Positions 1 to 52,740 of a DNA stretch of 52,740 nt are shown in pieces; positions within the stretch are counted from its first letter, which is position 1; every line of letters starts with the position of its first letter. The DNA comes from a bacterium (GTDB lineage Bacteria > Actinomycetota > UBA4738 > HRBIN12). Both the position numbers and the translations under genes were made by a program. The notes below the pieces were generated by a model that saw only the letters and a program-made list of their open reading frames with translations, had not been told where the DNA came from and ran no database searches. The DNA lies in the NCBI GenBank assembly GCA_023251895.1, contig JAHEXX010000001.1, forward strand, positions 18,965 through 71,704. Direction: 5' to 3'.

Positions 1-719
1 CCCACCTGCTCCAGCCACGCGGCGCCAGCCACCAGGAAGCCCGTGCCCGGGGGCCCGAGCAGCCACTTGTAGCCGGGGAGTCCGACGAAATCGCAAACGC
101 GAACTTCCTCCACGATCGAGAGGGCTCCCGCCGTCTGGGCGGCGTCGAGCAGCAGAGCCCATGAGCGATCCGGGAAGCGAGCTCCAAGTTCGGGGACGTT
201 CAGCCGCTGGCCCGTGAGATGGCTAACGTGAGTGGCGACCACCGCCAGCGTTTGCTCGTCGATCGAAGCAGCGAGCGCGTCCACGTTGTCCTGTCCCGGT
301 TCCGGCTTCGGCCACCGGAGCTCCAAGGGGGCACCTAGCCTGCGCGCGTTCACCCACGCGTAGCTGCCCGCAGGGTGGGATTCGTGATGCAGGACCACAT
401 TCGCGGGGGGTCGCCCCTCGCGAGTCCAACGGGCGAGGACAAGGGCGGCAGCGAGGTTCATGGCGTGCGAGGTACCTTCGGCTGCGATCACCTGCAAGGG
501 GTCGCACTGGAAGATGATGGCCAGCAGGTCGGCTGCATCGTCGAACTGGCGCCACTCGCTCTGTTCGTATCGCCAGGCGCGCTCTTCCCAGAGGTCCAGG
601 AACCCTTCGATAGCGGCCCGAACCGGCGTTGCAAGGGGCGCCTGGGCCCCCGCGAAGAAGTACGCCCGCTTTTCGCACAGTGGGAAGTTGGCCCGCAGCT
701 CCTCCCACCACTCGCTCAT
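1..719 (-). CDS. Class V aminotransferase / cysteine desulfurase-like PLP enzyme, N-terminal part only (C-terminus runs off the left edge)
   Basis: Own minus-strand translation from the ATG at 719-717: MSEWWEELRANFPLCEKRAYFFAGAQAPL...VATHVSHLTGQRLNV...LLLDAAQTAG...GYKWLLGPPGTGFL. These are class V fold landmarks. The frame is open to position 1, so it is absent from the ORF track. Confidence 0.75.
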   Translation of the reverse strand, partial: MSEWWEELRANFPLCEKRAYFFAGAQAPLATPVRAAIEGFLDLWEERAWRYEQSEWRQFDDAADLLAIIFQCDPLQVIAAEGTSHAMNLAAALVLARWTREGRPPANVVLHHESHPAGSYAWVNARRLGAPLELRWPKPEPGQDNVDALAASIDEQTLAVVATHVSHLTGQRLNVPELGARFPDRSWALLLDAAQTAGALSIVEEVRVCDFVGLPGYKWLLGPPGTGFLVAGAAWLEQV

Positions 720-1023
720 ACAAACCCCCTAGGTCGTCCCCGGTCGCGTGGAGGCCGTCCGCGCGCCTCCGAGTCCGGTCCGAGTATCCGAAGACAGACA
801 CATTAGTCGGATTGACTCAAGGAGGGGCACGGCCAAACTGGCACCCTCGCCGAGGGAGGTCTCGGCGAGCGGGCAGTGGGGTGACCTGGACGATCGGAAG
901 TCCGGGGACGGTCTCCTTAACCGGCCGGATTGGCCTCTCCTTGCGGAAACGGGCGTTCTGCGAACAGACTTGCTAACGACTTCGGTTCGTTCCAACCGGC
1001 AGACATCGGGAGATTCCAGGACC

Positions 1024-1111
1024 GAGCACCGGATCGCCTTTAGCGGAGCTAACCCTTGGTGCGAGAGGGGGGATTCGAACCCCCACGCCCTTTCGGGCAC
1101 CGGATCCTAAG
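1024..1111. repeat. Left copy of the 88-bp direct repeat (att-like); 1057-1111 is an orphan 3' fragment of tRNA-Leu (minus strand)
   Basis: Base-for-base identical to 26356-26443 (offset 25,332 bp). Identity ends at 1023/26355 and at 1112/26444. No tRNA 5' half follows this copy. Confidence 0.9.
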
Positions 1112-1389
1112 AGCGATTTCGATCGTCCGGAACCGTCCTCCTAAACGCGTCTCAGTGCGAATGCACGCAGTTGAAGGACTTGATTCGTTCGAACGGTCCG
1201 GTGCCATCCGGCCTCATCCGGCGGGGTGGAGTAGCGAGTGGTTAGCAGCGGTTGGACCGTGGGGCAGTTTGTCTTCCCTACCCTGGAGTCGTGGCGACGC
1301 CGGGGAGGTCCCATACCAAGGATCGGTGTACCTGCGATCGACCTCTCGCCAGACGCGAGGTCCACCACGGGCTACCGTTCTCCAACACC

Positions 1390-1433
1390 ACGAGGGTCGC
1401 AGCGGTGTGGAATACGAGGTTCGCAGCAGTGTG
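1390..1433. repeat. Tandem 20-bp direct repeat (ACGAGGGTCGCAGCGGTGTG / ACGAGGTTCGCAGCAGTGTG) with a 4-bp spacer
   Basis: 18/20 identical units at 1390-1409 and 1414-1433, in a 580-bp non-coding stretch about 280 bp inside the left att-like repeat. Confidence 0.6.
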
Positions 1434-1617
1434 AAGCACTGCGCTCCCCTTGACGAACGGGCGGCTGCCGCGGCACCCCGGCCGTACCGTGGCAGCCATG
1501 ACGTGGTCCCGTGACTGCCAGGACAAATGGGGGCCCCATTGGACCGGGCAAGCTCACCGGCCTGACAGGCGGGAGCCGGGCCTAAGCTGGCATCCGCACG
1601 GCGAGCGACGCGAGAAC

Positions 1618-1647
1618 TTGACAATCTCACGATCGAAGCAGTAAATG
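1618..1647 (+). promoter_or_regulatory. Candidate sigma-70-type promoter for the GS-like gene
   Basis: TTGACA (1618-1623), an 18-nt spacer, then TAAATG (1642-1647), about 50-90 nt upstream of the candidate starts. Confidence 0.4.
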
Positions 1648-1694
1648 CACTCCAGAGGCCATCTCGCCGAGACTGGTCGCCTGCGAGTTCTGGG

Positions 1695-3275
1695 ATGACC
1701 AGAAACGGCGGAAGCCAGGGAGGAGAGGAGGTCGACGTGCCGATCGAACTCGACGACATCAGCGTTGGGAAGGTCGACTTCATCGAGAAGTACGACCTTT
1801 GGACCGATGAGCAGAAGCAGGCGGCAGGGAGGGTCAACGAGCTGGTCAAGGGGGGGGACTTCCGGACCGTCCGCGTCTCGTGGCCGGACCAGCACGGCAT
1901 CCTGCGCGGCAAGACCCTGACCAGCAACGCCTTTCTTCACGCAATGAGGAACGGCCAGGACATGCAGACCGCCGTGCTGATCATGGACACCGTCAACAGG
2001 ATCATCTTCCCGCTGTTCCGCACAGGTGGTGGCTTCGGCATTCCGGAGATGTCCGGGTACCCGGACATGATCCTCGTCCCCGATCCGCTGTCGTTCCGCG
2101 AGTTGCCGTGGGCGCCTGGCACCGGGTGGTGCCTGTCGGACGCGTACTTCCAGAACGGCAAGCCGGTTCCCTTCTCGAGCCGGTACGTCATGCGCCAGTG
2201 GCTGCAGAAACTCGCCCAGGAGGGGTACGAGTACGTCTCTGGGCTGGAGGTCGAGTGGTACATCACCAAGCTCGAGGATCCCATGCTGCTGCCCGAGCAG
2301 TCCGGGTGGCCGCCCGAGCCACCGAAGGTGCGCGCCGTCGCCCACGGCTTCCAGTACCTGACCGAGACGCGCCAGGACGAGATTGACGACATCCTCTCAA
2401 TCCTCGAGAGGCAGCTGGGGGACGTCGGCCTACCTCTGCGCACGATGGAGGACGAGTGGGGCCCGGGGCAGTGCGAGTTCACGTTCGACCCGCGGAAGGG
2501 CATGGAGTCTGCCGACAACATGGTCCTGTTCCGCACGGCCGCGAAGCAGATCTGCCGCCGGAACGGGTACCACGCTACCTTCATGTGCAGGCCGAACCTC
2601 GAGAACTTCTTCTCGAGCGGCTGGCACCTGCACGAGTCCCTCCGCGCCATCGAGACCCAGGACAACGCCTTCACCAACCGGACCGAGGATGGGGAGTGGG
2701 GTACCGGGGAATGGCTGTCGGAGGTCGGCAGGTACTTCACCGGGGGGCTTCTCCAGCACGCCGCTGCACAATGCGTGTTCTCCACGCCGTCGATCAACGG
2801 GTACAAGCGGTTCAGGCCGGAGTCTTTCGCCCCGGACAAGATCACCTGGGCGTTGGAGAACCGCGCTGCATACATCAGGGTGTGCAGCAACGGGCCCGGC
2901 GACGAGGCGGCGCACATCGAGAATCGCGCCGGTGAGCCCTCCGCGAACCCGTACCTCTACATGGCGTCCCAGATCATCGCCGGGCTCGACGGCATCCACA
3001 ACAAGATCGACCCCGGACCGATGGACGAGGAGCCCTACGTCGTGGACAAGCCGCTCCTGCCCCGGAGCCTCATGGACGCGCTGGAGGCGCTGAAGAAGGA
3101 CACCGTGTTCCGGGAGGCGCTCGGCGAGCCCTTCATGGAGTTCATCACCGCGTGCAAGGACTCGGAGATCGGGGCCTACCTCGCTTCCGTGACCGGAGAG
3201 GACGGGGTCGTCCAGGAGGACCACCTCACCAACGTGACCCCGTGGGAGCACCAGGAGTACTTCGAGGTGTACTGA
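1695..3275 (+). CDS. Glutamine synthetase family protein (GS-like ATP-dependent gamma-glutamyl ligase; substrate unknown)
   Basis: Motifs: WPDQHGILRGK, CEFTF, GWHLHESL, NRAAYIR, HIENRAGEPSANPYL (GS catalytic-domain pattern). The in-frame GTG at 1737 has a better SD (GGAGG, then 5 nt) and may be the true start. Confidence 0.85.
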   Translation: MTRNGGSQGGEEVDVPIELDDISVGKVDFIEKYDLWTDEQKQAAGRVNELVKGGDFRTVRVSWPDQHGILRGKTLTSNAFLHAMRNGQDMQTAVLIMDTVNRIIFPLFRTGGGFGIPEMSGYPDMILVPDPLSFRELPWAPGTGWCLSDAYFQNGKPVPFSSRYVMRQWLQKLAQEGYEYVSGLEVEWYITKLEDPMLLPEQSGWPPEPPKVRAVAHGFQYLTETRQDEIDDILSILERQLGDVGLPLRTMEDEWGPGQCEFTFDPRKGMESADNMVLFRTAAKQICRRNGYHATFMCRPNLENFFSSGWHLHESLRAIETQDNAFTNRTEDGEWGTGEWLSEVGRYFTGGLLQHAAAQCVFSTPSINGYKRFRPESFAPDKITWALENRAAYIRVCSNGPGDEAAHIENRAGEPSANPYLYMASQIIAGLDGIHNKIDPGPMDEEPYVVDKPLLPRSLMDALEALKKDTVFREALGEPFMEFITACKDSEIGAYLASVTGEDGVVQEDHLTNVTPWEHQEYFEVY

Positions 3276-3334
3276 TCCGCGGCATTGGTCCGGACGGTAA
3301 GGGCGATCATCGTCCGAGGAAGGGAGGAACGAAG

Positions 3335-3952
3335 ATGGCGCAGGGAGAGGTCGCACCCCAGGGGACGGCATCCATGGAAAACACGCCCGAGGTGACGACG
3401 AAGCCGCGAGTTCCGTTCTGGCTGGCCGTCGCCATCTCGGTGATCTTGACTTTCCCGGCGGCCCTCTACTTCGGCCGGTTCGCCATGCCATTGTGGGCGG
3501 TCTTCGTCGTGTGGGCCGAATACTTCGTGCTCGGGGCCAAGCCCGAGGCCCTGAAGGTCATGTTCCCGAACTTCATCTATGGTTCGCTGGGCGTGACCGT
3601 CGGAACGCTGCTTTATGTCTGGATCCAATCCTGGGGCCTGATCGACGACCCGAAGACGAACACGTTGTTCTCCCTGTGCGTCGCGTACTTCGTCCTCTTC
3701 TGCGTCCTGCTGAAGTCGATGGAGTTCGGCTGGTCGTTCGCGAGCACGGGCCTTCCCCTCTTCAACGGGGTGGCCCTGACGCTGGGCGTCTTCTTCACCG
3801 GGACGTACTGGCACCTGTTTGCAACAACGGACCTGTACGTCATAGCCTTGCTGTCCTCGCTCACCGCGATCGCCGCCGGGATCATGGGCGGGGTCGTGGG
3901 ATGGTTCAACATGCTCATTACGTTCCCAAGGACAGTGAGCAAGGGGGTCTGA
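3335..3952 (+). CDS. Integral membrane protein (DUF1097-like)
   Basis: ATG at 3335 is preceded by GGAAGGGAGGAACGAAG. The product has multiple hydrophobic helices (FWLAVAISVILTF, LWAVFVVWAEYFVLG, LFSLCVAYFVLFCVLL, IALLSSLTAIAAGIMGG). The family name is recalled, not verified. Confidence 0.6.
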   Translation: MAQGEVAPQGTASMENTPEVTTKPRVPFWLAVAISVILTFPAALYFGRFAMPLWAVFVVWAEYFVLGAKPEALKVMFPNFIYGSLGVTVGTLLYVWIQSWGLIDDPKTNTLFSLCVAYFVLFCVLLKSMEFGWSFASTGLPLFNGVALTLGVFFTGTYWHLFATTDLYVIALLSSLTAIAAGIMGGVVGWFNMLITFPRTVSKGV

Positions 3953-4067
3953 ACCAGGCCGTGGCATGAGGAACGGCGCGAGGCCGCACCGATTCCCCCG
4001 ATGAGTGGGAGCGGTCTCGGGTCCGAGCCCAACGGCGACGGCACCGACAGGGCCACGGAGGCGCGAC

Positions 4068-4646
4068 GTGAGCGAGAGATCCGATGGCGAGAAGAACGAT
4101 TTCATGGGGACGAAGCCAACTCCCATGTCGGCACGAGAGATGAACGAGTTCCTCCAGAAGCCCTGGATCGCCAAGATCGCCTGCCTGACCCCGGACGGCT
4201 CGCCCTACATCGCCGCCAGCTGGTACCACTGGGACGGCGTGGCGTTCTGGGTGGTGCCCCGGGCACGGTCCGAGTGGGCCCATTACCTGGCTCGCGATCC
4301 GCGAGTGCACCTCCTGATCGACGACCCCAACCCTCCGCTCTCCAAGGTCCTCTGCGAGGGGACCGCGGTGATCGTTGAGGCGGCGGTCGGCCCCTATCTC
4401 GACACCGGGGAGATGTCGATCTGGAACAAGATCGGCACCAACGACACGGGGCCGCGCTACCTCGGGGAGCGCTCGAATGAATACCGGGGTCCCAAGAACG
4501 TCGAGCCGTGCTGGACCATCAAGATCGTCCCGAGGAAGATCACGACGGTGAAGTACGGCTTCCAGTGGGCGTCGCGGTACAAGCATCCGGAGCTGATCCC
4601 GGAGGATGAGGGTAGGGCAGAGGTTCAGCCCGTCTACTATGGGTAG
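4068..4646 (+). CDS. Pyridoxamine 5'-phosphate oxidase family (FMN/F420-binding split-barrel) protein
   Basis: WIAKIACLTPDGSPYIAASWYHWDGVAFWVVPRARSEWAHYLARDPRV is a typical PPOX-fold N-terminus. The GTG at 4068 is preceded by ACGGAGG; an alternative ATG lies at 4101. Confidence 0.65.
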   Translation: MSERSDGEKNDFMGTKPTPMSAREMNEFLQKPWIAKIACLTPDGSPYIAASWYHWDGVAFWVVPRARSEWAHYLARDPRVHLLIDDPNPPLSKVLCEGTAVIVEAAVGPYLDTGEMSIWNKIGTNDTGPRYLGERSNEYRGPKNVEPCWTIKIVPRKITTVKYGFQWASRYKHPELIPEDEGRAEVQPVYYG

Positions 4647-4688
4647 CGGCCATACGTCTCGGGGACGGCCCGCCAGAGCCGAGGCTCC

Positions 4689-5603
4689 ATGAAGATTCCG
4701 ACTGCGATCGTCGGTTCGGGCAATATCGGAACCGACCTTATGTACAAGCTTCTCCGTTCCCCGGTCCTGCAACCGGATGCACTTGTGGGTATCGATTCAG
4801 AGAGCGACGGGCTCAGCCGCGCTCGCGAGCTCGGTGTCGAGGCGACGCACGAAGGTGTCGATTGGCTCCTGTCCAGGGCCGACCGTTTCCGGCTTGTTTT
4901 CGAGGCGACATCCGCGAAGGTGCACGCCCGCCACGCTGCGCTGATCAAGGACGCCGGACTCATCGCGATAGATCTTACGCCCGCGGCGATCGGCCCCGCG
5001 GTGGTACCCCCTGTGAACCTCGAGGAGCACTTGAACGAGCCGAACGTCAACCTGATTACCTGTGGCGGACAGGCAACGATCCCGATCGTCGCGGCCGTCA
5101 CGCGCGTCTGTGCGGTCCCCTACGCCGAGATCGTCTCCGCGGTGGCATCGCGTTCCGCCGGTCCCGGCACTCGGCAGAACATCGACGAGTTCACGCGAAC
5201 GACGGCGAGGGGGCTCGAGACGATCGGCCGTGCTGGGCGCGGAAAGGCCATCATCATCCTCAACCCGGCGGAGCCCCCACTCATCATGCGCAACACGGTC
5301 TACTGCGCGTTGCCCGAGGGGTTCGACGCCGAGAAGGTAGTCGTCTCGATCGAAGAGATGGTCGCCGAGGTGGCGACCTATGTACCCGGCTATCGACTGA
5401 AGAGCCCTCCGATCATCGACGAAGGTCCGTTCAACACCACGGGAGGAATCGCTGCAGCTCGGGTGATGACGCTGCTCGAAGTCGAGGGCGCCGGCGACTA
5501 TCTGCCGCCATACGCTGGGAACCTGGACATCATGACGTCGGCGGCGGCCCGTGTGGGAGAGACGCTCGCGCGCATGCGTCTGGGAGCGGAAGCGCGGGCA
5601 TGA
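4689..5603 (+). CDS. Acetaldehyde dehydrogenase (acetylating), DmpF/MhpF type
   Basis: N-terminus [24 protein letters not shown], length 304 aa, and an ATGA overlap with the aldolase partner gene. Confidence 0.9.
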
Positions 5604-6616
5604 CACGTTCTTTCCGGCTCCTCGACAGCACCCTCCGCGACGGCTCGCACGCCGTTTCCCACAGCTTCACTCCGGAGCAGGCGCGGACGGTCGCGCGTGC
5701 ACTCGACGACGCGGGGGTCCCGGTCATCGAGATCGCGCACGGCGACGGTCTCGGCGGCTCGTCATTCAACTTCGGCTTCTCGCTCCACGACGACCGGGAC
5801 TTGATGCGAGCCGCCGCCGGCGAGGTGAAGAACGCGAAGCTCGCCGTGGTGCTTATGCCCGGGATCGGGGTGGCCGACGATCTGCACGAGGTGCGAGAGA
5901 TCGGCGTCACGGTCGCCCGCATCGCCACGCACTGCACCGAGGCGGACATCGCGGAGCAGCATATCGGTCTGGCGAGAGATCTGGGGATGGAAGCGATCGG
6001 ATTCCTCATGATGAGCCACATGAACGAGCCGGCCCCGCTCGCCGAGCAAGCGCGACTGATGGAGTCGTACGGCGCTCAGTGCGTGTACGTCGCGGATTCG
6101 GCGGGTTCCATGACTATGCCCGAGGTGCGCGCGCGTGTCGTTGCCGTGCGCGAGGCCGTTTCCTGCGACATCGGCTTCCACGGGCATCACAACCTGTCGT
6201 TGGCGGTCGCTAACTCCCTCGTCGCGATCGAAGAAGGAGCGACACACATCGACGGGTGCCTCTGCGGGCTCGGGGCAGGATCGGGGAACTGTCCGACGGA
6301 GATCCTCATCGCCGTTGCCGAGAAATTCGGCCTGTCGACCGGCGTCGATCTCTTCCGCATCATGGACGCCGCCGAGGAGGTCGTCCGGCCGCTCATGCGG
6401 CGGGCGCAGATCGTCGACCGGTCGGCCCTGCTCCTCGGGTATGCCGGTGTCACCTCCTCCTATCTGCTCCACGCCCAGCGGGCGTCCGCGCGATTCGGCG
6501 TCGATACGAAGGACATCTTGGTCGAACTCGGACGACGGAAGGTGGTGAGCGGGCAGGAAGACATGATCGTCGACGTCGCAGTATCGCTCGCCGGAAGGGC
6601 CGCTACCGTTACGTGA
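5600..6616 (+). CDS. dmpG: 4-hydroxy-2-oxovalerate aldolase, DmpG/MhpE type
   Basis: Starts [19 protein letters not shown] (the DRE-TIM aldolase signature LRDG). The ATG at 5600 overlaps the upstream TGA. The 584-aa form in the ORF track is an out-of-context upstream extension. Confidence 0.9.
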
Positions 6617-6682
6617 GGCGAGTGTTTCGCGTCGCGTTTCAAAGCGTTCTCGGAGTGGCCCGAGACGGATCATGAGGGAGCC

Positions 6683-7771
6683 GTGATCGACAACCACTGT
6701 CATCCGTTCTCGCTGGACGGCGAGCCGCTCGACCTGTCCGCGCTCTCCCTGGACGTGGGGCAGGAGCCCGACGCCGACGAGCGACGCCGCCGCATGGGGC
6801 CGGGGCGTGTGGCCGTGGAACTCCTCACTGCGCGCCTCGCGGCGAGGCTGGGCTGCGAGCCCGACGAGTTGGGCGCGGCCAGGGCGCGGGCAGCCGTGGA
6901 CTGGGAGGCGTACGTCTCGGGGCTGTTTGCGGATGTGGGGATCACGGCGTTGGTCATGGACCCCGCGTGGCCGGCCGGCGCCGCCGAGCACCTGGAGGAC
7001 TACGCGACCGTTTCCCACTGCTCAATCCATCCGATCCTGCGAATCGAGCCGATCGTCGATCAGGCGATCGGTGAGGGAGCGGGCGCCGAGGAGATTGTCC
7101 GCACTGTGCTCGATGCCATGGCGGACGCGGTCTCCCGCGGCTTCGTCGCCTTCAAGACCATCGTGGCGTACCGGACCGGCCTGGACGTCGACCCGCAGGC
7201 GACGCTACGGGACGCCCAGAGTTCGCTCTTACAGGACCTTCCGGTGGCCCGGCGCGGGAAGGCCCTCCGCGACCTGATCTTCCGCCGCGCCCTGGGCGTC
7301 GCGGCCGATCTGGGGCGTCCGTTCCAGGTCCACACTGGGATCGGGGACTCGGAGATCCGACTGCGCGAGGCAAACCCACTGCTTCTCGAGGAGCTTCTCC
7401 GCACCCCGGAGGGCTCCGCCGTGCCGATCGTGCTCATACACGGCTCGTACCCGTGGCACGACGAGCAGGCCTACCTCGCCGCAACGAAGCCGAACGTGTG
7501 GGCCGATATCTCGCTGTTCACCATCTTCTCCCCGGTCACCGTTGGTGACCGGCTGCTCCGTATCCTGGATCTCGCTCCGGCCGCCAAGATCCTTGCGGCG
7601 ACGGACGGCTACCAACAGCCCGAACTCTTCTGGTTCGGAGCCCACGTACTCGCCGAGGGGTGGGACGAGGCGGCGAAGCGGCTCGCCGCGGCCGGCGCCC
7701 GGAGCGGGTGGCTCCGGGACGTGAACCAGGCGTTCTTCGAGGGCAACGCCCGGACGCTATACGGCATCTGA
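6683..7771 (+). CDS. Amidohydrolase family protein (Amidohydro_2-like metal-dependent hydrolase/decarboxylase)
   Basis: N-terminal DNHCHP (HxH metal motif), later QVHTG and IHGSYPW. The GTG start is preceded by GAGGGAG. Confidence 0.75.
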   Translation: MIDNHCHPFSLDGEPLDLSALSLDVGQEPDADERRRRMGPGRVAVELLTARLAARLGCEPDELGAARARAAVDWEAYVSGLFADVGITALVMDPAWPAGAAEHLEDYATVSHCSIHPILRIEPIVDQAIGEGAGAEEIVRTVLDAMADAVSRGFVAFKTIVAYRTGLDVDPQATLRDAQSSLLQDLPVARRGKALRDLIFRRALGVAADLGRPFQVHTGIGDSEIRLREANPLLLEELLRTPEGSAVPIVLIHGSYPWHDEQAYLAATKPNVWADISLFTIFSPVTVGDRLLRILDLAPAAKILAATDGYQQPELFWFGAHVLAEGWDEAAKRLAAAGARSGWLRDVNQAFFEGNARTLYGI

Positions 7772-8409
7772 GCAGCGCGGACCGCCGACGCGCGTCAGCG
7801 TCCATGGCAGCCCCTGGCGCCCGGCCACCTGCTCACCGTCGAGCGGAACAGCAGCATCGCACTGCGCCGGGCCCCCACGCGTCCTCGATGGTCCGCAAGG
7901 GCGGACACGGGTTCCAAGTACCTCACGGAAAGCCGCAACGACGAGATCGGACGAGATCCTGGACATCCTCCGGGGGAACCTCCGCGAGTGGGCCTCGATC
8001 GCCGACACCTTGGGCTCCTCGGGCCCTACCCGTTGGCGGCCTCCTCCGGCTGCTCATTCCAGCCGCTATTTCTGGGCGAACCTGACCTTGCCGACGCTGA
8101 TGGCCTCGAGCCAAGCGCCCATCCCGCCCTCCTTCCTTGACGGGTCTCCAGCTCGTTGCCCAGACCGGATCTGAAGGGACCGCTGATCCAGTCCTGCCAA
8201 GTTCCCACAGACCTGGGAGAACGAGAACGGCAAGTTCTGTGCCGCACCGACCGCGCGCATGACAGGCAGGACGCCCCGAGCGTCCCCGTTCAAAGCGGAC
8301 CGCGACGGTCTGGAATGAGGGACAGGGGGCACGGGACTTGTCGCGTCGGGTCTCGCTCCGGGAGTCCGAGGCCGGGGATGGCGTGCTGGGGGCCTAGCAG
8401 CGGGCGGGC

Positions 8410-8733
8410 CTACTCGCCCACGACCGCCGACGATCTGACGTCGTAGTCGACGACGATCTCCTCCGAGCCGCGGGCGTGCACCCAGTCCGCGAACGCGCGG
8501 TGGGCCGGATGCGGGAAGTACCGCTCCGCGGCCTCCTGGTTCCCGAACTCGATGAGGAGCGCGTAGTCGTACCCGCGGGATCGCCCGCTCACATCCCGTC
8601 CGAAGCGCAGCCTGGAGAACCCGCCGATCGCCTCTGGCCACCGCTGGACCTGGGCGAACATCTCCAGCTCCTCGTCCTCGGTCAGCTGTCGAGGGAAATG
8701 GAACAAGACCAGATGCTGAATCGACTCCGCCAT
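8410..8733 (-). CDS. Dabb family (stress-responsive alpha/beta barrel) protein
   Basis: MAESIQHLVLFHFPRQLTEDE...YDYALLIEFGNQEAAERYFPHPAHRAF matches the Dabb pattern. It lies 13 nt downstream of the amidotransferase-like gene on the same strand. Confidence 0.75.
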   Translation of the reverse strand: MAESIQHLVLFHFPRQLTEDEELEMFAQVQRWPEAIGGFSRLRFGRDVSGRSRGYDYALLIEFGNQEAAERYFPHPAHRAFADWVHARGSEEIVVDYDVRSSAVVGE

Positions 8734-8746
8734 CCCGGCACTCTCC

Positions 8747-9466
8747 TCAACGCTCGATCCGAGCCGGCGCGGCGACGGCGGCTCGGCCCGGGTCGAGCTC
8801 CGCGACGTCTACCACGTGGATACGCTCCGTCGCCTCCTGGAACACGAGATCGAACAGGCTGTCGTCCCGCGAGTGCAGCTCCGTCGCGGCCATGTCGCCG
8901 TCATCGATCCCGAACCGCCAGACGAGGTTCGCACGGTGGCCGAACCGGACGAGGAGCCGGCCGTCCGCTCCCAGGTATCCAAGGTTCGCGCTGCCCCCCA
9001 GCCGGTCAACGACTTCGTGCAGGGCGGCCGGAACATCCGGGGAATGAGGGAGCAGCTCCTCGAACAGCCGGAAGGCGATCTCGCTGTCAGCGCTCCCATG
9101 GAGCCGGCCCGCGAAACCGGGTCGGTACCGCTCATGCCGGTGGAAGGAGCCGTTGTGGCAGAACGCGAACCGGCCTTCCCCTTGCAGGAAGGGTTGCGTG
9201 TCGGCGAGCTGCGTCGTCGAGAGCCGCGAAGGCCTGCGAAGGTGAACCAGGAACCGCGTGGAAACGACCGATGCGAGCTCGAGCCGTCCCCTGCGATCCC
9301 CCGCGACCGCCCCGGCGCACCGATATGCTTCGACGAATCCGCCAGAGAGCCAGGCGACCCCCCACCCGAACCCGGCCACGCCAAGCCGTTCCATCTTCCG
9401 AACGTACGGGAGCAGGAGCGCGAACGGTCGCGGCTCCGGCCACGCAGCCGCGAGGATCTCACACAT
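8747..9466 (-). CDS. Class II (Ntn) glutamine amidotransferase-like amidohydrolase (YafJ/EgtC type)
   Basis: Mature N-terminus MCEILAAAW, with the nucleophilic Cys directly after Met. The ATG at 9466 overlaps the asnC-like stop by 8 nt. Confidence 0.8.
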   Translation of the reverse strand: MCEILAAAWPEPRPFALLLPYVRKMERLGVAGFGWGVAWLSGGFVEAYRCAGAVAGDRRGRLELASVVSTRFLVHLRRPSRLSTTQLADTQPFLQGEGRFAFCHNGSFHRHERYRPGFAGRLHGSADSEIAFRLFEELLPHSPDVPAALHEVVDRLGGSANLGYLGADGRLLVRFGHRANLVWRFGIDDGDMAATELHSRDDSLFDLVFQEATERIHVVDVAELDPGRAAVAAPARIER

Positions 9467-10019
9467 GGCGTTTCCCCCCCCAGGACTCTGGTTGCCCGTC
9501 TGCGAGGAGCGCGTCAATCAGGAGCACGTCGAACGCCTTGGGCGTCATCTCCCCCAGGCTGACGAACGTCTCCGTCCGATCGACGCCCGGGACGGTCCAG
9601 ATCCGTTCGAACAGCACGTCTCGGAGGTGAGCGGTGTCTCGCAGGCGAAGCCGGACGAGCAGGTCCTTCGGCCCCGTCACCAGGTGGACATCCTCAACCT
9701 CTGGCGTCTCTCGGAGGCGCTCCACCACCTGCAACTGGTCGGTCCCCTGGACAGCGACGACGCCGACGTAGACCACGAGAGGCGAGCCCAGCATCGAACG
9801 GTCTATCTCGGCGCGATAGCCGCGGATCACCCCCAGCCGCTCCAGCCGTGCGACGCGGTCGGTGATGGCAGGCGGCGACATCCCCAACTCGCGGGCGAGC
9901 CGGCGCAACGAGATCCGAGCGTCTATCGCGAGCAGACGCAGGATGGCCAAGTCTGTGGCATCAAGCGCACGGCGGCCGCGGCCCTCCGCGTTTGCCGCGC
10001 TACCCGTCTGCTCACTCAT
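9459..10019 (-). CDS. AsnC/Lrp family transcriptional regulator
   Basis: LDATDLAILRLLAIDARISLRRLARELGMSPPAITDRVARLERLGVIRGY (HTH) followed by an RAM-like domain. It is divergent from the aminotransferase across an AT-rich 135-bp gap. Confidence 0.85.
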   Translation of the reverse strand: MSEQTGSAANAEGRGRRALDATDLAILRLLAIDARISLRRLARELGMSPPAITDRVARLERLGVIRGYRAEIDRSMLGSPLVVYVGVVAVQGTDQLQVVERLRETPEVEDVHLVTGPKDLLVRLRLRDTAHLRDVLFERIWTVPGVDRTETFVSLGEMTPKAFDVLLIDALLADGQPESWGGKRHV

Positions 10020-10154
10020 TTAGCAGGATTCCGCCCCGATTTCGATGTCAATCGCTGCGACTGTGGGGGTGAGGGAGACGCATTTCATCTACTACGTATA
10101 TCGATTAGGTTACACTTTTCAAGTTAGCCTGTCGATGACCCGGAGGCAAACGTC

Positions 10155-11378
10155 ATGACCAGCGACGGAACTGCCACTGCGGAGTGGGGACGGATCCTCG
10201 CCTCGCGAACCGGCGCCGGCGTGGGAGAAGGCCTCGCCTCAATCCTGTCACTCTCGGGAGCGGGCGACGTGATCTCCTTCTCCGGGGGCTTCCCCGACCC
10301 CGCGACCTTCCCGGGCGAGGTGCTGGCGGATATCGTGCGCGAACTCGTCCTGTCGGGCGACGCGTCCGCCTTCCAATACGGGCCGACGGAGGGCCTGCCC
10401 GGCCCCCGGGATTTCATCGCGGGGCGTCTGCAGGACCGCGAGGGGCGGCGTCCCGAGGATCGGGAGCTGGTCATCACGAGCGGGGCAATCGAGGCGCTCG
10501 AGCTCCTAGGGAAGGCTTGCCTGGACCGGGCCGACGTCGTGCTGGTGGAGGCCCCCACCTACCTCGGAGCGATCATGGCCTTTCGGAGCTTTGAGACCGA
10601 CGTCCGCGCCGTCCCGATCGACGACGACGGGCTCCGCGTCGACCTGCTCGAGCAGGCGCTCTCCGTGGGAGAGCGTCCCAAGCTCCTGTACACCATCCCA
10701 GACCATCAGAACCCCGCTGGGGTGAGCCTGTCGATGGAGCGGCGCCTGGCGCTGGTGGATATGGCTCGCCGATACGGTCTGCTCCTGATTGAGGACGTGG
10801 CGTACCGAGAGATGGGGTTCGGCTCCGAGCGGCCGGACAGCCTGTGGGCGCTCGCGCCCGACTCTGTGGTTCAGGTCGGCACCTTCTCGAAGACGTTCTT
10901 CCCCGGCGTCCGCCTGGGCTGGGCGGTCGGCCCCCCGCAGGTGGTGACGGAACTCGTCCGAGCGAAGCAGGTCACCGACCAGTGCGCGGGAGCGCTCGGG
11001 CAGCGGCTCCTTGAGGAGTACGGGCGTCGCGGTCTGCTAGAAGCCCAGAATGAGCGAGCCCGAGCACTCTATGGGGCGCGCTGCAGGCTACTCCTCGACG
11101 CCCTCGAGAACGAGATGCCGGCCGGGGTCGCGTGGACGCGGCCAGGCGGGGGCTTCTTCACCTGGCTCACGTTGCCCGAGGGCGTGAGCGCGGTGGCTCT
11201 CGCCGAGCGGGCCATGGAGCAGCGGGTGGCCTTCGTCCCCGGGCCACCCTTCTTCCCCGACGGGCAGGGGGATAGCAACTTGCGGCTGGCGTTTAGCCGG
11301 ATCCGCGAGGACGACATCGTCGAGGGAGCACGTCGTCTGGGCGTAATGATTCGGCGCGCGATGGAGGGAGGAGCGTGA
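10155..11378 (+). CDS. PLP-dependent aminotransferase (class I/II fold, 2-aminoadipate/LysN-like)
   Basis: YGPTEGLPGPR, TSGAIEAL, NPAGVSL, and GTFSKTFFPGVRLGW (the PLP lysine). GGAGG lies 8 nt upstream of the ATG. Confidence 0.85.
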   Translation: MTSDGTATAEWGRILASRTGAGVGEGLASILSLSGAGDVISFSGGFPDPATFPGEVLADIVRELVLSGDASAFQYGPTEGLPGPRDFIAGRLQDREGRRPEDRELVITSGAIEALELLGKACLDRADVVLVEAPTYLGAIMAFRSFETDVRAVPIDDDGLRVDLLEQALSVGERPKLLYTIPDHQNPAGVSLSMERRLALVDMARRYGLLLIEDVAYREMGFGSERPDSLWALAPDSVVQVGTFSKTFFPGVRLGWAVGPPQVVTELVRAKQVTDQCAGALGQRLLEEYGRRGLLEAQNERARALYGARCRLLLDALENEMPAGVAWTRPGGGFFTWLTLPEGVSAVALAERAMEQRVAFVPGPPFFPDGQGDSNLRLAFSRIREDDIVEGARRLGVMIRRAMEGGA

Positions 11379-11821
11379 TGGAGGACGAATATTTCGCGAT
11401 GCAGGCCGGGCCCCCGGGTGTGGCGCAGGGTCTGGGCCGCTACTTCGACGTGGACGCGATCGCCCCGGTCGAGTTTGCGCGGGGGCTGGCGTTCCGGCCC
11501 GTGCTCGGGGAGCGGCTCCTCGTGAACTTCGTTCGCTACGATCCCCACTCGGTGGCCCCCATGCACGCCCACGAGGAGGAACAGGTGACCTTCGTGGTTG
11601 AGGGCGAATTCGAGTTCGACCTCGACGGGGACGTGCGGACGATGCGCGCGGGGAACGCCGTCCTGATCCCGCCCCACGTCCCCCACGGCGCCCGAACGCT
11701 CGACACCCCCTGCTTCGAGATCGATGTGTTCTCGCCACCCCGCCGAGCCTTGATCGAGGCCGCTCGTCGGGCCGCGGCGACCGATGCTGTGCCTAACGGG
11801 GGCACGGAGAGCGAACCGTGA
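11375..11821 (+). CDS. Cupin domain protein
   Basis: PMHAHEEEQVTFVVEGEFEFDLDG...IPPHVPHG are the two-motif cupin metal ligands. The GTG/ATG start overlaps the upstream stop. Confidence 0.75.
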   Translation: MMEDEYFAMQAGPPGVAQGLGRYFDVDAIAPVEFARGLAFRPVLGERLLVNFVRYDPHSVAPMHAHEEEQVTFVVEGEFEFDLDGDVRTMRAGNAVLIPPHVPHGARTLDTPCFEIDVFSPPRRALIEAARRAAATDAVPNGGTESEP

Positions 11822-12609
11822 GCGATGTGGCACCCGCGCTCCTCGGCCGGAAGGCCGTCGTCACGGGCGGGTCGAAAGGCCTTGGTCGCGCAATCGCGGC
11901 GGAGCTCGCATCCCACGGCGCCGACGTCGCTGTGTGCGCCCGGGGCAGTGATGCATTGGCCATCGCGGCCGGGGAGCTGCGAGCGAGCGGTCGCGTGATC
12001 CACGCGCAGGTCGCCGACGTCACGGTCGCGGAGCAGGTCCGGGACTTCGTCGCTGCGTCCGCCGAGGCGCTGGGCGGGATCGACATCCTCGTGAACAACG
12101 CCGGTGCGGCGCACCCGGGGACGTTCGAGACACTCACGGACGGGGACTGGCAGGCGGACTTGGATGTGAAGCTCTTCTCGATGATCCGCTGCAGCCGGGA
12201 GGTTATCCCTCACATGCGGCGCCGGGGCGGGGGTCGGATCATCAACATCAACGCGGTGTACGGCCGCTATCCCGACCCCACGTTCTTCGCTACGTCCGTG
12301 AACCGGGCTGCCTGCCTGGCCTTCACGAAGACCCTCGCTGTGCAACTCGCCCCGGCGGGGATCCTGGTCAACAGCGTGAACGTAGGGTTCGTCGTGACCT
12401 CGCAGTGGAAGAACATCCACCGGCAACGAGCCCCGGCGATGAGTGAGGAGGAGTTCTTCGAAGGCATGGCGCGCGGCGAGGTCCCCCTAGGGCGCTTCGG
12501 CCGGCCGGATGAGGTCTCCGGGATCGTGACGTTCCTCGCCGGCGATCGGGCCTCCTACATCACCGGGGCGTCGATCGACGTCGCCGGCGGCATGGGAAAG
12601 TACGTTTGA
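11818..12609 (+). CDS. SDR family oxidoreductase
   Basis: GRKAVVTGGSKGLGRAIA (TGxxxGxG) and NNAG. GTGA overlap with the cupin gene. Confidence 0.85.
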   Translation: MSDVAPALLGRKAVVTGGSKGLGRAIAAELASHGADVAVCARGSDALAIAAGELRASGRVIHAQVADVTVAEQVRDFVAASAEALGGIDILVNNAGAAHPGTFETLTDGDWQADLDVKLFSMIRCSREVIPHMRRRGGGRIININAVYGRYPDPTFFATSVNRAACLAFTKTLAVQLAPAGILVNSVNVGFVVTSQWKNIHRQRAPAMSEEEFFEGMARGEVPLGRFGRPDEVSGIVTFLAGDRASYITGASIDVAGGMGKYV

Positions 12610-12856
12610 CGGGAGGCGGAACGACCTAGCCATTAGTGAGCGAGCCTCCGACCGACCAGCTTGGGTGTCCCGCGAGGCGCACGGTTCCTGCACTTGGCTC
12701 CACCGACGGCAATGTGTCCCCAGCTGCCGCGCATCTCCCGTACGTCCCGTTCGATCGGCTCGGCGTTTGGATTCCTTCCCGGGGCACAGGTCCGAGTTGG
12801 TCCCTTGGTCCATGCCAGGGAGCACAGGCCGCTCGGCGGGGGTCCGGCACCACCTG

Positions 12857-12930
12857 AGGTTTTGACACCGCTCCGGCTGATCTTTGACGTCGGATGATCT
12901 TTGACGGTGGCTGCGGATGATGCTTGACGG
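12857..12930. repeat. Four spaced (T/C)TTGAC boxes; three sit in a longer GAT(G/C)ATCTTTGACG-like unit, upstream of the transposase fragment
   Basis: gctGATCTTTGACGt (12876-12890), GATGATCTTTGACGg (12893-12907), GATGATGCTTGACGg (12916-12930), plus ggTTTTGACac at about 12859-12868. Confidence 0.5.
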
Positions 12931-12984
12931 CGGCCCTTCTGACCCTTCGCCTTGTCTCGGCCCCGGTCGAGGAGGGGGTGGGCC

Positions 12985-13179
12985 GTGCTGGTGGAGCTCA
13001 GCGTCATGGAACAGCCGTACCAGGCGGTGCTGGCGGTGGTGCAGAACGGCTGGAAGGTCGTCGAGGTCGCCCGGCGACTCGGAGTCAGCAAGCCTCGTCG
13101 CGACAAGATTCGCCAGATCGTAGCCGCCGATGGGGCGCGGCCAGGCAGAGACCCCCAGCGGCAGCCACCCGATCCCTGA
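12985..13179 (+). pseudogene. IS481-like transposase, N-terminal HTH fragment only
   Basis: VLVELSVMEQPYQAVLAVVQNGWKVVEVARRLGVS resembles the N-terminus of actinobacterial IS481-family transposases (recalled). The GTG is preceded by GAGGAGGGGG. The frame ends after 64 codons with no DDE domain. Confidence 0.6.
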
Positions 13180-13185
13180 GCCTCA

Positions 13186-13212
13186 GGTGACGCCGGAGCG
13201 TCCGGCGTCACC
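13186..13212. other. Perfect 12-bp-stem hairpin (GGTGACGCCGGA gcg TCCGGCGTCACC) at the junction of two IS fragments
   Basis: Read directly from the sequence; it starts 7 nt after the stop of the transposase fragment. Confidence 0.7.
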
Positions 13213-13265
13213 CAGAACACGACACTGGTCCGTGCCCCCGGGAGTGTGGAGCTGACGGTGTTCGC

Positions 13266-13385
13266 TCACACCGGACTCGTGGTTTTCTCGCGGGGTCTCT
13301 TATAGGGCGTCTGGCCCCCGAGCCCCCAGTGTGGACGGTTGTAGTTGTAGAAGTCCTCCCACTCCTGGAGGCGATCCCAATCGGT
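13266..13385 (-). pseudogene. DDE transposase (IS481/IS3-type integrase core), C-terminal 39-codon fragment
   Basis: Own translation: TDWDRLQEWEDFYNYNRPHWGLGGQTPYKRPREKTTSPV*. The FYNxxRPHxxLGGxTP tail is characteristic of rve-type transposases. A stop codon lies immediately upstream. Confidence 0.6.
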
Positions 13386-13564
13386 TCATCGCGGGGATCC
13401 CGGCAACATGGGTCCCAGTGTTCAGTATGTCGAATGGACGAGATTTCGCCTATCGGCCCTGACACTCGCCTTGTGCAGGCAATCTGTACGGCGCCGGGCC
13501 CGCGATTTGCCCTCCACCTGACCTCTGTTTAGTATCGCGAACGGTCCACTTGCCCTGGGGGTGC

Positions 13565-14737
13565 ATGATGAGGACACGGTCAGAAGAATCCTTGCCGTTT
13601 CGCCTGAGCCGACGGGACCTGCTTCGTCACGGGGTGAAAGGTGCAGGAGTCCTGGTGGCTGTCGGTCCGCTCTCAGCAATCCTCGCCGCGTGCGGAGGAG
13701 GGGAGAAGGGCGGAGGCGGCGGTTCTCCGACCGCAGGCAGCACGGGTCCTGGTATCACGGCTGCTCAGATCCAGAACGCGAGCGGCACCGTGAAAGTGCT
13801 GGGCTGGGAGTGGTACAAGGTTCCCGAATCGAACCCCCCGGGTCTCACGGTGAAATGGGGCTACCTGTCCGCGAACGAGGACACGATTACCAAGACCCAA
13901 CAGCCTGGGACGTTCGACTTGTTGACGATCTTTCAGGGGGAGATCGACCAGCTCCTCGCCGTGGACCGGATCGTGCCGATCGACGTCACTCTCATCCCCA
14001 ATTTCACCGCGATGAACTCAATGTTCCAGAACACCGATGTGATTCGGCGTGACGGCCAGGTCTACGCCGTCCCCTTCCAATGGGGCTATGCCTACGTTAC
14101 CTACGACTCGCGTCAAACGAGCGCGCCGACGTCCCTGGACGACCTCATGTCGCCCTCACTCAAGAAGAAGATCGGAGTTCCAGACGATCCCTACGCGGTC
14201 ATCACGACCTTCGCGAAGCTAACCGGATTCGACAATGCGAATCGGCTCACACCGGACCAGTTTCAGCAGGTCCTGAACACCATGCACGCATTCAAGCCAC
14301 AACTGCGAACGATATATACATACGGCGAAGCGCCGCAGCTGCTCGGGCGCCAGGACATCGCTATCGCGTTCCCGGAGTTTGGGCCGACCGTCCTAGATGC
14401 TACGAAGGCAGGAGCGGATGCCCATATGCAGCTGCTCGCCGCGTGGAGCTACGTCGATTGCCTCATGATCGTGAAGTCAACAGCCAACCTGGCTGGGGAC
14501 TACGGGTGGATCAATCAGGCGATCGGGGAGCAGTCGGAGGCCGCCGTGTCCGCGAACGGCCTTGCCTTCCCCGTGGTCGACGCTGCGGTCACGGCCCTTC
14601 CGAAATCGCTCCAGTACACGACCCCAACGGACATCCTGAATGAGGCACCGCTGCAGCCCGGCCCCCCGATCGACAGTAGTCAGGGCTTCGTCCCGTTCCA
14701 AGACTGGCTCAGCGCGTGGAATGACTACAAGTCCTAG
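13565..14737 (+). CDS. ABC transporter substrate-binding lipoprotein, spermidine/putrescine (PotD/PotF)-like, with a Tat-type signal
   Basis: SRRDLLRHG twin-arginine motif followed by the lipobox LAAC. The extracellular binding protein reads directly into the permease and ATPase genes. Confidence 0.75.
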   Translation: MMRTRSEESLPFRLSRRDLLRHGVKGAGVLVAVGPLSAILAACGGGEKGGGGGSPTAGSTGPGITAAQIQNASGTVKVLGWEWYKVPESNPPGLTVKWGYLSANEDTITKTQQPGTFDLLTIFQGEIDQLLAVDRIVPIDVTLIPNFTAMNSMFQNTDVIRRDGQVYAVPFQWGYAYVTYDSRQTSAPTSLDDLMSPSLKKKIGVPDDPYAVITTFAKLTGFDNANRLTPDQFQQVLNTMHAFKPQLRTIYTYGEAPQLLGRQDIAIAFPEFGPTVLDATKAGADAHMQLLAAWSYVDCLMIVKSTANLAGDYGWINQAIGEQSEAAVSANGLAFPVVDAAVTALPKSLQYTTPTDILNEAPLQPGPPIDSSQGFVPFQDWLSAWNDYKS

Positions 14738-16535
14738 GCTGGCGGGAAGCGAGCTAGGGCTTGGAGCAGATCTGCGTGCCTCGCCCGAAGGGCCGGGGGG
14801 ACGAGCATGTCTTCTGGCACCCGGGGCGATACCCCTGTCCTCGTACCTGCTGGTCTTCCTGGCATTGCCTGTGGGCGTCCTTGCGCTGTACAGCGTCTGG
14901 ACGGCTGGGTTCTTCACTGTTATCCGACAGTTCACGCTTGCGAACTACGCGAAGGTCTTCTCGGACGCTACCTACCGGGTTCTGTTCCTCAAGACGCTCG
15001 GAATCGGGCTCGTCTGCGCGACCCTGCTTGTGGTCTGCGGCTTCGCCATGGCCTATGCGATCACATTCAAGCTCGTGCGGTGGGGTCCTCGGATCCTGGT
15101 TCTGGTCACGGCGACCCTTCTCGCGAGCTACCTCGTTCGCATCTACGCGTGGAAGGCGATCCTGGGTGACCAGGGACTGCTGAACCGGGTCCTGCTCGAC
15201 ATCGGAGTGATTGCGCAACCCTTGAGGTTCCTGCTGTACGGCTACTTCGCGATCGTGCTCACTCTCGTCTACGTCTACTTGCCCTTCTCGGTGTTGCTCA
15301 TCTATGCCGGCCTGCAGAATATCGATAGCCAGGTCTTCGAAGCCTCGCGCGATCTTGGCGCCAGCAGGTTCCGCACTTTTCGGAAGGTGACCTTGCGGCT
15401 CGCTGCTCCGGCATTGTGGGTAGCGTTTGCCGTGTGCTTCATCCTGACCACTGCCGACTACGTGACCCCGCAGCTGGTGGGCGGGCTCCAGGGCCAGATG
15501 GTGGGACGGGTGATCAGCGACCAATTCGGAGGGGGCGCAAACTACCCCCTGGGCGCTGCTATGTCTATGGTCCTCGTAGTCGCGATGGCGGTCACACTCG
15601 CCATCTGTTACGCGGTAGCTCGGATCCTTGCGGTGGCCGGGCGGCGCTTGAGCGCCGCCGTGCGGAATCTTCGGTCGGTGGAAGAGCGGACTATTCGACG
15701 CCGGCAGTTCTTCGGACGAGTTGTGCATGGGTTTCCGTATACGGAAACCCTCACGGCGGCGTTGCTCCTGTTCCTCATTCTTCCGCTGGCCGTGGTCATC
15801 GTCTTCTCTCTGAACAGAGCAGACATACCCGGTCTTCCCTTCAAAGGCGTGACGCTCCGTTGGTACGGTGAGGTGATGCGCCAAGCGGAGTTCCGGGCTG
15901 TGCTGTGGACGAGTGTGCGCGTCATGGCAATGTCGGTTATCGCGAGTCTCCTGATCGGGGTCCCGGCGGCGTTTGCGCTTGTGCGGAAGCAGTTTCGACT
16001 CAGTGGCGTCGTCCGGACCACGGTCTTTGGCCCGGTGGCGATCCCTGGGGTGGTGATCGGGGTAGCGCTGCTCACAACATTTGTCTTCCTCAGCATCCCC
16101 CTCGGTCTTCTGCCGATAGCGGTTGCCCACACACTTCTCCTTGCTCCCTATGTAGTTTTGGTGGTCCGTTCGAGGCTCCTAGAGATGGACCCACGTATTG
16201 AGGAGGCAGCTCGCGATCTTGGCTCCGGCCGCCGGCGCGTATTCCGAACGATCACGTTGCCTCTTTTGCTTCCTTCTCTGATCGGTGCCGCTCTCTTGTG
16301 CGCCGCCATCTCACTCGACGATGTCATCGTGACGAACTTCGTCAGTGGGACAAGTCCCACTGTTCCCGTGTGGATTCTGGGTGTGATGCGACGGACCTTT
16401 ACTCCAACTGTCAACGCGGTCGCGGTGCTCATCCTGGGGGGGAGTCTGATGCTCATTGCCATCTCGGCGGTTGTCTTCCGCCGCGGCCGAACCACACGAC
16501 TCACCCAGATCGTGGCTGGAGGCCACGGTGTTTGA
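14721..16535 (+). CDS. Fused ABC transporter permease (PotB-like plus PotC-like halves in one polypeptide)
   Basis: Two EAA-loop motifs (EASRDLGASRFRTFRKVTLRLAAP and EAARDLGSGRRRVFRTITLPLLLPS) and about 12 hydrophobic segments. The start is uncertain: ATG 14721 overlaps the SBP gene by 17 nt; ATG 14640 is the alternative. Confidence 0.8.
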   Translation: MTTSPRLAGSELGLGADLRASPEGPGGRACLLAPGAIPLSSYLLVFLALPVGVLALYSVWTAGFFTVIRQFTLANYAKVFSDATYRVLFLKTLGIGLVCATLLVVCGFAMAYAITFKLVRWGPRILVLVTATLLASYLVRIYAWKAILGDQGLLNRVLLDIGVIAQPLRFLLYGYFAIVLTLVYVYLPFSVLLIYAGLQNIDSQVFEASRDLGASRFRTFRKVTLRLAAPALWVAFAVCFILTTADYVTPQLVGGLQGQMVGRVISDQFGGGANYPLGAAMSMVLVVAMAVTLAICYAVARILAVAGRRLSAAVRNLRSVEERTIRRRQFFGRVVHGFPYTETLTAALLLFLILPLAVVIVFSLNRADIPGLPFKGVTLRWYGEVMRQAEFRAVLWTSVRVMAMSVIASLLIGVPAAFALVRKQFRLSGVVRTTVFGPVAIPGVVIGVALLTTFVFLSIPLGLLPIAVAHTLLLAPYVVLVVRSRLLEMDPRIEEAARDLGSGRRRVFRTITLPLLLPSLIGAALLCAAISLDDVIVTNFVSGTSPTVPVWILGVMRRTFTPTVNAVAVLILGGSLMLIAISAVVFRRGRTTRLTQIVAGGHGV

Positions 16536-17673
16536 TTCCACCGTCGAGGCGTCTGCCCAGGGCGCCGCCCGAACCCATGTTCCGTCACTCTTGTCCCTGC
16601 GGCACGTTCGCAAGGAGTTCGACGGGTTAGTCGCAGTCCGCGAGGTTGATCTCGATGTGCGGGAAGGAGAATTCATCACGTTGCTCGGCCCTTCTGGGTG
16701 CGGAAAGACGACGCTGCTGCGGATGATTGCCGGTTTCGAGCGCCCCACCGCTGGCAGCATCCTCCTGGAGGGCGAGGATATCGTCAGGTGGCCTCCCGAG
16801 CTGCGGCCCTTCAACATGGTTTTCCAGAACTACGCCCTCTTCCCTCACTTGACCGTCTTCGACAACGTGGCCTACGGCCTGCGCACGGCGAGAGTCCCCG
16901 AAGAGGTGGCTCGCCGGCGCGTGTTGTCAGCCCTGGAGATGGTGGGGCTCGAAGACCGTGCTGCCGTGAACGTGAAAGCGCTATCAGGGGGCCAGCAGCA
17001 GCGCGTGGCGTTGGTGCGGGCCATCGTGAACGAGCCCAAGGTGCTCCTGCTTGACGAGCCGTTGGGCGCCCTAGACCTCAAACTGCGCAAACGCATGCAG
17101 GACGAGTTGCGAGCGATCCAGCGCCGCGTCAACACCACTTTCATCTACGTGACGCACGACCAAGAAGAGGCGTTGGTCATGAGCCATCGAATCGTTCTGA
17201 TTCGGGATGGGCAGTTGGTGCAGGTAGGCACTCCCGAGGACGTCTATCAGCGCCCGCAAACTCGTTTCGTCGCTGAGTTCGTGGGCGAAGCCAACATGCT
17301 GGGCTGTTCCGTGCTGGGGCGGGAGGCGGACGGAATCCGCGTCCGTCTCGACCTCACCGGTTATGAGGCTGTTTTCGCCTACTACGGGAGCGATCGATTG
17401 GACCCCGGCGAGCCGGGGCTCGTGGCCGTGCGGCCGGAGCACCTGCACGTCGCGCCACCCGAGCAAGCCGACTTCGTAGGTCTGTTGGCAGGCCGCGTGC
17501 TTCTGGGTCCTGTCGTCATCTACGAGATTGCATTGGCCTCTGACTACGTGGTTCGCGCACAGGCCCAACCGACCGACAACGTCGAGATTGGGGCCCGTGT
17601 GGGAGTTTCGGTACTGCCGGGTCGGGGAGTCTTGGTTCACCGAGAGGAGAGCGCCATTGAGCCCACCGACTGA
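16528..17673 (+). CDS. ABC transporter ATP-binding protein (PotA-like)
   Basis: Walker A GPSGCGKTT, signature LSGGQQQR, Walker B LLLDEP. The GTG at 16528 is preceded by GGAGG and overlaps the permease stop. Confidence 0.9.
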   Translation: MFDSTVEASAQGAARTHVPSLLSLRHVRKEFDGLVAVREVDLDVREGEFITLLGPSGCGKTTLLRMIAGFERPTAGSILLEGEDIVRWPPELRPFNMVFQNYALFPHLTVFDNVAYGLRTARVPEEVARRRVLSALEMVGLEDRAAVNVKALSGGQQQRVALVRAIVNEPKVLLLDEPLGALDLKLRKRMQDELRAIQRRVNTTFIYVTHDQEEALVMSHRIVLIRDGQLVQVGTPEDVYQRPQTRFVAEFVGEANMLGCSVLGREADGIRVRLDLTGYEAVFAYYGSDRLDPGEPGLVAVRPEHLHVAPPEQADFVGLLAGRVLLGPVVIYEIALASDYVVRAQAQPTDNVEIGARVGVSVLPGRGVLVHREESAIEPTD

Positions 17674-17737
17674 ATCGCGTGCCCAGGCTCGTGGAGCCCC
17701 AAGGGCTGAGGTTGAAGCCGGACGTGGAGCGCAGTCG

Positions 17738-18274
17738 TTGGGTGCCCGTGTCAAACGACTTCGCGCGGATCGCGGGCTGAGTTTGCGCGAGCTCGCCTCG
17801 ACGAGCGGCGTCAGTGCAAGCCTTCTCTCCCAGCTCGAGCGCGACCGGGCAAACCCCAGCATCGCCACGCTCCAGCGGGTTGCCCAGAGTCTAAGAGTCT
17901 CGATCTTCGCCCTCCTGCCGGAGGATGGATCGAGCGGAGCCACCGTGGTTCGTCCAGACAACCGACGCAAGCTCGTGATTCAGGACGGGCAGCTCCGATA
18001 CGAGCTCTTGTCGCCGGATACGAATCGACAAATGGAAGTCTGGATAGGACGCCTGAGGGCTGGGGCACAGATGGGCTCGGAAACGTCCAGCCATCCCTCG
18101 GAGGAGTTCATCCTCGTCTTGCGTGGCCAGATGGAGATCACCATCGGCGCTGATACGCACCGACTCGAGGAGGGGTGCTCCATCCAATACGACGGGCACA
18201 TGCCCCACCGCATCACGAATGTGGGTGAGGAGGAGTTGGTGCTCCTATCTGCCCTTACCCCTCCGACGTTGTAG
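17738..18274 (+). CDS. XRE-family HTH plus C-terminal cupin transcriptional regulator (PuuR-like architecture)
   Basis: LGARVKRLRADRGLSLRELASTSGVSASLLSQLERDRANPSIATLQRVAQSL (HTH_3), then HPSEEFILVLRGQMEI...GHMPHRITN (cupin). The TTG start is inferred. Confidence 0.75.
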   Translation: MGARVKRLRADRGLSLRELASTSGVSASLLSQLERDRANPSIATLQRVAQSLRVSIFALLPEDGSSGATVVRPDNRRKLVIQDGQLRYELLSPDTNRQMEVWIGRLRAGAQMGSETSSHPSEEFILVLRGQMEITIGADTHRLEEGCSIQYDGHMPHRITNVGEEELVLLSALTPPTL

Positions 18275-18284
18275 GAGCATTCCG

Positions 18285-19451
18285 ATGAAGGTCACCAACA
18301 TAAAAGCCATCCCGTACCGGCTCCCGATCCGCCGAGACTTCGGCTGGGCGGGGCTGCATGTGGGCATAGGCAATTTCGTCCTCATTCGGGTTCGAACTGA
18401 TGAGGGATTGGAGGGTCTCGGTGAGGCGGTGCCTCTCGCGGAGTGGGGCGGCGATCACAACCGACGGGCGGGCGAGACGCAGGAAACGGTTGTTCACGTC
18501 GTTGAAGACCTCCTTCGCCCACACCTTGTCGGCGAGGACGCACTCGACGTCGAGCGAATCACCGCGAGGATGGACGCCGTCGTGCGGGGGCACTCCTACG
18601 CCAAGGCCGCTATCGACATCGCCCTTCACGACTTGCTCGGCAAGAAGGCGGGGCTTCCCCTCTACAAGGTTCTGGGTGGAGCTTTCCGCGATGCTGTACC
18701 CGTGGCCCACATGGTCGGTTTGATGCCGCCCGAGGAGGCCGTCGAGGAGGCAGCTGCAGCCATCGCGGACGGCGTTTCCTCGCTCCAGGTGAAGGGCGGT
18801 GTAGACCCCTCGCGCGACGAGACTGTCGTCGGGGCCCTCCGCGAGCGCTTCGGGCCCGAGGTGTGGCTGCGACTCGACGCGAACCAGGGATACGGCGAAG
18901 TCTCTAGCGCTGTCCGTATCTTGCGGCGGATGGAGCCGATGGGCCTGAACTTCGTGGAGCAACCGGTCTCCGGGGTGCGGCAGCTCGCCCAGGTCCGGCA
19001 CGAGGTGCGGACGCCCATCATCGCGGATGAGAGCTGCTGGGATGCGCAAGACGCCCTGGAGTGCGTGCAGTACGAGGCAATGGACGCCATCTCAATCTAC
19101 TTGGCCAAGGCCGGGGGAATCGCTGGGGCTAGGAAGGTGGCAGCGGTCGCCTGGGCCGCGGGTCTGCCATGCGATGTAAACGGTTCGATCGAGTCGGGCG
19201 TGGGCAACGCCGCGAACGTGCACTTCGCCATCGCGACACCCGCAGTGTCCCTGCCATGCGTGATTCCGGTTACGGCGCCTGCTGGGACGGCGCCGTTCGC
19301 GACGGCAGGGCATTACTTCGAGGACGATATCGTCACACGCGCCTTCGGCGTGACCCAAGACAGTGCCCTGCTTCCGCCGGAGGGGGCGGGGCTGGGAGTG
19401 GAGATCGACGACGAGAAGCTGGAGCGATTCCGTGTCGACCACGGTCGGTGA
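18285..19451 (+). CDS. Mandelate racemase / muconate lactonizing enzyme (enolase superfamily) protein
   Basis: LRLDANQGY, FVEQP and IIADES (the Asp/Glu/Asp metal-ligand spacing). AGGAG lies 7 nt upstream of the ATG. Confidence 0.85.
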   Translation: MKVTNIKAIPYRLPIRRDFGWAGLHVGIGNFVLIRVRTDEGLEGLGEAVPLAEWGGDHNRRAGETQETVVHVVEDLLRPHLVGEDALDVERITARMDAVVRGHSYAKAAIDIALHDLLGKKAGLPLYKVLGGAFRDAVPVAHMVGLMPPEEAVEEAAAAIADGVSSLQVKGGVDPSRDETVVGALRERFGPEVWLRLDANQGYGEVSSAVRILRRMEPMGLNFVEQPVSGVRQLAQVRHEVRTPIIADESCWDAQDALECVQYEAMDAISIYLAKAGGIAGARKVAAVAWAAGLPCDVNGSIESGVGNAANVHFAIATPAVSLPCVIPVTAPAGTAPFATAGHYFEDDIVTRAFGVTQDSALLPPEGAGLGVEIDDEKLERFRVDHGR

Positions 19452-20625
19452 GTACCTTGAGCGGCAGGCCCGCTTCGCCAAACGCCTTGCTGCCACCGGG
19501 CTTGCGGGCGGTCTGGTCGTCTCACGGGGCGGCGGCACCTACGATCGCTCCGGCGATGTGCTCTACCTGACCGGGCACTACCAGCCCTACGTCTACCTCC
19601 CTGAAAACCCACCCCGGTGGTCGGGTCGATCACACACCGCATTCCTCATCAAGGCTGATGGAGGCGGAGCCCTCTGCGTCTCGGTGAAAAGGGAGCATGG
19701 CCACGGCCCACTCGCTGCGGACGACGTCCGCAGCGGCGGGGACTTCGTCGAGACCGTGATTGCGACTGCTCGGGATCTCGAGCTTTCACGGGGGCAGGTT
19801 GGCCTGGTGGGGCTCGACGCGCTTCCGGGAAGCCTGTGGGACCGGCTCAGGGCGGGCCTTCCTGAGGTGGTGTTCGTGCAGGCGGATGAGGAGCTTGCGG
19901 CGCTCCGGCGCATCAAGAGTGAAGCCGAGGTAGAGCTCATCCGCGCCGCCTCGACAATGGGCCGACGCGCCGTGACGGCCTTCCTCGGGGCGTTGAAGCC
20001 AGGCGTCACCGAATCTGAGGCGGTGTCCGCCGCAGTGGCCTCAGTCGTCGCCGACGGTGGCGCAGTCTACCTCGCTACGTCCTCGTCCGGCCCATGGACA
20101 TGGTCCTACACCACTACGCCGCTCCCGGGGTACGGCACGCGGCGCCTAGAGGAAGGTGACCTCGTCCGGTTCGACCTTGTCTCGGTGCTTGCGGGCTACT
20201 TCTCGGACTTCGGCCGAACCGTGGTGGTGGGAGACCCCTCCCTGGCCCAGCAGCGCCTACTCGATGCGCTTCATGCCGGGCTGGATGCCGCGATTGCTGC
20301 AGTGCGTCCAGGGGCGCTCGCCCGCGATGTGGCTGCAGCAGGCAACGCCGCGCTCGCGGAGCGGGGCGTTGCTCTTGGGCTAGAGGAGGATGGAGAGCTG
20401 CAGGCCGCCTACCCGCCGCACTGGGGTCACGGGCTCGGTTTGGGGTGGGAGCGGCCATGGTTCGTGGAAGACGAGGATCTCGTGCTGGAGACCGGGATGT
20501 ACCTGGCTCTGGAGCGTGCCCTCACCGCCGATGGCGTGGGGAGCGCGGCGGCCGAGCAAAACCTTCTCGTGTTGGAAGGCGGCCCGGAGGTCCTCACCGA
20601 GGGCCCAGAAGGGCGGTGGTCTTGA
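19432..20625 (+). CDS. M24 family metallopeptidase (Xaa-Pro peptidase / creatinase-type pita-bread fold)
   Basis: IKSEAEVELIRAAS, FDLVSVLAGYFSDFGRT, GHGLGL, and a late E...E pair. The GTG at 19432 overlaps the upstream gene end. Confidence 0.8.
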   Translation: MSTTVGEYLERQARFAKRLAATGLAGGLVVSRGGGTYDRSGDVLYLTGHYQPYVYLPENPPRWSGRSHTAFLIKADGGGALCVSVKREHGHGPLAADDVRSGGDFVETVIATARDLELSRGQVGLVGLDALPGSLWDRLRAGLPEVVFVQADEELAALRRIKSEAEVELIRAASTMGRRAVTAFLGALKPGVTESEAVSAAVASVVADGGAVYLATSSSGPWTWSYTTTPLPGYGTRRLEEGDLVRFDLVSVLAGYFSDFGRTVVVGDPSLAQQRLLDALHAGLDAAIAAVRPGALARDVAAAGNAALAERGVALGLEEDGELQAAYPPHWGHGLGLGWERPWFVEDEDLVLETGMYLALERALTADGVGSAAAEQNLLVLEGGPEVLTEGPEGRWS

Positions 20626-20629
20626 GCCA

Positions 20630-21835
20630 ATGGGGCACGCCAAGATCGAGGCTGACCCGGTTGAAGTCGCCGCCAAGCTGATCCGACGTCCCTGTCTCTC
20701 CGGCGCCGAGGGCGAGATGGCCGACGCAGTAGAGGAGTTCTTGAACGACCTGGGCTACCGGGAGGTGTTCCGTGACCGGCTCGGGAACCTGGTGGGCATC
20801 ATCGGTCCGAACGCGGGGGAGTCGGTTCGGGTCCTCTTCGACGGTCACATGGACGTCGTGCCGCCCGCGGGCGAGTGGTCGGTGAACCCCTTCGACGGCA
20901 TCGTGCGGGACGGGCGGCTCTTCGGGCGCGGCGCAACCGACATGAAAGGAGGCCTCGCTGCGGCCTTGTGCGGCGTCGTGGCAGCGGCAAACGACCTGTC
21001 GCATCCCGTGGCTGTCTCCGCGACCGTGCTCGAAGAGACGATTGAGGGGGTGGCCCTCGGCGAGGTGCTCGATCGTTTGCATCCCGATGCCGTCGTGATC
21101 TGTGAGCCTTCCGGGATGCAGGTGAAGGTCGGCCAGCGCGGTCGCGCCGAAGTACTCCTCACCGCACACGGCGTCCCGGCGCACGCCGCCTCGCCAGAGC
21201 GGGGGCGAAACCCGATCACGCTGATGGCCCAGGCTCTAAGTCGGATCGAGTTAATGGAGTTGCCGATTGACCAGACGCTCGGACCGGCGATCATCGTAGC
21301 CACCGACGTAGTCTCCGATCCGTATCCCTCGATATCGCTGATCCCTTCGAGTGTCACCGTCCGATTCGACAGGCGGACGCTGTTAGACGAGGACGCCCAA
21401 GGGGTGCTCGCCGAGCTACTTGCTGTTGTGGATGGCCTCGACGGGCGGGGGTTCTCGGCCGCGATCACCGCCGACGAGGTGGAGACCTACACGGGCGAGC
21501 GACTACAGGTTGAACGCTACCTGCCAGCCTGGGTGTTGCCGATCGATCACCCGCTGGCCCTGGCGATGACCAGTGCGGTGGCCGCGGCAGGCACGCCGGT
21601 CGAGCTCGGTGTGTGGGGGTTCTGCACTAATGGCTCCGAATCGGCCGGGGTCCGCGGGATCCCAACGATCGGATTTGGCCCCGGATCTCCCGAGGAAGCG
21701 CACATCATCGACGAATCCATCTCGGTGGAGGAGGTCCGGACCGCGGCAGAAGTCTACCGACGACTTGCCATCGCGTACGCAGGGGAGGCAGCTGATGACG
21801 ACGAACGCCACGACGCCGGCCATCGAGGAGGTTGA
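20630..21835 (+). CDS. M20 family metallopeptidase (ArgE/DapE/YgeY-like deacylase)
   Basis: FDGHMDVVPPAGEW...PFDG...GRLFGRGATDMKGG is the M20 signature. Confidence 0.85.
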   Translation: MGHAKIEADPVEVAAKLIRRPCLSGAEGEMADAVEEFLNDLGYREVFRDRLGNLVGIIGPNAGESVRVLFDGHMDVVPPAGEWSVNPFDGIVRDGRLFGRGATDMKGGLAAALCGVVAAANDLSHPVAVSATVLEETIEGVALGEVLDRLHPDAVVICEPSGMQVKVGQRGRAEVLLTAHGVPAHAASPERGRNPITLMAQALSRIELMELPIDQTLGPAIIVATDVVSDPYPSISLIPSSVTVRFDRRTLLDEDAQGVLAELLAVVDGLDGRGFSAAITADEVETYTGERLQVERYLPAWVLPIDHPLALAMTSAVAAAGTPVELGVWGFCTNGSESAGVRGIPTIGFGPGSPEEAHIIDESISVEEVRTAAEVYRRLAIAYAGEAADDDERHDAGHRGG

Positions 21836-22805
21836 CACCGATCTGCTTCGGCAGATGTATCGCACGATGGCCCTGATTCGGGAGGCGGAGGAGACGCTCC
21901 TCAAGCTGTTCCAGCAGGCGCGCATGCCAGGCTTCATCCACTCCTACATCGGGGAAGAGGCCACCGCCGTCGGCGTATGCAGCTCGCTGCGGCCCGACGA
22001 CTACATCACGTCGCACCACCGAGGTCACGGGCACATCCTGGCCAAAGGTGGGGACCTCAAGCTGTTCTTCGCTGAACTCTACGGGAAGGCCACCGGATAT
22101 TGCAGGGGCAAGGGCGGCTCGATGCACGTAGCGGATCTGAGCCTCGGGATCCTTGGTGCGAACGGCGTCGTCGGGGCAGGGATCCCCATCGCCGCCGGTG
22201 CGGCGCTGGGCGCTCAGATGCGAGGGAGCGACCGCGTGGCGGTCGCGTTCACGGGCGACGGTGCGAGCGACATCGGTTCCTTCCACGAATCGCTGAACCT
22301 GGCTGCGCTCTGGGACCTTCCAACTATCTGCGTCGTGGAGAACAACGGTTATGCCGACTTCATCTCCCAGCGCGACCACCAGAAGATCGAGAAGATTTCC
22401 GAGCGCGCCGCCGCCTACGGGATGCCCGGGATCACGGTCGACGGGAACGATGTGATCGCCGTGTACTTGGCCGCGAAGGAGGCGGTGGATCGGGCACGCG
22501 CAGGACACGGACCCACGTTGATCGAGTGCGTCACGTATCGATGGCGGGGCCACTTCGAGGGCGATCCTCAGCCCTACCGCACGCAAGACGAGGTCGAAGA
22601 ATGGAAACAGCGTGATCCGTTGAAGACAGCGGAGCGTTACCTGCGTGAGCGCGACGCCGTCTCCGACGGCGAGAGAGAAGACATGCTGACGGAGATCCGC
22701 GCTGCCATCGACGAGGCCGTGGAGTTCGCAGAGTCGGCGCCGATGCCAGCACCTGAGGACGCGTTGGAAGATATCTACACCGACCTCGTCGTGGAGGGGT
22801 GGTAG
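21795..22805 (+). CDS. Thiamine-diphosphate-dependent 2-oxoacid (acetoin/pyruvate-type) dehydrogenase E1 alpha subunit
   Basis: LLRQMYRTMALIREAEE, HSYIGEEA, TSHHRGHGH, GDGASDIGSFHESLNLAALWDLP and VENNGYA (TPP motif). The ATG at 21795 follows GGGGAGG and overlaps the M20 gene by 41 nt. Confidence 0.85.
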   Translation: MTTNATTPAIEEVDTDLLRQMYRTMALIREAEETLLKLFQQARMPGFIHSYIGEEATAVGVCSSLRPDDYITSHHRGHGHILAKGGDLKLFFAELYGKATGYCRGKGGSMHVADLSLGILGANGVVGAGIPIAAGAALGAQMRGSDRVAVAFTGDGASDIGSFHESLNLAALWDLPTICVVENNGYADFISQRDHQKIEKISERAAAYGMPGITVDGNDVIAVYLAAKEAVDRARAGHGPTLIECVTYRWRGHFEGDPQPYRTQDEVEEWKQRDPLKTAERYLRERDAVSDGEREDMLTEIRAAIDEAVEFAESAPMPAPEDALEDIYTDLVVEGW

Positions 22806-22807
22806 AC

Positions 22808-23779
22808 ATGGCGACCATGACGTATGCGAAGGCGGTGGGTCTTGCCCTCGGTGAAGCGATGGAAGAGGACGACCGAGTGTTCTGCCTCGGCGAGGACGTT
22901 GGGTACGGCGGGGCTTACGGTGCGACTCAAGGTCTACGAGAAAGGTTCGGGCCGGACCGCGTGCGCGACACGCCGATCTCGGAGATCGCGATCGTCGGGT
23001 TCTCTGTCGGCGCAGCGGTGACAGGACTGCGACCCGTGCCAGAGATCATGCACTTCGACTTCATCACGGTCGCCATGGACCAGGTCGTGAACCAGGCAGC
23101 AAAGATGCGGTACATGTTTGGTGGCAAAGCCACCCTCCCACTCGTGATCCGTTGCGGCACGGGGGGTTGGCTGAACGCCGCTGCACAACACTCCCAGTCG
23201 CTCGAGGCGTGGTTCACGCATGTGCCCGGGCTCAAAGTGGCGGCGGCTGGCACGCCGGCGGACATCCGCAACTTGCTGCGAGCGGCGATCCGCGACGAGA
23301 ACCCCGTGATCGTTCAGGAGGCTTTGAGCCTCTACGAGGAGAGTGGGGAGGTGCCCGACGAAGCAGAGGAGTGGGAGCTCGGCACGGCGATGACGAAGCG
23401 GCCCGGGACAGATGTAACCCTCGTGACCTGGGGGGCGATGGTACCTCGGGTCCTCGACGCGTCGGAGATGCTGGCTGCCGACGGGATCGAAGCCGAGGTC
23501 ATCGATCTGATCTCGCTTTTTCCGTGGGACCGCGACGCGGTACTCGAATCGGTCGCCCGTACCAACCGACTGGTCGTTGTCCATCAGGCAGTCAGGCGGA
23601 GCGGGTTCGGGGCTGAGGTTGTCGCAGAGATGGCCGAGAGGGCGTTCGATCATCTGGATGCTCCGATCCTGAGGGTCGCCGCGCTGAACACGCCGGTCCC
23701 GTTCAGCCCGCCACTCGAGGAGTATGTCCTGCCGACGGCCGATCGAGTGGTCGATGCCGTGAAGTCGATCGCCGCATGA
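22808..23779 (+). CDS. 2-oxoacid dehydrogenase E1 beta subunit
   Basis: MTYAKAVGLALGEAMEEDDRVFCLGEDVG...RVRDTPISE is the typical transketolase-like beta subunit N-terminus. Confidence 0.9.
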   Translation: MATMTYAKAVGLALGEAMEEDDRVFCLGEDVGYGGAYGATQGLRERFGPDRVRDTPISEIAIVGFSVGAAVTGLRPVPEIMHFDFITVAMDQVVNQAAKMRYMFGGKATLPLVIRCGTGGWLNAAAQHSQSLEAWFTHVPGLKVAAAGTPADIRNLLRAAIRDENPVIVQEALSLYEESGEVPDEAEEWELGTAMTKRPGTDVTLVTWGAMVPRVLDASEMLAADGIEAEVIDLISLFPWDRDAVLESVARTNRLVVVHQAVRRSGFGAEVVAEMAERAFDHLDAPILRVAALNTPVPFSPPLEEYVLPTADRVVDAVKSIAA

Positions 23780-24537
23780 CCCTCATCGGCGAGCTCGATG
23801 GGGTCCGGGCCATCGTGACCGGCGCTGGTCGTGGACTGGGCCGCGGGATCGCGCTCGGGCTGAGGCAGCGGGGGGCGGCGGTGGCGGCCCTGGACATCGA
23901 TGAAGACGCCGCTCGATCGGTCGCGGACGAGCTGGCGGTCGATGGTGCAAAGAGCATGGCGGCAGGCGTTGATGTCACGGACGAACGAAGTGTCCAAGCG
24001 GCGGTCGAGAAGGTCGTCGAAGGCCTCGCCGGCATCGACCTGCTCGTAAACAACGCCGGCGTGCTCACCATCGCTCGTGTCGTAGACCTTTCGCTTGCAG
24101 AGTGGCGGAGGGTTATGGACGTAAACGCAACGGGCGTGTTTCTCATGACCCGAGAGGTAGCGCGCGTGATGATGAGAGGCGAGGGAGCGCGCTCGATCGT
24201 GTCGATTTCGTCGATCGCTGGCAAGCGGGGCGATCCCGAGCTCGCTCACTATTCCGCTTCGAAGTTCGCTGTCATTGGCTTCACCCAAGCCCTTGCACGG
24301 GAGCTCGCGACGCATGGGATTACGGTGAACGCCGTTTGTCCTGGCCTCGTTGAGACTGAGATGATCATCTCCCTCGGGCAGAGCTGGGGGGAATCGGTGG
24401 AAGAGATGCTCCAGGCGCAGGCGATCCGCCGTCCCCAGACCGCCGAAGAGATCGCGGCGGCAATCTCCTTCCTCCATCGCAGCCGTTCCGTAACCGGCCA
24501 AGCGATCAACGTCGACGGAGGAACCGTCTTCAACTGA
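23776..24537 (+). CDS. SDR family oxidoreductase (acetoin reductase / 3-hydroxyacyl dehydrogenase-like)
   Basis: AIVTGAGRGLGRGIA, NNAG and YSASK. ATGA overlap with the E1 beta gene. Confidence 0.85.
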   Translation: MTLIGELDGVRAIVTGAGRGLGRGIALGLRQRGAAVAALDIDEDAARSVADELAVDGAKSMAAGVDVTDERSVQAAVEKVVEGLAGIDLLVNNAGVLTIARVVDLSLAEWRRVMDVNATGVFLMTREVARVMMRGEGARSIVSISSIAGKRGDPELAHYSASKFAVIGFTQALARELATHGITVNAVCPGLVETEMIISLGQSWGESVEEMLQAQAIRRPQTAEEIAAAISFLHRSRSVTGQAINVDGGTVFN

Positions 24538-24552
24538 AGTCCGCAGGGGGGA

Positions 24553-25782
24553 GTGAGCGACTGGATGGCCGAGATCGTTGTGATGCCAAAGATCGGGCTC
24601 ACAGCCAAGGAGGCGTTACTCAGAGAGTGGCTCGTGGATGAAGGCCAGCAGGTTTCGGCGGGCGAGCCTCTGATGGAGATCGAAACGGACAAGATCGTCA
24701 CCGAAGTGGAGTCTCCGGCGACAGGGGTTCTCCTGAGGCGCATCGAGCCAGACGTCGTCGTGCCAGTGGGTGAACCCATTGCAGTGATCGGCGATGCGAC
24801 GGAAGACGTGACGGCGGCGCCACTGTTCGACGCCGCGCGAGCAGCCGAGGTCGAGTTGAGGGCTGAGGTAGACATGGCACCCGAGCGTATGGCCGAGCCT
24901 CGGTCGGGCGAACGGACGCCGCGCGCCGGCGCGGGACGGCTAAGTGCCTCGCCGGTCGCCCGCAAACGTGCGAAGGAGTTGGGCCTAGACCTGTCCGCAA
25001 TCGTGGGGACGGGTCCGGGAGGCCGCATCACGATTCGGGATATCGAGAAGTCAGCTGCTCATCCTTTGATCTCGATCACCTCGACGGCCGCCCCTTCTCC
25101 GTCGGCCGAGGGTCGGGCGGAGGAACCGTCCAGGCTTCGCAGGGCGATCGCAAATGCAATGTCCTTGAGTGCGGCGGTGCCCCAGTTCTCGCTGGAACGG
25201 GACCTGGACGTGACCGGCCTTCAGGCGAATCTAGCGGAGCGCTCGTTCGGCCTTCCAGCGCCCCTCAGCCTCGCGGACGCGATCGGGGTCGCCGTGGCGA
25301 GGGCAATTCGACGCCACGAGGTCTTCCTGCGCTCGTGGGACGAGGGCGTGTTTCGGTACGCGGAGGGCGTCCACATCGGCATCGCGGTCGCGGTGGAAGA
25401 CGGTCTCATCGTGCCTGTCCTGACCAACGCGGATCGGCTCACGGTGGAGGCATTCTCGTCCGCCCGGCGTGATCTGCAGGAGCGGACACTTGCAGGCCAC
25501 CTCCGCGCGCAGGAGTCGACCGGTGCTGTGTTTACAATCTCCAACCTCGGTCCGTTCGGCGTTGACCGGTTTCGCGCCTTGGTTAACCCGCCCGAGTCGG
25601 GAATCTTGGCAATCGGTCGCGCTAAGGGGAGCGGCGGGCGCTCGACGTTGACTCTAACCCTATCCGCGGACCATCGGGTCGTGGATGGTGTCCAAGGAGC
25701 GCGCCTCATGGACGATATCGCTCGGTCTCTGGAGGATGATGACGGCCACGAGAAGCTATTCGGCCCGCCCGGCGCCGAGTAA
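24553..25782 (+). CDS. Dihydrolipoamide acyltransferase (E2) component
   Basis: Lipoyl domain EIETDKIVTEVESP, subunit-binding domain SPVARKRAKELGLDLSAIVGTGPGGRITIRDIE, and catalytic LSADHRVVDG. ATG 24565 is an alternative start. Confidence 0.9.
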   Translation: MSDWMAEIVVMPKIGLTAKEALLREWLVDEGQQVSAGEPLMEIETDKIVTEVESPATGVLLRRIEPDVVVPVGEPIAVIGDATEDVTAAPLFDAARAAEVELRAEVDMAPERMAEPRSGERTPRAGAGRLSASPVARKRAKELGLDLSAIVGTGPGGRITIRDIEKSAAHPLISITSTAAPSPSAEGRAEEPSRLRRAIANAMSLSAAVPQFSLERDLDVTGLQANLAERSFGLPAPLSLADAIGVAVARAIRRHEVFLRSWDEGVFRYAEGVHIGIAVAVEDGLIVPVLTNADRLTVEAFSSARRDLQERTLAGHLRAQESTGAVFTISNLGPFGVDRFRALVNPPESGILAIGRAKGSGGRSTLTLTLSADHRVVDGVQGARLMDDIARSLEDDDGHEKLFGPPGAE

Positions 25783-25888
25783 GCGGTCGCGATTAGGAAG
25801 GTCGTGCACGAACGCTCACTGTTGGGGTATTCGCTGAGCGGATGAGGATAGTGCTGCAGGCTGAGTCGGCTTGGTGAGTGTCCAGATT

Positions 25889-26332
25889 TCAACCGGCGCC
25901 CAGTTCTCGACCGATCGTTGACACCATGGGCCCTGTCCCACGCTGCAGGTTCAGCCGTCCTTTGAAGGCACCGCCGCCTCGGTCACGATGAATCTGTACG
26001 GGCATTGTTGCCCTCTCACGGAGAAGAGGTCGCCCGAAGGATGGATGCGCTGAGGGAGAAGGCTCCCGAGAAGTTCCGCTCTGCGCAGGCCCCGATTCGA
26101 GTAGATGGCCACGTCGGTGTTCAGGCCCCGTGCCCTGCATCGCTTACGAGTTGTTCTTGAGAGGGATTGGCGCGCCGTAGGAGCCAATTTGATCTTGCAG
26201 CCATGAGGGTGGCGTTCGCCGGCGAGCGGCGGGAATCGCGCTCGTAGTCGCGGCCCAGCGCGACCGCTGCCGGTGCATCAACACAAGGTGTGAGCAGGGT
26301 GACAACCCTGGGCCACAGCCTTCAGAAGACAT
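25889..26332 (-). pseudogene. Tyrosine recombinase (phage-type integrase) remnant, frameshifted and truncated
   Basis: Own translation in three frames: ...LLRRANPSQEQL.. / ..NRGLRRAELLGSLLPQRIHPSGDLFSVRGQQCPYRFIVTEAAV.. / ..RLNLQRGTGPMVS... This follows the XerC-type pattern TGLRxSELxGLxxxDVDxxxxxxxVxGKGxKxRxVPLxxEA. No C-terminal HxxR...Y region is present. Confidence 0.5.
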
Positions 26333-26355
26333 CCCTCGGTCTGGATCCCGGTGCG

Positions 26356-26443
26356 GAGCACCGGATCGCCTTTAGCGGAGCTAACCCTTGGTGCGAGAGG
26401 GGGGATTCGAACCCCCACGCCCTTTCGGGCACCGGATCCTAAG
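26356..26443. repeat. Right copy of the 88-bp direct repeat (att-like), overlapping the 3' 55 nt of tRNA-Leu
   Basis: Identical to 1024-1111. Confidence 0.9.
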
Positions 26444-26476
26444 TCCGGCGCGTCTCCCAGGTTCCGCCACTCTCGC
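26389..26476 (-). tRNA. tRNA-Leu (anticodon TAG), CCA encoded
   Basis: Reverse complement: GCGAGAG..CCGGA CTTAGGA TCCGG, long variable arm TGCCCGAAAGGGCG, GGGGG TTCGAAT CCCCC, then CTCTCGC A CCA. Total 88 nt and a full cloverleaf. Confidence 0.9.
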
Positions 26477-26537
26477 CGGCCGACGGGCAGCCTACCGCTT
26501 CAGGTCCGTCGGTCGGGCGGCGCGTTACGCGGTCACC

Positions 26538-26560
26538 GAGGGGGGCCAGAGGCCCCCCTC
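26538..26560 (-). terminator. GC-rich hairpin (10-bp perfect stem, 3-nt loop) after the BNR gene
   Basis: GAGGGGGGCC aga GGCCCCCCTC, 22 nt downstream of the minus-strand stop at 26583-26585. No U-tract. Confidence 0.5.
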
Positions 26561-26582
26561 GCCACACCGCCCCGTCGAGACG

Positions 26583-28223
26583 CTAGTTCGGGATCGTGAA
26601 TATGTCCGTGTCCCCGAGCGGCGATCCGGGGCTGTTCCGGCCGTCGGTCCACACCGGGTAGGAAACGCCGGGCCCAACGGCGAGCCCGTTGTAGTCGCCG
26701 AAGAACGCCCCCGAGGTGAAGAACGAGTTGTTCGGGTCCCAGGAAGCCGTGCTCAGGTTGCGGAAGCCGGTGAAGTCGGTCGTGTCGGCCGTGCTCACCC
26801 CGAACGTCTCGATCAGCTGGTTGCCCGAGTCGTTGCGGTTGTCGAACCAGATGATGTTGGTGACGCCGTTCGGTGCCGCCGCGATCCACGGGAAGAACTG
26901 ATCCTGTGGTGCGGGGTTGCCGCTCCCGTCGACGCTGACGGGCCGCAGATCGCTCCAGGTACCTCCGTAGTCGAACGACTCGGCGTAGGAGATGTCGGCC
27001 CCAGAGGTCGCGCTGTTGACGTTGTTCATGACGACGTACTCGAGCGCGCCGGTCTTCGGGTTGAACGCCATCGATGGCGAGAGCGGGATCCGGGCGATCT
27101 TGGGCGCCAGGACGTCCCCGAGGTCCGGGTTGTCCTTCCACTGGTGCTCGTGGTCGATCCTGCGCACTCCGCTCCGATCTCCGTTCGGCAGCACCCGCCT
27201 GAACAGCAGTTGGCGGTCCAGGGCGGTGTTGCAGTCCTCCGACGAGAAGGACACATCCAGCCCGCCCTGGTTGTCGACGACCGGCATGGCGTCCTGGTTG
27301 GCCGAGCGGCCGACCCCGTTGTCGCCCGGGTTGTCCGGCATGAGGGAGCGGTTCGTCCACAGCGTGTCGCGTAGGTCGCCGTTCTTGTCCGGGTCCACGT
27401 TGTCCGTGTACGCGAACTGCGCCGGGCAGTAGTCGCTGAACCCGGTCGGCTGGAGATGGAACTTCACGTAGGTGATCCACAGCCGGCCGTAGTGCGGACT
27501 GCTCGGGTTGTTGTCCACCGCGAGCAGCTCCTTGTCGTAGAACACCGAGCCGTTGATCACCAGGTTGCCGCCGGCGTCGAACGAGACGTTCGAGATCACC
27601 TGCGAGCTGTACCTGGCCCCCGTCCACGTGTTGCCGCCGTCCTTCGAACCGAAGACGGCCACCGCCGATTCGGGATGGATGCGGAAGAAGCAGAGCTGCG
27701 ACGCGTAGAAGGCGCGGTCCCTGGCGCTGTACACCACCGAGGGGTCGCCGCCGGTGCAGAAGTCACCGGTCTGCGCAAGCCTGGAGGCGAGGAACTGGCT
27801 GGACCACGTCTTCCCACCGTCGTGGGTCGTGCCGATCCACAGGCCTCCGTTTATGTAGTCGTTCGACGCCGCGACGGCCGTGAGCGGATCGCGCGTGCTG
27901 ACCGCCACCGACGTCTCGTCCTGCGGCAGTTTCGGGAACGTGTCCGTGTTTGCCTGGACGTTCACGAGCCCGCTGGGGGAGGCGAACGAGCGACTGCTCA
28001 GTCTCCGCGTGACGCGAAGATTGGCGGCCTGCGCGCGGATCACCGCCGGCGCGAGCGAGATCCTCACGGTCCCCGAGAGGCCTCCTCGGTAGTTGCGCAC
28101 GTGCCGGACCCATCTCGGGGGCATGGGCTTCCGGCTCGCCTTGACCGAAGCGTCGGCCGCCACGCTCGAGGCCACGAAGGCCAGCAGCGAGACGGCCAGG
28201 AGAGTACGCATGAGTCTGCGCAC
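26583..28223 (-). CDS. Secreted BNR/Asp-box repeat protein (sialidase-fold glycosidase-like)
   Basis: Three Asp-boxes (THDGGKTWS, SKDGGNTWT, SFDYGGTWS) and signal peptide MRTLLAVSLLAFVASSVAADA. The GTG at 28223 has GGAGG 8 nt upstream; ATG 28211 is the alternative. The 882-aa ORF in the track is an artefactual extension. Confidence 0.8.
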   Translation of the reverse strand: MRRLMRTLLAVSLLAFVASSVAADASVKASRKPMPPRWVRHVRNYRGGLSGTVRISLAPAVIRAQAANLRVTRRLSSRSFASPSGLVNVQANTDTFPKLPQDETSVAVSTRDPLTAVAASNDYINGGLWIGTTHDGGKTWSSQFLASRLAQTGDFCTGGDPSVVYSARDRAFYASQLCFFRIHPESAVAVFGSKDGGNTWTGARYSSQVISNVSFDAGGNLVINGSVFYDKELLAVDNNPSSPHYGRLWITYVKFHLQPTGFSDYCPAQFAYTDNVDPDKNGDLRDTLWTNRSLMPDNPGDNGVGRSANQDAMPVVDNQGGLDVSFSSEDCNTALDRQLLFRRVLPNGDRSGVRRIDHEHQWKDNPDLGDVLAPKIARIPLSPSMAFNPKTGALEYVVMNNVNSATSGADISYAESFDYGGTWSDLRPVSVDGSGNPAPQDQFFPWIAAAPNGVTNIIWFDNRNDSGNQLIETFGVSTADTTDFTGFRNLSTASWDPNNSFFTSGAFFGDYNGLAVGPGVSYPVWTDGRNSPGSPLGDTDIFTIPN

Positions 28224-28514
28224 GGGGGTCCCCTCCTTTCTCGGCGGAACGCCGATATGCAGGGTGCTACTTATGCACAGGGTGGCCTCGGGATGCAACT
28301 CGGAACCGACCGTGCAACGGAAACCGTCGACGAATCGCGGAACGACCGACGCGAAGGTGCAAGAATGCGGCGTGCCCTTGCAGTCGGTTTGCACGTTGCT
28401 CCGAGTTGGCGATAGCGTCACGCGCAGATTCCGTCCCCCAACGATCGTGGAGGTGGGCGCCGTGCAGGCGACGATCGGGAATCGGCCGCGTGTTCGCTTC
28501 GGATCCGGTCCGAC

Positions 28515-29312
28515 GTGATGGCGACGACGCGACGACGCATCCCCTTTGTTGCCGGTGCCCTTATCGCAGCGCTCGCGCTGACGACCTGCGCCGGGGCGGC
28601 CGCGAGCCCCTCTCATCCACCGGTCCAACGGGAGCTGGGAGACGCCGTCCTTGCGCGTCCGGCCGCGGAGATGACCTCTCGGCTCCAATTGCCGATCCCT
28701 CGGCCGATCTTGCTCCCGAACACCACCTATGCGGTGTTGCCCCAAGGGCGGTACCTGCCGATCTTCGACAAGCCGTCGGGGAGGCCGCAGGGAGGATTCG
28801 ATCCGGTGAACCCCTGGCGCCAGGCGGCGCCGTTCCTCGTGACCGACACGCGGAGGGACCAAGGTGGCCGAGCCTGGCTTCGGGTGCTGGTACCCGCGAG
28901 GCGGAACGGCACGACGGCGTGGGTCCCGATGGACCGGGTGAAGCTGGTCCGAGAGCGGGAGCGCATCGTGGTCGACCTCTCCGAGCGGACGCTGTGGCAT
29001 TTCCGCGGCGGCGTCGTGGCGCAGCGGTTCTCGGTGGGCATCGGGGCGCCGGGCACGCCGACGCCGATCGGCACGTTCTACGTGTGGGCCCACGTCCCGC
29101 AGCGCACCCCGTTCGGCCCATACGGGAGCTTCGTCCTGGGGCTGTCGGGGTGGTCCGAGACGGTCGCGAACGGCCGGATGGCCATCCACGGGACGGCGGA
29201 CCCAACGGACCGGGGTCACGGGGTCTCGCACGGGTGTATCCGCGTGTACAACCCGCAGATGCTGCTGCTGCGCCGCGTGCCGCTCGGCACCCCGGTCACC
29301 ATCAGGCCCTGA
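28515..29312 (+). CDS. L,D-transpeptidase (YkuD domain) lipoprotein
   Basis: Catalytic motif HGTADPTDRGHGVSHGCIRV and lipobox LALTTC. Confidence 0.85.
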   Translation: MMATTRRRIPFVAGALIAALALTTCAGAAASPSHPPVQRELGDAVLARPAAEMTSRLQLPIPRPILLPNTTYAVLPQGRYLPIFDKPSGRPQGGFDPVNPWRQAAPFLVTDTRRDQGGRAWLRVLVPARRNGTTAWVPMDRVKLVRERERIVVDLSERTLWHFRGGVVAQRFSVGIGAPGTPTPIGTFYVWAHVPQRTPFGPYGSFVLGLSGWSETVANGRMAIHGTADPTDRGHGVSHGCIRVYNPQMLLLRRVPLGTPVTIRP

Positions 29313-29353
29313 CGGGCCGAACCGTTGTCGGGGCCTGAGGGTACAGTGGCCTG

Positions 29354-32300
29354 GTGCTCGAGTCGTTCCATCCAGCGGTCCGGGCCTGGTTCCGGCGCCG
29401 GTTCCCGGAGGGCCCGACCGCGCCGCAAGAGGGCGGGTGGGGGCAGGTCGCGGCCGGCCGCGACACCCTCATCTCCGCTCCCACAGGGTCCGGCAAGACC
29501 CTGGCCGGGTTCCTGGTGGGCATCGACCGTCTGTACCGGGCATTCGAGGGGGGCGGGGATCTTTCCGCCGGACCCCAGGTGGTCTACGTCTCGCCGCTGA
29601 AAGCGCTCGCGACCGACATCCACCAGAACCTCGACTCGCCGCTTCGGGAGATCCGGGCCGTGGCCGAGGAGTTGGGCCTTGCGGCGCCGGAGCTTCGGGT
29701 GAACGTCCGAACCGGAGACACCACGGCCTCGGACCGGGTGGCGATGCTGAAGCGCCCGCCCAACTTCCTGATCACGACCCCGGAGTCGCTGTACCTGATG
29801 GTCACGGCGGAGCGGAGCCGGGCCATGCTGGGACGGGTCGAGACCGTGATCGTCGACGAGATCCACGCTGTGGCCGGGAACAAGCGGGGCTCGCATCTCG
29901 CGCTGACCCTGGAACGACTGGCCCACCTGATGGAGCGGCCGCCGCAGCGGATCGGCCTGTCCGCCACGCAGCGGCCCATCGAGACGGTGGCCCGCTTGCT
30001 GGTCGGGGCGGGGCCCGACCGGAACGAGCCGGACGGCTCGCCGCGGTGCGCGGTGGTCGACGCGGGGCACCGCCGGGATCTCGATCTGTCGCTGGAGCTC
30101 CCCGAGGGCGAGCTGGAGGCCGTGATCTCCGCGGAGCAGATGGGTGAGATCCTCGACCGCATCGCGAAGCAGGTGCTGGAGCACCAGACCACCCTGGTGT
30201 TCGTGAACACGCGGCGGCAGGCCGAGCGGTTCGCCCACCAGTTGGGGGAGCGGATCGGCGAGGACCAGGTCGCCGCCCACCACGGGAGCCTGTCGAAGGA
30301 ACGCCGCCTGCGCGTGGAGACCAGGCTCCGAGCCGGCGACCTTCGGGCGCTGGTGGCCACGGCCTCGCTGGAGCTCGGCATCGACATCGGGCCCGTGGAG
30401 CTGGTGTGCCAGATCGGCTCGCCCCGCAGCTTCGCGACGTTCCTGCAGCGCGTTGGACGGTCCAACCACTCGCGGGCCGGCACGCCGAAGGGCCGGCTGT
30501 ATCCGACCAGCCGGGACGAGCTGGTCGAGTGCGCGGCGCTGCTCCGCGGGGTGCGGGCCGGACGCCTGGATGCGATCCATCCGCCGGTGGCGCCGCTGGA
30601 CATCTTGGCCCAGCAGATCGTCGCCGAGTGCGCCGCGGAGGAGTGGGTGGAACACGACCTGTTCGAGCTCGTCCGGCGGGCCGCGCCGTTCGAGGGCCTC
30701 TCTCGAGAGGACTTCGACGACGTCGTGGAACTGATGAGCGAGGGCATCCAGACCGGTCGGGGGCGCCGCGCCGCCTACCTCCACCGCGACCGGGTGAACG
30801 GACGCCTCCGGGGGCGGCGCGGCGCCCGCACCGCGGCCATCACCTCCGGCGGGGCCATCCCCGAGCTCGGCGACTACCGGGTGGTGGCCGACCCCGACGA
30901 CACGTTCGTGGGAACGGTGAACGAGGACTGGGCCATCGAGTCGATGGCCGGCGACATCTTCCTGCTGGGAACGACCTCCTGGCGGATCCGCCGGGTCGAG
31001 CCCGGGGTGGTCCGGGTGGTCGACGCGGCGGGCCAGCCTCCATCAGTCCCGTTCTGGCTGGGGGAGGCCCCGGCCCGCACCGCGGAGCTGTCCGAGGAGG
31101 TGTCGGCGGTGCGTGCCTCCGTCGAGGGGTTCCAGCGGCGGGGCGATCCCGCCGGGGCTCGCCAGTGGGTGCAGGCCGAATGCGGCCTGGACGTGGTCGC
31201 CGCCCAGGCAGTCGTGGAGTACCTGGGGGCCGGGTTCGCGGCGCTGGGTGCGCTGCCCACCGCGGAGCGGCTGATCATAGAGCGGTTCTTCGACGAGAGC
31301 GGCGGCATGCAGCTCGTGGTCCACGCGCCGCTCGGCGGCCGCGTCAACCGGGCGTTCGGCCTCGCCCTTCGCAAGCGGTTCTGCGTGAACTTCGACTTCG
31401 AGCTCCAGGCCGCGGCGAGCGACGACGCGGTGTTGCTGTCGCTCGGGCCCCAACACAGCTTCCCGCTTGAGCGGGTCCCGAAGTTCCTCGGGTCCAAGAC
31501 GGTCGAGGAGGTCGTGCGCCAGGCGGTGCTGGTGTCCCCGATGTTCGCGGCCAGGTGGCGATGGAACCTGAATCGCTCGCTCGCCGTGCTCCGGTTCCGG
31601 AACGGGAGGCGGAACCCGCCGCCGATCCAGCGGATGGAGTCCGACGACGTGATGGCGGCGGTGTTCCCCCGGTTGGTGAACTGCCAGGAGAACGTGACCG
31701 GGCCGGTCGAGGTCCCCCAGCACCCGCTCGTCCGCCAGACCATGCACGACTGCCTGCACGAGGCCATGGACGTCGACGCTCTGCGCGAGGTGGTGCGCGG
31801 CATCGAGACCGGGCGGATCGAGGTGCTGACGCGCGACACGACCGAGCCGTCGGTCCTGACCCACGAGATCCTGAACGGGCGGCCGTACACGTTCCTGGAC
31901 GACGCGCCGCTCGAGGAACGCCGCAGCAGGGCGGTCCAACTCCGCCGGGGTCTGCCGGTGGAGGCCCGGGAGCTCGGCCGGCTGGACCCCGAGGCGATCG
32001 AGCGGGTGGCGAGCGAGGTTCGGCCGGAACCGCGCGACGCCGACGAGCTCCACGACCTACTGCTGACCCTGATGGCGTGCCATCCCACCGAGGAGTGGCG
32101 GACCATGTTCGACGAACTCGTGGAGTCTCGGCGGGCGACGAGCCTCCTGACCGGCGGGGGGGAGCTGTGGTGCTCGGTTGAGAAGCGGCCGGCGCTCGAG
32201 CTGCTGTTCCCCGACCCGGCGTTCGATCCCGACCTGCCCCCGCCCGCCGGCGTTGCCGTGGAACCCGACCCGGCCGCGGCCGCGGCCGCAATGTTGCGTG

Positions 32301-33589
32301 GACACCTCGAGTTCCGGGGGCCCTCCACTGCGGCCGACCTCGCGGCCGCGACCGCGCTGCCCGAGTCGACCGTCGCCGGGGCGCTCGTCGCCCTGGAGGC
32401 AGAGGGGTTCGCGTTCCGGGGCCGCTTCACCGACCCCGACGGGCCGGAGCAGTTCTGCGCGCGCCGCCTGCTCACGAGGATCCACGTGTACACCCAGCAG
32501 CGTCTTCGCAGGGAGATCGAGCCGGTCACTGCGCAGGATCTCATGCGGTTCCTGCTGCGGTGGCAGCACGTGGCCCCCGGCACGCAGCTCCAGGGCCGGC
32601 TCGGCGTCCTGGCCGCGGTCGATCAGCTGCAGGGGTTCGAGATCGCCGCCGGGTCGTGGGAGGACCGGGCCCTCCGGGGCCGGGTCGAGGCTTACCGGCC
32701 CGAGTGGCTCGACGACCTGTGTCTGTCGGGAGACGTCACGTGGGGGCGGCTCTCGGCACGGCGCGACGACGGCGAGGAGCCGAAGCGGAGCGGCGTCACG
32801 CCCTCGCGCAGCACGCCCATCGCGCTCGCGATCCGCGACGACCTGCCGTGGCTGCTCCAGGTTGCCCGTGGCCACGACCGGCCGGCCGAGCCGCCTCCGG
32901 GTCGGACGGCGGATGTGCTCCAGGCCCTCCGCGACGCCGGCGCGCTGTTCCAGGGCGACATCACCGCCGTGACCGGCCGGCTGCCGAGTGAGGTCGAGGA
33001 GGCGCTGTGGGACGGCGTGGCCCGCGGCCTGGTCACCGCCGACGGGTTCCAGGCGGTGCGGTCGCTGCTGTTCCGGCGGAACGGCGCCGCCCCGCCGGGC
33101 CGAGGGCAACGACGGCTCCGGCGAGGTGCGGCTCCCCGCCAGCGGGCCGCGGGTCGGTGGGCCCTCCTCCCGGGCGCGGCCGAGGTGCACGACCCCGACG
33201 GCCTGGCGGAGGCCGCGGCCGAGCAGCTCCTGGCTCGGTGGGGGGTCGTGTTCCGGGACGTCCTGGCCCGCGAGACCCTCGCCCTGCCGTGGCGGGAGAT
33301 CCTGTGGGCCTTCCGCCGCCTGGAGGCCCGTGGCACGATCCGGGGCGGCCGGTTCGTGAGTGGGTTCGCGGGCGAGCAATACGCGCTGCCCGAGGCGGTC
33401 GATGCCCTCCGCCGGGTCCGCAGGCAGGAGCGGGCCGGCGAGGTGATCCGGGTGTCCGCGGTGGACCCGCTGAACCTCGTCGGGATCGTGACGCCGGGGC
33501 CGAGGGTGCCGGCCGTGCGCACGAACTCGGTGATCCTGGTCGACGGCCTGCCGCAGGCCCCCGAGGACGCCGCCCTCCGCCGGGCATAG
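29354..33589 (+). CDS. lhr: ATP-dependent helicase Lhr (large DEAD/DEAH-box helicase-related)
   Basis: 1411 aa. FHPAVRAWF N-terminus, motif I APTGSGKT, motif II VDEIH, helicase C domain, and a long C-terminal Lhr-type extension. Confidence 0.9.
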   Translation: MLESFHPAVRAWFRRRFPEGPTAPQEGGWGQVAAGRDTLISAPTGSGKTLAGFLVGIDRLYRAFEGGGDLSAGPQVVYVSPLKALATDIHQNLDSPLREIRAVAEELGLAAPELRVNVRTGDTTASDRVAMLKRPPNFLITTPESLYLMVTAERSRAMLGRVETVIVDEIHAVAGNKRGSHLALTLERLAHLMERPPQRIGLSATQRPIETVARLLVGAGPDRNEPDGSPRCAVVDAGHRRDLDLSLELPEGELEAVISAEQMGEILDRIAKQVLEHQTTLVFVNTRRQAERFAHQLGERIGEDQVAAHHGSLSKERRLRVETRLRAGDLRALVATASLELGIDIGPVELVCQIGSPRSFATFLQRVGRSNHSRAGTPKGRLYPTSRDELVECAALLRGVRAGRLDAIHPPVAPLDILAQQIVAECAAEEWVEHDLFELVRRAAPFEGLSREDFDDVVELMSEGIQTGRGRRAAYLHRDRVNGRLRGRRGARTAAITSGGAIPELGDYRVVADPDDTFVGTVNEDWAIESMAGDIFLLGTTSWRIRRVEPGVVRVVDAAGQPPSVPFWLGEAPARTAELSEEVSAVRASVEGFQRRGDPAGARQWVQAECGLDVVAAQAVVEYLGAGFAALGALPTAERLIIERFFDESGGMQLVVHAPLGGRVNRAFGLALRKRFCVNFDFELQAAASDDAVLLSLGPQHSFPLERVPKFLGSKTVEEVVRQAVLVSPMFAARWRWNLNRSLAVLRFRNGRRNPPPIQRMESDDVMAAVFPRLVNCQENVTGPVEVPQHPLVRQTMHDCLHEAMDVDALREVVRGIETGRIEVLTRDTTEPSVLTHEILNGRPYTFLDDAPLEERRSRAVQLRRGLPVEARELGRLDPEAIERVASEVRPEPRDADELHDLLLTLMACHPTEEWRTMFDELVESRRATSLLTGGGELWCSVEKRPALELLFPDPAFDPDLPPPAGVAVEPDPAAAAAAMLRGHLEFRGPSTAADLAAATALPESTVAGALVALEAEGFAFRGRFTDPDGPEQFCARRLLTRIHVYTQQRLRREIEPVTAQDLMRFLLRWQHVAPGTQLQGRLGVLAAVDQLQGFEIAAGSWEDRALRGRVEAYRPEWLDDLCLSGDVTWGRLSARRDDGEEPKRSGVTPSRSTPIALAIRDDLPWLLQVARGHDRPAEPPPGRTADVLQALRDAGALFQGDITAVTGRLPSEVEEALWDGVARGLVTADGFQAVRSLLFRRNGAAPPGRGQRRLRRGAAPRQRAAGRWALLPGAAEVHDPDGLAEAAAEQLLARWGVVFRDVLARETLALPWREILWAFRRLEARGTIRGGRFVSGFAGEQYALPEAVDALRRVRRQERAGEVIRVSAVDPLNLVGIVTPGPRVPAVRTNSVILVDGLPQAPEDAALRRA

Positions 33590-33607
33590 CCGGTACTCCC
33601 GCGCGGG

Positions 33608-33653
33608 TAGGTCTTTCGGCGGATGGCCTTTCGGGCGGACCCCTGGATAGGCT
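33608..33653 (+). promoter_or_regulatory. Conserved upstream element, copy A: TAGGTCTTTCGGCGGATGGCCTTTCGGGCGGA ... TAGGCT (-10-like, 33648-33653)
   Basis: Near-identical to 35256-35300. Contains two CTTTCGG(G)CGG(A) direct repeats 15 nt apart, overlapping the expected -35 position. Confidence 0.45.
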
Positions 33654-33708
33654 GAGCGGTGCTTGACCCGCCGGGGCCCCAAGCCCCACGGCCGGAGGGG
33701 AGAACGTC

Positions 33709-35238
33709 ATGCGCATCCACCGTGGATCCCGGCGCGGGATCGTTGCTGTGGCGCTCATGCTCCTGCTCGCGGTGGTGCCCTCCATGTCGGCGCAGGCCGC
33801 TCCGCTCTTCACGGACGGATTCGAATCCGGCCTGGTTCCCCCGTGGACGGCCAAGGGGCACTTCATCCGCCAGCAGGCCATCGCGCACTCGGGCTCGTGG
33901 GCCGGGCGGGCCACCGGAGCGTCCGCCTACGCGTACAAGTCGCTGCCCACCCCCCAGGCGAACGTGTACTTCGATGCCTGGGTGCGGGTGGTGTCCAACC
34001 CCGGGGGCGTTCCGGTCCTGCGGTTCCTCACCGGCGTCGGCACGAACATCGCCTCGGTCAACGTGAACTCCGCCGGCGCCCTGGTCCGCAAGATCGTTCC
34101 GACCGGCCAGGACAAGACCAGCGCGACCGGCGTCTCCAAGAACGCGTGGCACGAGCTGCAGCTACACGCCCTGATCGAGGGGACCTCCAGCGTGTACGAG
34201 GTGTGGCTGGACGGGAGGAAGGTGAACGACATCTCCGGGACCGTCTCGCTGGGGACCACGAAGGTGAGGCGGGTGCAGCTGGGGACCCAAGGCGGCACCG
34301 CGGCCTACGATGTCCTCTTCGACGACGTCACGGCCGACACCTCGTTCATCGGCGGAGCGATCGGTCCCAGCAAGGTGATCATGGCCGCCGGCGATATCGC
34401 TTGCGATCCGACCGACGTGGGCTGGAACGGCGGGAACGGAACCAGCGCACGCTGCCACATGAAGCAGACCGCCGCCCTGCTCTCGGCGGCCGACCGCGTG
34501 CTGGCCATGGGGGACACCCAGTACGAGTGCGGCGGCGCCGCGGCGTACGCCCAGAGCTACGATCCGACGTGGGGGCAGTACAAGAACATCACGTATCCCG
34601 CCATCGGCGACCAGGAGTACGGGCTGACCGGCACCGACTGCGGCGCGGCCGGAGCCGACGGCTACTTCGGGTACTTCGGCCCCCGGGCCGGCGATCCGGC
34701 CAAGGGCTATTACAGTTTCGACTTCGGGGGCTGGCATTTCGTGGTCCTCAACGCCATCTGCGGCGCGGGGCCCCAGATCGGGTGCGCTCAGGGGACGCCC
34801 CAGAACACCTGGCTGGAGCGGGACCTCGCGGCCAACCGGTCGGCGTGCACGCTGGCCGTGCTGCACAAGCCCCTGTTCGCCTCCAAGAGGATCGGGATCC
34901 AAGTGGCTGTGACCCTGAAACCGTTCTGGGACGACCTGTACGCCGCCCACGCCGACATCATCCTGGACGGAAACTCCCACTTCTACGAGCGCTTCGCCAA
35001 GCAGAACCCTGGGGGAAGCGCAGTCGCCAATGGCATGGTGGAGTTCATCGTCGGCACGGGTGGCAAGAGCCACGGCGGCCTGGCCGACCCCGGGCTCCGG
35101 CTGCCGAACAGCCAGACGGCCACCTCCAGCACCTTCGGCGTGCTGAAGCTGACGCTGCACCCGAGCAGTTACGACTGGGAGTACGTGGTCCAGGGCACCT
35201 CCACGTTCAGCGACTCCGGCACCGCGAACTGCGTCTGA
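33709..35238 (+). CDS. Secreted LamG/concanavalin-like domain plus calcineurin-like metallophosphoesterase
   Basis: Signal peptide ending SAQA. Metallophosphoesterase motifs AAGDIACD, AMGDTQYE, GDQEY, VLHKPLF and GNSHFYER. It is a paralogue of the next gene. Confidence 0.8.
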   Translation: MRIHRGSRRGIVAVALMLLLAVVPSMSAQAAPLFTDGFESGLVPPWTAKGHFIRQQAIAHSGSWAGRATGASAYAYKSLPTPQANVYFDAWVRVVSNPGGVPVLRFLTGVGTNIASVNVNSAGALVRKIVPTGQDKTSATGVSKNAWHELQLHALIEGTSSVYEVWLDGRKVNDISGTVSLGTTKVRRVQLGTQGGTAAYDVLFDDVTADTSFIGGAIGPSKVIMAAGDIACDPTDVGWNGGNGTSARCHMKQTAALLSAADRVLAMGDTQYECGGAAAYAQSYDPTWGQYKNITYPAIGDQEYGLTGTDCGAAGADGYFGYFGPRAGDPAKGYYSFDFGGWHFVVLNAICGAGPQIGCAQGTPQNTWLERDLAANRSACTLAVLHKPLFASKRIGIQVAVTLKPFWDDLYAAHADIILDGNSHFYERFAKQNPGGSAVANGMVEFIVGTGGKSHGGLADPGLRLPNSQTATSSTFGVLKLTLHPSSYDWEYVVQGTSTFSDSGTANCV

Positions 35239-35255
35239 TCGTGGAGAGGGGCGTC

Positions 35256-35300
35256 TAGGTCTTTCGGCGGGTGGCCTTTCGGCGGAACTCCGGGTAGGCT
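35256..35300 (+). promoter_or_regulatory. Conserved upstream element, copy B (TAGGCT at 35295-35300)
   Basis: TAGGTCTTTCGGCGGGTGGCCTTTCGGCGGA ... GGGTAGGCT. See copy A. Confidence 0.45.
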
Positions 35301-35358
35301 GTCGCCGCGTTACCCACGGGGCCACAGGCCCCCCAACGGGCCCGGAGGGGGAACTTCG

Positions 35359-37182
35359 ATGCGTGTACGTCGCCGGCCGCAGCGTGGGATAGCCGCTGTG
35401 GCGCTCCTTGCTCTGTTCACATCCTTGCCGCTTCTGCAGGCGCAGGCCGTTTCGCTGTTCAGCGACGGATTCGAGTCCGGGCTGGTTCCCCCGTGGACGG
35501 CCTCTGCGTCGTTCACCCGCCAGAACACGCTGGTCCACTCGGGCTCGTGGGCTGGCCGGGCCACCGGGACGGCCGCCTACGCCTACGAGTCGCTGGCCTC
35601 CACGCAGTCGAACGTGTATTTCGACTCCTTCATCCGCGTCGTGTCCAACGCGGGGGGGACGCCGGTCCTCCGGTTCCGCGACAGCGGGGGGACCAACCTC
35701 ACGTCGATCAACATCACCATTGCCGGCGCCTTGCAGCGGAAGATCGACATCGTGACGGGCCAGGACAAGACCAGCGGGACGGTCGTCACGCAGAACGTGT
35801 GGCACGAGCTGCAGCTGCACGCGCAGATCAACGGGATCTCCAGCGTGTACGAGGTGTGGCTGGACGGGACCAAGGTGAACGACATATCCGGGACCGTCTC
35901 GATGGGGACCGCGCCGGTGGGGCGGGTCCAGCTGGGGCGGCAGGCCGGCAGCACCGCGTACGACATCGCCTTCGACGACATCGCCGCCGATACCGCCTTC
36001 ATCGGCGGCGGGGGCGGCTGCACCACACCCCCCGCGCCCACGAACCTGCACCAGACCTCCCCGCCGACGGCGAACCAGGTGAACATCGCCTGGAACGCCT
36101 CGGCCGGCGCGACGGGGTACAACGTCTACCGGAGTCCCGGCCCGAACCCGGGGAGCGTCGGCAACACGACCTCGTTCCAGGACAACGGTGTCGCTCCGTC
36201 GACCCAGTACAACTACCAGGTCTCTGCCACCGACGGGGCCTGCGAATCGCCGCTCTCGACCCCGCCGCTTGGGCAGCTCACGCCGGCCGGCGGGGGTGGC
36301 GGCGGCGACAAGGTGATCACGGCCGCCGGCGACATCGCATGCGACCCGGCGGACACGTACTTCAACGGCGGGAACGGCACCTCGACCAGGTGTCGGCAGA
36401 AGGCTACGGCGACCCTCTTGACCGGTGATGCGGTACTGCCCCTGGGGGACGAGCAGTACGAGTGCGGGGGGGGGACGGCGTTCACGCAATCCTACGGTCC
36501 GACCTGGGGGGCCGCGTCCGCCACCAAGGTCCACCCGACGGTCGGGAATCACGAGTACGACACGTCCGGCGGAACCGGCTGCGGGACCAACGCCGCCGGG
36601 TACTTCGGGTACTTCGGCGGGGCGGCAGGCGATCCGACCAAGGGCTACTACAGCTGGAACCTCGGATCCTGGCACTTCATCGCCCTGAACTCCGAGTGCG
36701 CGCAACTGCCGAAGGGCACCGGCGTGGACGGCTGCGACCAGGGTTCGCCCCAGGACAGCTGGCTCGAGACCGACCTGGCTGGCAACACACAGCCTTGCAT
36801 CCTGGCCTACTGGCACCAGCCCCTGTTCGCGTCGAACGGGGCGGCTCCCCTCACGAAGTACAAGGCCTTCTGGGCGGACCTGTACGCGGCCCACGCGGAC
36901 CTCGTGCTGAACGGCCACCGTCACTTCTACGAGCGGTTCGGCACGCAGGACCAGAACGGGGCCGCGAAGTCCGACGGCATCCGGGAGTTCATCGTGGGGA
37001 CCGGTGGCAAGAGCCACGGCGGCCTCAAGACACCGCTGGCGGCGAACAGCGAGAAGGGCGACTCCAAGACGTTCGGCGTGCTGAAGCTCACACTCCACGC
37101 GAACAGCTACGACTGGCAGTTCGTCCCGATCGCAGGATCGAGCTTCACCGACTCCTCCAGCTCCAGCGTGGCCTGCCACTGA
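35359..37182 (+). CDS. Secreted LamG-like plus fibronectin type III plus metallophosphoesterase protein
   Basis: Same architecture as 33709-35238, with an about 100-aa insert (nt about 36007-36309) reading PAPTNLHQTSPPTANQVNIAWNASAGATGYNVYRS...YNYQVSATD (FN3). Metallophosphoesterase motifs are conserved. Confidence 0.8.
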   Translation: MRVRRRPQRGIAAVALLALFTSLPLLQAQAVSLFSDGFESGLVPPWTASASFTRQNTLVHSGSWAGRATGTAAYAYESLASTQSNVYFDSFIRVVSNAGGTPVLRFRDSGGTNLTSINITIAGALQRKIDIVTGQDKTSGTVVTQNVWHELQLHAQINGISSVYEVWLDGTKVNDISGTVSMGTAPVGRVQLGRQAGSTAYDIAFDDIAADTAFIGGGGGCTTPPAPTNLHQTSPPTANQVNIAWNASAGATGYNVYRSPGPNPGSVGNTTSFQDNGVAPSTQYNYQVSATDGACESPLSTPPLGQLTPAGGGGGGDKVITAAGDIACDPADTYFNGGNGTSTRCRQKATATLLTGDAVLPLGDEQYECGGGTAFTQSYGPTWGAASATKVHPTVGNHEYDTSGGTGCGTNAAGYFGYFGGAAGDPTKGYYSWNLGSWHFIALNSECAQLPKGTGVDGCDQGSPQDSWLETDLAGNTQPCILAYWHQPLFASNGAAPLTKYKAFWADLYAAHADLVLNGHRHFYERFGTQDQNGAAKSDGIREFIVGTGGKSHGGLKTPLAANSEKGDSKTFGVLKLTLHANSYDWQFVPIAGSSFTDSSSSSVACH

Positions 37183-37202
37183 GCCTGCGGAGCCTCGGTC
37201 TC

Positions 37203-37224
37203 GGCGCCGGTCCCACCCGGCGCC
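37203..37224 (+). terminator. Hairpin GGCGCCGG tcccac CCGGCGCC after the second metallophosphoesterase gene
   Basis: 8-bp perfect stem, 20 nt after the stop. No U-tract. Confidence 0.4.
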
Positions 37225-37233
37225 GAAACCGGA

Positions 37234-37239
37234 TAGGCT
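37234..37239 (+). promoter_or_regulatory. -10-like TAGGCT placed for a leaderless transcript of the PAS gene
   Basis: TAGGCT ends 7 nt before the ATG at 37247 and no SD is present. The same GGATAGGCT motif lies upstream of the two metallophosphoesterase genes. Confidence 0.4.
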
Positions 37240-37246
37240 CCCGAGC

Positions 37247-37657
37247 ATGGCCGAGACGACGCGCCAGAGGAGCCTGGTCCTGATCTTGGCCCGCGACCTG
37301 GCCTCGATCCTCGCCACGCCGGTCTTCATCGTCGACGCAGCGGGCGATCTCGTGTACTTCAACGAGGCCGCGGAGGCCGTCCTGGGCCGGGCCTTCGTCG
37401 AGAAGCAGGACATGTCGGCGGATGAGTGGGCGACGGCCTTCCAGCCGGTGGACGACCAGGGGCGGCCGATCCCTTTCGAAGATCTGCCGCTCGGCGTGGC
37501 CCTCACGAAGCGGGTCTCGGCGCACGGTTCCCTTCGGATCGTGGGGGCGGACGGCGTCGGCCGGCGCATCGATGTCACCGCGCTCCCGCTGTTCGCCCGG
37601 GCGGACGAGTTCGTGGGCGGGATGGCCGTGTTCCAGGAGCTTCCCGAGGGAACCTGA
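37247..37657 (+). CDS. PAS domain protein (stand-alone sensor)
   Basis: 136 aa. VFIVDAAGDLVYFNEAAEAVLG...RIDVTALPLF...FVGGMAVF matches the PAS fold pattern. Confidence 0.65.
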   Translation: MAETTRQRSLVLILARDLASILATPVFIVDAAGDLVYFNEAAEAVLGRAFVEKQDMSADEWATAFQPVDDQGRPIPFEDLPLGVALTKRVSAHGSLRIVGADGVGRRIDVTALPLFARADEFVGGMAVFQELPEGT

Positions 37658-38500
37658 GTGCGGGCCCGGATCTGGGGATGCAGGGGCTCCCTGGCGACGC
37701 CGGGCCCCGAGACAGTTCGTTACGGGGGGAACACGTCCTGCATCGAGCTCCGGCTGGGCGACGGGTCGTTCGTGGTCCTCGACGCGGGGACCGGCATCAG
37801 GGAACTGGGACGGGCGCTGGGGGCCGACCGGCCGTCGCGCATCGACCTGCTGCTGACCCACCTGCACCTCGACCACCTGGAGGGGTTGCCGTTCTTCGCG
37901 CCGATCTGGGACGAGGGAACCGAGCTGCACATCTGGGGGCCGCCCTCGCCGGTGAAATCGCTCGAGGATCGCATCGCCATCTACTTCTCGCCGCCACTGT
38001 TCCCCGTGCACCTGTCGGAGATCCCGGCGCACCTGGTCTTCCACGACGCGCTCGACTCCGAGTGGCGCATCGGCTCGGCGTCGATCGCGGCCCACCCCAT
38101 CTCCCATCCCGGCCCCACCGTGGGGTACCGGGTGGAGGAGGATGAGCGAGTGCTCGCCTACCTCACCGATCACGAGCCCGCACTGGGAACGGACCTGCAC
38201 ACGGCGTCGCCCGACTGGGTCTCGGGGTATGCGGTGGGGCAAGGGGCGGACGTGCTCGTGCACGACTGCCAGTACACCGAGGAGGAGTACGCGGGCCGGG
38301 TTGGATGGGGTCACTCCAGCACCGAGGACGTCGTGACCTTCGCCCAGCTCGCCAAGGCCGAGGAGCTGATCCTGTTCCACCACGACCCGATGCATACCGA
38401 CGACGACCTCGAACCGATGCTGGCGCGGGTGCGAGAGCTGTGGGGCGAGCCGGATCCACCCTGCCGGCTCGCGCACGAGGGCCTGGAGTTCGAGGTCTAG
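37658..38500 (+). CDS. MBL-fold metallo-hydrolase
   Basis: LLLTHLHLDHLEGLPFF (HxHxDH), later HPGPTVGY and FHHDP. The GTG start directly abuts the PAS gene stop (TGAGTG). Confidence 0.8.
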   Translation: MRARIWGCRGSLATPGPETVRYGGNTSCIELRLGDGSFVVLDAGTGIRELGRALGADRPSRIDLLLTHLHLDHLEGLPFFAPIWDEGTELHIWGPPSPVKSLEDRIAIYFSPPLFPVHLSEIPAHLVFHDALDSEWRIGSASIAAHPISHPGPTVGYRVEEDERVLAYLTDHEPALGTDLHTASPDWVSGYAVGQGADVLVHDCQYTEEEYAGRVGWGHSSTEDVVTFAQLAKAEELILFHHDPMHTDDDLEPMLARVRELWGEPDPPCRLAHEGLEFEV

Positions 38501-38598
38501 CCGGCGCCGGCGGTCCTGGCGTCCCTTGACGGGACGTGGTCGTCGGCGGTATACGGTCGACGTTCGTTCTTCCATGTCTCGAGGTCCAGGTGGTGGCG

Positions 38599-41178
38599 AT
38601 GCGGCGCGTGGTGATGGTGATCGTGTTGGGCGTCGTCGCTGCGAGCGTCGGCACCGGCGACGCTCGAACGCGACGACCCGAGACGACGCGTCTTCCCACC
38701 GGGTGGGCGATCACGCCGGCCGGGCGCCTCCTGACGGTTCCCGCCGGGCGGCCCGGGCTCTCCGGACCGTGGGCGGTCGCGCTCTCGCCGGATGGCACGC
38801 GTGCCCTGGTCACCTCGAGCGGCGCGGCCGTTCAGGATGAGACCACCGAGCTCTTCGACGTCGTGCAGGGACGTCGTACGTCGGTCCGCGTGTACAACGG
38901 GCGCGAGGGCGCTTCGGTCTTCTTCGGTGTGGTCTTCTCCCCGGACGGCCGGCGCGCCTGGGCCTCGGGGGGAGGGCAGGGCGTCGTGCATGCCTACGAC
39001 GTCACCTTGAGCGGTCGGCTGATCCCGACGGGCGAGATCCGGGCGGGCTTCTTCCCGGCCGGGCTGGCGTACGGTCGGACGCCGCTGGGTGATCGCCTGT
39101 ACGTCGCGAACAACCTCGGTGGCCCGTCGGACCCGGACAATACGTACGAGGACCCGCCCGGCCACACGGTGACGGTGATCGACCCCGCCACCTCGAAGGT
39201 GACGGCCAGGATCGACCTGGGAACCGCGCTCGATCCGCTTGCGGTGACGTTCAACCGGCAGTGGACGAAGGCATTCGTGACGAACTGGGCCGGCCGGTCG
39301 GTATCGGTGATCGATACGACGACGCAGCGGAAGGTCGAAGACATCCCGCTCTCGCCGCGGGATTCCCCGCTGCTGGCCGATCACCCGACAGGGATCGCCT
39401 CGAACCCTCAAAACGACGAGGTCTACACGGCCAACGCGAACAGCGACACGGTGTCCGTGATCGATTCACGCCGCGACCGCGTCGCGGCCACGATCGACGT
39501 CGCGCTCGTCCCGGGAGCGCCGAAGGGATCGATGCCGGTTGGCCTCACGGTCAGTCCGGACGGACGCGTGCTGTACGTGGCCGAAGCGGGGGAGGATGCG
39601 ATCGCCGTCGTGGACCTTCATCGGCGCCGGGTTCTGGGGTTCATACCGACGGCGTGGTATCCGTCCGATGCCAAGGTCACCCCCGACGGGCGCCGCTTGG
39701 TCGTGGTGAACACATACGGTTCCGGGGCCGGTCCGAACCGATGCGGGCCGTTCACGCCGCTGCCTCGCTCGAGTTGCCCGAACACCGGGATCAACTACTC
39801 GGCGGGCCTGCCCGAGACCCAGTACATCGGAACGATGGTCAAAGGTTCGGTCGAGATCATCGATCTCCCGCGTTCCCACGACGAACTCGAGCGGCGCCTG
39901 GCTCGTTGGACGGCGCAGGTGCGAGAGAACAACCACTCGGCCGAGCGATCCTGGAAGGTGCCGTCGCCGCTTCACGAGATCAAGCATGTGATCTACGTGA
40001 TCAAGGAGAATCGCACCTACGACCAGGTATTCGGCGACCTCCCCAAGGGCAACGGCGACCCGGCGCTCACCCTGTTCAAGGACGACTCGGCGCCGAACCA
40101 TCGAGCGCTTGCCGGCCGGTTCGTGTTGCTCGACAACTTCTACGTCGACGCGGAGGTGTCCCAGGACGGCCACCCGTGGTCGGTCCAGGGGATCGCGACC
40201 GACTACGTCAACAAGGTCTGGCCTTTCGACTACGCGTGGGCCTACTACAGCAGTTACGACAGCGAGTTCGTGCCGCTGGCCCAGCAGTTCCCGACCGAGC
40301 CGCTCGCCTCGGACCCGTCGATCCCGCGGCCCGCGGCCGCCGCGGCCGCCGGCTACCTGTGGGACGACGCGCATGCGCACGGCGTCTCCTTCCGCGACTA
40401 CGGTGAAGGCACCCCGTGGAACGACCCCACCAACTGCCACAGCGGCAAGGTCTTCTCTTCCCTCACCCACCTGCGATCGCGCTTCGGGACCCACGTCGCC
40501 CCGCGGTTCCCCGGATGGAACCTCGATTGCTCCGATCACGCCGTGCGCGAACCCGAGTGGCGGCGGGAGTTCCGCCGGTACGTTCGCAACGGGAACCTGC
40601 CCAGCCTCGAGATCGTCTACCTACCCAACGATCACACGCAGGGCACGACACCGGGCACGGCCACGCCCGCCTCCTACATGGCCGACAACGATCTCGCACT
40701 CGGTCGCCTCGTGGACGCGGTCTCTCACAGCCGGTACTGGCGCAGCACCGCCATCTTCGTGGTCGAGGATGATGCGCAAGACGGTCCCGACCACGTCGAT
40801 GCCCACCGAACCGTCGCATTCGTCATCAGCCCGTACACGCAGCACGCACGCGTCGACTCGACGCACTACGACACAGCCTCCATGCTCGCCACGATGGAAG
40901 ACCTGTTGGGACTGTCACCGATGAGCATCTTCGATCAGCGAGCGACGCCCATGTGGGAATCGTTCGATGCGTGGCCCAACATGCGGCCCTACGACGCGAT
41001 CCAGCCGAGGGTCATCCCCTTCGGCGCCCGCGGATACCCCCGCAACACCGCGGACTCACCGCTTGCCGGTCAGTCCGCGGCGCAGGACTACTCGGCCCCC
41101 GACGGCGCCGACGAGCAGATCCTCAACCAAGCGATCTGGGAATCGATCCGCGGCGCTCGCGCTCGCTCTCATCGATAG
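38599..41178 (+). CDS. Secreted fusion: YVTN/YncE-type beta-propeller plus phosphoesterase (phospholipase C / acid phosphatase family)
   Basis: Repeats LYVANNLGG, AFVTNWAGRSVSVIDT, VYTANANSDTVSVIDS, LYVAEAGEDAIAVVDL. The C-terminal half starts IKHVIYVIKENRTYDQVFGDL, with later VEDDAQDGPDHVDAHR. Signal-like N-terminus MRRVVMVIVLGVVAA. Confidence 0.8.
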   Translation: MRRVVMVIVLGVVAASVGTGDARTRRPETTRLPTGWAITPAGRLLTVPAGRPGLSGPWAVALSPDGTRALVTSSGAAVQDETTELFDVVQGRRTSVRVYNGREGASVFFGVVFSPDGRRAWASGGGQGVVHAYDVTLSGRLIPTGEIRAGFFPAGLAYGRTPLGDRLYVANNLGGPSDPDNTYEDPPGHTVTVIDPATSKVTARIDLGTALDPLAVTFNRQWTKAFVTNWAGRSVSVIDTTTQRKVEDIPLSPRDSPLLADHPTGIASNPQNDEVYTANANSDTVSVIDSRRDRVAATIDVALVPGAPKGSMPVGLTVSPDGRVLYVAEAGEDAIAVVDLHRRRVLGFIPTAWYPSDAKVTPDGRRLVVVNTYGSGAGPNRCGPFTPLPRSSCPNTGINYSAGLPETQYIGTMVKGSVEIIDLPRSHDELERRLARWTAQVRENNHSAERSWKVPSPLHEIKHVIYVIKENRTYDQVFGDLPKGNGDPALTLFKDDSAPNHRALAGRFVLLDNFYVDAEVSQDGHPWSVQGIATDYVNKVWPFDYAWAYYSSYDSEFVPLAQQFPTEPLASDPSIPRPAAAAAAGYLWDDAHAHGVSFRDYGEGTPWNDPTNCHSGKVFSSLTHLRSRFGTHVAPRFPGWNLDCSDHAVREPEWRREFRRYVRNGNLPSLEIVYLPNDHTQGTTPGTATPASYMADNDLALGRLVDAVSHSRYWRSTAIFVVEDDAQDGPDHVDAHRTVAFVISPYTQHARVDSTHYDTASMLATMEDLLGLSPMSIFDQRATPMWESFDAWPNMRPYDAIQPRVIPFGARGYPRNTADSPLAGQSAAQDYSAPDGADEQILNQAIWESIRGARARSHR

Positions 41179-41279
41179 CCCTCGTCACTGCGGATCAAGA
41201 GTCAGGGCTTCGGCCGTCCGAGGCGGGACCAGAAAGACGTGGTCAAGTTTGACTAGTCCCCGGGCCGATACCCCCGGTT

Positions 41280-42389
41280 ATGAGGGGGAAACTGGTCTGG
41301 GCGACGCTCGGCTTCCTGGCCGTGGTCCTGGCCATGCCCGTGGCCCAGGCGACCGACACGGTCCAGGTGCGGCTCGGGGATGACCTCGCCGCGCTCGTCC
41401 TGAGCTCGGCTCCGGGAACTACGTTCCTGCTGCCGGAGGGCCGGTTCTCGATCGCCCGCACGGTGGCGCCGCTCGACGGCGACCGTCTGATCGGCGCCGG
41501 CGCGGGCCTCACCGTCATCTCCGGTGGAGGCGCGATGGACTGCATAGGGGGGAGCAGCTCCGGGGTCGAAGTGGCCGGGCTCACCACGACCGGCTGCGTG
41601 AACGGGATCCGCCCCCGCACGCGATGGAACGTTCACGAGGTCGAGGCAACTGGGAACCAGATCGGGATCCGAATCTCCGGGGACAACGTGACGCTCACCT
41701 CGTCCGCGTTGCACGACAACACCCGCTACGGACTGGTCGCCTCCGGCGTGGGGAACCGCATCGTCGGGAACGATATGGCTCACAACCGCACCGACACCAC
41801 GTACAACGCGAGCGGCTCGAAGTGGGTGCACTCGACAGACACCCTGATCCAGGGCAACTTCGTCCACGACAACTACGGGAACGGCATCTGGCTCGACGAG
41901 GAGTCGCGTGGCTCGATCATCGACGGCAACACCGTCGTGAACAACGCCGACGACGGGATCCGCGTGGAGATCTCCTCCGATACGCGGATCACGAACAACC
42001 ACGTCGAGGGCAACGGTGGCAGCGCGATCGACGTCGTCAACAGCCGAGGCACGCTGGTTCAGGTCAACACGGTGTCGTCCCCCTCCAGCCAGCCGATCGT
42101 GGTCCGGTTCCTGGGTAACGGGCGTATGTCCGCCTCGCGCGTCGAGTACACGAACACCGACAACCACGCCTACTCCAACGCCATCCGGCTAGTGGGGACG
42201 CAGCTGGTGGGCGTGTTCCGCACGGCCGGGACGACCGGCGGGAACTCCTTCGACCTCAACTCGTACACGGCACCCGACGCCGGGCGCCACTGGAAGTGGT
42301 GGACCGGCTCCGCCAACGTCAAGGCCGACTGGACCGGCTGGAGAGGCGCCTGCTCCCAGGACTCCTCCGGAAGCCTCACCTTCGGCTGA
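41280..42389 (+). CDS. Secreted right-handed parallel beta-helix repeat protein
   Basis: Signal peptide ending AQA. Repeated GN..H.N / DNxxxGI turns (IVGNDMAHN, IQGNFVHDNYGNGIWL, IDGNTVVNNADDGIRV, ITNNHVEGNGGSAIDV). Confidence 0.75.
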   Translation: MRGKLVWATLGFLAVVLAMPVAQATDTVQVRLGDDLAALVLSSAPGTTFLLPEGRFSIARTVAPLDGDRLIGAGAGLTVISGGGAMDCIGGSSSGVEVAGLTTTGCVNGIRPRTRWNVHEVEATGNQIGIRISGDNVTLTSSALHDNTRYGLVASGVGNRIVGNDMAHNRTDTTYNASGSKWVHSTDTLIQGNFVHDNYGNGIWLDEESRGSIIDGNTVVNNADDGIRVEISSDTRITNNHVEGNGGSAIDVVNSRGTLVQVNTVSSPSSQPIVVRFLGNGRMSASRVEYTNTDNHAYSNAIRLVGTQLVGVFRTAGTTGGNSFDLNSYTAPDAGRHWKWWTGSANVKADWTGWRGACSQDSSGSLTFG

Positions 42390-42585
42390 CCGCGCAGCCC
42401 TGCACCGTGAGGTTCCTAGCGAAGAGGCGTGACATCCGCGTAAGGCTTGTGTTGCAGGGCTATCGGCGGCGAAGCTCACGACAATCCCCCGCCTTCGGGG
42501 TCCCGACTTCGGAGGGCCGTTCGGTCCTCCCGAAGGCGAGCGGTCCGGGGAAGCCTTTGGGCGACTGTGCCCGGGGAGGTGCACC

Positions 42586-42786
42586 TTGGCGATCGTGAGT
42601 GCGAGAGATGGAGTCCAGGTCGGGGAGCCCGAACACGGCAGGGAACCGTGGAGGCGACCGGCGCCGGGGCGGGTGTGCGCCCAGCTGGGATGCCGGACGG
42701 TTCTGTCGACCTACAACGACGGCGATTCGTGCTGGCTCCATTCCGATCCCGAGTACCTTCGGCGGTACTGGGCGGACGGGCGCTGA
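42586..42786 (+). CDS. Small Cys/His-motif protein (putative zinc-binding), function unknown
   Basis: 66 aa. The TTG start has GGGGAGG 7 nt upstream and GC3 is high. Motif: CAQLGCRTVLSTYNDGDSCWLH. Confidence 0.5.
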   Translation: MAIVSARDGVQVGEPEHGREPWRRPAPGRVCAQLGCRTVLSTYNDGDSCWLHSDPEYLRRYWADGR

Positions 42787-42967
42787 AGGGTTGGCTCACT
42801 CGCTCGCCCCCTGGTTCCGGCGGGCTTGAGCGACTTGCGGGGCGAGCGTCGTCGAGCTGCCCCACGGGGGCAACTTAGGCCGCACCAATCGGCGACCAAA
42901 TTGCCCCAGATTTGCCCCGACCGGATCGGCCTGTCCCCGACGAAAGCGCGTTCCCGCTGGTCAGAAG

Positions 42968-43044
42968 TGGTGGGCCCCCCGGGACTCGAACCCGGAACCT
43001 GCGGATTAAGAGTCCGTTGCTCTGCCAAATTGAGCTAGAGGCCC
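42968..43044 (-). tRNA. tRNA-Lys (anticodon CTT), CCA encoded
   Basis: Reverse complement: GGGCCTCTAGCTCAATTTGGCAGAGCAACGGACTCTTAATCCGCAGGTTCCGGGTTCGAGTCCCGGGGGGCCCACCA. Anticodon loop is CTCTTAA. Confidence 0.9.
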
Positions 43045-43086
43045 GGCCGACTATACCAACGGGCGCCCTTCAGCTAGGCGGCCGGA

Positions 43087-43164
43087 TGGGGTGACCGAGG
43101 GGACTCGAACCCCCAGCCTCCAGGACCACAACCTGGCGCTCTAACCACTTGAGCTACGGCCACC
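43087..43164 (-). tRNA. tRNA-His (anticodon GTG) with encoded G-1 and CCA
   Basis: Reverse complement: G-GTGGCCGTAGCTCAAGTGGTTAGAGCGCCAGGTTGTGGTCCTGGAGGCTGGGGGTTCGAGTCCCCTCGGTCAC-C-CCA. Anticodon loop is TTGTGGT. Confidence 0.9.
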
Positions 43165-43267
43165 ACGTGCGTAGCGATTGTAGCAACGGCCCCTCCCGGT
43201 CCATCCGTCGCGACGCGTGCCGCTCATCCACCCGGTTGCCGGGACCCCACCGATGGGGGAGAATCAG

Positions 43268-43287
43268 GTTTGAACGACCGTTCAAAC
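43268..43287. promoter_or_regulatory. 20-bp palindrome GTTTGAACG-AC-CGTTCAAAC, candidate operator upstream of the aminotransferase pair
   Basis: Perfect 9-bp arms. The site is AT-rich in a GC-rich context and ends 16 nt before the ATG at 43304, abutting the SD (GGGGAGG). Confidence 0.55.
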
Positions 43288-43303
43288 AGGGGAGGCGGAA
43301 GGG

Positions 43304-44680
43304 ATGTCGGTCAGGGAGTCAGCCGAGGTCGATCTGGGCCGCGTCGATGAGCTGATCGAGCGGGAGGAGACGGCGCTCGAACCCAAGCACCGGGCATCGA
43401 TCGAGTACAAGCAGGTCGTCGCCAAGACCGTGGCCGGCGGGGTTGCCTCCAGCTGGCAGGACGCGCCGCCCCACGCCGTCTTCATCGACCACGGTGAGGG
43501 CAACCGCTTGTGGGACATCGACGGCAACGAGTACGTCGACTACCACCTGGGCTACGGGGCCATGGTGGTCGGCCATGCCCATCCCAAGGTGGTGGAGGCC
43601 GTGGAGCGGCAGATCCACCGGGGCTCCCACTTCGCCCAGCCCACCAGGGACCTCGACGCGGTGGGGGAGAACCTCGTCGAGCGTTTCGGCCTGCCGCTGT
43701 GGCGGTTCTGCAACTCCGGGACCGAGGCCACCCTCGAGGCCGCCCGCCTGATGCGGGCCGTGACCGGCCGGGAGATGCTGATCAAGATCGAGGGCACCTA
43801 CCACGGCCACCACGACTCGCTCATGATCTCGGTGATGCCCGACCCCGACCAGATCGGCCCCCGGGAACATCCGGCCAGCCTGCCCCAGGTCCCCGGGATC
43901 CCGCAGGCCTTCGCCGACCTCGTTCGCGTCGTGCCCTTCAACGACCTGTCGGAAGCGGAGCGAGCGTTCGCCGAGAACGAAGGCAAGATCGCTGGCATGA
44001 TCGTGGAGCCGGCCATGATGAACTGCGGGGTCATCCTGCCCGAGCCCGGCTACCTGAGGGGACTGAAGGACATCTGTCACCGGAACGGTGCCCTGTTCGC
44101 GTTCGACGAGGTGAAGACCGGCGCCACGATCGCCTACGGGGGCGCCGTCGAGGCTTTTGGGGTCCGCCCCGACATCGTGGCCCTGGCGAAAGCCATTGGC
44201 GGCGGGCTGCCGTGCGGCGCGATCGGGGCCACCGAGGAGGTCTTCGCCCGGGTGGTCAGCGGCGAGCTGGACATGGCCGGGACCTACAACGGCAACCCAC
44301 TCACGATGGCGGCCTCCCGAGTCGCGCTGACGGAGATCCTCACGAGGGACGCCTACGATCACTTCGACGACATCCACACCAAGCTGGCCGAAGGGTGCAC
44401 GGCGGTGATCGAGAATCACCGGCTGCCAGCCTACGTGACCGGGCTGGGGGCCAAGGGCTCGGTGATCTACAGCGCGACGCCGGTCAAGGAGTACCGCGAT
44501 TCCCTCGGCATCGACGAGCGGATCACTTACCTGGCGTGGCTGTTCCAGCAGAATCGGGGGGTGTTCAAGTCTCCCTGGTCCAAGCAGGAGACCTGGACCA
44601 CGTCGGTGTGGCACACGGACGAGGACGTCCGCAAGTACGTGGCGAACTTCGAGGAGTTCGCCGCCGCGATCTCGCAGTAG
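43304..44680 (+). CDS. Class III aminotransferase family protein (glutamate-1-semialdehyde 2,1-aminomutase-like)
   Basis: GNEYVDYHLGYGAMVVGHAHP, NSGTEATLEAARLMR, GTYHGHHD, and FDEVKTG (the PLP lysine). Confidence 0.85.
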   Translation: MSVRESAEVDLGRVDELIEREETALEPKHRASIEYKQVVAKTVAGGVASSWQDAPPHAVFIDHGEGNRLWDIDGNEYVDYHLGYGAMVVGHAHPKVVEAVERQIHRGSHFAQPTRDLDAVGENLVERFGLPLWRFCNSGTEATLEAARLMRAVTGREMLIKIEGTYHGHHDSLMISVMPDPDQIGPREHPASLPQVPGIPQAFADLVRVVPFNDLSEAERAFAENEGKIAGMIVEPAMMNCGVILPEPGYLRGLKDICHRNGALFAFDEVKTGATIAYGGAVEAFGVRPDIVALAKAIGGGLPCGAIGATEEVFARVVSGELDMAGTYNGNPLTMAASRVALTEILTRDAYDHFDDIHTKLAEGCTAVIENHRLPAYVTGLGAKGSVIYSATPVKEYRDSLGIDERITYLAWLFQQNRGVFKSPWSKQETWTTSVWHTDEDVRKYVANFEEFAAAISQ

Positions 44681-44715
44681 GGGCCGGACCGAGCACCCGC
44701 AGGGGGGAGAGCGAT

Positions 44716-46089
44716 ATGCCAGCCAACGACCACGTCGAGATCGATCTGGACCTCGTCGAGGAGTTGACCGACAAGGAGACGGCGGCCCTGGACGAGAAGC
44801 ACCGCCGCTCGCTCTCCTACCGGGAGGAGGCCAAGGCCCACCTGCCCGGCGGCGTGTCATCGAGCTGGCAGATGTGGCCCCCGCATCCGATCTACGTGAG
44901 CCGGGGGAAGGGCTCACGCGTCTGGGATATCGACGGGAACGAGTACGTCGACTACCACAACGGCTACGGCGTGATGGTGATGGGCCACGCCCACCCCAAG
45001 ATCGTGGAGGCCGTCCAGAGGCGGGTGGAGCTGGGCACGCACTTCGCGCAGCCCACCGAGGACGCGCTGGCCTGCGCGGAGAACCTGACCGAGCGGTTCG
45101 GGTTGCCGTACTGGCGGTTCGGGAACTCCGGGACCGAGGCCACGCTCGACGCCTGCCGCATCATGCGCGCGCTGACCGGCCGCAAGAAACTGCTGAAGAT
45201 CGAAGGGACCTACCACGGGCACCACGACTCGCTGATGGTGTCGGTGTTCCCCAAGCAGGAGGACGCCGGCCCCCGGGACCATCCGGCCGCGGTCCCGCAG
45301 ACGCTCGGCCTCCCCCAGGAGTTCGTGGATCTCGTGATCAACGTGCCCTTCAACGACGCCGATGCCGCGGCGGAGGCGTTCGAGGAGCACCCGGGCGAGA
45401 TCGCAGGCATGATCGTGGAGCCGGCCATGACCAACTGCGGGCTGGTGCTACCCGACCCCGGCTACCTGGAAGCGCTGAAGGACACCTGCCACCGGCACGA
45501 GGCGGTGCTCGCGTTCGACGAGGTGAAGACGGGCGCCACGCTGGCTTGGGGCGGTGCGGTGGAGGCCTTCGGCGTGACGCCCGACCTGCTCTGCCTGGCC
45601 AAGGCCATCGGCGCGGGCCTGCCGTGCGGCGCGATCGGAGGCACCGAGGAGGCCATGGGCCAGGTGATCCGCGGAGAGCTCGAGCAGGTCGGCACCTTCA
45701 ACGGCAACCCGCTCACGATGGCGGCGATGAAGGTGAACCTGAACGAGGTGCTGACGAAGGACGCCTACGCGGAGTTCGAACGCCTCAACTCGATCCTGGC
45801 CGGCAGCGACGCAATCATCGACAAGTACCGACTGCCGGCCAGCCACAAGATGCTGGGCGCCAAGGGATCGATCGACTGGCGGGCCACGCCGATCCACGAG
45901 TACCGGGACCTGTGGGAGATCGACGATCGGGTGCCGCAGCTGGCGTGGCTGTGGCAGTTGAATAGAGGCGTGTTCAAGTCGCCCGGGTCGAAGTGGGAGA
46001 GCTGGACCACCTCGATCGTGATGACCGATGAGGACGCCCAGCGCTACGTCGACAACTTCGAGGAGTTCGCCGCGGCCATCGCCTCGTAG
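44716..46089 (+). CDS. Class III aminotransferase family protein, tandem paralogue
   Basis: MPANDHVEIDLDLVEEL...; same motif set as the upstream gene (GNEYVDYHNGYGVMVMGHAHP, NSGTEATLDACRIMR, FDEVKTG). The ATG follows GGGGGGAGAGCGAT. Confidence 0.85.
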   Translation: MPANDHVEIDLDLVEELTDKETAALDEKHRRSLSYREEAKAHLPGGVSSSWQMWPPHPIYVSRGKGSRVWDIDGNEYVDYHNGYGVMVMGHAHPKIVEAVQRRVELGTHFAQPTEDALACAENLTERFGLPYWRFGNSGTEATLDACRIMRALTGRKKLLKIEGTYHGHHDSLMVSVFPKQEDAGPRDHPAAVPQTLGLPQEFVDLVINVPFNDADAAAEAFEEHPGEIAGMIVEPAMTNCGLVLPDPGYLEALKDTCHRHEAVLAFDEVKTGATLAWGGAVEAFGVTPDLLCLAKAIGAGLPCGAIGGTEEAMGQVIRGELEQVGTFNGNPLTMAAMKVNLNEVLTKDAYAEFERLNSILAGSDAIIDKYRLPASHKMLGAKGSIDWRATPIHEYRDLWEIDDRVPQLAWLWQLNRGVFKSPGSKWESWTTSIVMTDEDAQRYVDNFEEFAAAIAS

Positions 46090-46191
46090 GTCCTCGACGA
46101 CCGTCTTCGACGGCGGTGAGGTGGATGTCGGATTCGACTCGAGCGCCCGCGCGTGATATAAGCGCTGTCCCACCCCTGTGCGGAGAAGCCC

Positions 46192-47016
46192 ATGAGACGC
46201 CCACTCATCGTCGTGGTTCTGCTGGTCATCCTGGGGATCCCGGCGCCGCCGTCTCAGGCGGCGGGGCAGGGTGTGTTCTCGATCCACTGTTCCCTCTCGC
46301 ATTCCCTCATGGATGACCCCATCGTCTTGTTCGGGCTGCCGGATGCCTCACACCTCCACGAGTTCTTCGGGAACATATCGACCAACGCGTTCTCGACCTA
46401 CGCGGATATGACGGCATCGGGCACCTCGTGCAAGTTCTCGAAGGACACGGCGGGCTATTGGGCACCGGCGCTGGTGGCCCCGGATGGGTCGGTGGTGCAC
46501 CCATCGAACATGAACGCCTACTACCGCGCAACCCCCGCGGGAGGGACGTTCGTGGCTTTCCCGCCGGACCTTCGGTTGATCGCGGGCTACCCCACGGTGA
46601 ACACGGGGACGAACAAGATTCTCGGGTACAACTGCCAGGACTCCGAGCCCTATTCGCCTGTGCCGATCGACTGCACTACGCATAAGAAGCACTTCCTGAA
46701 GGCCCACATCGACTTCCCGAACTGCTGGGACGGGGTGAGCACGGACAGTCCCGATCATCGCAGTCACGTCGTCTACCCCGTGCTGAAGACCTGTCCGGCC
46801 GACCATCCCTACAAGGTCCCCCATCTGAACGTCAATATCACCTATCCGGTGACGGACGCTCGCGGTTACTACCTGGTCTCGGACATGGACAAAGGGGTCA
46901 CCGATGGTCGATCGCTCCACTCCGACTTCTGGAACACCTGGGACCAGGCCGCACTGCAAGACCTCGTCACCAACTGCCTCAACGCCGGGAAGACCTGTCT
47001 GGATGTGACGGGCTGA
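46192..47016 (+). CDS. Secreted DUF1996-like protein
   Basis: Signal peptide ending SQAAG. FSIHCSLSHSLMDDPIVLFGLPDASHLHEFFGN resembles the DUF1996 N-terminal block (recalled, not verified). Confidence 0.6.
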   Translation: MRRPLIVVVLLVILGIPAPPSQAAGQGVFSIHCSLSHSLMDDPIVLFGLPDASHLHEFFGNISTNAFSTYADMTASGTSCKFSKDTAGYWAPALVAPDGSVVHPSNMNAYYRATPAGGTFVAFPPDLRLIAGYPTVNTGTNKILGYNCQDSEPYSPVPIDCTTHKKHFLKAHIDFPNCWDGVSTDSPDHRSHVVYPVLKTCPADHPYKVPHLNVNITYPVTDARGYYLVSDMDKGVTDGRSLHSDFWNTWDQAALQDLVTNCLNAGKTCLDVTG

Positions 47017-47078
47017 GGCGCCCAGGACGCCCGGACCACCCCGTGCTCGTACGCGATCCCCTTTCCTTTGTCCGATGT

Positions 47079-47096
47079 GTTACGATATATCGTGAC
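47079..47096. promoter_or_regulatory. Palindrome GTTACGATATATCGTGAC (core ACGATATATCGT), candidate PadR operator
   Basis: The 12-bp core is perfect and the 18-bp span has one mismatch. It ends 35 nt upstream of the padR-like ATG in an otherwise GC-rich spacer. Confidence 0.55.
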
Positions 47097-47131
47097 CGAT
47101 TGAGAACGATCGTCGAAAGGAGGAGGAGGTC

Positions 47132-47692
47132 ATGCACGGGACTCGTCACGACCACCGTCATCGTCACAGAGAGGAGGCGGGCCCGCCCTGGATGCGCCAC
47201 GCCCGGTTCGCCGGCGGCTGGTTCGGTCCGCCGCCGTGGGTCGGTGGACGCAGGGCCAGGCGAGGGGACGTTCGGGCTGCGTTGCTCGCCGTGTTGGCCG
47301 AGCAGCCCATGCACGGCTACGACATCATCCGGGAGCTGGAAGCCAGGAGCGGCGGGGCCTGGCGGCCGAGCCCCGGCTCGATCTACCCGACGCTCCAACT
47401 GCTCGAGGACGAGGGACTCGTCACGAGCACGGAGCACGACGGCAAGCGCGTGTACTCGATCACCGACACCGGTCGTGCCGAACTCGAGGAGCGACGGGAA
47501 CGCGGAGGTGACGCGCCGTGGGAATTCGGTCAGGCCGGCGAGGGGTTCGCGCAGCTCCGTGACTCGGTGTTCCAACTCGGAGCCGCAGCCATGCAGGTAG
47601 CGCGGGCTGGCTCGGGTCCCCAGCTGAAGCAGGCCGCAGACATCCTCGCCGAAGCCCGCCGGAAGATCTACGCGATCCTCGCCGAGGAGTGA
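47132..47692 (+). CDS. PadR family transcriptional regulator with a His-rich N-terminus
   Basis: MHGYDIIRELEARSGGAWRPSPGSIYPTLQLLEDEGLV is a PadR winged helix. N-terminus is MHGTRHDHRHRHRE. A strong SD (AGGAGGAGGAGG) precedes the start. Confidence 0.85.
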   Translation: MHGTRHDHRHRHREEAGPPWMRHARFAGGWFGPPPWVGGRRARRGDVRAALLAVLAEQPMHGYDIIRELEARSGGAWRPSPGSIYPTLQLLEDEGLVTSTEHDGKRVYSITDTGRAELEERRERGGDAPWEFGQAGEGFAQLRDSVFQLGAAAMQVARAGSGPQLKQAADILAEARRKIYAILAEE

Positions 47693-47762
47693 CCTGCGGT
47701 CACGCGGTGCTCGAGCGTCGCCTCCGGCGGCGTGGCTAGACTTCGGGACCTCACGGACGTCG

Positions 47763-48779
47763 ATGCGGAGGGCGGTGCCGATCATGCCGAAGGGGATCCT
47801 CCAGCGCCTCGCCGAGGGCCCGGTCCTCGGCGACGGAGGCTACCTGCTGGAGCTGGAGAAGCGGGGGTACGTGCAGGCGGGGCCGTTCACGCCCGAGGTG
47901 GCTATCGAGCACCCCGACGCGCTGGAGCAGCTCCACCGGGAGTTCCTGCGTGCCGGCGCCGAGTTCCTGACGACGATGACGTTCTACGCGAGCGACGACA
48001 AGCTCGCCACCGTCGGCATGAAAGACAAGGTCGACGACATCAACCGCAGTGCCGTGCAGGTCGCACGGAAGGTTGCCGCCGAGGGTGACGCTCTCGTAGC
48101 GGGGGACCTGTCGCTCACGTGGGCCTACGAGCCCGACGTCCCTTCGTCCCACGACCACGTGCGTGCCCTCTTCGATCGCCAGCTCGAGGATATGCTCGAT
48201 GCCGGCGGCGTCGACTTCTGGGTCGGGGAGACCTTCTCTCACCTCGGCGAGGCGCTCGTGTTCGTGGAACGGGCCAAACGGACGGGTCTCCCCGTGATGG
48301 TGACGATGTGCTTCGAGCGGCCAACGCCACGGTCCTACGAGGGCGACACGCCGGGGGAGTGCGCGCGGAAGCTGACCGGTGCCGGAGCCGACATCGTGGG
48401 GGTGAACTGCCTGAACGGACCTGCGCAGCAACTGCCGATCGCGATCGAGATGCGGCAGGCCACTGGTGCCTACGTCGCCTCGCAGCCCGTCGCTTACCGC
48501 ACAACGGAAGAGGAGCCCGACTTCACCGCGTGGCTGAACTTCCCCTACGGGCTCTCGCCGATGCAGCTGGCCAGGGCAGAGATGGCCGAGTTCGCGACGG
48601 ATGCGAACGAGGCAGGGATCAACGTGATCGGCTCGTGCTGCGGCTCCGTGGCCGAGCACGTGCGGGCCATGGCCAAGGTGCTCGGCAAGCTCCCCACCGA
48701 GGAGCGGCAGTGGAGATCGCCGAGCGGCAAGCCGATGTCCGGCTACGAGTACCGGGGTCACACCGAGACCGAGGTCTGA
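47763..48779 (+). CDS. Homocysteine S-methyltransferase family protein (BHMT-like)
   Basis: VLGDGGYLLELEKRGY, EHPDALEQLHREFLRAGAE, and the zinc motif IGSCCGS near the C-terminus. ATG 47784 is an alternative start. Confidence 0.75.
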   Translation: MRRAVPIMPKGILQRLAEGPVLGDGGYLLELEKRGYVQAGPFTPEVAIEHPDALEQLHREFLRAGAEFLTTMTFYASDDKLATVGMKDKVDDINRSAVQVARKVAAEGDALVAGDLSLTWAYEPDVPSSHDHVRALFDRQLEDMLDAGGVDFWVGETFSHLGEALVFVERAKRTGLPVMVTMCFERPTPRSYEGDTPGECARKLTGAGADIVGVNCLNGPAQQLPIAIEMRQATGAYVASQPVAYRTTEEEPDFTAWLNFPYGLSPMQLARAEMAEFATDANEAGINVIGSCCGSVAEHVRAMAKVLGKLPTEERQWRSPSGKPMSGYEYRGHTETEV

Positions 48780-48788
48780 CCGCCCGCA

Positions 48789-50396
48789 TCAACGGCGGCG
48801 CTTCTTGAAGTCCCGTAGCGCCTGGTGCGCGGCGGCGTGACCGGGCGCGCCGGTCACGCCGCCGCCCGGGTGTGCCCCCGCTCCACACAGGTACAGCCCG
48901 TCGACCGGCGTCCGGTACTGCGCCCATCCGGGGACCGGGCGCATGAAGAACAGCTGCTCCAGCGTCAGGTCCCCATGGAAGATGTTCCCCTCGGTCAGCC
49001 CGTAGGTCCGCTCCAGGTCGAGCGGCGTCAGCACCTGCATGGCCTCCACGGCGTTCGGGAGGTTGGGCACGTACTCGCCGATCTTCCGCAGCACCCGCTG
49101 CCCCAGGAGGTCCCGGTTGCCGTCCCACGTCCCCTCGCGCAGCTTGTACGGCACGTACTGCACGAAGCAGGTCACGATGTGCTTGCCCTCTAGGGCCAAG
49201 GTGGGATCCACGCCCGAGGCCCACACGCAGTCCACCCATAGCTCCTCTGGGATCTCGCCCATCTTCGCGATGTCGTAGCAGCGCTCCGCGAACTCGAGCG
49301 AGGGGACCAGCGTGAACAGGCTCCGGCGCAGGGGATCGGCGTCGTCCGGCATCCCGGTGACCCTCGGTTCCTCGGACAGGACCAGGTTCACCTTGGCGCA
49401 GGGTCCGGCCATCTTGATCCCCTGGATCCCCTTGCGGAAACCGTCGGGGAGTTCGGTCTCCTCGAGCAACCCCAGGAAGGTTCGCTTGGGGTCGGCGTTG
49501 GACAGGACGATCTTCGAGCGGAACTCCGTTCCGTCCTCGAGGGCCACGCCGACAACCCGCCCGTTCCGCACGATGATGCGGCTCACCTCGGCCGACGTGC
49601 GGACGTCCGCGCCGAAGGACCGCGCCGCCGCGGCCATGGCCTGCGTGATCGAGCCCATGCCGCCGATCACGTGACCGGCGAAGCCCTGGAGTTCCTGCTC
49701 CCCTCCCGAGAGCAGGTGGAACAGCAAGCCGATCGCGGTGCCGGGGTCGTACGGCCCGCCGTGCTTCCCATAGACGTTGTTGGCGAGGAAGACGGTCTTG
49801 ATCTTGTCGGACTCGAAGTTGCGATCGAGGAAGTCGCCGAGCGAGCCGGTCATGAACGAGACCATCTGCGCGACCTCGTCGCGCGTGATCTTCCGGACCC
49901 GCCTGCCCACCCGGAACAGCTCGCGGAGCCCCTGGATGCCGCGGGCCCCGAGGTCGGGGGGCGGCTCGAGGAAGAACGGCTGCAGGTAGCGGGCGAGCTT
50001 CTTCAGCTGCGCCTCGACCTCGAGGAAGGTCGCCGCGTCCTTCTTCGAGATCCGGCTGAACTCTTGGGCGGCCCGGTGGGGTTCGGTCCACCACGGCACG
50101 ACGTCACCGCCCGGGAAGGGGACCTGGATCGCCGGCTCGGAGCCGATCATCTCCAGGCCGTGCCGATCGAGACGCAGATCCCTGATGACCTCCGGGCGGA
50201 GCATGCTCGCCATGTAGGACGTGGTCGAGGCCCGGCAGCCCGGCGCGATCTCCTCGGTAACGCACGCGCCGCCGACGATCTCTCGGCGTTCGAGGACCAG
50301 CGTCGACAGGCCACCGCGGGCCAGGTAGGCGGCCGCGGTCAGGCCGTTGTGGCCGCCGCCCACCACGATCGCGTCGTAGGGATGGGAGCTCGGCAT
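48789..50396 (-). CDS. NAD(P)/FAD-dependent oxidoreductase, phytoene desaturase (CrtI)-like family
   Basis: YDAIVVGGGHNGLTAAAYLARGG (dinucleotide-binding fold), C-terminal GLYLCGAGAHPGGGV. Start taken at ATG 50396 (MPSSHPYDAIVVGGG). Confidence 0.8.
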   Translation of the reverse strand: MPSSHPYDAIVVGGGHNGLTAAAYLARGGLSTLVLERREIVGGACVTEEIAPGCRASTTSYMASMLRPEVIRDLRLDRHGLEMIGSEPAIQVPFPGGDVVPWWTEPHRAAQEFSRISKKDAATFLEVEAQLKKLARYLQPFFLEPPPDLGARGIQGLRELFRVGRRVRKITRDEVAQMVSFMTGSLGDFLDRNFESDKIKTVFLANNVYGKHGGPYDPGTAIGLLFHLLSGGEQELQGFAGHVIGGMGSITQAMAAAARSFGADVRTSAEVSRIIVRNGRVVGVALEDGTEFRSKIVLSNADPKRTFLGLLEETELPDGFRKGIQGIKMAGPCAKVNLVLSEEPRVTGMPDDADPLRRSLFTLVPSLEFAERCYDIAKMGEIPEELWVDCVWASGVDPTLALEGKHIVTCFVQYVPYKLREGTWDGNRDLLGQRVLRKIGEYVPNLPNAVEAMQVLTPLDLERTYGLTEGNIFHGDLTLEQLFFMRPVPGWAQYRTPVDGLYLCGAGAHPGGGVTGAPGHAAAHQALRDFKKRRR

Positions 50397-50499
50397 CGCC
50401 AGAAGTGTAGGAGCCGGCTTGCATCCGAGCAGCGGGGAGGGACCCCCGGTCATGACCTCTAGTCACGACTAGACTGCCGGGACCACTCCGGGAGGGGCG

Positions 50500-50991
50500 A
50501 TGGGCGAGGCGCTGGTGGGCGTGATCATGGGGTCCAGGTCGGACTGGGAGACGATGCGCCACGCGTCGGAGACCCTTGCGTCGCTGGGCGTTCCCCACGA
50601 GACCAGGGTGCTCTCGGCCCACCGGACCCCCGATCAGGTGGCCGAGTACGCGGCCTCGGCCGAGGATCGGGGCCTCGAGGTCATCATCGCGGGGGCCGGC
50701 ATGGCCGCCGCGCTCCCCGGGGTCATCGCGGCGAAGACCACCATTCCCGTTCTGGGCGTTCCCATGGAATCGAAGGTCGACGGGCTGGATTCTCTGCTCT
50801 CGATGGTCCAGATGCCCGCCGGCGTGCCCGTCGGAACCCTCGCCATCGGTCGGGCCGGAGCCGTCAACTCGGCGATCCTCGCCACGAGCATCGTGGCCGC
50901 CCGCCACGGTGAGTTCCGGGAGAAGCTCAAGGCGCTCCGGGAGAAACAGACGGCCGATGTGCTGGCTGACCCCGATCCCTCGGTAGAGTAA
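50500..50991 (+). CDS. purE: 5-(carboxyamino)imidazole ribonucleotide mutase
   Basis: VGVIMGSRSDWETMRHA...VLSAHRTPD...IIAGAGMAAALPGV...PVLGVP is the canonical PurE pattern. Confidence 0.9.
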   Translation: MGEALVGVIMGSRSDWETMRHASETLASLGVPHETRVLSAHRTPDQVAEYAASAEDRGLEVIIAGAGMAAALPGVIAAKTTIPVLGVPMESKVDGLDSLLSMVQMPAGVPVGTLAIGRAGAVNSAILATSIVAARHGEFREKLKALREKQTADVLADPDPSVE

Positions 50992-50995
50992 CGAA

Positions 50996-51265
50996 GTGGC
51001 ATACCCCACATGTCCCGACTGCAAGATGCCCCAGCACGTCGGCGACGAAGCCGTGTCCTACACATGCTTCACGTGCTACGCGGAGGTCCGCTTCTACACC
51101 TGTCCGGACTGCAACTTCACACAGGCCGTCGCCAAGCGATGGGGGCGAGCCTTCACCTGCGGGGCCTGCGAGCGCAGGGTGGAGATGCCACACGCGATCC
51201 CCTACACGCAGGCCGTGAAGGCGATCAGGGCGAAGGGGAGCGGGTACCCGTACCCGAAGATCTGA
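50996..51265 (+). CDS. Small double zinc-ribbon protein (four CxxC pairs), function unknown
   Basis: CPDC...CFTC...CPDC...CGAC in 89 aa. GC3 is high. The GTG start lies 4 nt after the purE stop. Confidence 0.6.
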   Translation: MAYPTCPDCKMPQHVGDEAVSYTCFTCYAEVRFYTCPDCNFTQAVAKRWGRAFTCGACERRVEMPHAIPYTQAVKAIRAKGSGYPYPKI

Positions 51266-51266
51266 G

Positions 51267-51515
51267 CTAGCCCTCGAGGCCGAGGGCGAGCCGGCCCATC
51301 CGGCGCAGGACGACCCCCAGGCCGAACAGGCCACCCCCGTACAGGAGCCCGGCGATCAGGGCGACCGCCAGCTCGCGGTTGACGACGATCTGCTGGATGA
51401 GGGCCAGGGGTCCCACGATGCGGAGGATGCGGCCCATGAAGATCATCGTCCACGCCGTGAAGCTGTGGAGCGCCCTCTCCACATGCCGGCGATCGAACCT
51501 GAAGTGGAACCGCAC
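51267..51515 (-). CDS. Small membrane protein (two predicted TM helices), function unknown
   Basis: 82 aa with a GTG start. Nearly every codon ends in G/C. Hydrophobic stretches: ILRIVGPLALIQQIVV and AVALIAGLLYGGGLFGLGVVL. Confidence 0.5.
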   Translation of the reverse strand: MRFHFRFDRRHVERALHSFTAWTMIFMGRILRIVGPLALIQQIVVNRELAVALIAGLLYGGGLFGLGVVLRRMGRLALGLEG

Positions 51516-51661
51516 CCTGCCCCTCCCCGCAACTTGGTTTGGAGTGTACGTGTACCTCCTACCTACGACAGGGGCGGGACGCGACTTGAATCCTGGATGA
51601 TCTCGGGTGCGCGTAGGCCCTAGGACCGGGCACGCCTGCTCCGTCGGTTACCATCCGGCCG

Positions 51662-52684
51662 GTGAAGCGTCGGCAACCTGAGCGGCAGCGGGACGTGGCC
51701 TTGCGGCCGAGGACGGCTGTCGCCGTGGTGCTCGCAGCCACGCTCGCGGCGGCGGCGTGCACGAGGACCTCACCCGGCGAGGGCTCATCACCTTCCCGCG
51801 CCACCACTTCGCCGCCGAGCCCCTCGGCGACTCGGTCCTCCCCTGCGACCACCGGGCTACACCTCGTGGTCGTCTTCATGGAGAACAAGGGCATCGAGGA
51901 GATCGTTGGGAACCCCGACGCGCCGTACGAGAACTCGCTGATCGGGCGGGGGCGCTCCTTCGACAACTACTTCGGGGTCACCCACCCGTCGCTGCCGAAC
52001 TACCTTTCCTTCGCCGCCGGCTCACCGTGCGGCAAGACCGGAACCGACGACGTGACGGCGCCGGACCCCACGGTGACGTCGGCGTGCGACTCGACGCTGT
52101 GGGGCCAGCTCACGGCCGCGAACGTCACGTGGGGGATCTACGAGGAGGGGATGCCTGGCGTGTGCTCGGATGCCGAGACGTTCCAGGACCAAATGCTTTC
52201 CCATGGCCCCTACGCGCTGAAGCACAACCCGGGCACGCCCTTCGGTTCGATCCACGATTCGTCCCAGTGCCAGAACGTGCAGCCCTTTTCGGCCTTCGAC
52301 CCGGCGAGCCTGCGGCAGGTCTCGTTCATCGCGCCGAACATGTGCAACGACCAGCATGGGTCCAGGGGGGGCCAGTGGGCGGACTGCACGCCGAAGTCCG
52401 CGGGACTGTACAAGCGTGGCGACGACTGGCTGCGCGCGCACGTTCCGCAGATGCTGACGCAAGGGGCGACGGTGTTCATCACCTACGACGAGGACGGGGA
52501 CGAAGGCATCAACGGGACGACGGGCGGCGGGCGCCTGTACGCCGTCGAGGTCGGTCCAGGCATCGAGCCCGGTTCCCACGACGCCACGCAGTACAACCAC
52601 TACTCGCTGCTCGGTGGGATCGAGGATGCCTTCAGCCTCCCGCACTTGCGCGGCGCGAAGGACGTCCCGGCCGTGCGGCTGTGA
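51662..52684 (+). CDS. Phosphoesterase family lipoprotein (acid phosphatase / phospholipase C family)
   Basis: Lipobox LAAAAC. HLVVVFMENKGIEEIVGNPDAPYENSL and HPSLPNYL resemble the phosphoesterase (PLC/AcpA) N-terminal block. Confidence 0.7.
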   Translation: MKRRQPERQRDVALRPRTAVAVVLAATLAAAACTRTSPGEGSSPSRATTSPPSPSATRSSPATTGLHLVVVFMENKGIEEIVGNPDAPYENSLIGRGRSFDNYFGVTHPSLPNYLSFAAGSPCGKTGTDDVTAPDPTVTSACDSTLWGQLTAANVTWGIYEEGMPGVCSDAETFQDQMLSHGPYALKHNPGTPFGSIHDSSQCQNVQPFSAFDPASLRQVSFIAPNMCNDQHGSRGGQWADCTPKSAGLYKRGDDWLRAHVPQMLTQGATVFITYDEDGDEGINGTTGGGRLYAVEVGPGIEPGSHDATQYNHYSLLGGIEDAFSLPHLRGAKDVPAVRL

Positions 52685-52695
52685 CCGATCCCAGG

Positions 52696-52740
52696 CGCGC
52701 CGGGGAGGACTCGAACCTCCGACCCGCTGCTTAGAAGGCA
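52696..52740 (-). tRNA. tRNA-Arg (anticodon TCT), 3' part only (5' part beyond the window edge); CCA not encoded
   Basis: Reverse complement: ..TGC CTTCTAA GCAGC GGGTC GGAGG TTCGAGT CCTCC CCGGCGC G. Confidence 0.75.

Follow-up and report, generated by a model that had tools for sequence, protein, structure and literature searches.

A putative gamma-glutamyl-tagging gene cluster on a tRNA-Leu island in Actinomycetota

The locus studied here lies in a 52,740-nucleotide stretch of an actinobacterial contig (JAHEXX010000001.1, positions 18,965 to 71,704; hereafter the window), and raises the question of whether its twelve-gene block at 1695-12609, with a glutamine synthetase (GS)-like gene and a DmpFG-type dehydrogenase-aldolase pair, encodes one pathway and what that pathway would act on. 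The original prediction proposed a gamma-glutamyl-tagging route in which the GS-like enzyme and an Ntn hydrolase perform the tag-on and tag-off steps. Using ORF calling together with Pfam and NCBIfam scans, we recovered all twelve genes at the coordinates given below. The reported 8-nt overlap between the asnC stop and the ATG of the neighboring GATase4 gene (9459-9466) is real, and the stop-start overlaps claimed for the aminotransferase-cupin-SDR operon amount to 4 nt at each of its two junctions, as at the DmpF/DmpG junction. Rieske dioxygenases, extradiol dioxygenases and FAH-type hydratases were absent from the ORFs scanned in 1-27 kb, in keeping with the earlier statement that ring-cleavage dioxygenase and hydratase genes are lacking here. 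The gene combination had been said to match no described pathway, and our literature comparison found none of this composition either. Since most of the genes recur together near GS homologues in other phyla, the exceptions being DmpFG and a membrane protein, the grouping is no chance juxtaposition. Our preferred reading, with moderate confidence, is that the block is a horizontally acquired catabolic cluster that works by gamma-glutamyl tagging and whose substrate carries an amine group and is most likely amino-acid-like. The cluster, built around the widespread ligase-flavoprotein pair described below, points to an undescribed bacterial breakdown route for an amino compound.

The block is carried by a tRNA-Leu island of ~25 kb (~25.3 kb) with 100-nt repeats at both ends. 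The left att-like direct repeat (1012..1111), consisting of a displaced tRNA-Leu 3' part and flank, is 95% identical to 26344-26443; the right one (26344..26476, minus strand) overlaps the intact tRNA-Leu(tag) and, with the left repeat, marks the island boundary. The island is a mosaic with IS fragments. In a close relative (locus L091), the stretch with the membrane protein, PPOX, DmpFG and Amidohydro_2 genes is ~90% identical to the window and its flanks 66-80%, a gap which indicates that parts of the cluster have separate histories. The att-like repeats, the IS fragments and these block-wise differences in identity would also suit a rival reading that we regard as possible but unlikely, namely that the functional unit is the GS-PPOX pair plus a hydrolase. 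In that case DmpFG and the membrane protein, and perhaps also the aminotransferase-cupin-SDR operon, would be unrelated passengers on a mosaic island, and the twelve genes would not form one pathway.

The ligase and its flavoprotein partner

The GS-like gene (1695..3275, plus strand; Gln-synt_C, E 1e-75) encodes the proposed ATP-dependent gamma-glutamyl:amine ligase, i.e. the tag-on enzyme. Its metal, ATP and glutamate residues are retained, while the ammonium site is lost (D50->Q91, S53->V94, E327->F378), a replacement seen also in NpaA1 and PuuA. Because these residues are missing, the protein is assigned from its sequence to the gamma-glutamyl-ligase type and not to the glutamine synthetases, as had been proposed, and it probably tags an amine with glutamate. 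That it is instead an ordinary glutamine synthetase paralogue for ammonium assimilation is hardly credible: the Gln-synt_C domain and the full set of metal, ATP and glutamate ligands would agree with such a role, but the protein scores 207 bits against an NCBIfam GlnA cut-off of 429, shares 27% identity with E. coli GlnA and carries the same altered D50, S53 and E327 flap positions as NpaA1 and PuuA.

The assignment to a PuuA or GlnA2-4 type, on the other hand, had to be given up. PuuA identity is 24%, whereas the best PDB match is NpaA1 (8WWU, E 3.8e-141; 45.9% identity over the full length), and the ligase falls in a sister clade of the arylamine ligases NpaA1, AtdA1 and TdnQ (46% identity), with NpaA1 outside the GS-PPOX clade of the window ligase in a neighbor-joining tree. 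NpaA1, AtdA1 and TdnQ are gamma-glutamyl-arylamide synthetases of aniline and 1-naphthylamine dioxygenase systems (PDB 8WWU; PMC11335346). The window ligase resembles NpaA1 in its catalytic residues and in the missing ammonium site, and a candidate hydrolase capable of reverse tagging is encoded nearby in both cases. The window partner, however, is a split-barrel flavoprotein and not a Rieske dioxygenase with reductase, and its hydrolases are of the Ntn class II and Amidohydro_2 types, not class I GAT-like. In the amine tunnel, W235 and F86 of NpaA1 are conserved and the polar residues Q91, T92, T99, N101, Y221 and R226 are invariant within the family, which together suggests a bulky amine bearing polar or carboxylate groups as substrate.

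We give little weight to the idea that the block serves aniline-type arylamine degradation. On that view, an aromatic amine would be glutamylated by the ligase in the manner of NpaA1, AtdA1 and TdnQ, the ring would be cleaved by the cupin acting as a dioxygenase, Amidohydro_2 would be an ACMSD- or LigJ-like decarboxylase or hydratase, and DmpFG would supply the lower meta-cleavage part. NpaA1 is nonetheless the closest characterized homologue, with the shared W235 and F86, and plasmid homologues of 44-51% identity include Rieske-linked genes and genes of chloroaniline and linuron degraders. Yet family-invariant M, I, Y, Q, T and N stand in place of the hydrophobic loop and of F75, M81 and V201 in the NpaA1 tunnel (F75->M, M81->I, V201->Y, A69->Q and I70->T being invariant in the new clade), and genes for a Rieske oxygenase, a reductase, an FAH hydratase/decarboxylase and an aldehyde dehydrogenase are all missing from the cluster.

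The split-barrel PPOX/PNPOx-like flavoprotein (4104..4646, plus strand; PNPOx_N, 43 bits, cut-off 28) had been treated as incidental, and turned out to be the signature partner of the ligase. Out of 80 surveyed genome loci related to the GS-like ligase, 64 had the PPOX gene directly downstream of GS (33 of the 40 with full flanks), the stop codon of one gene often touching or overlapping the start codon of the next, and in a reciprocal survey from PPOX homologues the GS gene was always immediately upstream. The flavoprotein is thus the steadiest partner of the ligase clade. Its AF2 model (pLDDT 83) retrieved with Foldseek just generic split barrels that bind flavin, F420 or heme, with no functional clue. 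We presume it to be an oxidoreductase acting on the glutamylated intermediate, probably with FMN rather than F420 since close orthologues occur in Gammaproteobacteria. The Gammaproteobacterial loci consist of GS-PPOX-FGase alone, so that not every locus needs the aminotransferase, cupin and SDR, a fact that lends some support to the passenger explanation. Against it stands the repeated association of the ligase with the aminotransferase, cupin, SDR and Amidohydro_2 across Actinomycetota, Dormibacterota and unclassified lineages, among which the gene order varies and the aminotransferase has undergone non-orthologous replacement.

Candidate amide hydrolases

At least one candidate amide hydrolase was found in 60 of the 80 loci, namely FGase (28), Amidohydro_2 (22), Cys-1 Ntn (18) or class I GATase/C26 (13). 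Such variation in family would be expected with non-orthologous displacement of a single function. The PF05013 and SCO6961 hydrolases have been proposed as gamma-glutamyl amidohydrolases, i.e. tag-off enzymes, in Streptomyces pathways (PMC9397018), and, as in the Streptomyces Pau/GlnA pathways, PF05013 and SCO6961-type hydrolases accompany the ligase clade of the window.

Two candidates with intact predicted active sites are present in the window. The first is a metal-dependent amidohydrolase of 2QPX/FluG-N type (6683..7771, plus strand; Amidohydro_2), a candidate gamma-glutamyl-amide or amine-releasing hydrolase. The Amidohydro_2 family includes ACMSD and LigJ, a point in favor of arylamine degradation. 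The window protein, however, had 2qpx (E 3e-60) as its sole profile match against PDB and no detectable similarity to ACMSD or LigJ, and conserves H5, H7, K158, Y163, H217, H253 and D308 of the 2QPX/FluG binuclear, carbamyl-lysine site. Enzymes of the 2QPX type are coupled to GS-like gamma-glutamyl ligases in Aspergillus FluG, plant NodGS and bacterial SCO6961-SCO6962, the amidohydrolase domain being fused to the GS-like domain in fungal FluG (PMC6478659). As 2QPX/FluG-N enzymes are recognized partners of such ligases, the protein is no worse a candidate than the Ntn protein for removing the tag or releasing the amine. In the window, the Amidohydro_2 and ligase genes share an operon, a point in common with these systems, although they are separate genes where FluG is fused. 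One could therefore see in them a split FluG and, FluG having a developmental role, a system for producing or handling a gamma-glutamylated metabolite used in signaling or storage, instead of a catabolic route. We find this quite improbable, though less so than an ordinary glutamine synthetase: the ligase is of the NpaA1 lineage and not PA5508/GlnA3 (4hpp, E 5e-20), and its neighbors are typical of catabolism (AsnC regulator, aminotransferase, DmpFG, and an APC permease in relatives). What FluG offers for comparison is an association of genes, not a reaction.

The second candidate, which returns us to the tagging cluster, is a stand-alone class II (Ntn, Cys-1) amidotransferase-like hydrolase (8747..9466, minus strand; GATase_4) starting with Met-Cys. 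Cys-1 and the Arg, Asn-Gly and Asp residues that bind glutamine are retained; M1-C2, H75-x-R77, H104-N105-G106 and D127-S128-E129 are invariant over 10 orthologues. EgtC, the gamma-glutamyl hercynylcysteine sulfoxide amidohydrolase, is likewise a stand-alone class II GATase with these residues conserved, and is the only functionally characterized protein among the PDB profile matches (3mdn, 1te5 and EgtC, the last at 2e-8). The similarity is nevertheless distant, with 3mdn and 1te5 matching better, and the window has no egtA, egtB, egtD or egtE context. The predicted tag-off role stands in part: the Cys-1 signature and EgtC match favor a candidate gamma-glutamyl-amide hydrolase or safety valve, but Amidohydro_2 is at least an equally good candidate and L091, the closest DmpFG-bearing relative, lacks the Ntn gene. 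This absence parallels the aniline/naphthylamine system, in which the GAT-like hydrolase that undoes glutamylation is dispensable. The presence of two or more hydrolases in one cluster counts against the tagging reading.

Carbon-skeleton genes, DmpFG and the proposed route

The remaining minus-strand genes of the operon encode an AsnC/Lrp-family regulator (9459..10019; HTH_AsnC-type and AsnC_trans_reg), which co-occurs in 16 of the 80 loci, and a dimeric alpha/beta barrel protein (8410..8733; Pfam Dabb, E 1e-15), whose gene directly follows GS in L075 and L081-L087. A divergent intergenic region of 135 bp (10020..10154, from gene coordinates), the presumed control region, separates this operon from that of the class I aminotransferase (10155..11378), cupin (11375..11821) and SDR oxidoreductase (11818..12609; adh_short), all on the plus strand. 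The aminotransferase (Aminotran_1_2) is of the KAT-II/LysN/multi-substrate type, with matches to 1x0m/3aov (E 5e-88), LysN (7e-80) and human KAT-II (7e-33). The metal-binding monocupin (Cupin_2) is closest to BacB/KdgF-type 2-oxoacid isomerases (4e2g 3e-18, BacB 3e-15, KdgF 2e-12) and not to ring-cleaving enzymes (gentisate dioxygenase just 6e-4), which, like the amino-acid types of the regulator, aminotransferase and APC permease, argues against arylamine degradation. SDR orthologues of 60-82% identity occur in about 13 loci.

The neighborhood check suggested with the original prediction found AsnC, Ntn, Dabb, aminotransferase, cupin, SDR and Amidohydro_2 recurring with the ligase in several phyla, in particular in Actinomycetota and Dormibacterota. 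In L061, L081-L088 and L098, the aminotransferase (class I or IV), cupin, SDR, Amidohydro_2 and an APC permease lie in common operons, an IlvE-like class IV enzyme replacing class I in L081-L087. Three lineages have the aminotransferase next to a pyruvate aldolase (DmpG in two of them, an RraA-like one in the third), e.g. in L006, where the aminotransferase and RraA-like aldolase genes are directly upstream of GS-PPOX-FGase. This fits the earlier suggestion that the 4-hydroxy-2-oxoacid arises by transamination.

For DmpFG the same check gave another outcome. DmpFG, BphIJ and HsaFG are aldolase-dehydrogenase complexes of meta-cleavage and steroid pathways. The window DmpF-type acylating aldehyde dehydrogenase (4689..5603, plus strand; TIGR03215, 440 bits vs cut-off 282), with a visible TCGGQAT cysteine motif, and DmpG-type 4-hydroxy-2-oxoacid aldolase (5600..6616, plus strand; TIGR03217, 521 bits vs cut-off 286) resemble these in exceeding both equivalog cut-offs, in their gene overlap and in the DmpG_comm communication domain, but the pair lacks an adjacent FAH-type hydratase, hydrolase or extradiol dioxygenase and is set between the flavoprotein and amidohydrolase genes. 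It was found in 3 of about 85 loci, namely the window, L091 and one distant locus (the only one of the 80 scanned, which agrees with a passenger role), and is thus a rare add-on and no general partner of the ligase. In all three it comes right after the PPOX gene. That the pair takes this slot, between PPOX and the hydrolases, in two lineages whose DmpF/G are just 53-61% identical counts against mere passengers. The DmpGs of the two lineages are 53% identical, and the nearest relative of the window DmpG outside GS clusters is 76% identical and sits in a Rieske/FAH context (which would suit arylamine degradation), so that DmpFG was apparently recruited twice, independently. In L061, the HSPs of both genes are frameshifted, a possible result of sequencing error or of decay.

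For the catabolic tagging cluster we propose that the ligase would attach glutamate to the amine of the substrate, the flavoprotein would oxidize or reduce the tagged intermediate, and one hydrolase would take the tag off, the other serving as a safety valve, as AtdA2/NpaA2, or releasing the amine from a precursor. The aminotransferase, 2-oxoacid isomerase-type cupin and SDR would then turn the carbon skeleton into a 4-hydroxy-2-oxoacid, which the DmpG/DmpF pair inserted in the lineage of the window may convert to pyruvate and acyl-CoA. In this scheme the amine, the reaction of the flavoprotein and the sequence of steps are all proposals. Of the original tagging idea, the type of the ligase and the Ntn assignment were kept; the family of the ligase, the role of PPOX and the place of DmpFG were revised.

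Gamma-glutamylation pathways are known for putrescine, polyamines and ethanolamine, i.e. Puu of E. coli and Pau/GlnA2-4 (PMC9397018), and the proposed route follows their logic: glutamate is added at the expense of ATP, the tagged intermediate is oxidized, glutamate is hydrolyzed off and transamination follows. Unlike Puu, the window has a PNPOx-like split barrel in place of a PuuB-type FAD enzyme, no PuuC-type aldehyde dehydrogenase, and a class I KAT/LysN-type aminotransferase rather than class III, and it adds the cupin, SDR, Dabb and DmpFG. As in Puu, the island also encodes a PotD-type ABC importer and a PuuR-like XRE-cupin regulator.

Lastly, the product of the gene at 3335..3952 (plus strand) is a small polytopic membrane protein, possibly a channel or transporter. 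It has 5-6 hydrophobic segments by hydropathy. The DUF1097 match behind its earlier description is weak (E 0.0023, 18.6 bits) and under the cut-off of 24.6. None of the 80 scanned loci contained it, a further point for the passenger explanation, and L091 has a 91% identical copy. In L005, an AmiS/UreI-type channel gene lies between the GS/C26 genes and the PPOX gene.

The gene cluster and its ligase

By combining a six-frame ORF listing with Pfam and NCBIfam scans, we recovered all twelve genes that the original prediction had placed at 1695-12609. The first six lie on the plus strand, namely the genes for the GS-like ligase (1695-3275; Gln-synt_C, Pfam E 1e-75), a small polytopic membrane protein (3335-3952; DUF1097 match under the cut-off), a PPOX/PNPOx-like split-barrel flavoprotein (4104-4646), DmpF (4689-5603), DmpG (5600-6616) and an Amidohydro_2 protein (6683-7771). 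DmpF and DmpG score 440 against TIGR03215 and 521 against TIGR03217 (equivalog cut-offs 282 and 286, respectively). The minus strand carries Dabb (8733-8410), a GATase_4 protein starting with Met-Cys (9466-8747; 36.6 bits against a cut-off of 23), hereafter Ntn, and asnC (10019-9459). Divergent from this asnC operon, and again on the plus strand, are a class I aminotransferase (10155-11378), a cupin (11375-11821) and an SDR (11818-12609). The predicted gene overlaps were also present: asnC and GATase4 share 8 nt, and the pairs DmpF/DmpG, aminotransferase/cupin and cupin/SDR share 4 nt apiece.

PDB entry 8WWU was by far the best structure match of the GS-like protein (E 3.8e-141), while the structures of true glutamine synthetases, GmaS and PA5508 all matched at 1e-46 or weaker (PA5508, 4hpp, at 5e-20). 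8WWU is NpaA1, the gamma-glutamylase that starts the degradation of 1-naphthylamine and aniline (PMC11335346). In a MAFFT alignment the GS-like protein had 45.9% identity with NpaA1, but 27% with E. coli GlnA and 24% with PuuA. Alignment with the same three proteins showed that the metal residues of glutamine synthetase (E129, E131, E212, E220, H269 and E357) are all kept, as are the ATP and glutamate residues (H271, R321, R339, R344 and R359). At the site that binds and deprotonates ammonium, on the other hand, Q91, V94 and F378 stand in for D50, S53 and the E327 flap; the corresponding residues are A, P and L in NpaA1 and P, V and Y in PuuA. The GlnA equivalog model TIGR00653 gave 207 bits against a cut-off of 429. 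The predicted active site is of the gamma-glutamyl-ligase type and lacks the ammonium pocket, so that in sequence it agrees with the gamma-glutamyl organic-amine ligases ('GoaS'). The protein is, as far as sequence can tell, not a bona fide glutamine synthetase, the identity that the original prediction had set against its proposed amine-tagging role.

The tunnel residues described for NpaA1 (PMC11335346) were mapped onto the alignment of the window ligase. W235 and F86 are retained, while F75, M81 and V201 correspond to M97, I103 and Y221, and the hydrophobic loop A69-P72 to Q91-T92-A93-V94. Among 14 members of the ligase family (60-90% identity), Q91, T92, A93, M97, Y221, T99, N101 and R226 are invariant or nearly so. 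Since the replaced positions are conserved in this way, the clade appears to have an amine pocket of its own, more polar than that of NpaA1. Set beside the gamma-glutamylanilide-synthetase-type ligases of the aniline system, the window ligase is 46% identical to NpaA1, yet falls into a sister clade whose invariant tunnel residues differ. Members of this clade are common in metagenomes from soil, groundwater and freshwater, and come almost only from uncultured lineages. More distant homologues (about 51% identity), with other partners, occur in two cultured organisms. On a Streptomyces tendae plasmid (L089) the ligase is accompanied by a carbon-nitrogen hydrolase and a GATase of class I, and close by are genes for a 305-aa protein of the PNPOx family, a ferredoxin and an FAD reductase. 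On pMNOD01 of Methylobacterium nodulans (L090) it is accompanied by the alpha subunit of a Rieske oxygenase together with ferredoxin and reductase.

Flavoprotein and hydrolase partners of the ligase

Neighborhood conservation was analyzed in the best 80 of 354 GTDB hits, i.e. contigs from one genome per species found with the ligase-clade alignment, where neighbors were scored by tblastn and de novo ORF clustering. The strongest partner of the ligase was the PPOX gene, found in 64 of the 80 loci (33 of the 40 with at least 5 kb on both sides), almost always directly downstream of the GS gene and with 56-92% identity. Searching from the PPOX side gave only 86 homologues, and in every context inspected a GS gene was directly upstream, with stop and start codons touching or overlapping. 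The flavoprotein appears to be an obligate partner of this ligase clade. The confidently predicted PPOX structure (AF2 pLDDT 83) matched only generic split-barrel flavin, F420 and heme proteins in Foldseek (TM at most 0.58), and for this reason no function could be assigned from it. The cofactor is probably FMN or FAD rather than F420, since orthologues with 56-68% identity are present in Gammaproteobacteria, which to our knowledge generally lack F420. In the Acidimicrobiia MAG L005, a gene for an AmiS/UreI-type amide/urea channel (12275-12787) is situated between the GS/C26 genes and PPOX, and the unrelated small membrane protein gene of the window is likewise found just upstream of PPOX; perhaps this points to a substrate that is small and polar.

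In 60 of the 80 loci, one or more candidate amide hydrolases were found within 8 kb of the ligase. The families were PF05013 FGase (28 loci, mostly Gammaproteobacteria with the order GS-PPOX-FGase), Amidohydro_2 (22), class II Ntn (18) and class I GATase/Peptidase_C26 (13), a variation expected if a single function had undergone non-orthologous displacement. The ligase also recurs with cupin (21 loci), AsnC (16), SDR orthologues (13), class I aminotransferase (12) and Dabb (9) genes in Actinomycetota, Dormibacterota and unclassified MAGs. As to the check proposed originally, whether the GS-like, Ntn, DmpFG and Amidohydro_2 genes co-occur elsewhere, Ntn and Amidohydro_2 do recur with the ligase, and DmpFG was seen in one of the 80 loci.

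The gene order around the ligase differs between lineages. In L008/L009 (GS 90% identical) GATase4 is upstream of GS, while PPOX, AsnC, aminotransferase, cupin and SDR follow downstream in the same direction and Amidohydro_2 is on the opposite strand. In L081-L087, asnC, GATase4, GS and Dabb share one strand, and a divergent set comprises cupin, SDR, IlvE-like aminotransferase, CMD and Amidohydro_2 genes. L088 (Dormibacterota) has GS, GATase4 on the opposite strand, and then PPOX, cupin and Amidohydro_2. Lastly, L098 has GS, PPOX, GATase4 and MR/MLE, convergent with aminotransferase, cupin, SDR, an APC permease and Amidohydro_2. A link to the MR/MLE enzyme encoded downstream of the cluster was considered and dropped, as the L098 protein is only 27% identical to it and none was found in the other loci.

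The cluster is predicted to encode two hydrolases with intact amide-hydrolase sites. The Amidohydro_2 family profile matched a single PDB entry, 2QPX (E 3e-60), and neither sequence nor profile searches detected similarity to ACMSD, LigI or LigJ. Positions H5, H7, K158, Y163, H217, H253 and D308 show little or no variation among 11 orthologues. They match the site known from 2QPX and the N-terminal half of Aspergillus FluG, with its binuclear zinc, carbamyl-lysine and tyrosine (PMC6478659). Given the sole match to 2QPX and the carbamyl-lysine binuclear site, we rejected a decarboxylase or hydratase of the ACMSD or LigJ type. FluG is a natural fusion of a 2QPX-type amidohydrolase with a GS-like gamma-glutamyl ligase, and the pairing is also seen in SCO6961-SCO6962 (PMC6478659), which constitutes independent gene-fusion evidence that the two protein types work in one pathway.

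In the Ntn protein, M1-C2, H-x-R (R77), H-N-G (N105-G106) and D127-S128-E129 are invariant among 10 aligned orthologues. We take the Cys exposed after Met removal, together with the Arg, Asn-Gly and Asp-Ser-Glu, to have the roles known from PurF, GlmS and EgtC, the latter residues binding the glutamyl group. The best profile matches were 3mdn and 1te5, followed by EgtC (2e-8), with PurF and GlmS ranking lower. Either Ntn or Amidohydro_2 could remove the tag. In the aniline system a GAT-like hydrolase just reverses glutamylation and is dispensable. In L091, the closest DmpFG-bearing relative, Dabb adjoins asnC with no Ntn gene in between, which is consistent with a similarly accessory role for Ntn.

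A possible route to a 4-hydroxy-2-oxoacid

From the GS side, DmpFG was seen in L061 alone out of the 80 loci. A search from the DmpG side added L091, whose DmpF/G are 90% identical to those of the window and whose gene order is the same: membrane protein, PPOX, DmpF, DmpG and Amidohydro_2, Dabb/AsnC on the opposite strand, and then aminotransferase, cupin and SDR. The next closest DmpG (76% identical, L092) has conventional surroundings of the Rieske/FAH-hydrolase/DmpF/DmpG kind. The L061 ligase is 58% identical to that of the window and its DmpG only 53%; even so, DmpFG again comes directly after PPOX and before GATase4 and Amidohydro_2, in an operon that begins with an APC permease and AsnC. 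The simplest reading is that DmpFG was recruited twice, independently, and both times to this position, in support of a functional link within the lineages concerned. As a caveat on the L061 pair, its DmpF, DmpG and aminotransferase (12223-14169 and 5968-7168), like the L009 SDR (14662-15415), appeared as two to three HSPs in different frames, which could reflect assembly indel errors or pseudogenisation and decay.

In a third lineage (L006/L024), an aminotransferase and an RraA-like protein are encoded directly upstream of GS-PPOX-FGase, and RraA-like proteins belong to the HMG/CHA pyruvate aldolase family. An aminotransferase and a pyruvate aldolase thereby recur together with non-homologous aldolases, which supports the earlier suggestion that the 4-hydroxy-2-oxoacid arises via transamination. 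That a class I aminotransferase is swapped for a class IV enzyme in the same operon type further argues that transamination belongs to the pathway. The window aminotransferase matched 1x0m and 3aov (E 5e-88) and LysN (7e-80), and so represents the KAT-II/LysN/multi-substrate type. The cupin is nearest to BacB and KdgF, isomerases of 2-oxoacid-type substrates, and not to ring-cleaving cupins. Regulation, transport and transamination are all of an amino-acid type.

Taken as a route, the ligase would put the tag on the amine, and the flavoprotein would redox-convert the tagged intermediate, as PuuB or a Rieske dioxygenase does in known systems. One hydrolase would then take the tag off, with the other serving as a safety valve or in an amine-releasing step, whereupon aminotransferase, cupin and SDR would turn the skeleton into a 4-hydroxy-2-oxoacid and DmpG/DmpF would yield pyruvate and an acyl-CoA. 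The logic of the original pathway sketch stands in this scheme; the sketch was mistaken about the ligase's relatives, gave too little weight to the flavoprotein and Amidohydro_2, and overrated the generality of DmpFG.

Conceivable substrates, each backed by circumstantial hints at most and some of them weakened by the analysis, are an amino acid with an aryl or second amine (e.g. kynurenine), polyamine-like compounds, polyhydroxylated amines and D-amino acids. The kynurenine/anthranilate route is only chemical speculation: no kynA, kynB or kynU was found in the window, and a suspected kynureninase beside GS in Gammaproteobacteria, class V aminotransferase-like, turned out to be SufS/VC1184-type cysteine-desulfurase-like by NCBIfam. 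A link to the benzoyl-CoA epoxide pathway, to which the box genes belong, was also considered, as boxR, boxC and boxB (true equivalogs by NCBIfam) are divergent beside GS-PPOX-FGase in 8-9 gammaproteobacterial loci. The arrangement, GS-PPOX-FGase divergent from boxR-boxC-boxB-ferredoxin, occurs in one gammaproteobacterial lineage (L048, L052, L057, L059, L065, L068-L070 and L095-L097), and in several of its loci AdoMet decarboxylase and spermidine-synthase genes follow. Both arrangements may be functional or mere synteny; that of the box genes looks more like lineage synteny than a pathway link, because HyuAB, isochorismatase, HmuQ, FadD, TilS-like and UvrD genes are further neighbors in this lineage.

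In its working the window system appears to resemble the Puu, Pau, GlnA4 and Ipu pathways and the gamma-glutamylation route for aniline, and it is a member of none of these, since the defining partners of the aniline dioxygenase, Puu and meta-cleavage systems are missing. The aniline/naphthylamine system (AtdA1-A5/TdnQTA1A2B/NpaA1-A5) has a two-component Rieske dioxygenase and a reductase beside the ligase, whereas the ORFs scanned in window 1-27 kb gave no match to Rieske, ring-hydroxylating or reductase domains. Where the aniline system employs a class I GAT-like gamma-glutamylanilide hydrolase, the window has the class II Ntn protein and Amidohydro_2; class I GATase/C26 genes are present in Acidimicrobiia relatives of the cluster, and Rieske genes in the more distant plasmid homologues. 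With the Puu pathway, consisting of PuuA, PuuB (FAD oxidase), PuuC (aldehyde dehydrogenase), PuuD (C26) and PuuE (class III aminotransferase), the window has just the ligase family in common, as Pfam scans gave no DAO/FAD oxidase, Aldedh, C26 or class III aminotransferase in 1695-12609. The amidohydrolase-ligase partnership is common to FluG/NodGS, SCO6961/6962 and the window, but FluG is a single fused polypeptide with a PA5508/GlnA3-like ligase, while the window genes are separate with four genes in between. The Ntn protein resembles the EgtC/YafJ type in its predicted N-terminal Cys and glutamyl-binding residues. The DmpFG pair, adjacent with its 4-nt overlap and above both equivalog cut-offs, resembles that of meta-cleavage pathways; the FAH-family 2-oxopent-4-enoate hydratase and ring-cleavage enzymes of those pathways are present beside the L092 DmpG, whereas neither a Rieske or extradiol dioxygenase nor an FAH-type hydratase was found among the scanned ORFs of 1-27 kb, in agreement with the absence of ring-cleavage genes noticed originally.

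Bacteria repeatedly use gamma-glutamylation to handle amines that are reactive or hard to metabolise, among them putrescine, ethanolamine, isopropylamine and anilines, yet few substrates are known. Literature searches found neither a pathway with this gene set nor a description of the ligase-PPOX module, which is uncharacterised and spans several phyla. We tentatively propose, at rather less than even confidence, that the ligase and its dedicated flavoprotein form an unrecognised two-enzyme module in several phyla (Actinomycetota, Acidimicrobiia, Dormibacterota, Gammaproteobacteria, Binatia and Myxococcota), providing a new gamma-glutamyl-dependent route for a common natural amine. The flavoprotein would then hold the place of the Rieske dioxygenase (aniline) or PuuB (putrescine), and in actinobacterial versions the route would go on via transamination to a 4-hydroxy-2-oxoacid cleaved by DmpG. 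The clade may also be the natural stock of the xenobiotic aniline-dioxygenase ligases. Knowing the substrate would extend the nitrogen and carbon routes of uncultured phyla that dominate in soil, could show the origin of the aniline-degradation ligases, and would open the FluG/NodGS-type partnership of amidohydrolase and ligase, as found in fungi and plants, to biochemical study for the first time.

Genomic setting of the cluster

A 100-nt direct repeat, 95% identical, was found at 1012-1111 and 26344-26443. It overlaps the 3' part of a tRNA-Leu(tag) gene (26389-26476, minus strand) and duplicates this part together with its flank. Because of this overlap, the two copies probably bound an island of approximately 25.3 kb that entered the genome at the tRNA-Leu gene. 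It holds all twelve genes together with a second module; no integrase gene was detected inside it, and Rfam reported only this tRNA in 1-27 kb. L091 (Logan SRR23012455) was compared over its positions 1-8817 with window 2600-12609. The membrane protein, PPOX, DmpF, DmpG and Amidohydro_2 are 88-94% identical, but GS (C-terminal part), Dabb, AsnC, aminotransferase, cupin and SDR only 66-80%, a mosaic that suggests that the cluster was put together from cassettes, with cassette exchange.

A gap of 940 bp separates the SDR gene from the ABC-transporter module and contains two fragments resembling IS481/IS3 transposase, namely an N-terminal HTH piece, 'VELSVMEQPYQAVLAV...VARRLGVS' (12985-13090, plus strand), and a C-terminal piece, 'YNYNRPHWGLGGQTP' / 'FYNYNRPHWGLGGQTPYKR' (about 13290-13400, minus strand), both recognized mostly by eye and with weak BLAST support (E 0.058). 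The second module (13550-25782) encodes a PotD-like binding protein, a fused PotB/C-type permease (631 aa), an ABC ATPase, a PuuR-like XRE-cupin regulator, an MR/MLE enzyme, an M24 creatinase/prolidase-like protein, an M20 YgeY-type deacylase and a PDH/acetoin-type set of E1alpha, E1beta, SDR and E2. It may be functionally connected, as E1alpha/beta genes (42-53% identical) adjoin GS-PPOX in 6-7 loci of Gammaproteobacteria and Binatia.

Outside the island, an Lhr-type large helicase gene (29354-33589) lies in a region of 72-75% GC, and tRNA-Lys and tRNA-His genes are found at 42968-43163. A class III aminotransferase gene (43304-44680) and a flavin amine-oxidase-like gene (48789-50453) on the minus strand, also outside the island, could have a bearing on amine metabolism.

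Follow-up and report, generated by a model that had tools for sequence, protein, structure and literature searches.

Gene content and organization of the locus

The window examined in this study, a 52,740-nucleotide stretch of contig JAHEXX010000001.1 from a bacterium of the Actinomycetota, carries 11 genes between positions 13568 and 25782, all on the plus strand. A sequence-only reading had described a tightly packed, co-directional block of named families, and Pfam and NCBIfam profile searches recovered each of these families, with junctions ranging from -41 to +27 nt. The genes and the features around them are:

12985 to 13382, upstream of the block: two transposase remnants, an HTH fragment (plus strand, 12985-13176) and the C-terminal end of an integrase core (minus strand, 13266-13382)
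13507 to 13535, plus strand: candidate promoter (TTGCCC, 17 nt, TAGTAT, then a GGGGG ribosome-binding site), putative in function
13568 (or 13565) to 14737, plus strand: SBP gene
14721 to 16535, plus strand: fused PotB/PotC-like permease gene
16528 to 17673, plus strand: PotA-like ABC ATPase gene
17657 to 18274, plus strand: XRE-cupin regulator gene
18285 to 19451, plus strand: MR/MLE enzyme gene
19432 to 20625, plus strand: M24 metallohydrolase gene, with a weak Creatinase_N domain
20630 to 21835, plus strand: M20 enzyme gene
21795 to 22805, plus strand: E1 alpha gene
22808 to 23779, plus strand: E1 beta gene
23776 to 24537, plus strand: SDR gene
24565 (or GTG 24553) to 25782, plus strand: E2 gene (lipoyl, E3-binding and CAT-like domains)
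26389 to 26476, minus strand: tRNA-Leu with anticodon TAG, lying about 600 nt past E2 (ARAGORN; Rfam 56.2 bits)

In gene order, the junctions measure -17, -8, -17, +10, -20, +4, -41, +2, -4 and +27 nt. The ATGA/GTGA couplings previously proposed are reduced to one true ATGA, between the E1 beta and SDR genes, the remaining junctions being longer overlaps or short gaps. The reported 41-nt overlap of the M20 and E1 alpha genes stands if E1 alpha begins at ATG 21795, since the resulting protein of 336 residues agrees in length with the 335-residue orthologues of two related loci, L001 (a JGI metagenome contig) and L062. The SBP start, formerly placed at 13565, is instead assigned to ATG 13568, which is shared with L001. 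Within the block, neither promoter-like sites (2 against 1.4) nor terminator-like sites (7 against 7.6) exceed the shuffled expectation.

Upstream of the SBP gene, the promoter stretch (CTCTGTyTAGTATCGCGAAC) is the only part conserved with L001, where the counterpart reads TTGCGC, 18 nt, TAGTAT. The candidate promoter fits eight of the 12 consensus positions and falls under the threshold of the promoter scan. The transposase remnants were recognized through rve_3 (26.1 bits, E 7e-6), with HTH_Tnp_1 and HTH_23 under threshold, and no GC3-supported gene was found between 12610 and 13550. Those block genes listed by the coding filter have a GC3 of 0.74-0.80, while the window's other plausible genes range from 0.77 to 0.93, mostly at or above 0.82. 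Together with the insertion sequence remnants upstream and the tRNA-Leu downstream, this lower GC3 supports the earlier placement of the eleven genes on an island, which by these sequence features appears to have been horizontally acquired and of which the tRNA-Leu gene is a possible boundary.

Importer and regulator

A Tat motif (SRRDLL) and a lipobox (LAAC) can both be read in the SBP translation, as had been noted. The protein matches SBP_bac_6 and SBP_bac_8 in Pfam, its sole NCBIfam match being YdcS at 36.7 bits, and it belongs to a narrow family of 131 homologues at E<=1e-10. Its AlphaFold model (pLDDT 88.6) is closest in Foldseek to YdcS, PotD and PotF, with TM scores of 0.66-0.69 and 13-18% identity, followed lower in the list by AgtB (agropinic acid) and MotA (mannopine/DFG); the structural cluster thus also includes opine and Amadori-compound binders. 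The permease contains two BPD_transp_1 stretches, a PotB-like N-terminal half (183 bits, residues 68-330) and a PotC-like C-terminal half (213 bits, residues 372-615), both under the equivalog cut-offs, and the fusion is also kept in L001, L004 and L062. The ATPase comprises ABC_tran and TOBE_2 domains and scores 385 bits with PotA against a cut-off of 482. The three proteins are accordingly predicted to form an importer served by a Tat-exported lipoprotein. Its designation as a polyamine-type system is sustained only at the level of fold and family, considering the scores below the PotA, PotB and PotC cut-offs and the low identity of the SBP to PotD and PotF.

The XRE-cupin protein combines HTH_3 and Cupin_2 domains and can be assigned from these as the local regulator. 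At least 26 of 53 loci have the same regulator beside their MR/MLE gene. Its comparison to PuuR holds for the architecture but not for the family model, which scored it at 69.7 bits, the cut-off being 211.

MR/MLE enzyme and metallohydrolases

The MR/MLE enzyme (MR_MLE_N and MR_MLE_C in Pfam), for which more than 1500 homologues were found, passes no NCBIfam cut-off, the best being muconate cycloisomerase (200.6 against 334.95). Its closest PDB entry is 2p88 (190 bits), which we take to be the Bacillus cereus N-succinyl-Arg/Lys racemase, presumably partnered by an M20 hydrolase. Catalytic K170 and K275 and the metal ligands D198, E225 and D248 are all present, whereas Gln168 occupies the position of the first lysine in the KxK motif. 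By these residues and domains the protein is classed as an MLE-subgroup member of the enolase superfamily, from an uncharacterised family. Elsewhere, the family adjoins caprolactamase-like (ATP-dependent lactamase-like) HyuA/HyuB and gamma-glutamyltransferase genes without any E1, and these E1-less members are phylogenetically interleaved with the rest, so that the MLE step may be separable from the acetoin dehydrogenase-type (Aco) step described below.

The M24 enzyme (Peptidase_M24, 110.8 bits) has the pita-bread fold and lies far under the cut-offs of all named NCBIfam families, including PepQ (61) and DoeA (47). Prolidases are its nearest PDB entries at 83 bits, with DoeA and creatinase at about 46, and the metal ligands D, D, H, E and E were read by eye in FDLV, SDFGRT, GHGLG, LALERA and AAAEQN. 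The M20 enzyme (Peptidase_M20 and M20_dimer) narrowly passes the YgeY family model NF009555 (340.8 against 321), fails TIGR03526 (216 against 321.5), and scores 155 with the ArgE/DapE model and 80-90 bits with DapE entries of the PDB. Both are predicted to be di-metal hydrolases, the latter YgeY/DapE-like and of the deacylase/ureidohydrolase type, and this borderline YgeY match is the only substrate-specific equivalog model passed by any enzyme of the block. In an assay with E. coli YgeY and YgeX, albizziin (3-ureido-2-aminopropionate) was converted to pyruvate, with the 3-ureido cleavage assigned to YgeY (bioRxiv 10.1101/2025.05.19.654654).

Acetoin dehydrogenase-type module

E1 alpha (E1_dh, 307.9 bits) carries a readable ThDP motif (GDG...NN) and shares 52% identity with AcoA from the acoXABC operon of Paracoccus denitrificans. 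Identities of 64-79% to the E1 alpha proteins of orthologous clusters, compared with this lower value for canonical AcoA, point to a cluster-specific E1 subfamily. E1 beta (Transket_pyr and Transketolase_C; NF006667, 359 against a cut-off of 321) is 47% identical to Paracoccus AcoB and 85% to the L001 protein. The SDR is of the classical type, with TGxxxGxG, NNAG and YxxxK motifs, and is 41% identical to the Paracoccus SDR encoded after acoC; its closest PDB entry, at 201 bits, is the putative acetoin (diacetyl) reductase 4weo, and the BudC and acetoin reductase models, both at 181 bits, were under cut-off. E2 is complete, consisting of Biotin_lipoyl, E3_binding and 2-oxoacid_dh domains, and the lipoyl-lysine (ETDK) and catalytic (DHRVVDG, a DHRxxDG motif) sites can be read in its translation. 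These identities, the SDR match and the AcoC-type protein of alphaproteobacterial clusters (NF011457, 350.7 against a cut-off of 307, passed) bear out the acoABC-type reading, and the four genes are recognized by homology as a rearranged Aco module.

As had been stated, the block encodes no lipoamide dehydrogenase: the E3 redox-disulfide motif occurs in none of the six frames of the whole window, and it is absent from all 59 related loci within about 10 kb on either side. The missing E3 and the SDR beside E1 and E2 are both real, but they are not the oddities they were taken for, since the canonical Paracoccus operon likewise lacks E3 and includes an SDR. The canonical accessories AcoX and the sigma-54 regulator AcoR are missing from the block.

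Conservation of the gene set

The identical 11-gene order, including a full-length E2, was found in other uncultured bacteria, namely in L001 and in two NCBI assemblies (L062/L063), and the full-length E2 orthologue is limited to these loci. L001 is colinear with window positions 13755-25745 at about 70% nucleotide identity; the homology can be followed upstream as far as the candidate promoter (about 13500), and the flanking genes are unrelated to those of the window. The adjacency of these genes is therefore not fortuitous to one genome. A core set comprising MR/MLE, M24, M20, E1 alpha/beta, SDR, a lipoyl protein and a Pot-like importer is found again, variously rearranged, in Actinomycetota (L004, L009, L037, L041) and Alphaproteobacteria (L015, L016, L025, L028, L030, L046, L052), and part of it occurs in the cultured Mameliella alba (L061). 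The L062 cluster is flanked by genes for a D-aminopeptidase (M55) and additional M24 enzymes. The clusters of relatives lie among catabolic genes, such as those for sarcosine oxidase and arginase-family proteins, and carry AraC-type regulators of the GlxA kind.

The acyl-transfer part varies among relatives, occurring as a canonical E2, the AcoC-type lipoyl and alpha/beta-hydrolase protein, a lipoyl carrier alone or a set of split genes. The earlier proposal that the route ends in an acyl-CoA thus suits the window, with its intact DHRxxDG motif, but the E2 catalytic domain is missing from most relatives, which indicates that the formation of a CoA ester is not conserved across the pathway.

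Proposed pathway and alternative explanations

Co-direction, short junctions, terminator-like sites at chance level and the shared order in L001 and L062/L063 argue for a single unit, while the co-occurrence of the core set in different orders across Actinomycetota and Alphaproteobacteria, together with the E1 alpha subfamily, argues for a single function. In the route that we propose, including its order of steps, the M24 and M20 enzymes would cut two C-N bonds of the imported compound (a ring or amide bond, and the bond of an N-acyl or ureido group), and the MLE enzyme would take the alpha-proton beside a free carboxylate, either epimerising a stereocentre for the hydrolases or eliminating a beta-substituent. 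The peptide-like or N-substituted amino compound of the earlier reading is likewise a putative substrate. This combination of hydrolases and epimerase is suggested by the relationship to 2p88, with its M20 partner, and by the YgeY-family match. The SDR may then convert a secondary alcohol of the freed carbon skeleton to an alpha-hydroxyketone or 2-oxo compound, which the Aco-type E1 would cleave with ThDP, reductively acylating the E2 lipoyl arm, before the acyl group passes from E2 to CoA. Re-oxidation of the lipoyl group would fall to a housekeeping E3 recruited by the E3-binding domain, a supply in trans suggested by the presence of that domain and the lack of E3 in the window, the related loci and the Paracoccus operon.

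The similarity of the MR/MLE enzyme to 2p88 is also what would be expected if the operon encoded a route for stereo-inversion or salvage like that of N-acyl-amino-acid racemases. In such a scheme, E1, the lipoyl domain and E2 would make an acyl donor, or the CAT-like E2 (or the AcoC hydrolase domain) would itself acylate an amine; the MLE enzyme would then racemise the N-acyl-D-amino compound and the M20 enzyme deacylate the L form. The DapE/ArgE/YgeY-like character of the M20 enzyme, the D-aminopeptidase and extra M24 genes around the L062 cluster, and the ready exchange of the acyl-transfer domain from relative to relative, which would suit an acceptor that varies, agree with such a route. 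It is nonetheless unlikely, as NSAR is a distant match (190 bits) and no NSAR/OSBS cut-off is passed, no GNAT-type N-acyltransferase is present, the acyltransferase domain is wholly absent in some relatives, and the M24 enzyme and SDR are left without a role. The chance adjoining of a peptide or amine uptake and hydrolysis unit (SBP to M20) and an ordinary acetoin/2,3-butanediol unit (E1 alpha to E2) would account for the clear homology of the second part to canonical aco genes and for MLE relatives lacking E1, and genes can be juxtaposed on an island. However, at least 12 loci from two phyla keep both parts together even though the gene order has changed, with M20 immediately 5' of E1 alpha in both gene orders; taken with the 41-nt overlap of these genes, the distinct E1 alpha subfamily and the missing AcoX and AcoR, this makes chance adjacency quite improbable.

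Tetrahydroisoquinoline antibiotic pathways, where a ketose-derived glycolyl unit is transferred, offer a model for a biosynthetic cluster in which E1 and the lipoyl protein supply a two-carbon or acyl unit and the peptidases mature the product. Several relatives have an E2 reduced to a lipoyl carrier without a catalytic domain, which resembles the carrier-type use of lipoyl proteins. Against this, the SBP-dependent ABC system is an importer, NRPS, PKS, ACP and tailoring genes are all absent, the regulators (XRE-cupin, and GlxA-kind in relatives) are of catabolic type and relatives have catabolic neighbours, so that a biosynthetic role is very hard to credit.

Full-text literature searches found no published pathway with this gene combination, and there are no specific NCBIfam equivalogs for the block, nor a family model or paper giving its substrate, in agreement with the earlier statement that the arrangement is not a described operon. 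We regard the block as a real, conserved and undescribed catabolic operon assembled from known parts. On balance, we favour the view that it is co-transcribed as one horizontally mobile catabolic operon, whose substrate would be a small nitrogen-containing organic compound with an alpha-carboxylate.

Gene content and organization of the operon

Eleven genes have been identified on the + strand between positions 13565 and 25782 through a six-frame ORF listing and inspection of start codons, and every gene family named in the sequence-only reading has been borne out by Pfam and NCBIfam.

Products of the eleven genes at 13565-25782, in gene order
+ strand, solute-binding protein (SBP): SBP_bac_6/8, with the Tat motif SRRDLL and the lipobox LAAC visible in the translation
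+ strand, permease: a single 604-aa protein with a PotB-like half and a PotC-like half
+ strand, ATPase: PotA-like, with a TOBE domain
+ strand, regulator: XRE-HTH plus cupin
+ strand, MR/MLE enolase-superfamily enzyme (MLE)
+ strand, M24 hydrolase
+ strand, M20 hydrolase
+ strand, E1 alpha
+ strand, E1 beta
+ strand, SDR
+ strand, E2: lipoyl, E3-binding and catalytic domains

The junctions measure, in order, -17, -8, -17, +10, -20, +4, -41, +2, -4 and +27 nt. The 41-nt overlap between the M20 and E1 alpha genes, already remarked upon in the sequence-only reading, is genuine if E1 alpha begins at the ATG at 21795; this start gives E1 alpha the same length as its orthologues. The ATGA couplings described there apply to the E1 beta/SDR junction, no other junction being a literal ATGA. 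Consensus scans placed promoter-like and terminator-like sites within the block at chance level, a search for inverted-repeat operators upstream of the SBP gene found none in the window or in L001 (a related locus on a JGI metagenome contig), and an Rfam scan returned tRNAs only. A short conserved element, CTCTGTyTAGTATCGCGAAC, has been detected approximately 30 nt before the SBP start, which is also where the upstream homology with L001 begins. This element is a candidate for the -10 region of the operon promoter, which would read TTGCCC, 17 nt, TAGTAT at 13507-13535.

Conservation and mobility of the gene block

A search for the identical 11-gene order in other genomes has found it in L001 and in two NCBI assemblies, L062 and L063, which both carry a full-length E2. 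In L001 the MLE protein is 74% identical and the eleven genes are colinear with window positions 13755-25745 at about 70% identity, with no alignable sequence beyond in blastn. The window block is flanked by aminotransferase, cupin and SDR genes, that of L001 by arginase-family genes and a glycosyltransferase, and that of L062 by M55 and M24 peptidases and a sugar-type ABC system. This difference in flanks rests on blastn and on flank gene content, short tblastx matches in the flanks being read as composition-driven noise. Taken with the bounds of homology, the unlike flanks indicate that the unit spans promoter to E2 stop and moves as a whole. The neighbourhood comparison therefore speaks against a fortuitous adjacency of the genes, a possibility that the sequence-only reading had itself raised.

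Several features point to an island. The block genes that pass the coding filter have a GC3 of 0.74-0.80, compared with 0.77-0.93, mostly at least 0.82, for the other plausible genes of the window. Two transposase remnants lie in opposite orientations in a gene-free stretch of about 950 nt upstream of the operon, and a tRNA gene follows it.

Features bordering the operon
Within 12985-13382, + strand, HTH fragment, IS-type, a degenerate transposase remnant
Within 12985-13382, - strand, C-terminal end of an rve_3 integrase core (DWDRLQEWEDFYNYNRPHWGLGGQTP...; 26.1 bits, E 7e-6)
26389-26476, - strand, tRNA-Leu, anticodon TAG, about 600 nt downstream of the E2 stop

The lower GC3, the transposase remnants and the tRNA-Leu have been counted as evidence for the island, for which the tRNA-Leu (26389-26476) may be the insertion site. 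Just upstream of the transposase HTH remnant, a GATGATCTTTGACGG-like motif is repeated three times in near-tandem fashion (12868-12930); the repeats could be an IS end or an array of binding sites.

A further group of genes, designated module 1, lies upstream of these remnants.

Genes of module 1
8410-8733, - strand, Dabb-domain protein
8747-9517, - strand, class-II glutamine amidotransferase-like protein
9459-10019, - strand, AsnC/Lrp regulator
10155-11378, + strand, aminotransferase
11375-11821, + strand, cupin
11818-12609, + strand, SDR

Since module 1 (8410-12609) is not conserved beside the operon in L001 or L062, it probably does not belong to the operon.

Additional observations concern the remainder of the window. 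An 882-aa ORF with a coding-like GC3 of 0.84 has no Pfam match at E<=1e-4, and the two + strand ORFs overlapping it have none either. A 1411-aa ORF with a Walker-A-like start, APTGSGKTL, and a GC3 of 0.93 probably encodes a large helicase-family protein. Two adjacent ORFs with near-alike signal-peptide N-termini (...LFTDGFESGLVPPWTA...) look like tandem secreted paralogues and lie in the highest-GC part of the window, at 72-74%.

Other features downstream of the operon
26583-29231, - strand, 882-aa ORF
27456-28415, + strand, ORF overlapping the 882-aa ORF
28406-29338, + strand, ORF overlapping the 882-aa ORF
29354-33589, + strand, 1411-aa ORF
33709-35238, + strand, 509-aa ORF
35359-37182, + strand, 607-aa ORF
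42968-43163, - strand, pair of tRNA-Lys(CTT) and tRNA-His(GTG)
52696-52740, - strand, further tRNA, cut by the window end

The Aco-type dehydrogenase module

The last four genes of the operon are related to the acetoin dehydrogenase (Aco) system. E1 alpha has its nearest plasmid-borne relatives at 49-54% identity; haloarchaeal E1 alpha genes with generic annotation head the matches (52-54%), and aco-type genes are among the closest. In Paracoccus denitrificans PD1222 (plasmid 1), the E1 alpha match lies inside an acoX-acoA-acoB-acoC-SDR-...-bdh-acoR operon, and pairwise identities between window and Paracoccus proteins are 52% for AcoA, 47% for AcoB and 41% for the SDR following acoC. The acoABC-type reading is thereby upheld, E1 alpha and E1 beta being close relatives of the AcoA and AcoB proteins of a genuine aco operon. 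Among solved structures, the SDR comes nearest to a putative acetoin (diacetyl) reductase (201 bits), and E1 alpha does not pass the equivalog for pyruvate dehydrogenase (PDH) E1 alpha (TIGR03182, 351.6 versus a cut-off of 393.85; TIGR03181, 275 versus 411). With 64-79% identity within the related clusters and 52% to AcoA, the E1 appears from these sequence comparisons to form a subfamily apart.

The absence of a lipoamide dehydrogenase (E3) from the block has been corroborated, its signature being found nowhere in the 52.7-kb window; the motif C-x-N-x-G-C-x-P-S/T-K occurs in no frame of the window or within roughly 10 kb on either side at any of 59 related loci. A complete PDH or BCKDH complex has a dedicated E3 with its E1 and E2, which the block does not. 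The Paracoccus acoXABC operon, however, likewise has no E3 and does have an SDR, and together with the lack of E3 near the 59 loci this makes both traits normal for Aco systems. The lack of E3 and the SDR wedged into the complex, both presented earlier as peculiarities, are thus correct as observations, but the sole rearrangement is that the SDR has come to lie between E1 beta and E2. This position is conserved in L001, L004, L009, L037, L041, L046 and L062. As E2 has an E3-binding domain, re-oxidation of its lipoyl group would presumably be carried out by a housekeeping E3.

The block thus shares with the Paracoccus system an E1 alpha/beta heteromer, a lipoyl-bearing E2, an SDR and the lack of an operon-encoded E3, and orthologous clusters in Alphaproteobacteria use the lipoyl plus alpha/beta-hydrolase protein AcoC. 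Unlike the Paracoccus operon, it places the SDR between E1 beta and E2 and joins the module in one operon to an importer, an enolase-superfamily enzyme and two metallohydrolases. AcoX and the sigma-54-dependent AcoR, both present in Paracoccus, are absent from the block and its flanks, the regulator being of XRE-cupin type instead. The window E2 is a canonical enzyme with the CAT acyltransferase domain type, which has been counted as another difference from Paracoccus; it matches the AcoC model NF011457 over its N-terminal 123 positions only (83.5 bits versus a cut-off of 307). Bacillus AcoC is a CAT-type E2 as well. The substrate of the block is probably something other than plain acetoin.

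The enolase-superfamily enzyme

Verification of the catalytic residues of the MR/MLE protein, as had been proposed, has revealed the metal and acid/base residues of the MLE subgroup. When aligned with 2p88, the enzyme keeps the Mg ligands D198, E225 and D248, which in the MLE subgroup sit at the ends of strands 3-5, and the catalytic K170 and K275, which sit at the ends of strands 2 and 6; K170, K275, D198 and E225 are invariant in the family, whose members share D248 in at least 90% of cases. Gln168, also invariant, takes the place of the first Lys in the KxK motif. The protein passes none of the named models tested (muconate cycloisomerase, OSBS, NSAR, Ala-Glu epimerase and cis-3-hydroxy-L-proline dehydratase): its scores against the cut-offs are 200.6 versus 334.95 for TIGR02534 (muconate cycloisomerase), 153 versus 500 for NF043002 (cis-3-hydroxyproline dehydratase), 122.8 versus 200.65 for TIGR01928 (OSBS) and 113 versus 500 for NF041118. 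More than 1500 homologues have been found, every one with a generic name, and the best solved relative, at only 190 bits, is 2p88, the B. cereus N-succinyl-Arg/Lys racemase.

Other assignments have been considered and set aside. A 3-hydroxyproline-type dehydratase role is a mere lead, the Pyr2C/Pip2C reductase (NF004793, 408 versus 322) being found in only two loci, both of Lichenihabitans. A known opine catabolic cluster has been rejected after a protein search of 72,556 plasmids, in which the MLE relatives were just 40-43% identical and in a different context, none being on a Ti/Ri plasmid. These relatives, on plasmids of Aminobacter (L056), Phyllobacterium (L058) and Shinella (L059), are followed by an M24 "Xaa-Pro peptidase" and a TRZ/ATZ-type amidohydrolase and constitute another uncharacterised MLE plus M24 pairing; the Aminobacter M24, in the sole pair compared, is 28% identical to the window M24. 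An octopine/nopaline-dehydrogenase-family gene and a DpsA-like gene lie nearby, and the Aminobacter locus also has taurine genes, next to which a D-amino-acid dehydrogenase and malate synthase G are encoded.

Hydrolases, importer and regulator

The nearest relatives of the M24 enzyme are prolidases (83 bits), with creatinase and ectoine hydrolase at about 46 bits. Reading of the translation by eye has revealed the metal ligands as D, D, H, E and E, and this five-ligand pattern makes the enzyme prolidase-like rather than creatinase-like. Membership of the ectoine, creatine or prolidase families is nonetheless not supported, every score being far under its cut-off (PepQ, 61 versus 630; DoeA, 47 versus 613). 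The M20 enzyme is DapE/ArgE-like and passes the YgeY family model NF009555 (340.8 versus 321), but not TIGR03526 (216.3 versus 321.5). In E. coli, YgeY and YgeX together convert albizziin to pyruvate, with cleavage of the 3-ureido group assigned to YgeY (bioRxiv 10.1101/2025.05.19.654654). Given the family score and this ureido cleavage, a role as an N-carbamoyl or N-acyl hydrolase is plausible for M20 by analogy. In the reductive uric acid pathway YgeY takes a carbamoyl group off an amino acid side chain; none of the YgeY partners ssnA, xdhD, ygeW, ygeX and hyuA is found here.

The SBP belongs to a narrow family, with 131 homologues at E<=1e-10. Its structure model (pLDDT 88.6) falls into the YdcS/PotD/PotF fold cluster, with a TM of about 0.67 to PotD at 13-18% identity, and reveals the fold cluster only, not a ligand. 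The same cluster holds AgtB, which binds agropinic acid, and MotA, which binds mannopine and deoxyfructosyl-glutamine, so that a ligand other than a polyamine is conceivable. The importer resembles PotABCD in its ABC family, TOBE-type ATPase and SBP fold cluster, and differs in the fusion of its two permease genes and in the separate family of its SBP. The equivalogs are not reached (PotA, 385 versus 482; PotB, 183 versus 348; PotC, 213 versus 326) and no PotD model is matched. The description as a polyamine-type importer therefore holds for fold and family but not at equivalog level, and does not imply the ligand. Similarly, the regulator has the PuuR-type architecture of an XRE HTH plus a C-terminal cupin, but it is no PuuR orthologue (69.7 bits versus 211), and no puu genes accompany the block.

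Distribution of the core gene set

An MLE profile scan over one genome per GTDB species yielded 47 loci, to which more were added through protein look-ups; the loci were compared by tblastn with the eleven window proteins and by all-against-all ORF clustering. A core set consisting of MLE, M20, M24, E1 alpha, E1 beta, SDR, a lipoyl protein and a Pot-like transporter recurs in rearranged orders in Actinomycetota (L004, L009, L037, L041 and partly L024) and in Alphaproteobacteria (Lichenihabitans L015, L016 and L028, Phyllobacteriaceae L025, Acetobacteraceae L030, Rhodospirillales L046, L052). The Tat-lipoprotein SBP, the high GC content and the nearest relatives suggest that the window itself comes from an actinomycetote. 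The M20 gene lies immediately 5' of E1 alpha in actinobacterial and alphaproteobacterial arrangements alike, and E1 alpha is 64-79% identical across the core-set clusters. More distant variants in Solirubrobacterales, Caldilineaceae and a Bacillota MAG keep MLE and E1 and add a gamma-glutamyltransferase (GGT), a GMC oxidoreductase and further SDRs. In the cultured Mameliella alba (L061; GCA_019801345.1, JAHVJH010000007.1, about 110-131 kb), the stretch examined holds part of the set: genes for M20, the alpha and beta subunits of E1, an HbpS-like protein, an SDR and an AcoC of the lipoyl plus alpha/beta-hydrolase type. Two Pot-like transporters come next, one of which has an inserted PNP_UDP_1 gene; the MLE side falls outside that stretch. 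As a cultured organism, M. alba is a useful experimental host.

The acyl-transfer part varies among these loci. A full E2, with lipoyl, PSBD and CAT-like domains and the motif DHRVVDG, occurs only in the window, L001 and L062/L063. Other Actinomycetota have a lipoyl plus PSBD protein of 170-196 aa with no catalytic domain, L041 having a separate alpha/beta-hydrolase nearby, and Alphaproteobacteria have a lipoyl plus alpha/beta-hydrolase fusion which passes the AcoC equivalog NF011457 (350.7 versus 307). In Solirubrobacterales, the lipoyl and catalytic domains are split into two genes flanking the MLE gene; in the MAGs L018, L021 and L054 (locus ~9731-11810), a lipoyl gene of about 70 aa lies just upstream of MLE and a catalytic-domain-only gene of about 230 aa just downstream. 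An ending in an acyl-CoA, as proposed earlier, is thus reasonable for the window with its full E2, but, given these four different arrangements, the pathway as a whole does not conserve this ending. The swapped acyl-transfer part constitutes a natural experiment on the modularity of 2-oxoacid and acyloin dehydrogenase complexes.

Sister clusters of the enolase-superfamily enzyme

Clustering of 53 MLE-anchored loci has also revealed a second type of gene neighbourhood.

Neighbours of the MLE gene among the 53 loci
SDR, 32 loci
XRE-cupin, at least 26 loci
GGT, 24 loci
HyuA, 21 loci
HyuB, 20 loci
E1 beta, 18 loci
E1 alpha, 17 loci
M20, 15 loci
M24, 11 loci

The Hyu/GGT sister clusters (for example in Acidisoma cladoniae, Amorphus suaedae, Bosea and Ancylobacter) have the XRE-cupin regulator, an MLE that is 52-59% identical and often an SDR, but have no E1/E2, M20 or M24. 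They carry instead lactamase-like ATP-dependent enzymes, GGT, a GMC oxidoreductase or P450, and TRAP or other transporters, and are also uncharacterised. HyuA and HyuB are closest to the ATP-dependent caprolactamase subunits (467 and 289 bits), far under the cut-offs. When the MLE proteins are placed in a tree by neighbour joining, the E1/M20/M24 and Hyu/GGT contexts are interleaved, which indicates that partner sets have been swapped several times around a conserved pair of MLE and regulator. This argues for an MLE step on an intermediate shared across contexts, and for opening of a cyclic amide together with amide or ureido hydrolysis as a recurring theme. Partner exchange is also the main caveat to regarding the MLE and Aco steps as a single obligatory chain.

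Accessory genes in some relatives include a second SDR, an HbpS/GlcG-like protein, a PNP_UDP_1 phosphorylase-family protein among transporter genes, the Pyr2C/Pip2C reductase of the Lichenihabitans loci and GlxA-type AraC regulators, which provide leads but no answer.

Proposed pathway and alternative explanations

The block would function as a single operon under XRE-cupin control, beginning with the import of a small N-containing carboxylate. The M24 and M20 enzymes would open or deacylate the imported compound, MLE would perform alpha-proton chemistry (an epimerisation or beta-elimination) and the SDR would oxidise a secondary alcohol. The Aco-type E1 would then split the acyloin or 2-oxo compound so formed and load the lipoyl arm of E2, from which an acyl-CoA would be released, with E3 provided in trans. 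In this general form, from import and hydrolysis to Aco-type cleavage, the proposal is somewhat favoured. The gene inventory, the operon structure, its conservation and the kinship with Aco have been shown, whereas we infer the order of the steps and the nature of the substrate, and any one specific substrate class is improbable. A wider proposal can be put forward tentatively and is rather doubtful: an undescribed cross-phylum pathway in which an enolase-superfamily enzyme of new specificity and the M24/M20 pair would release an amino- or amido-substituted acyloin or 2-oxo compound for Aco-type ThDP/lipoyl cleavage, with an interchangeable acyl-acceptor module (CAT-type E2, AcoC hydrolase domain, split, or none). 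Candidate sources are an Amadori/opine-like 1-amino-1-deoxyketose, a ring-opened cyclic ureide or lactam, and a beta-hydroxy-amino-acid derivative.

The possibility that two unrelated units merely lie side by side is disfavoured, being opposed by the co-occurrence of the parts across phyla, the cluster-specific E1 subfamily and the M20/E1 alpha overlap. Another rival is a stereo-inversion route in the manner of N-succinylamino acid racemase (NSAR), with the acyl group supplied by the lipoyl system. Bacillus cereus reportedly has a pathway combining this racemase with an M20 hydrolase, and the block too has an MLE-subgroup enzyme beside a DapE/ArgE-type M20 deacylase. The two enzymes are only distantly related, however: the block MLE has QxK in place of KxK and, unlike NSAR, a family-specific 20s-loop insertion (W54-G-G-D...R60-R61) and the C-terminal motif AGHY[YF]EDD. 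The block also differs in having no succinyltransferase and in its additional M24 and Aco module. A biosynthetic cluster is disfavoured, the SBP-dependent importer and the catabolic context both opposing it.

All components belong to known superfamilies and an Aco module is readily recognised in the back half, so that the block counts as an orphan catabolic operon whose cleavage module is of Aco type rather than as a categorically new system. Neither NCBIfam nor the searchable literature describes this combination of components, the MLE family, the E1 subfamily or the interchangeable acyl-transfer part; full-text searches on the family combinations of the block and the sister clusters returned nothing relevant, in agreement with the earlier statement that this is not a described operon. 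The block is a good target for function discovery, and its compact bounds, from promoter to E2 stop in one moving unit, make heterologous expression feasible. Should the substrate prove mundane, it would be another specialised catabolic island. Once solved, the substrate would give a function to an orphan enolase-superfamily family of more than 1500 members, none of which passes a functional model, and to a distinct Aco-type E1 subfamily, and would define a new route for the mineralisation of N-containing compounds by soil and marine bacteria.
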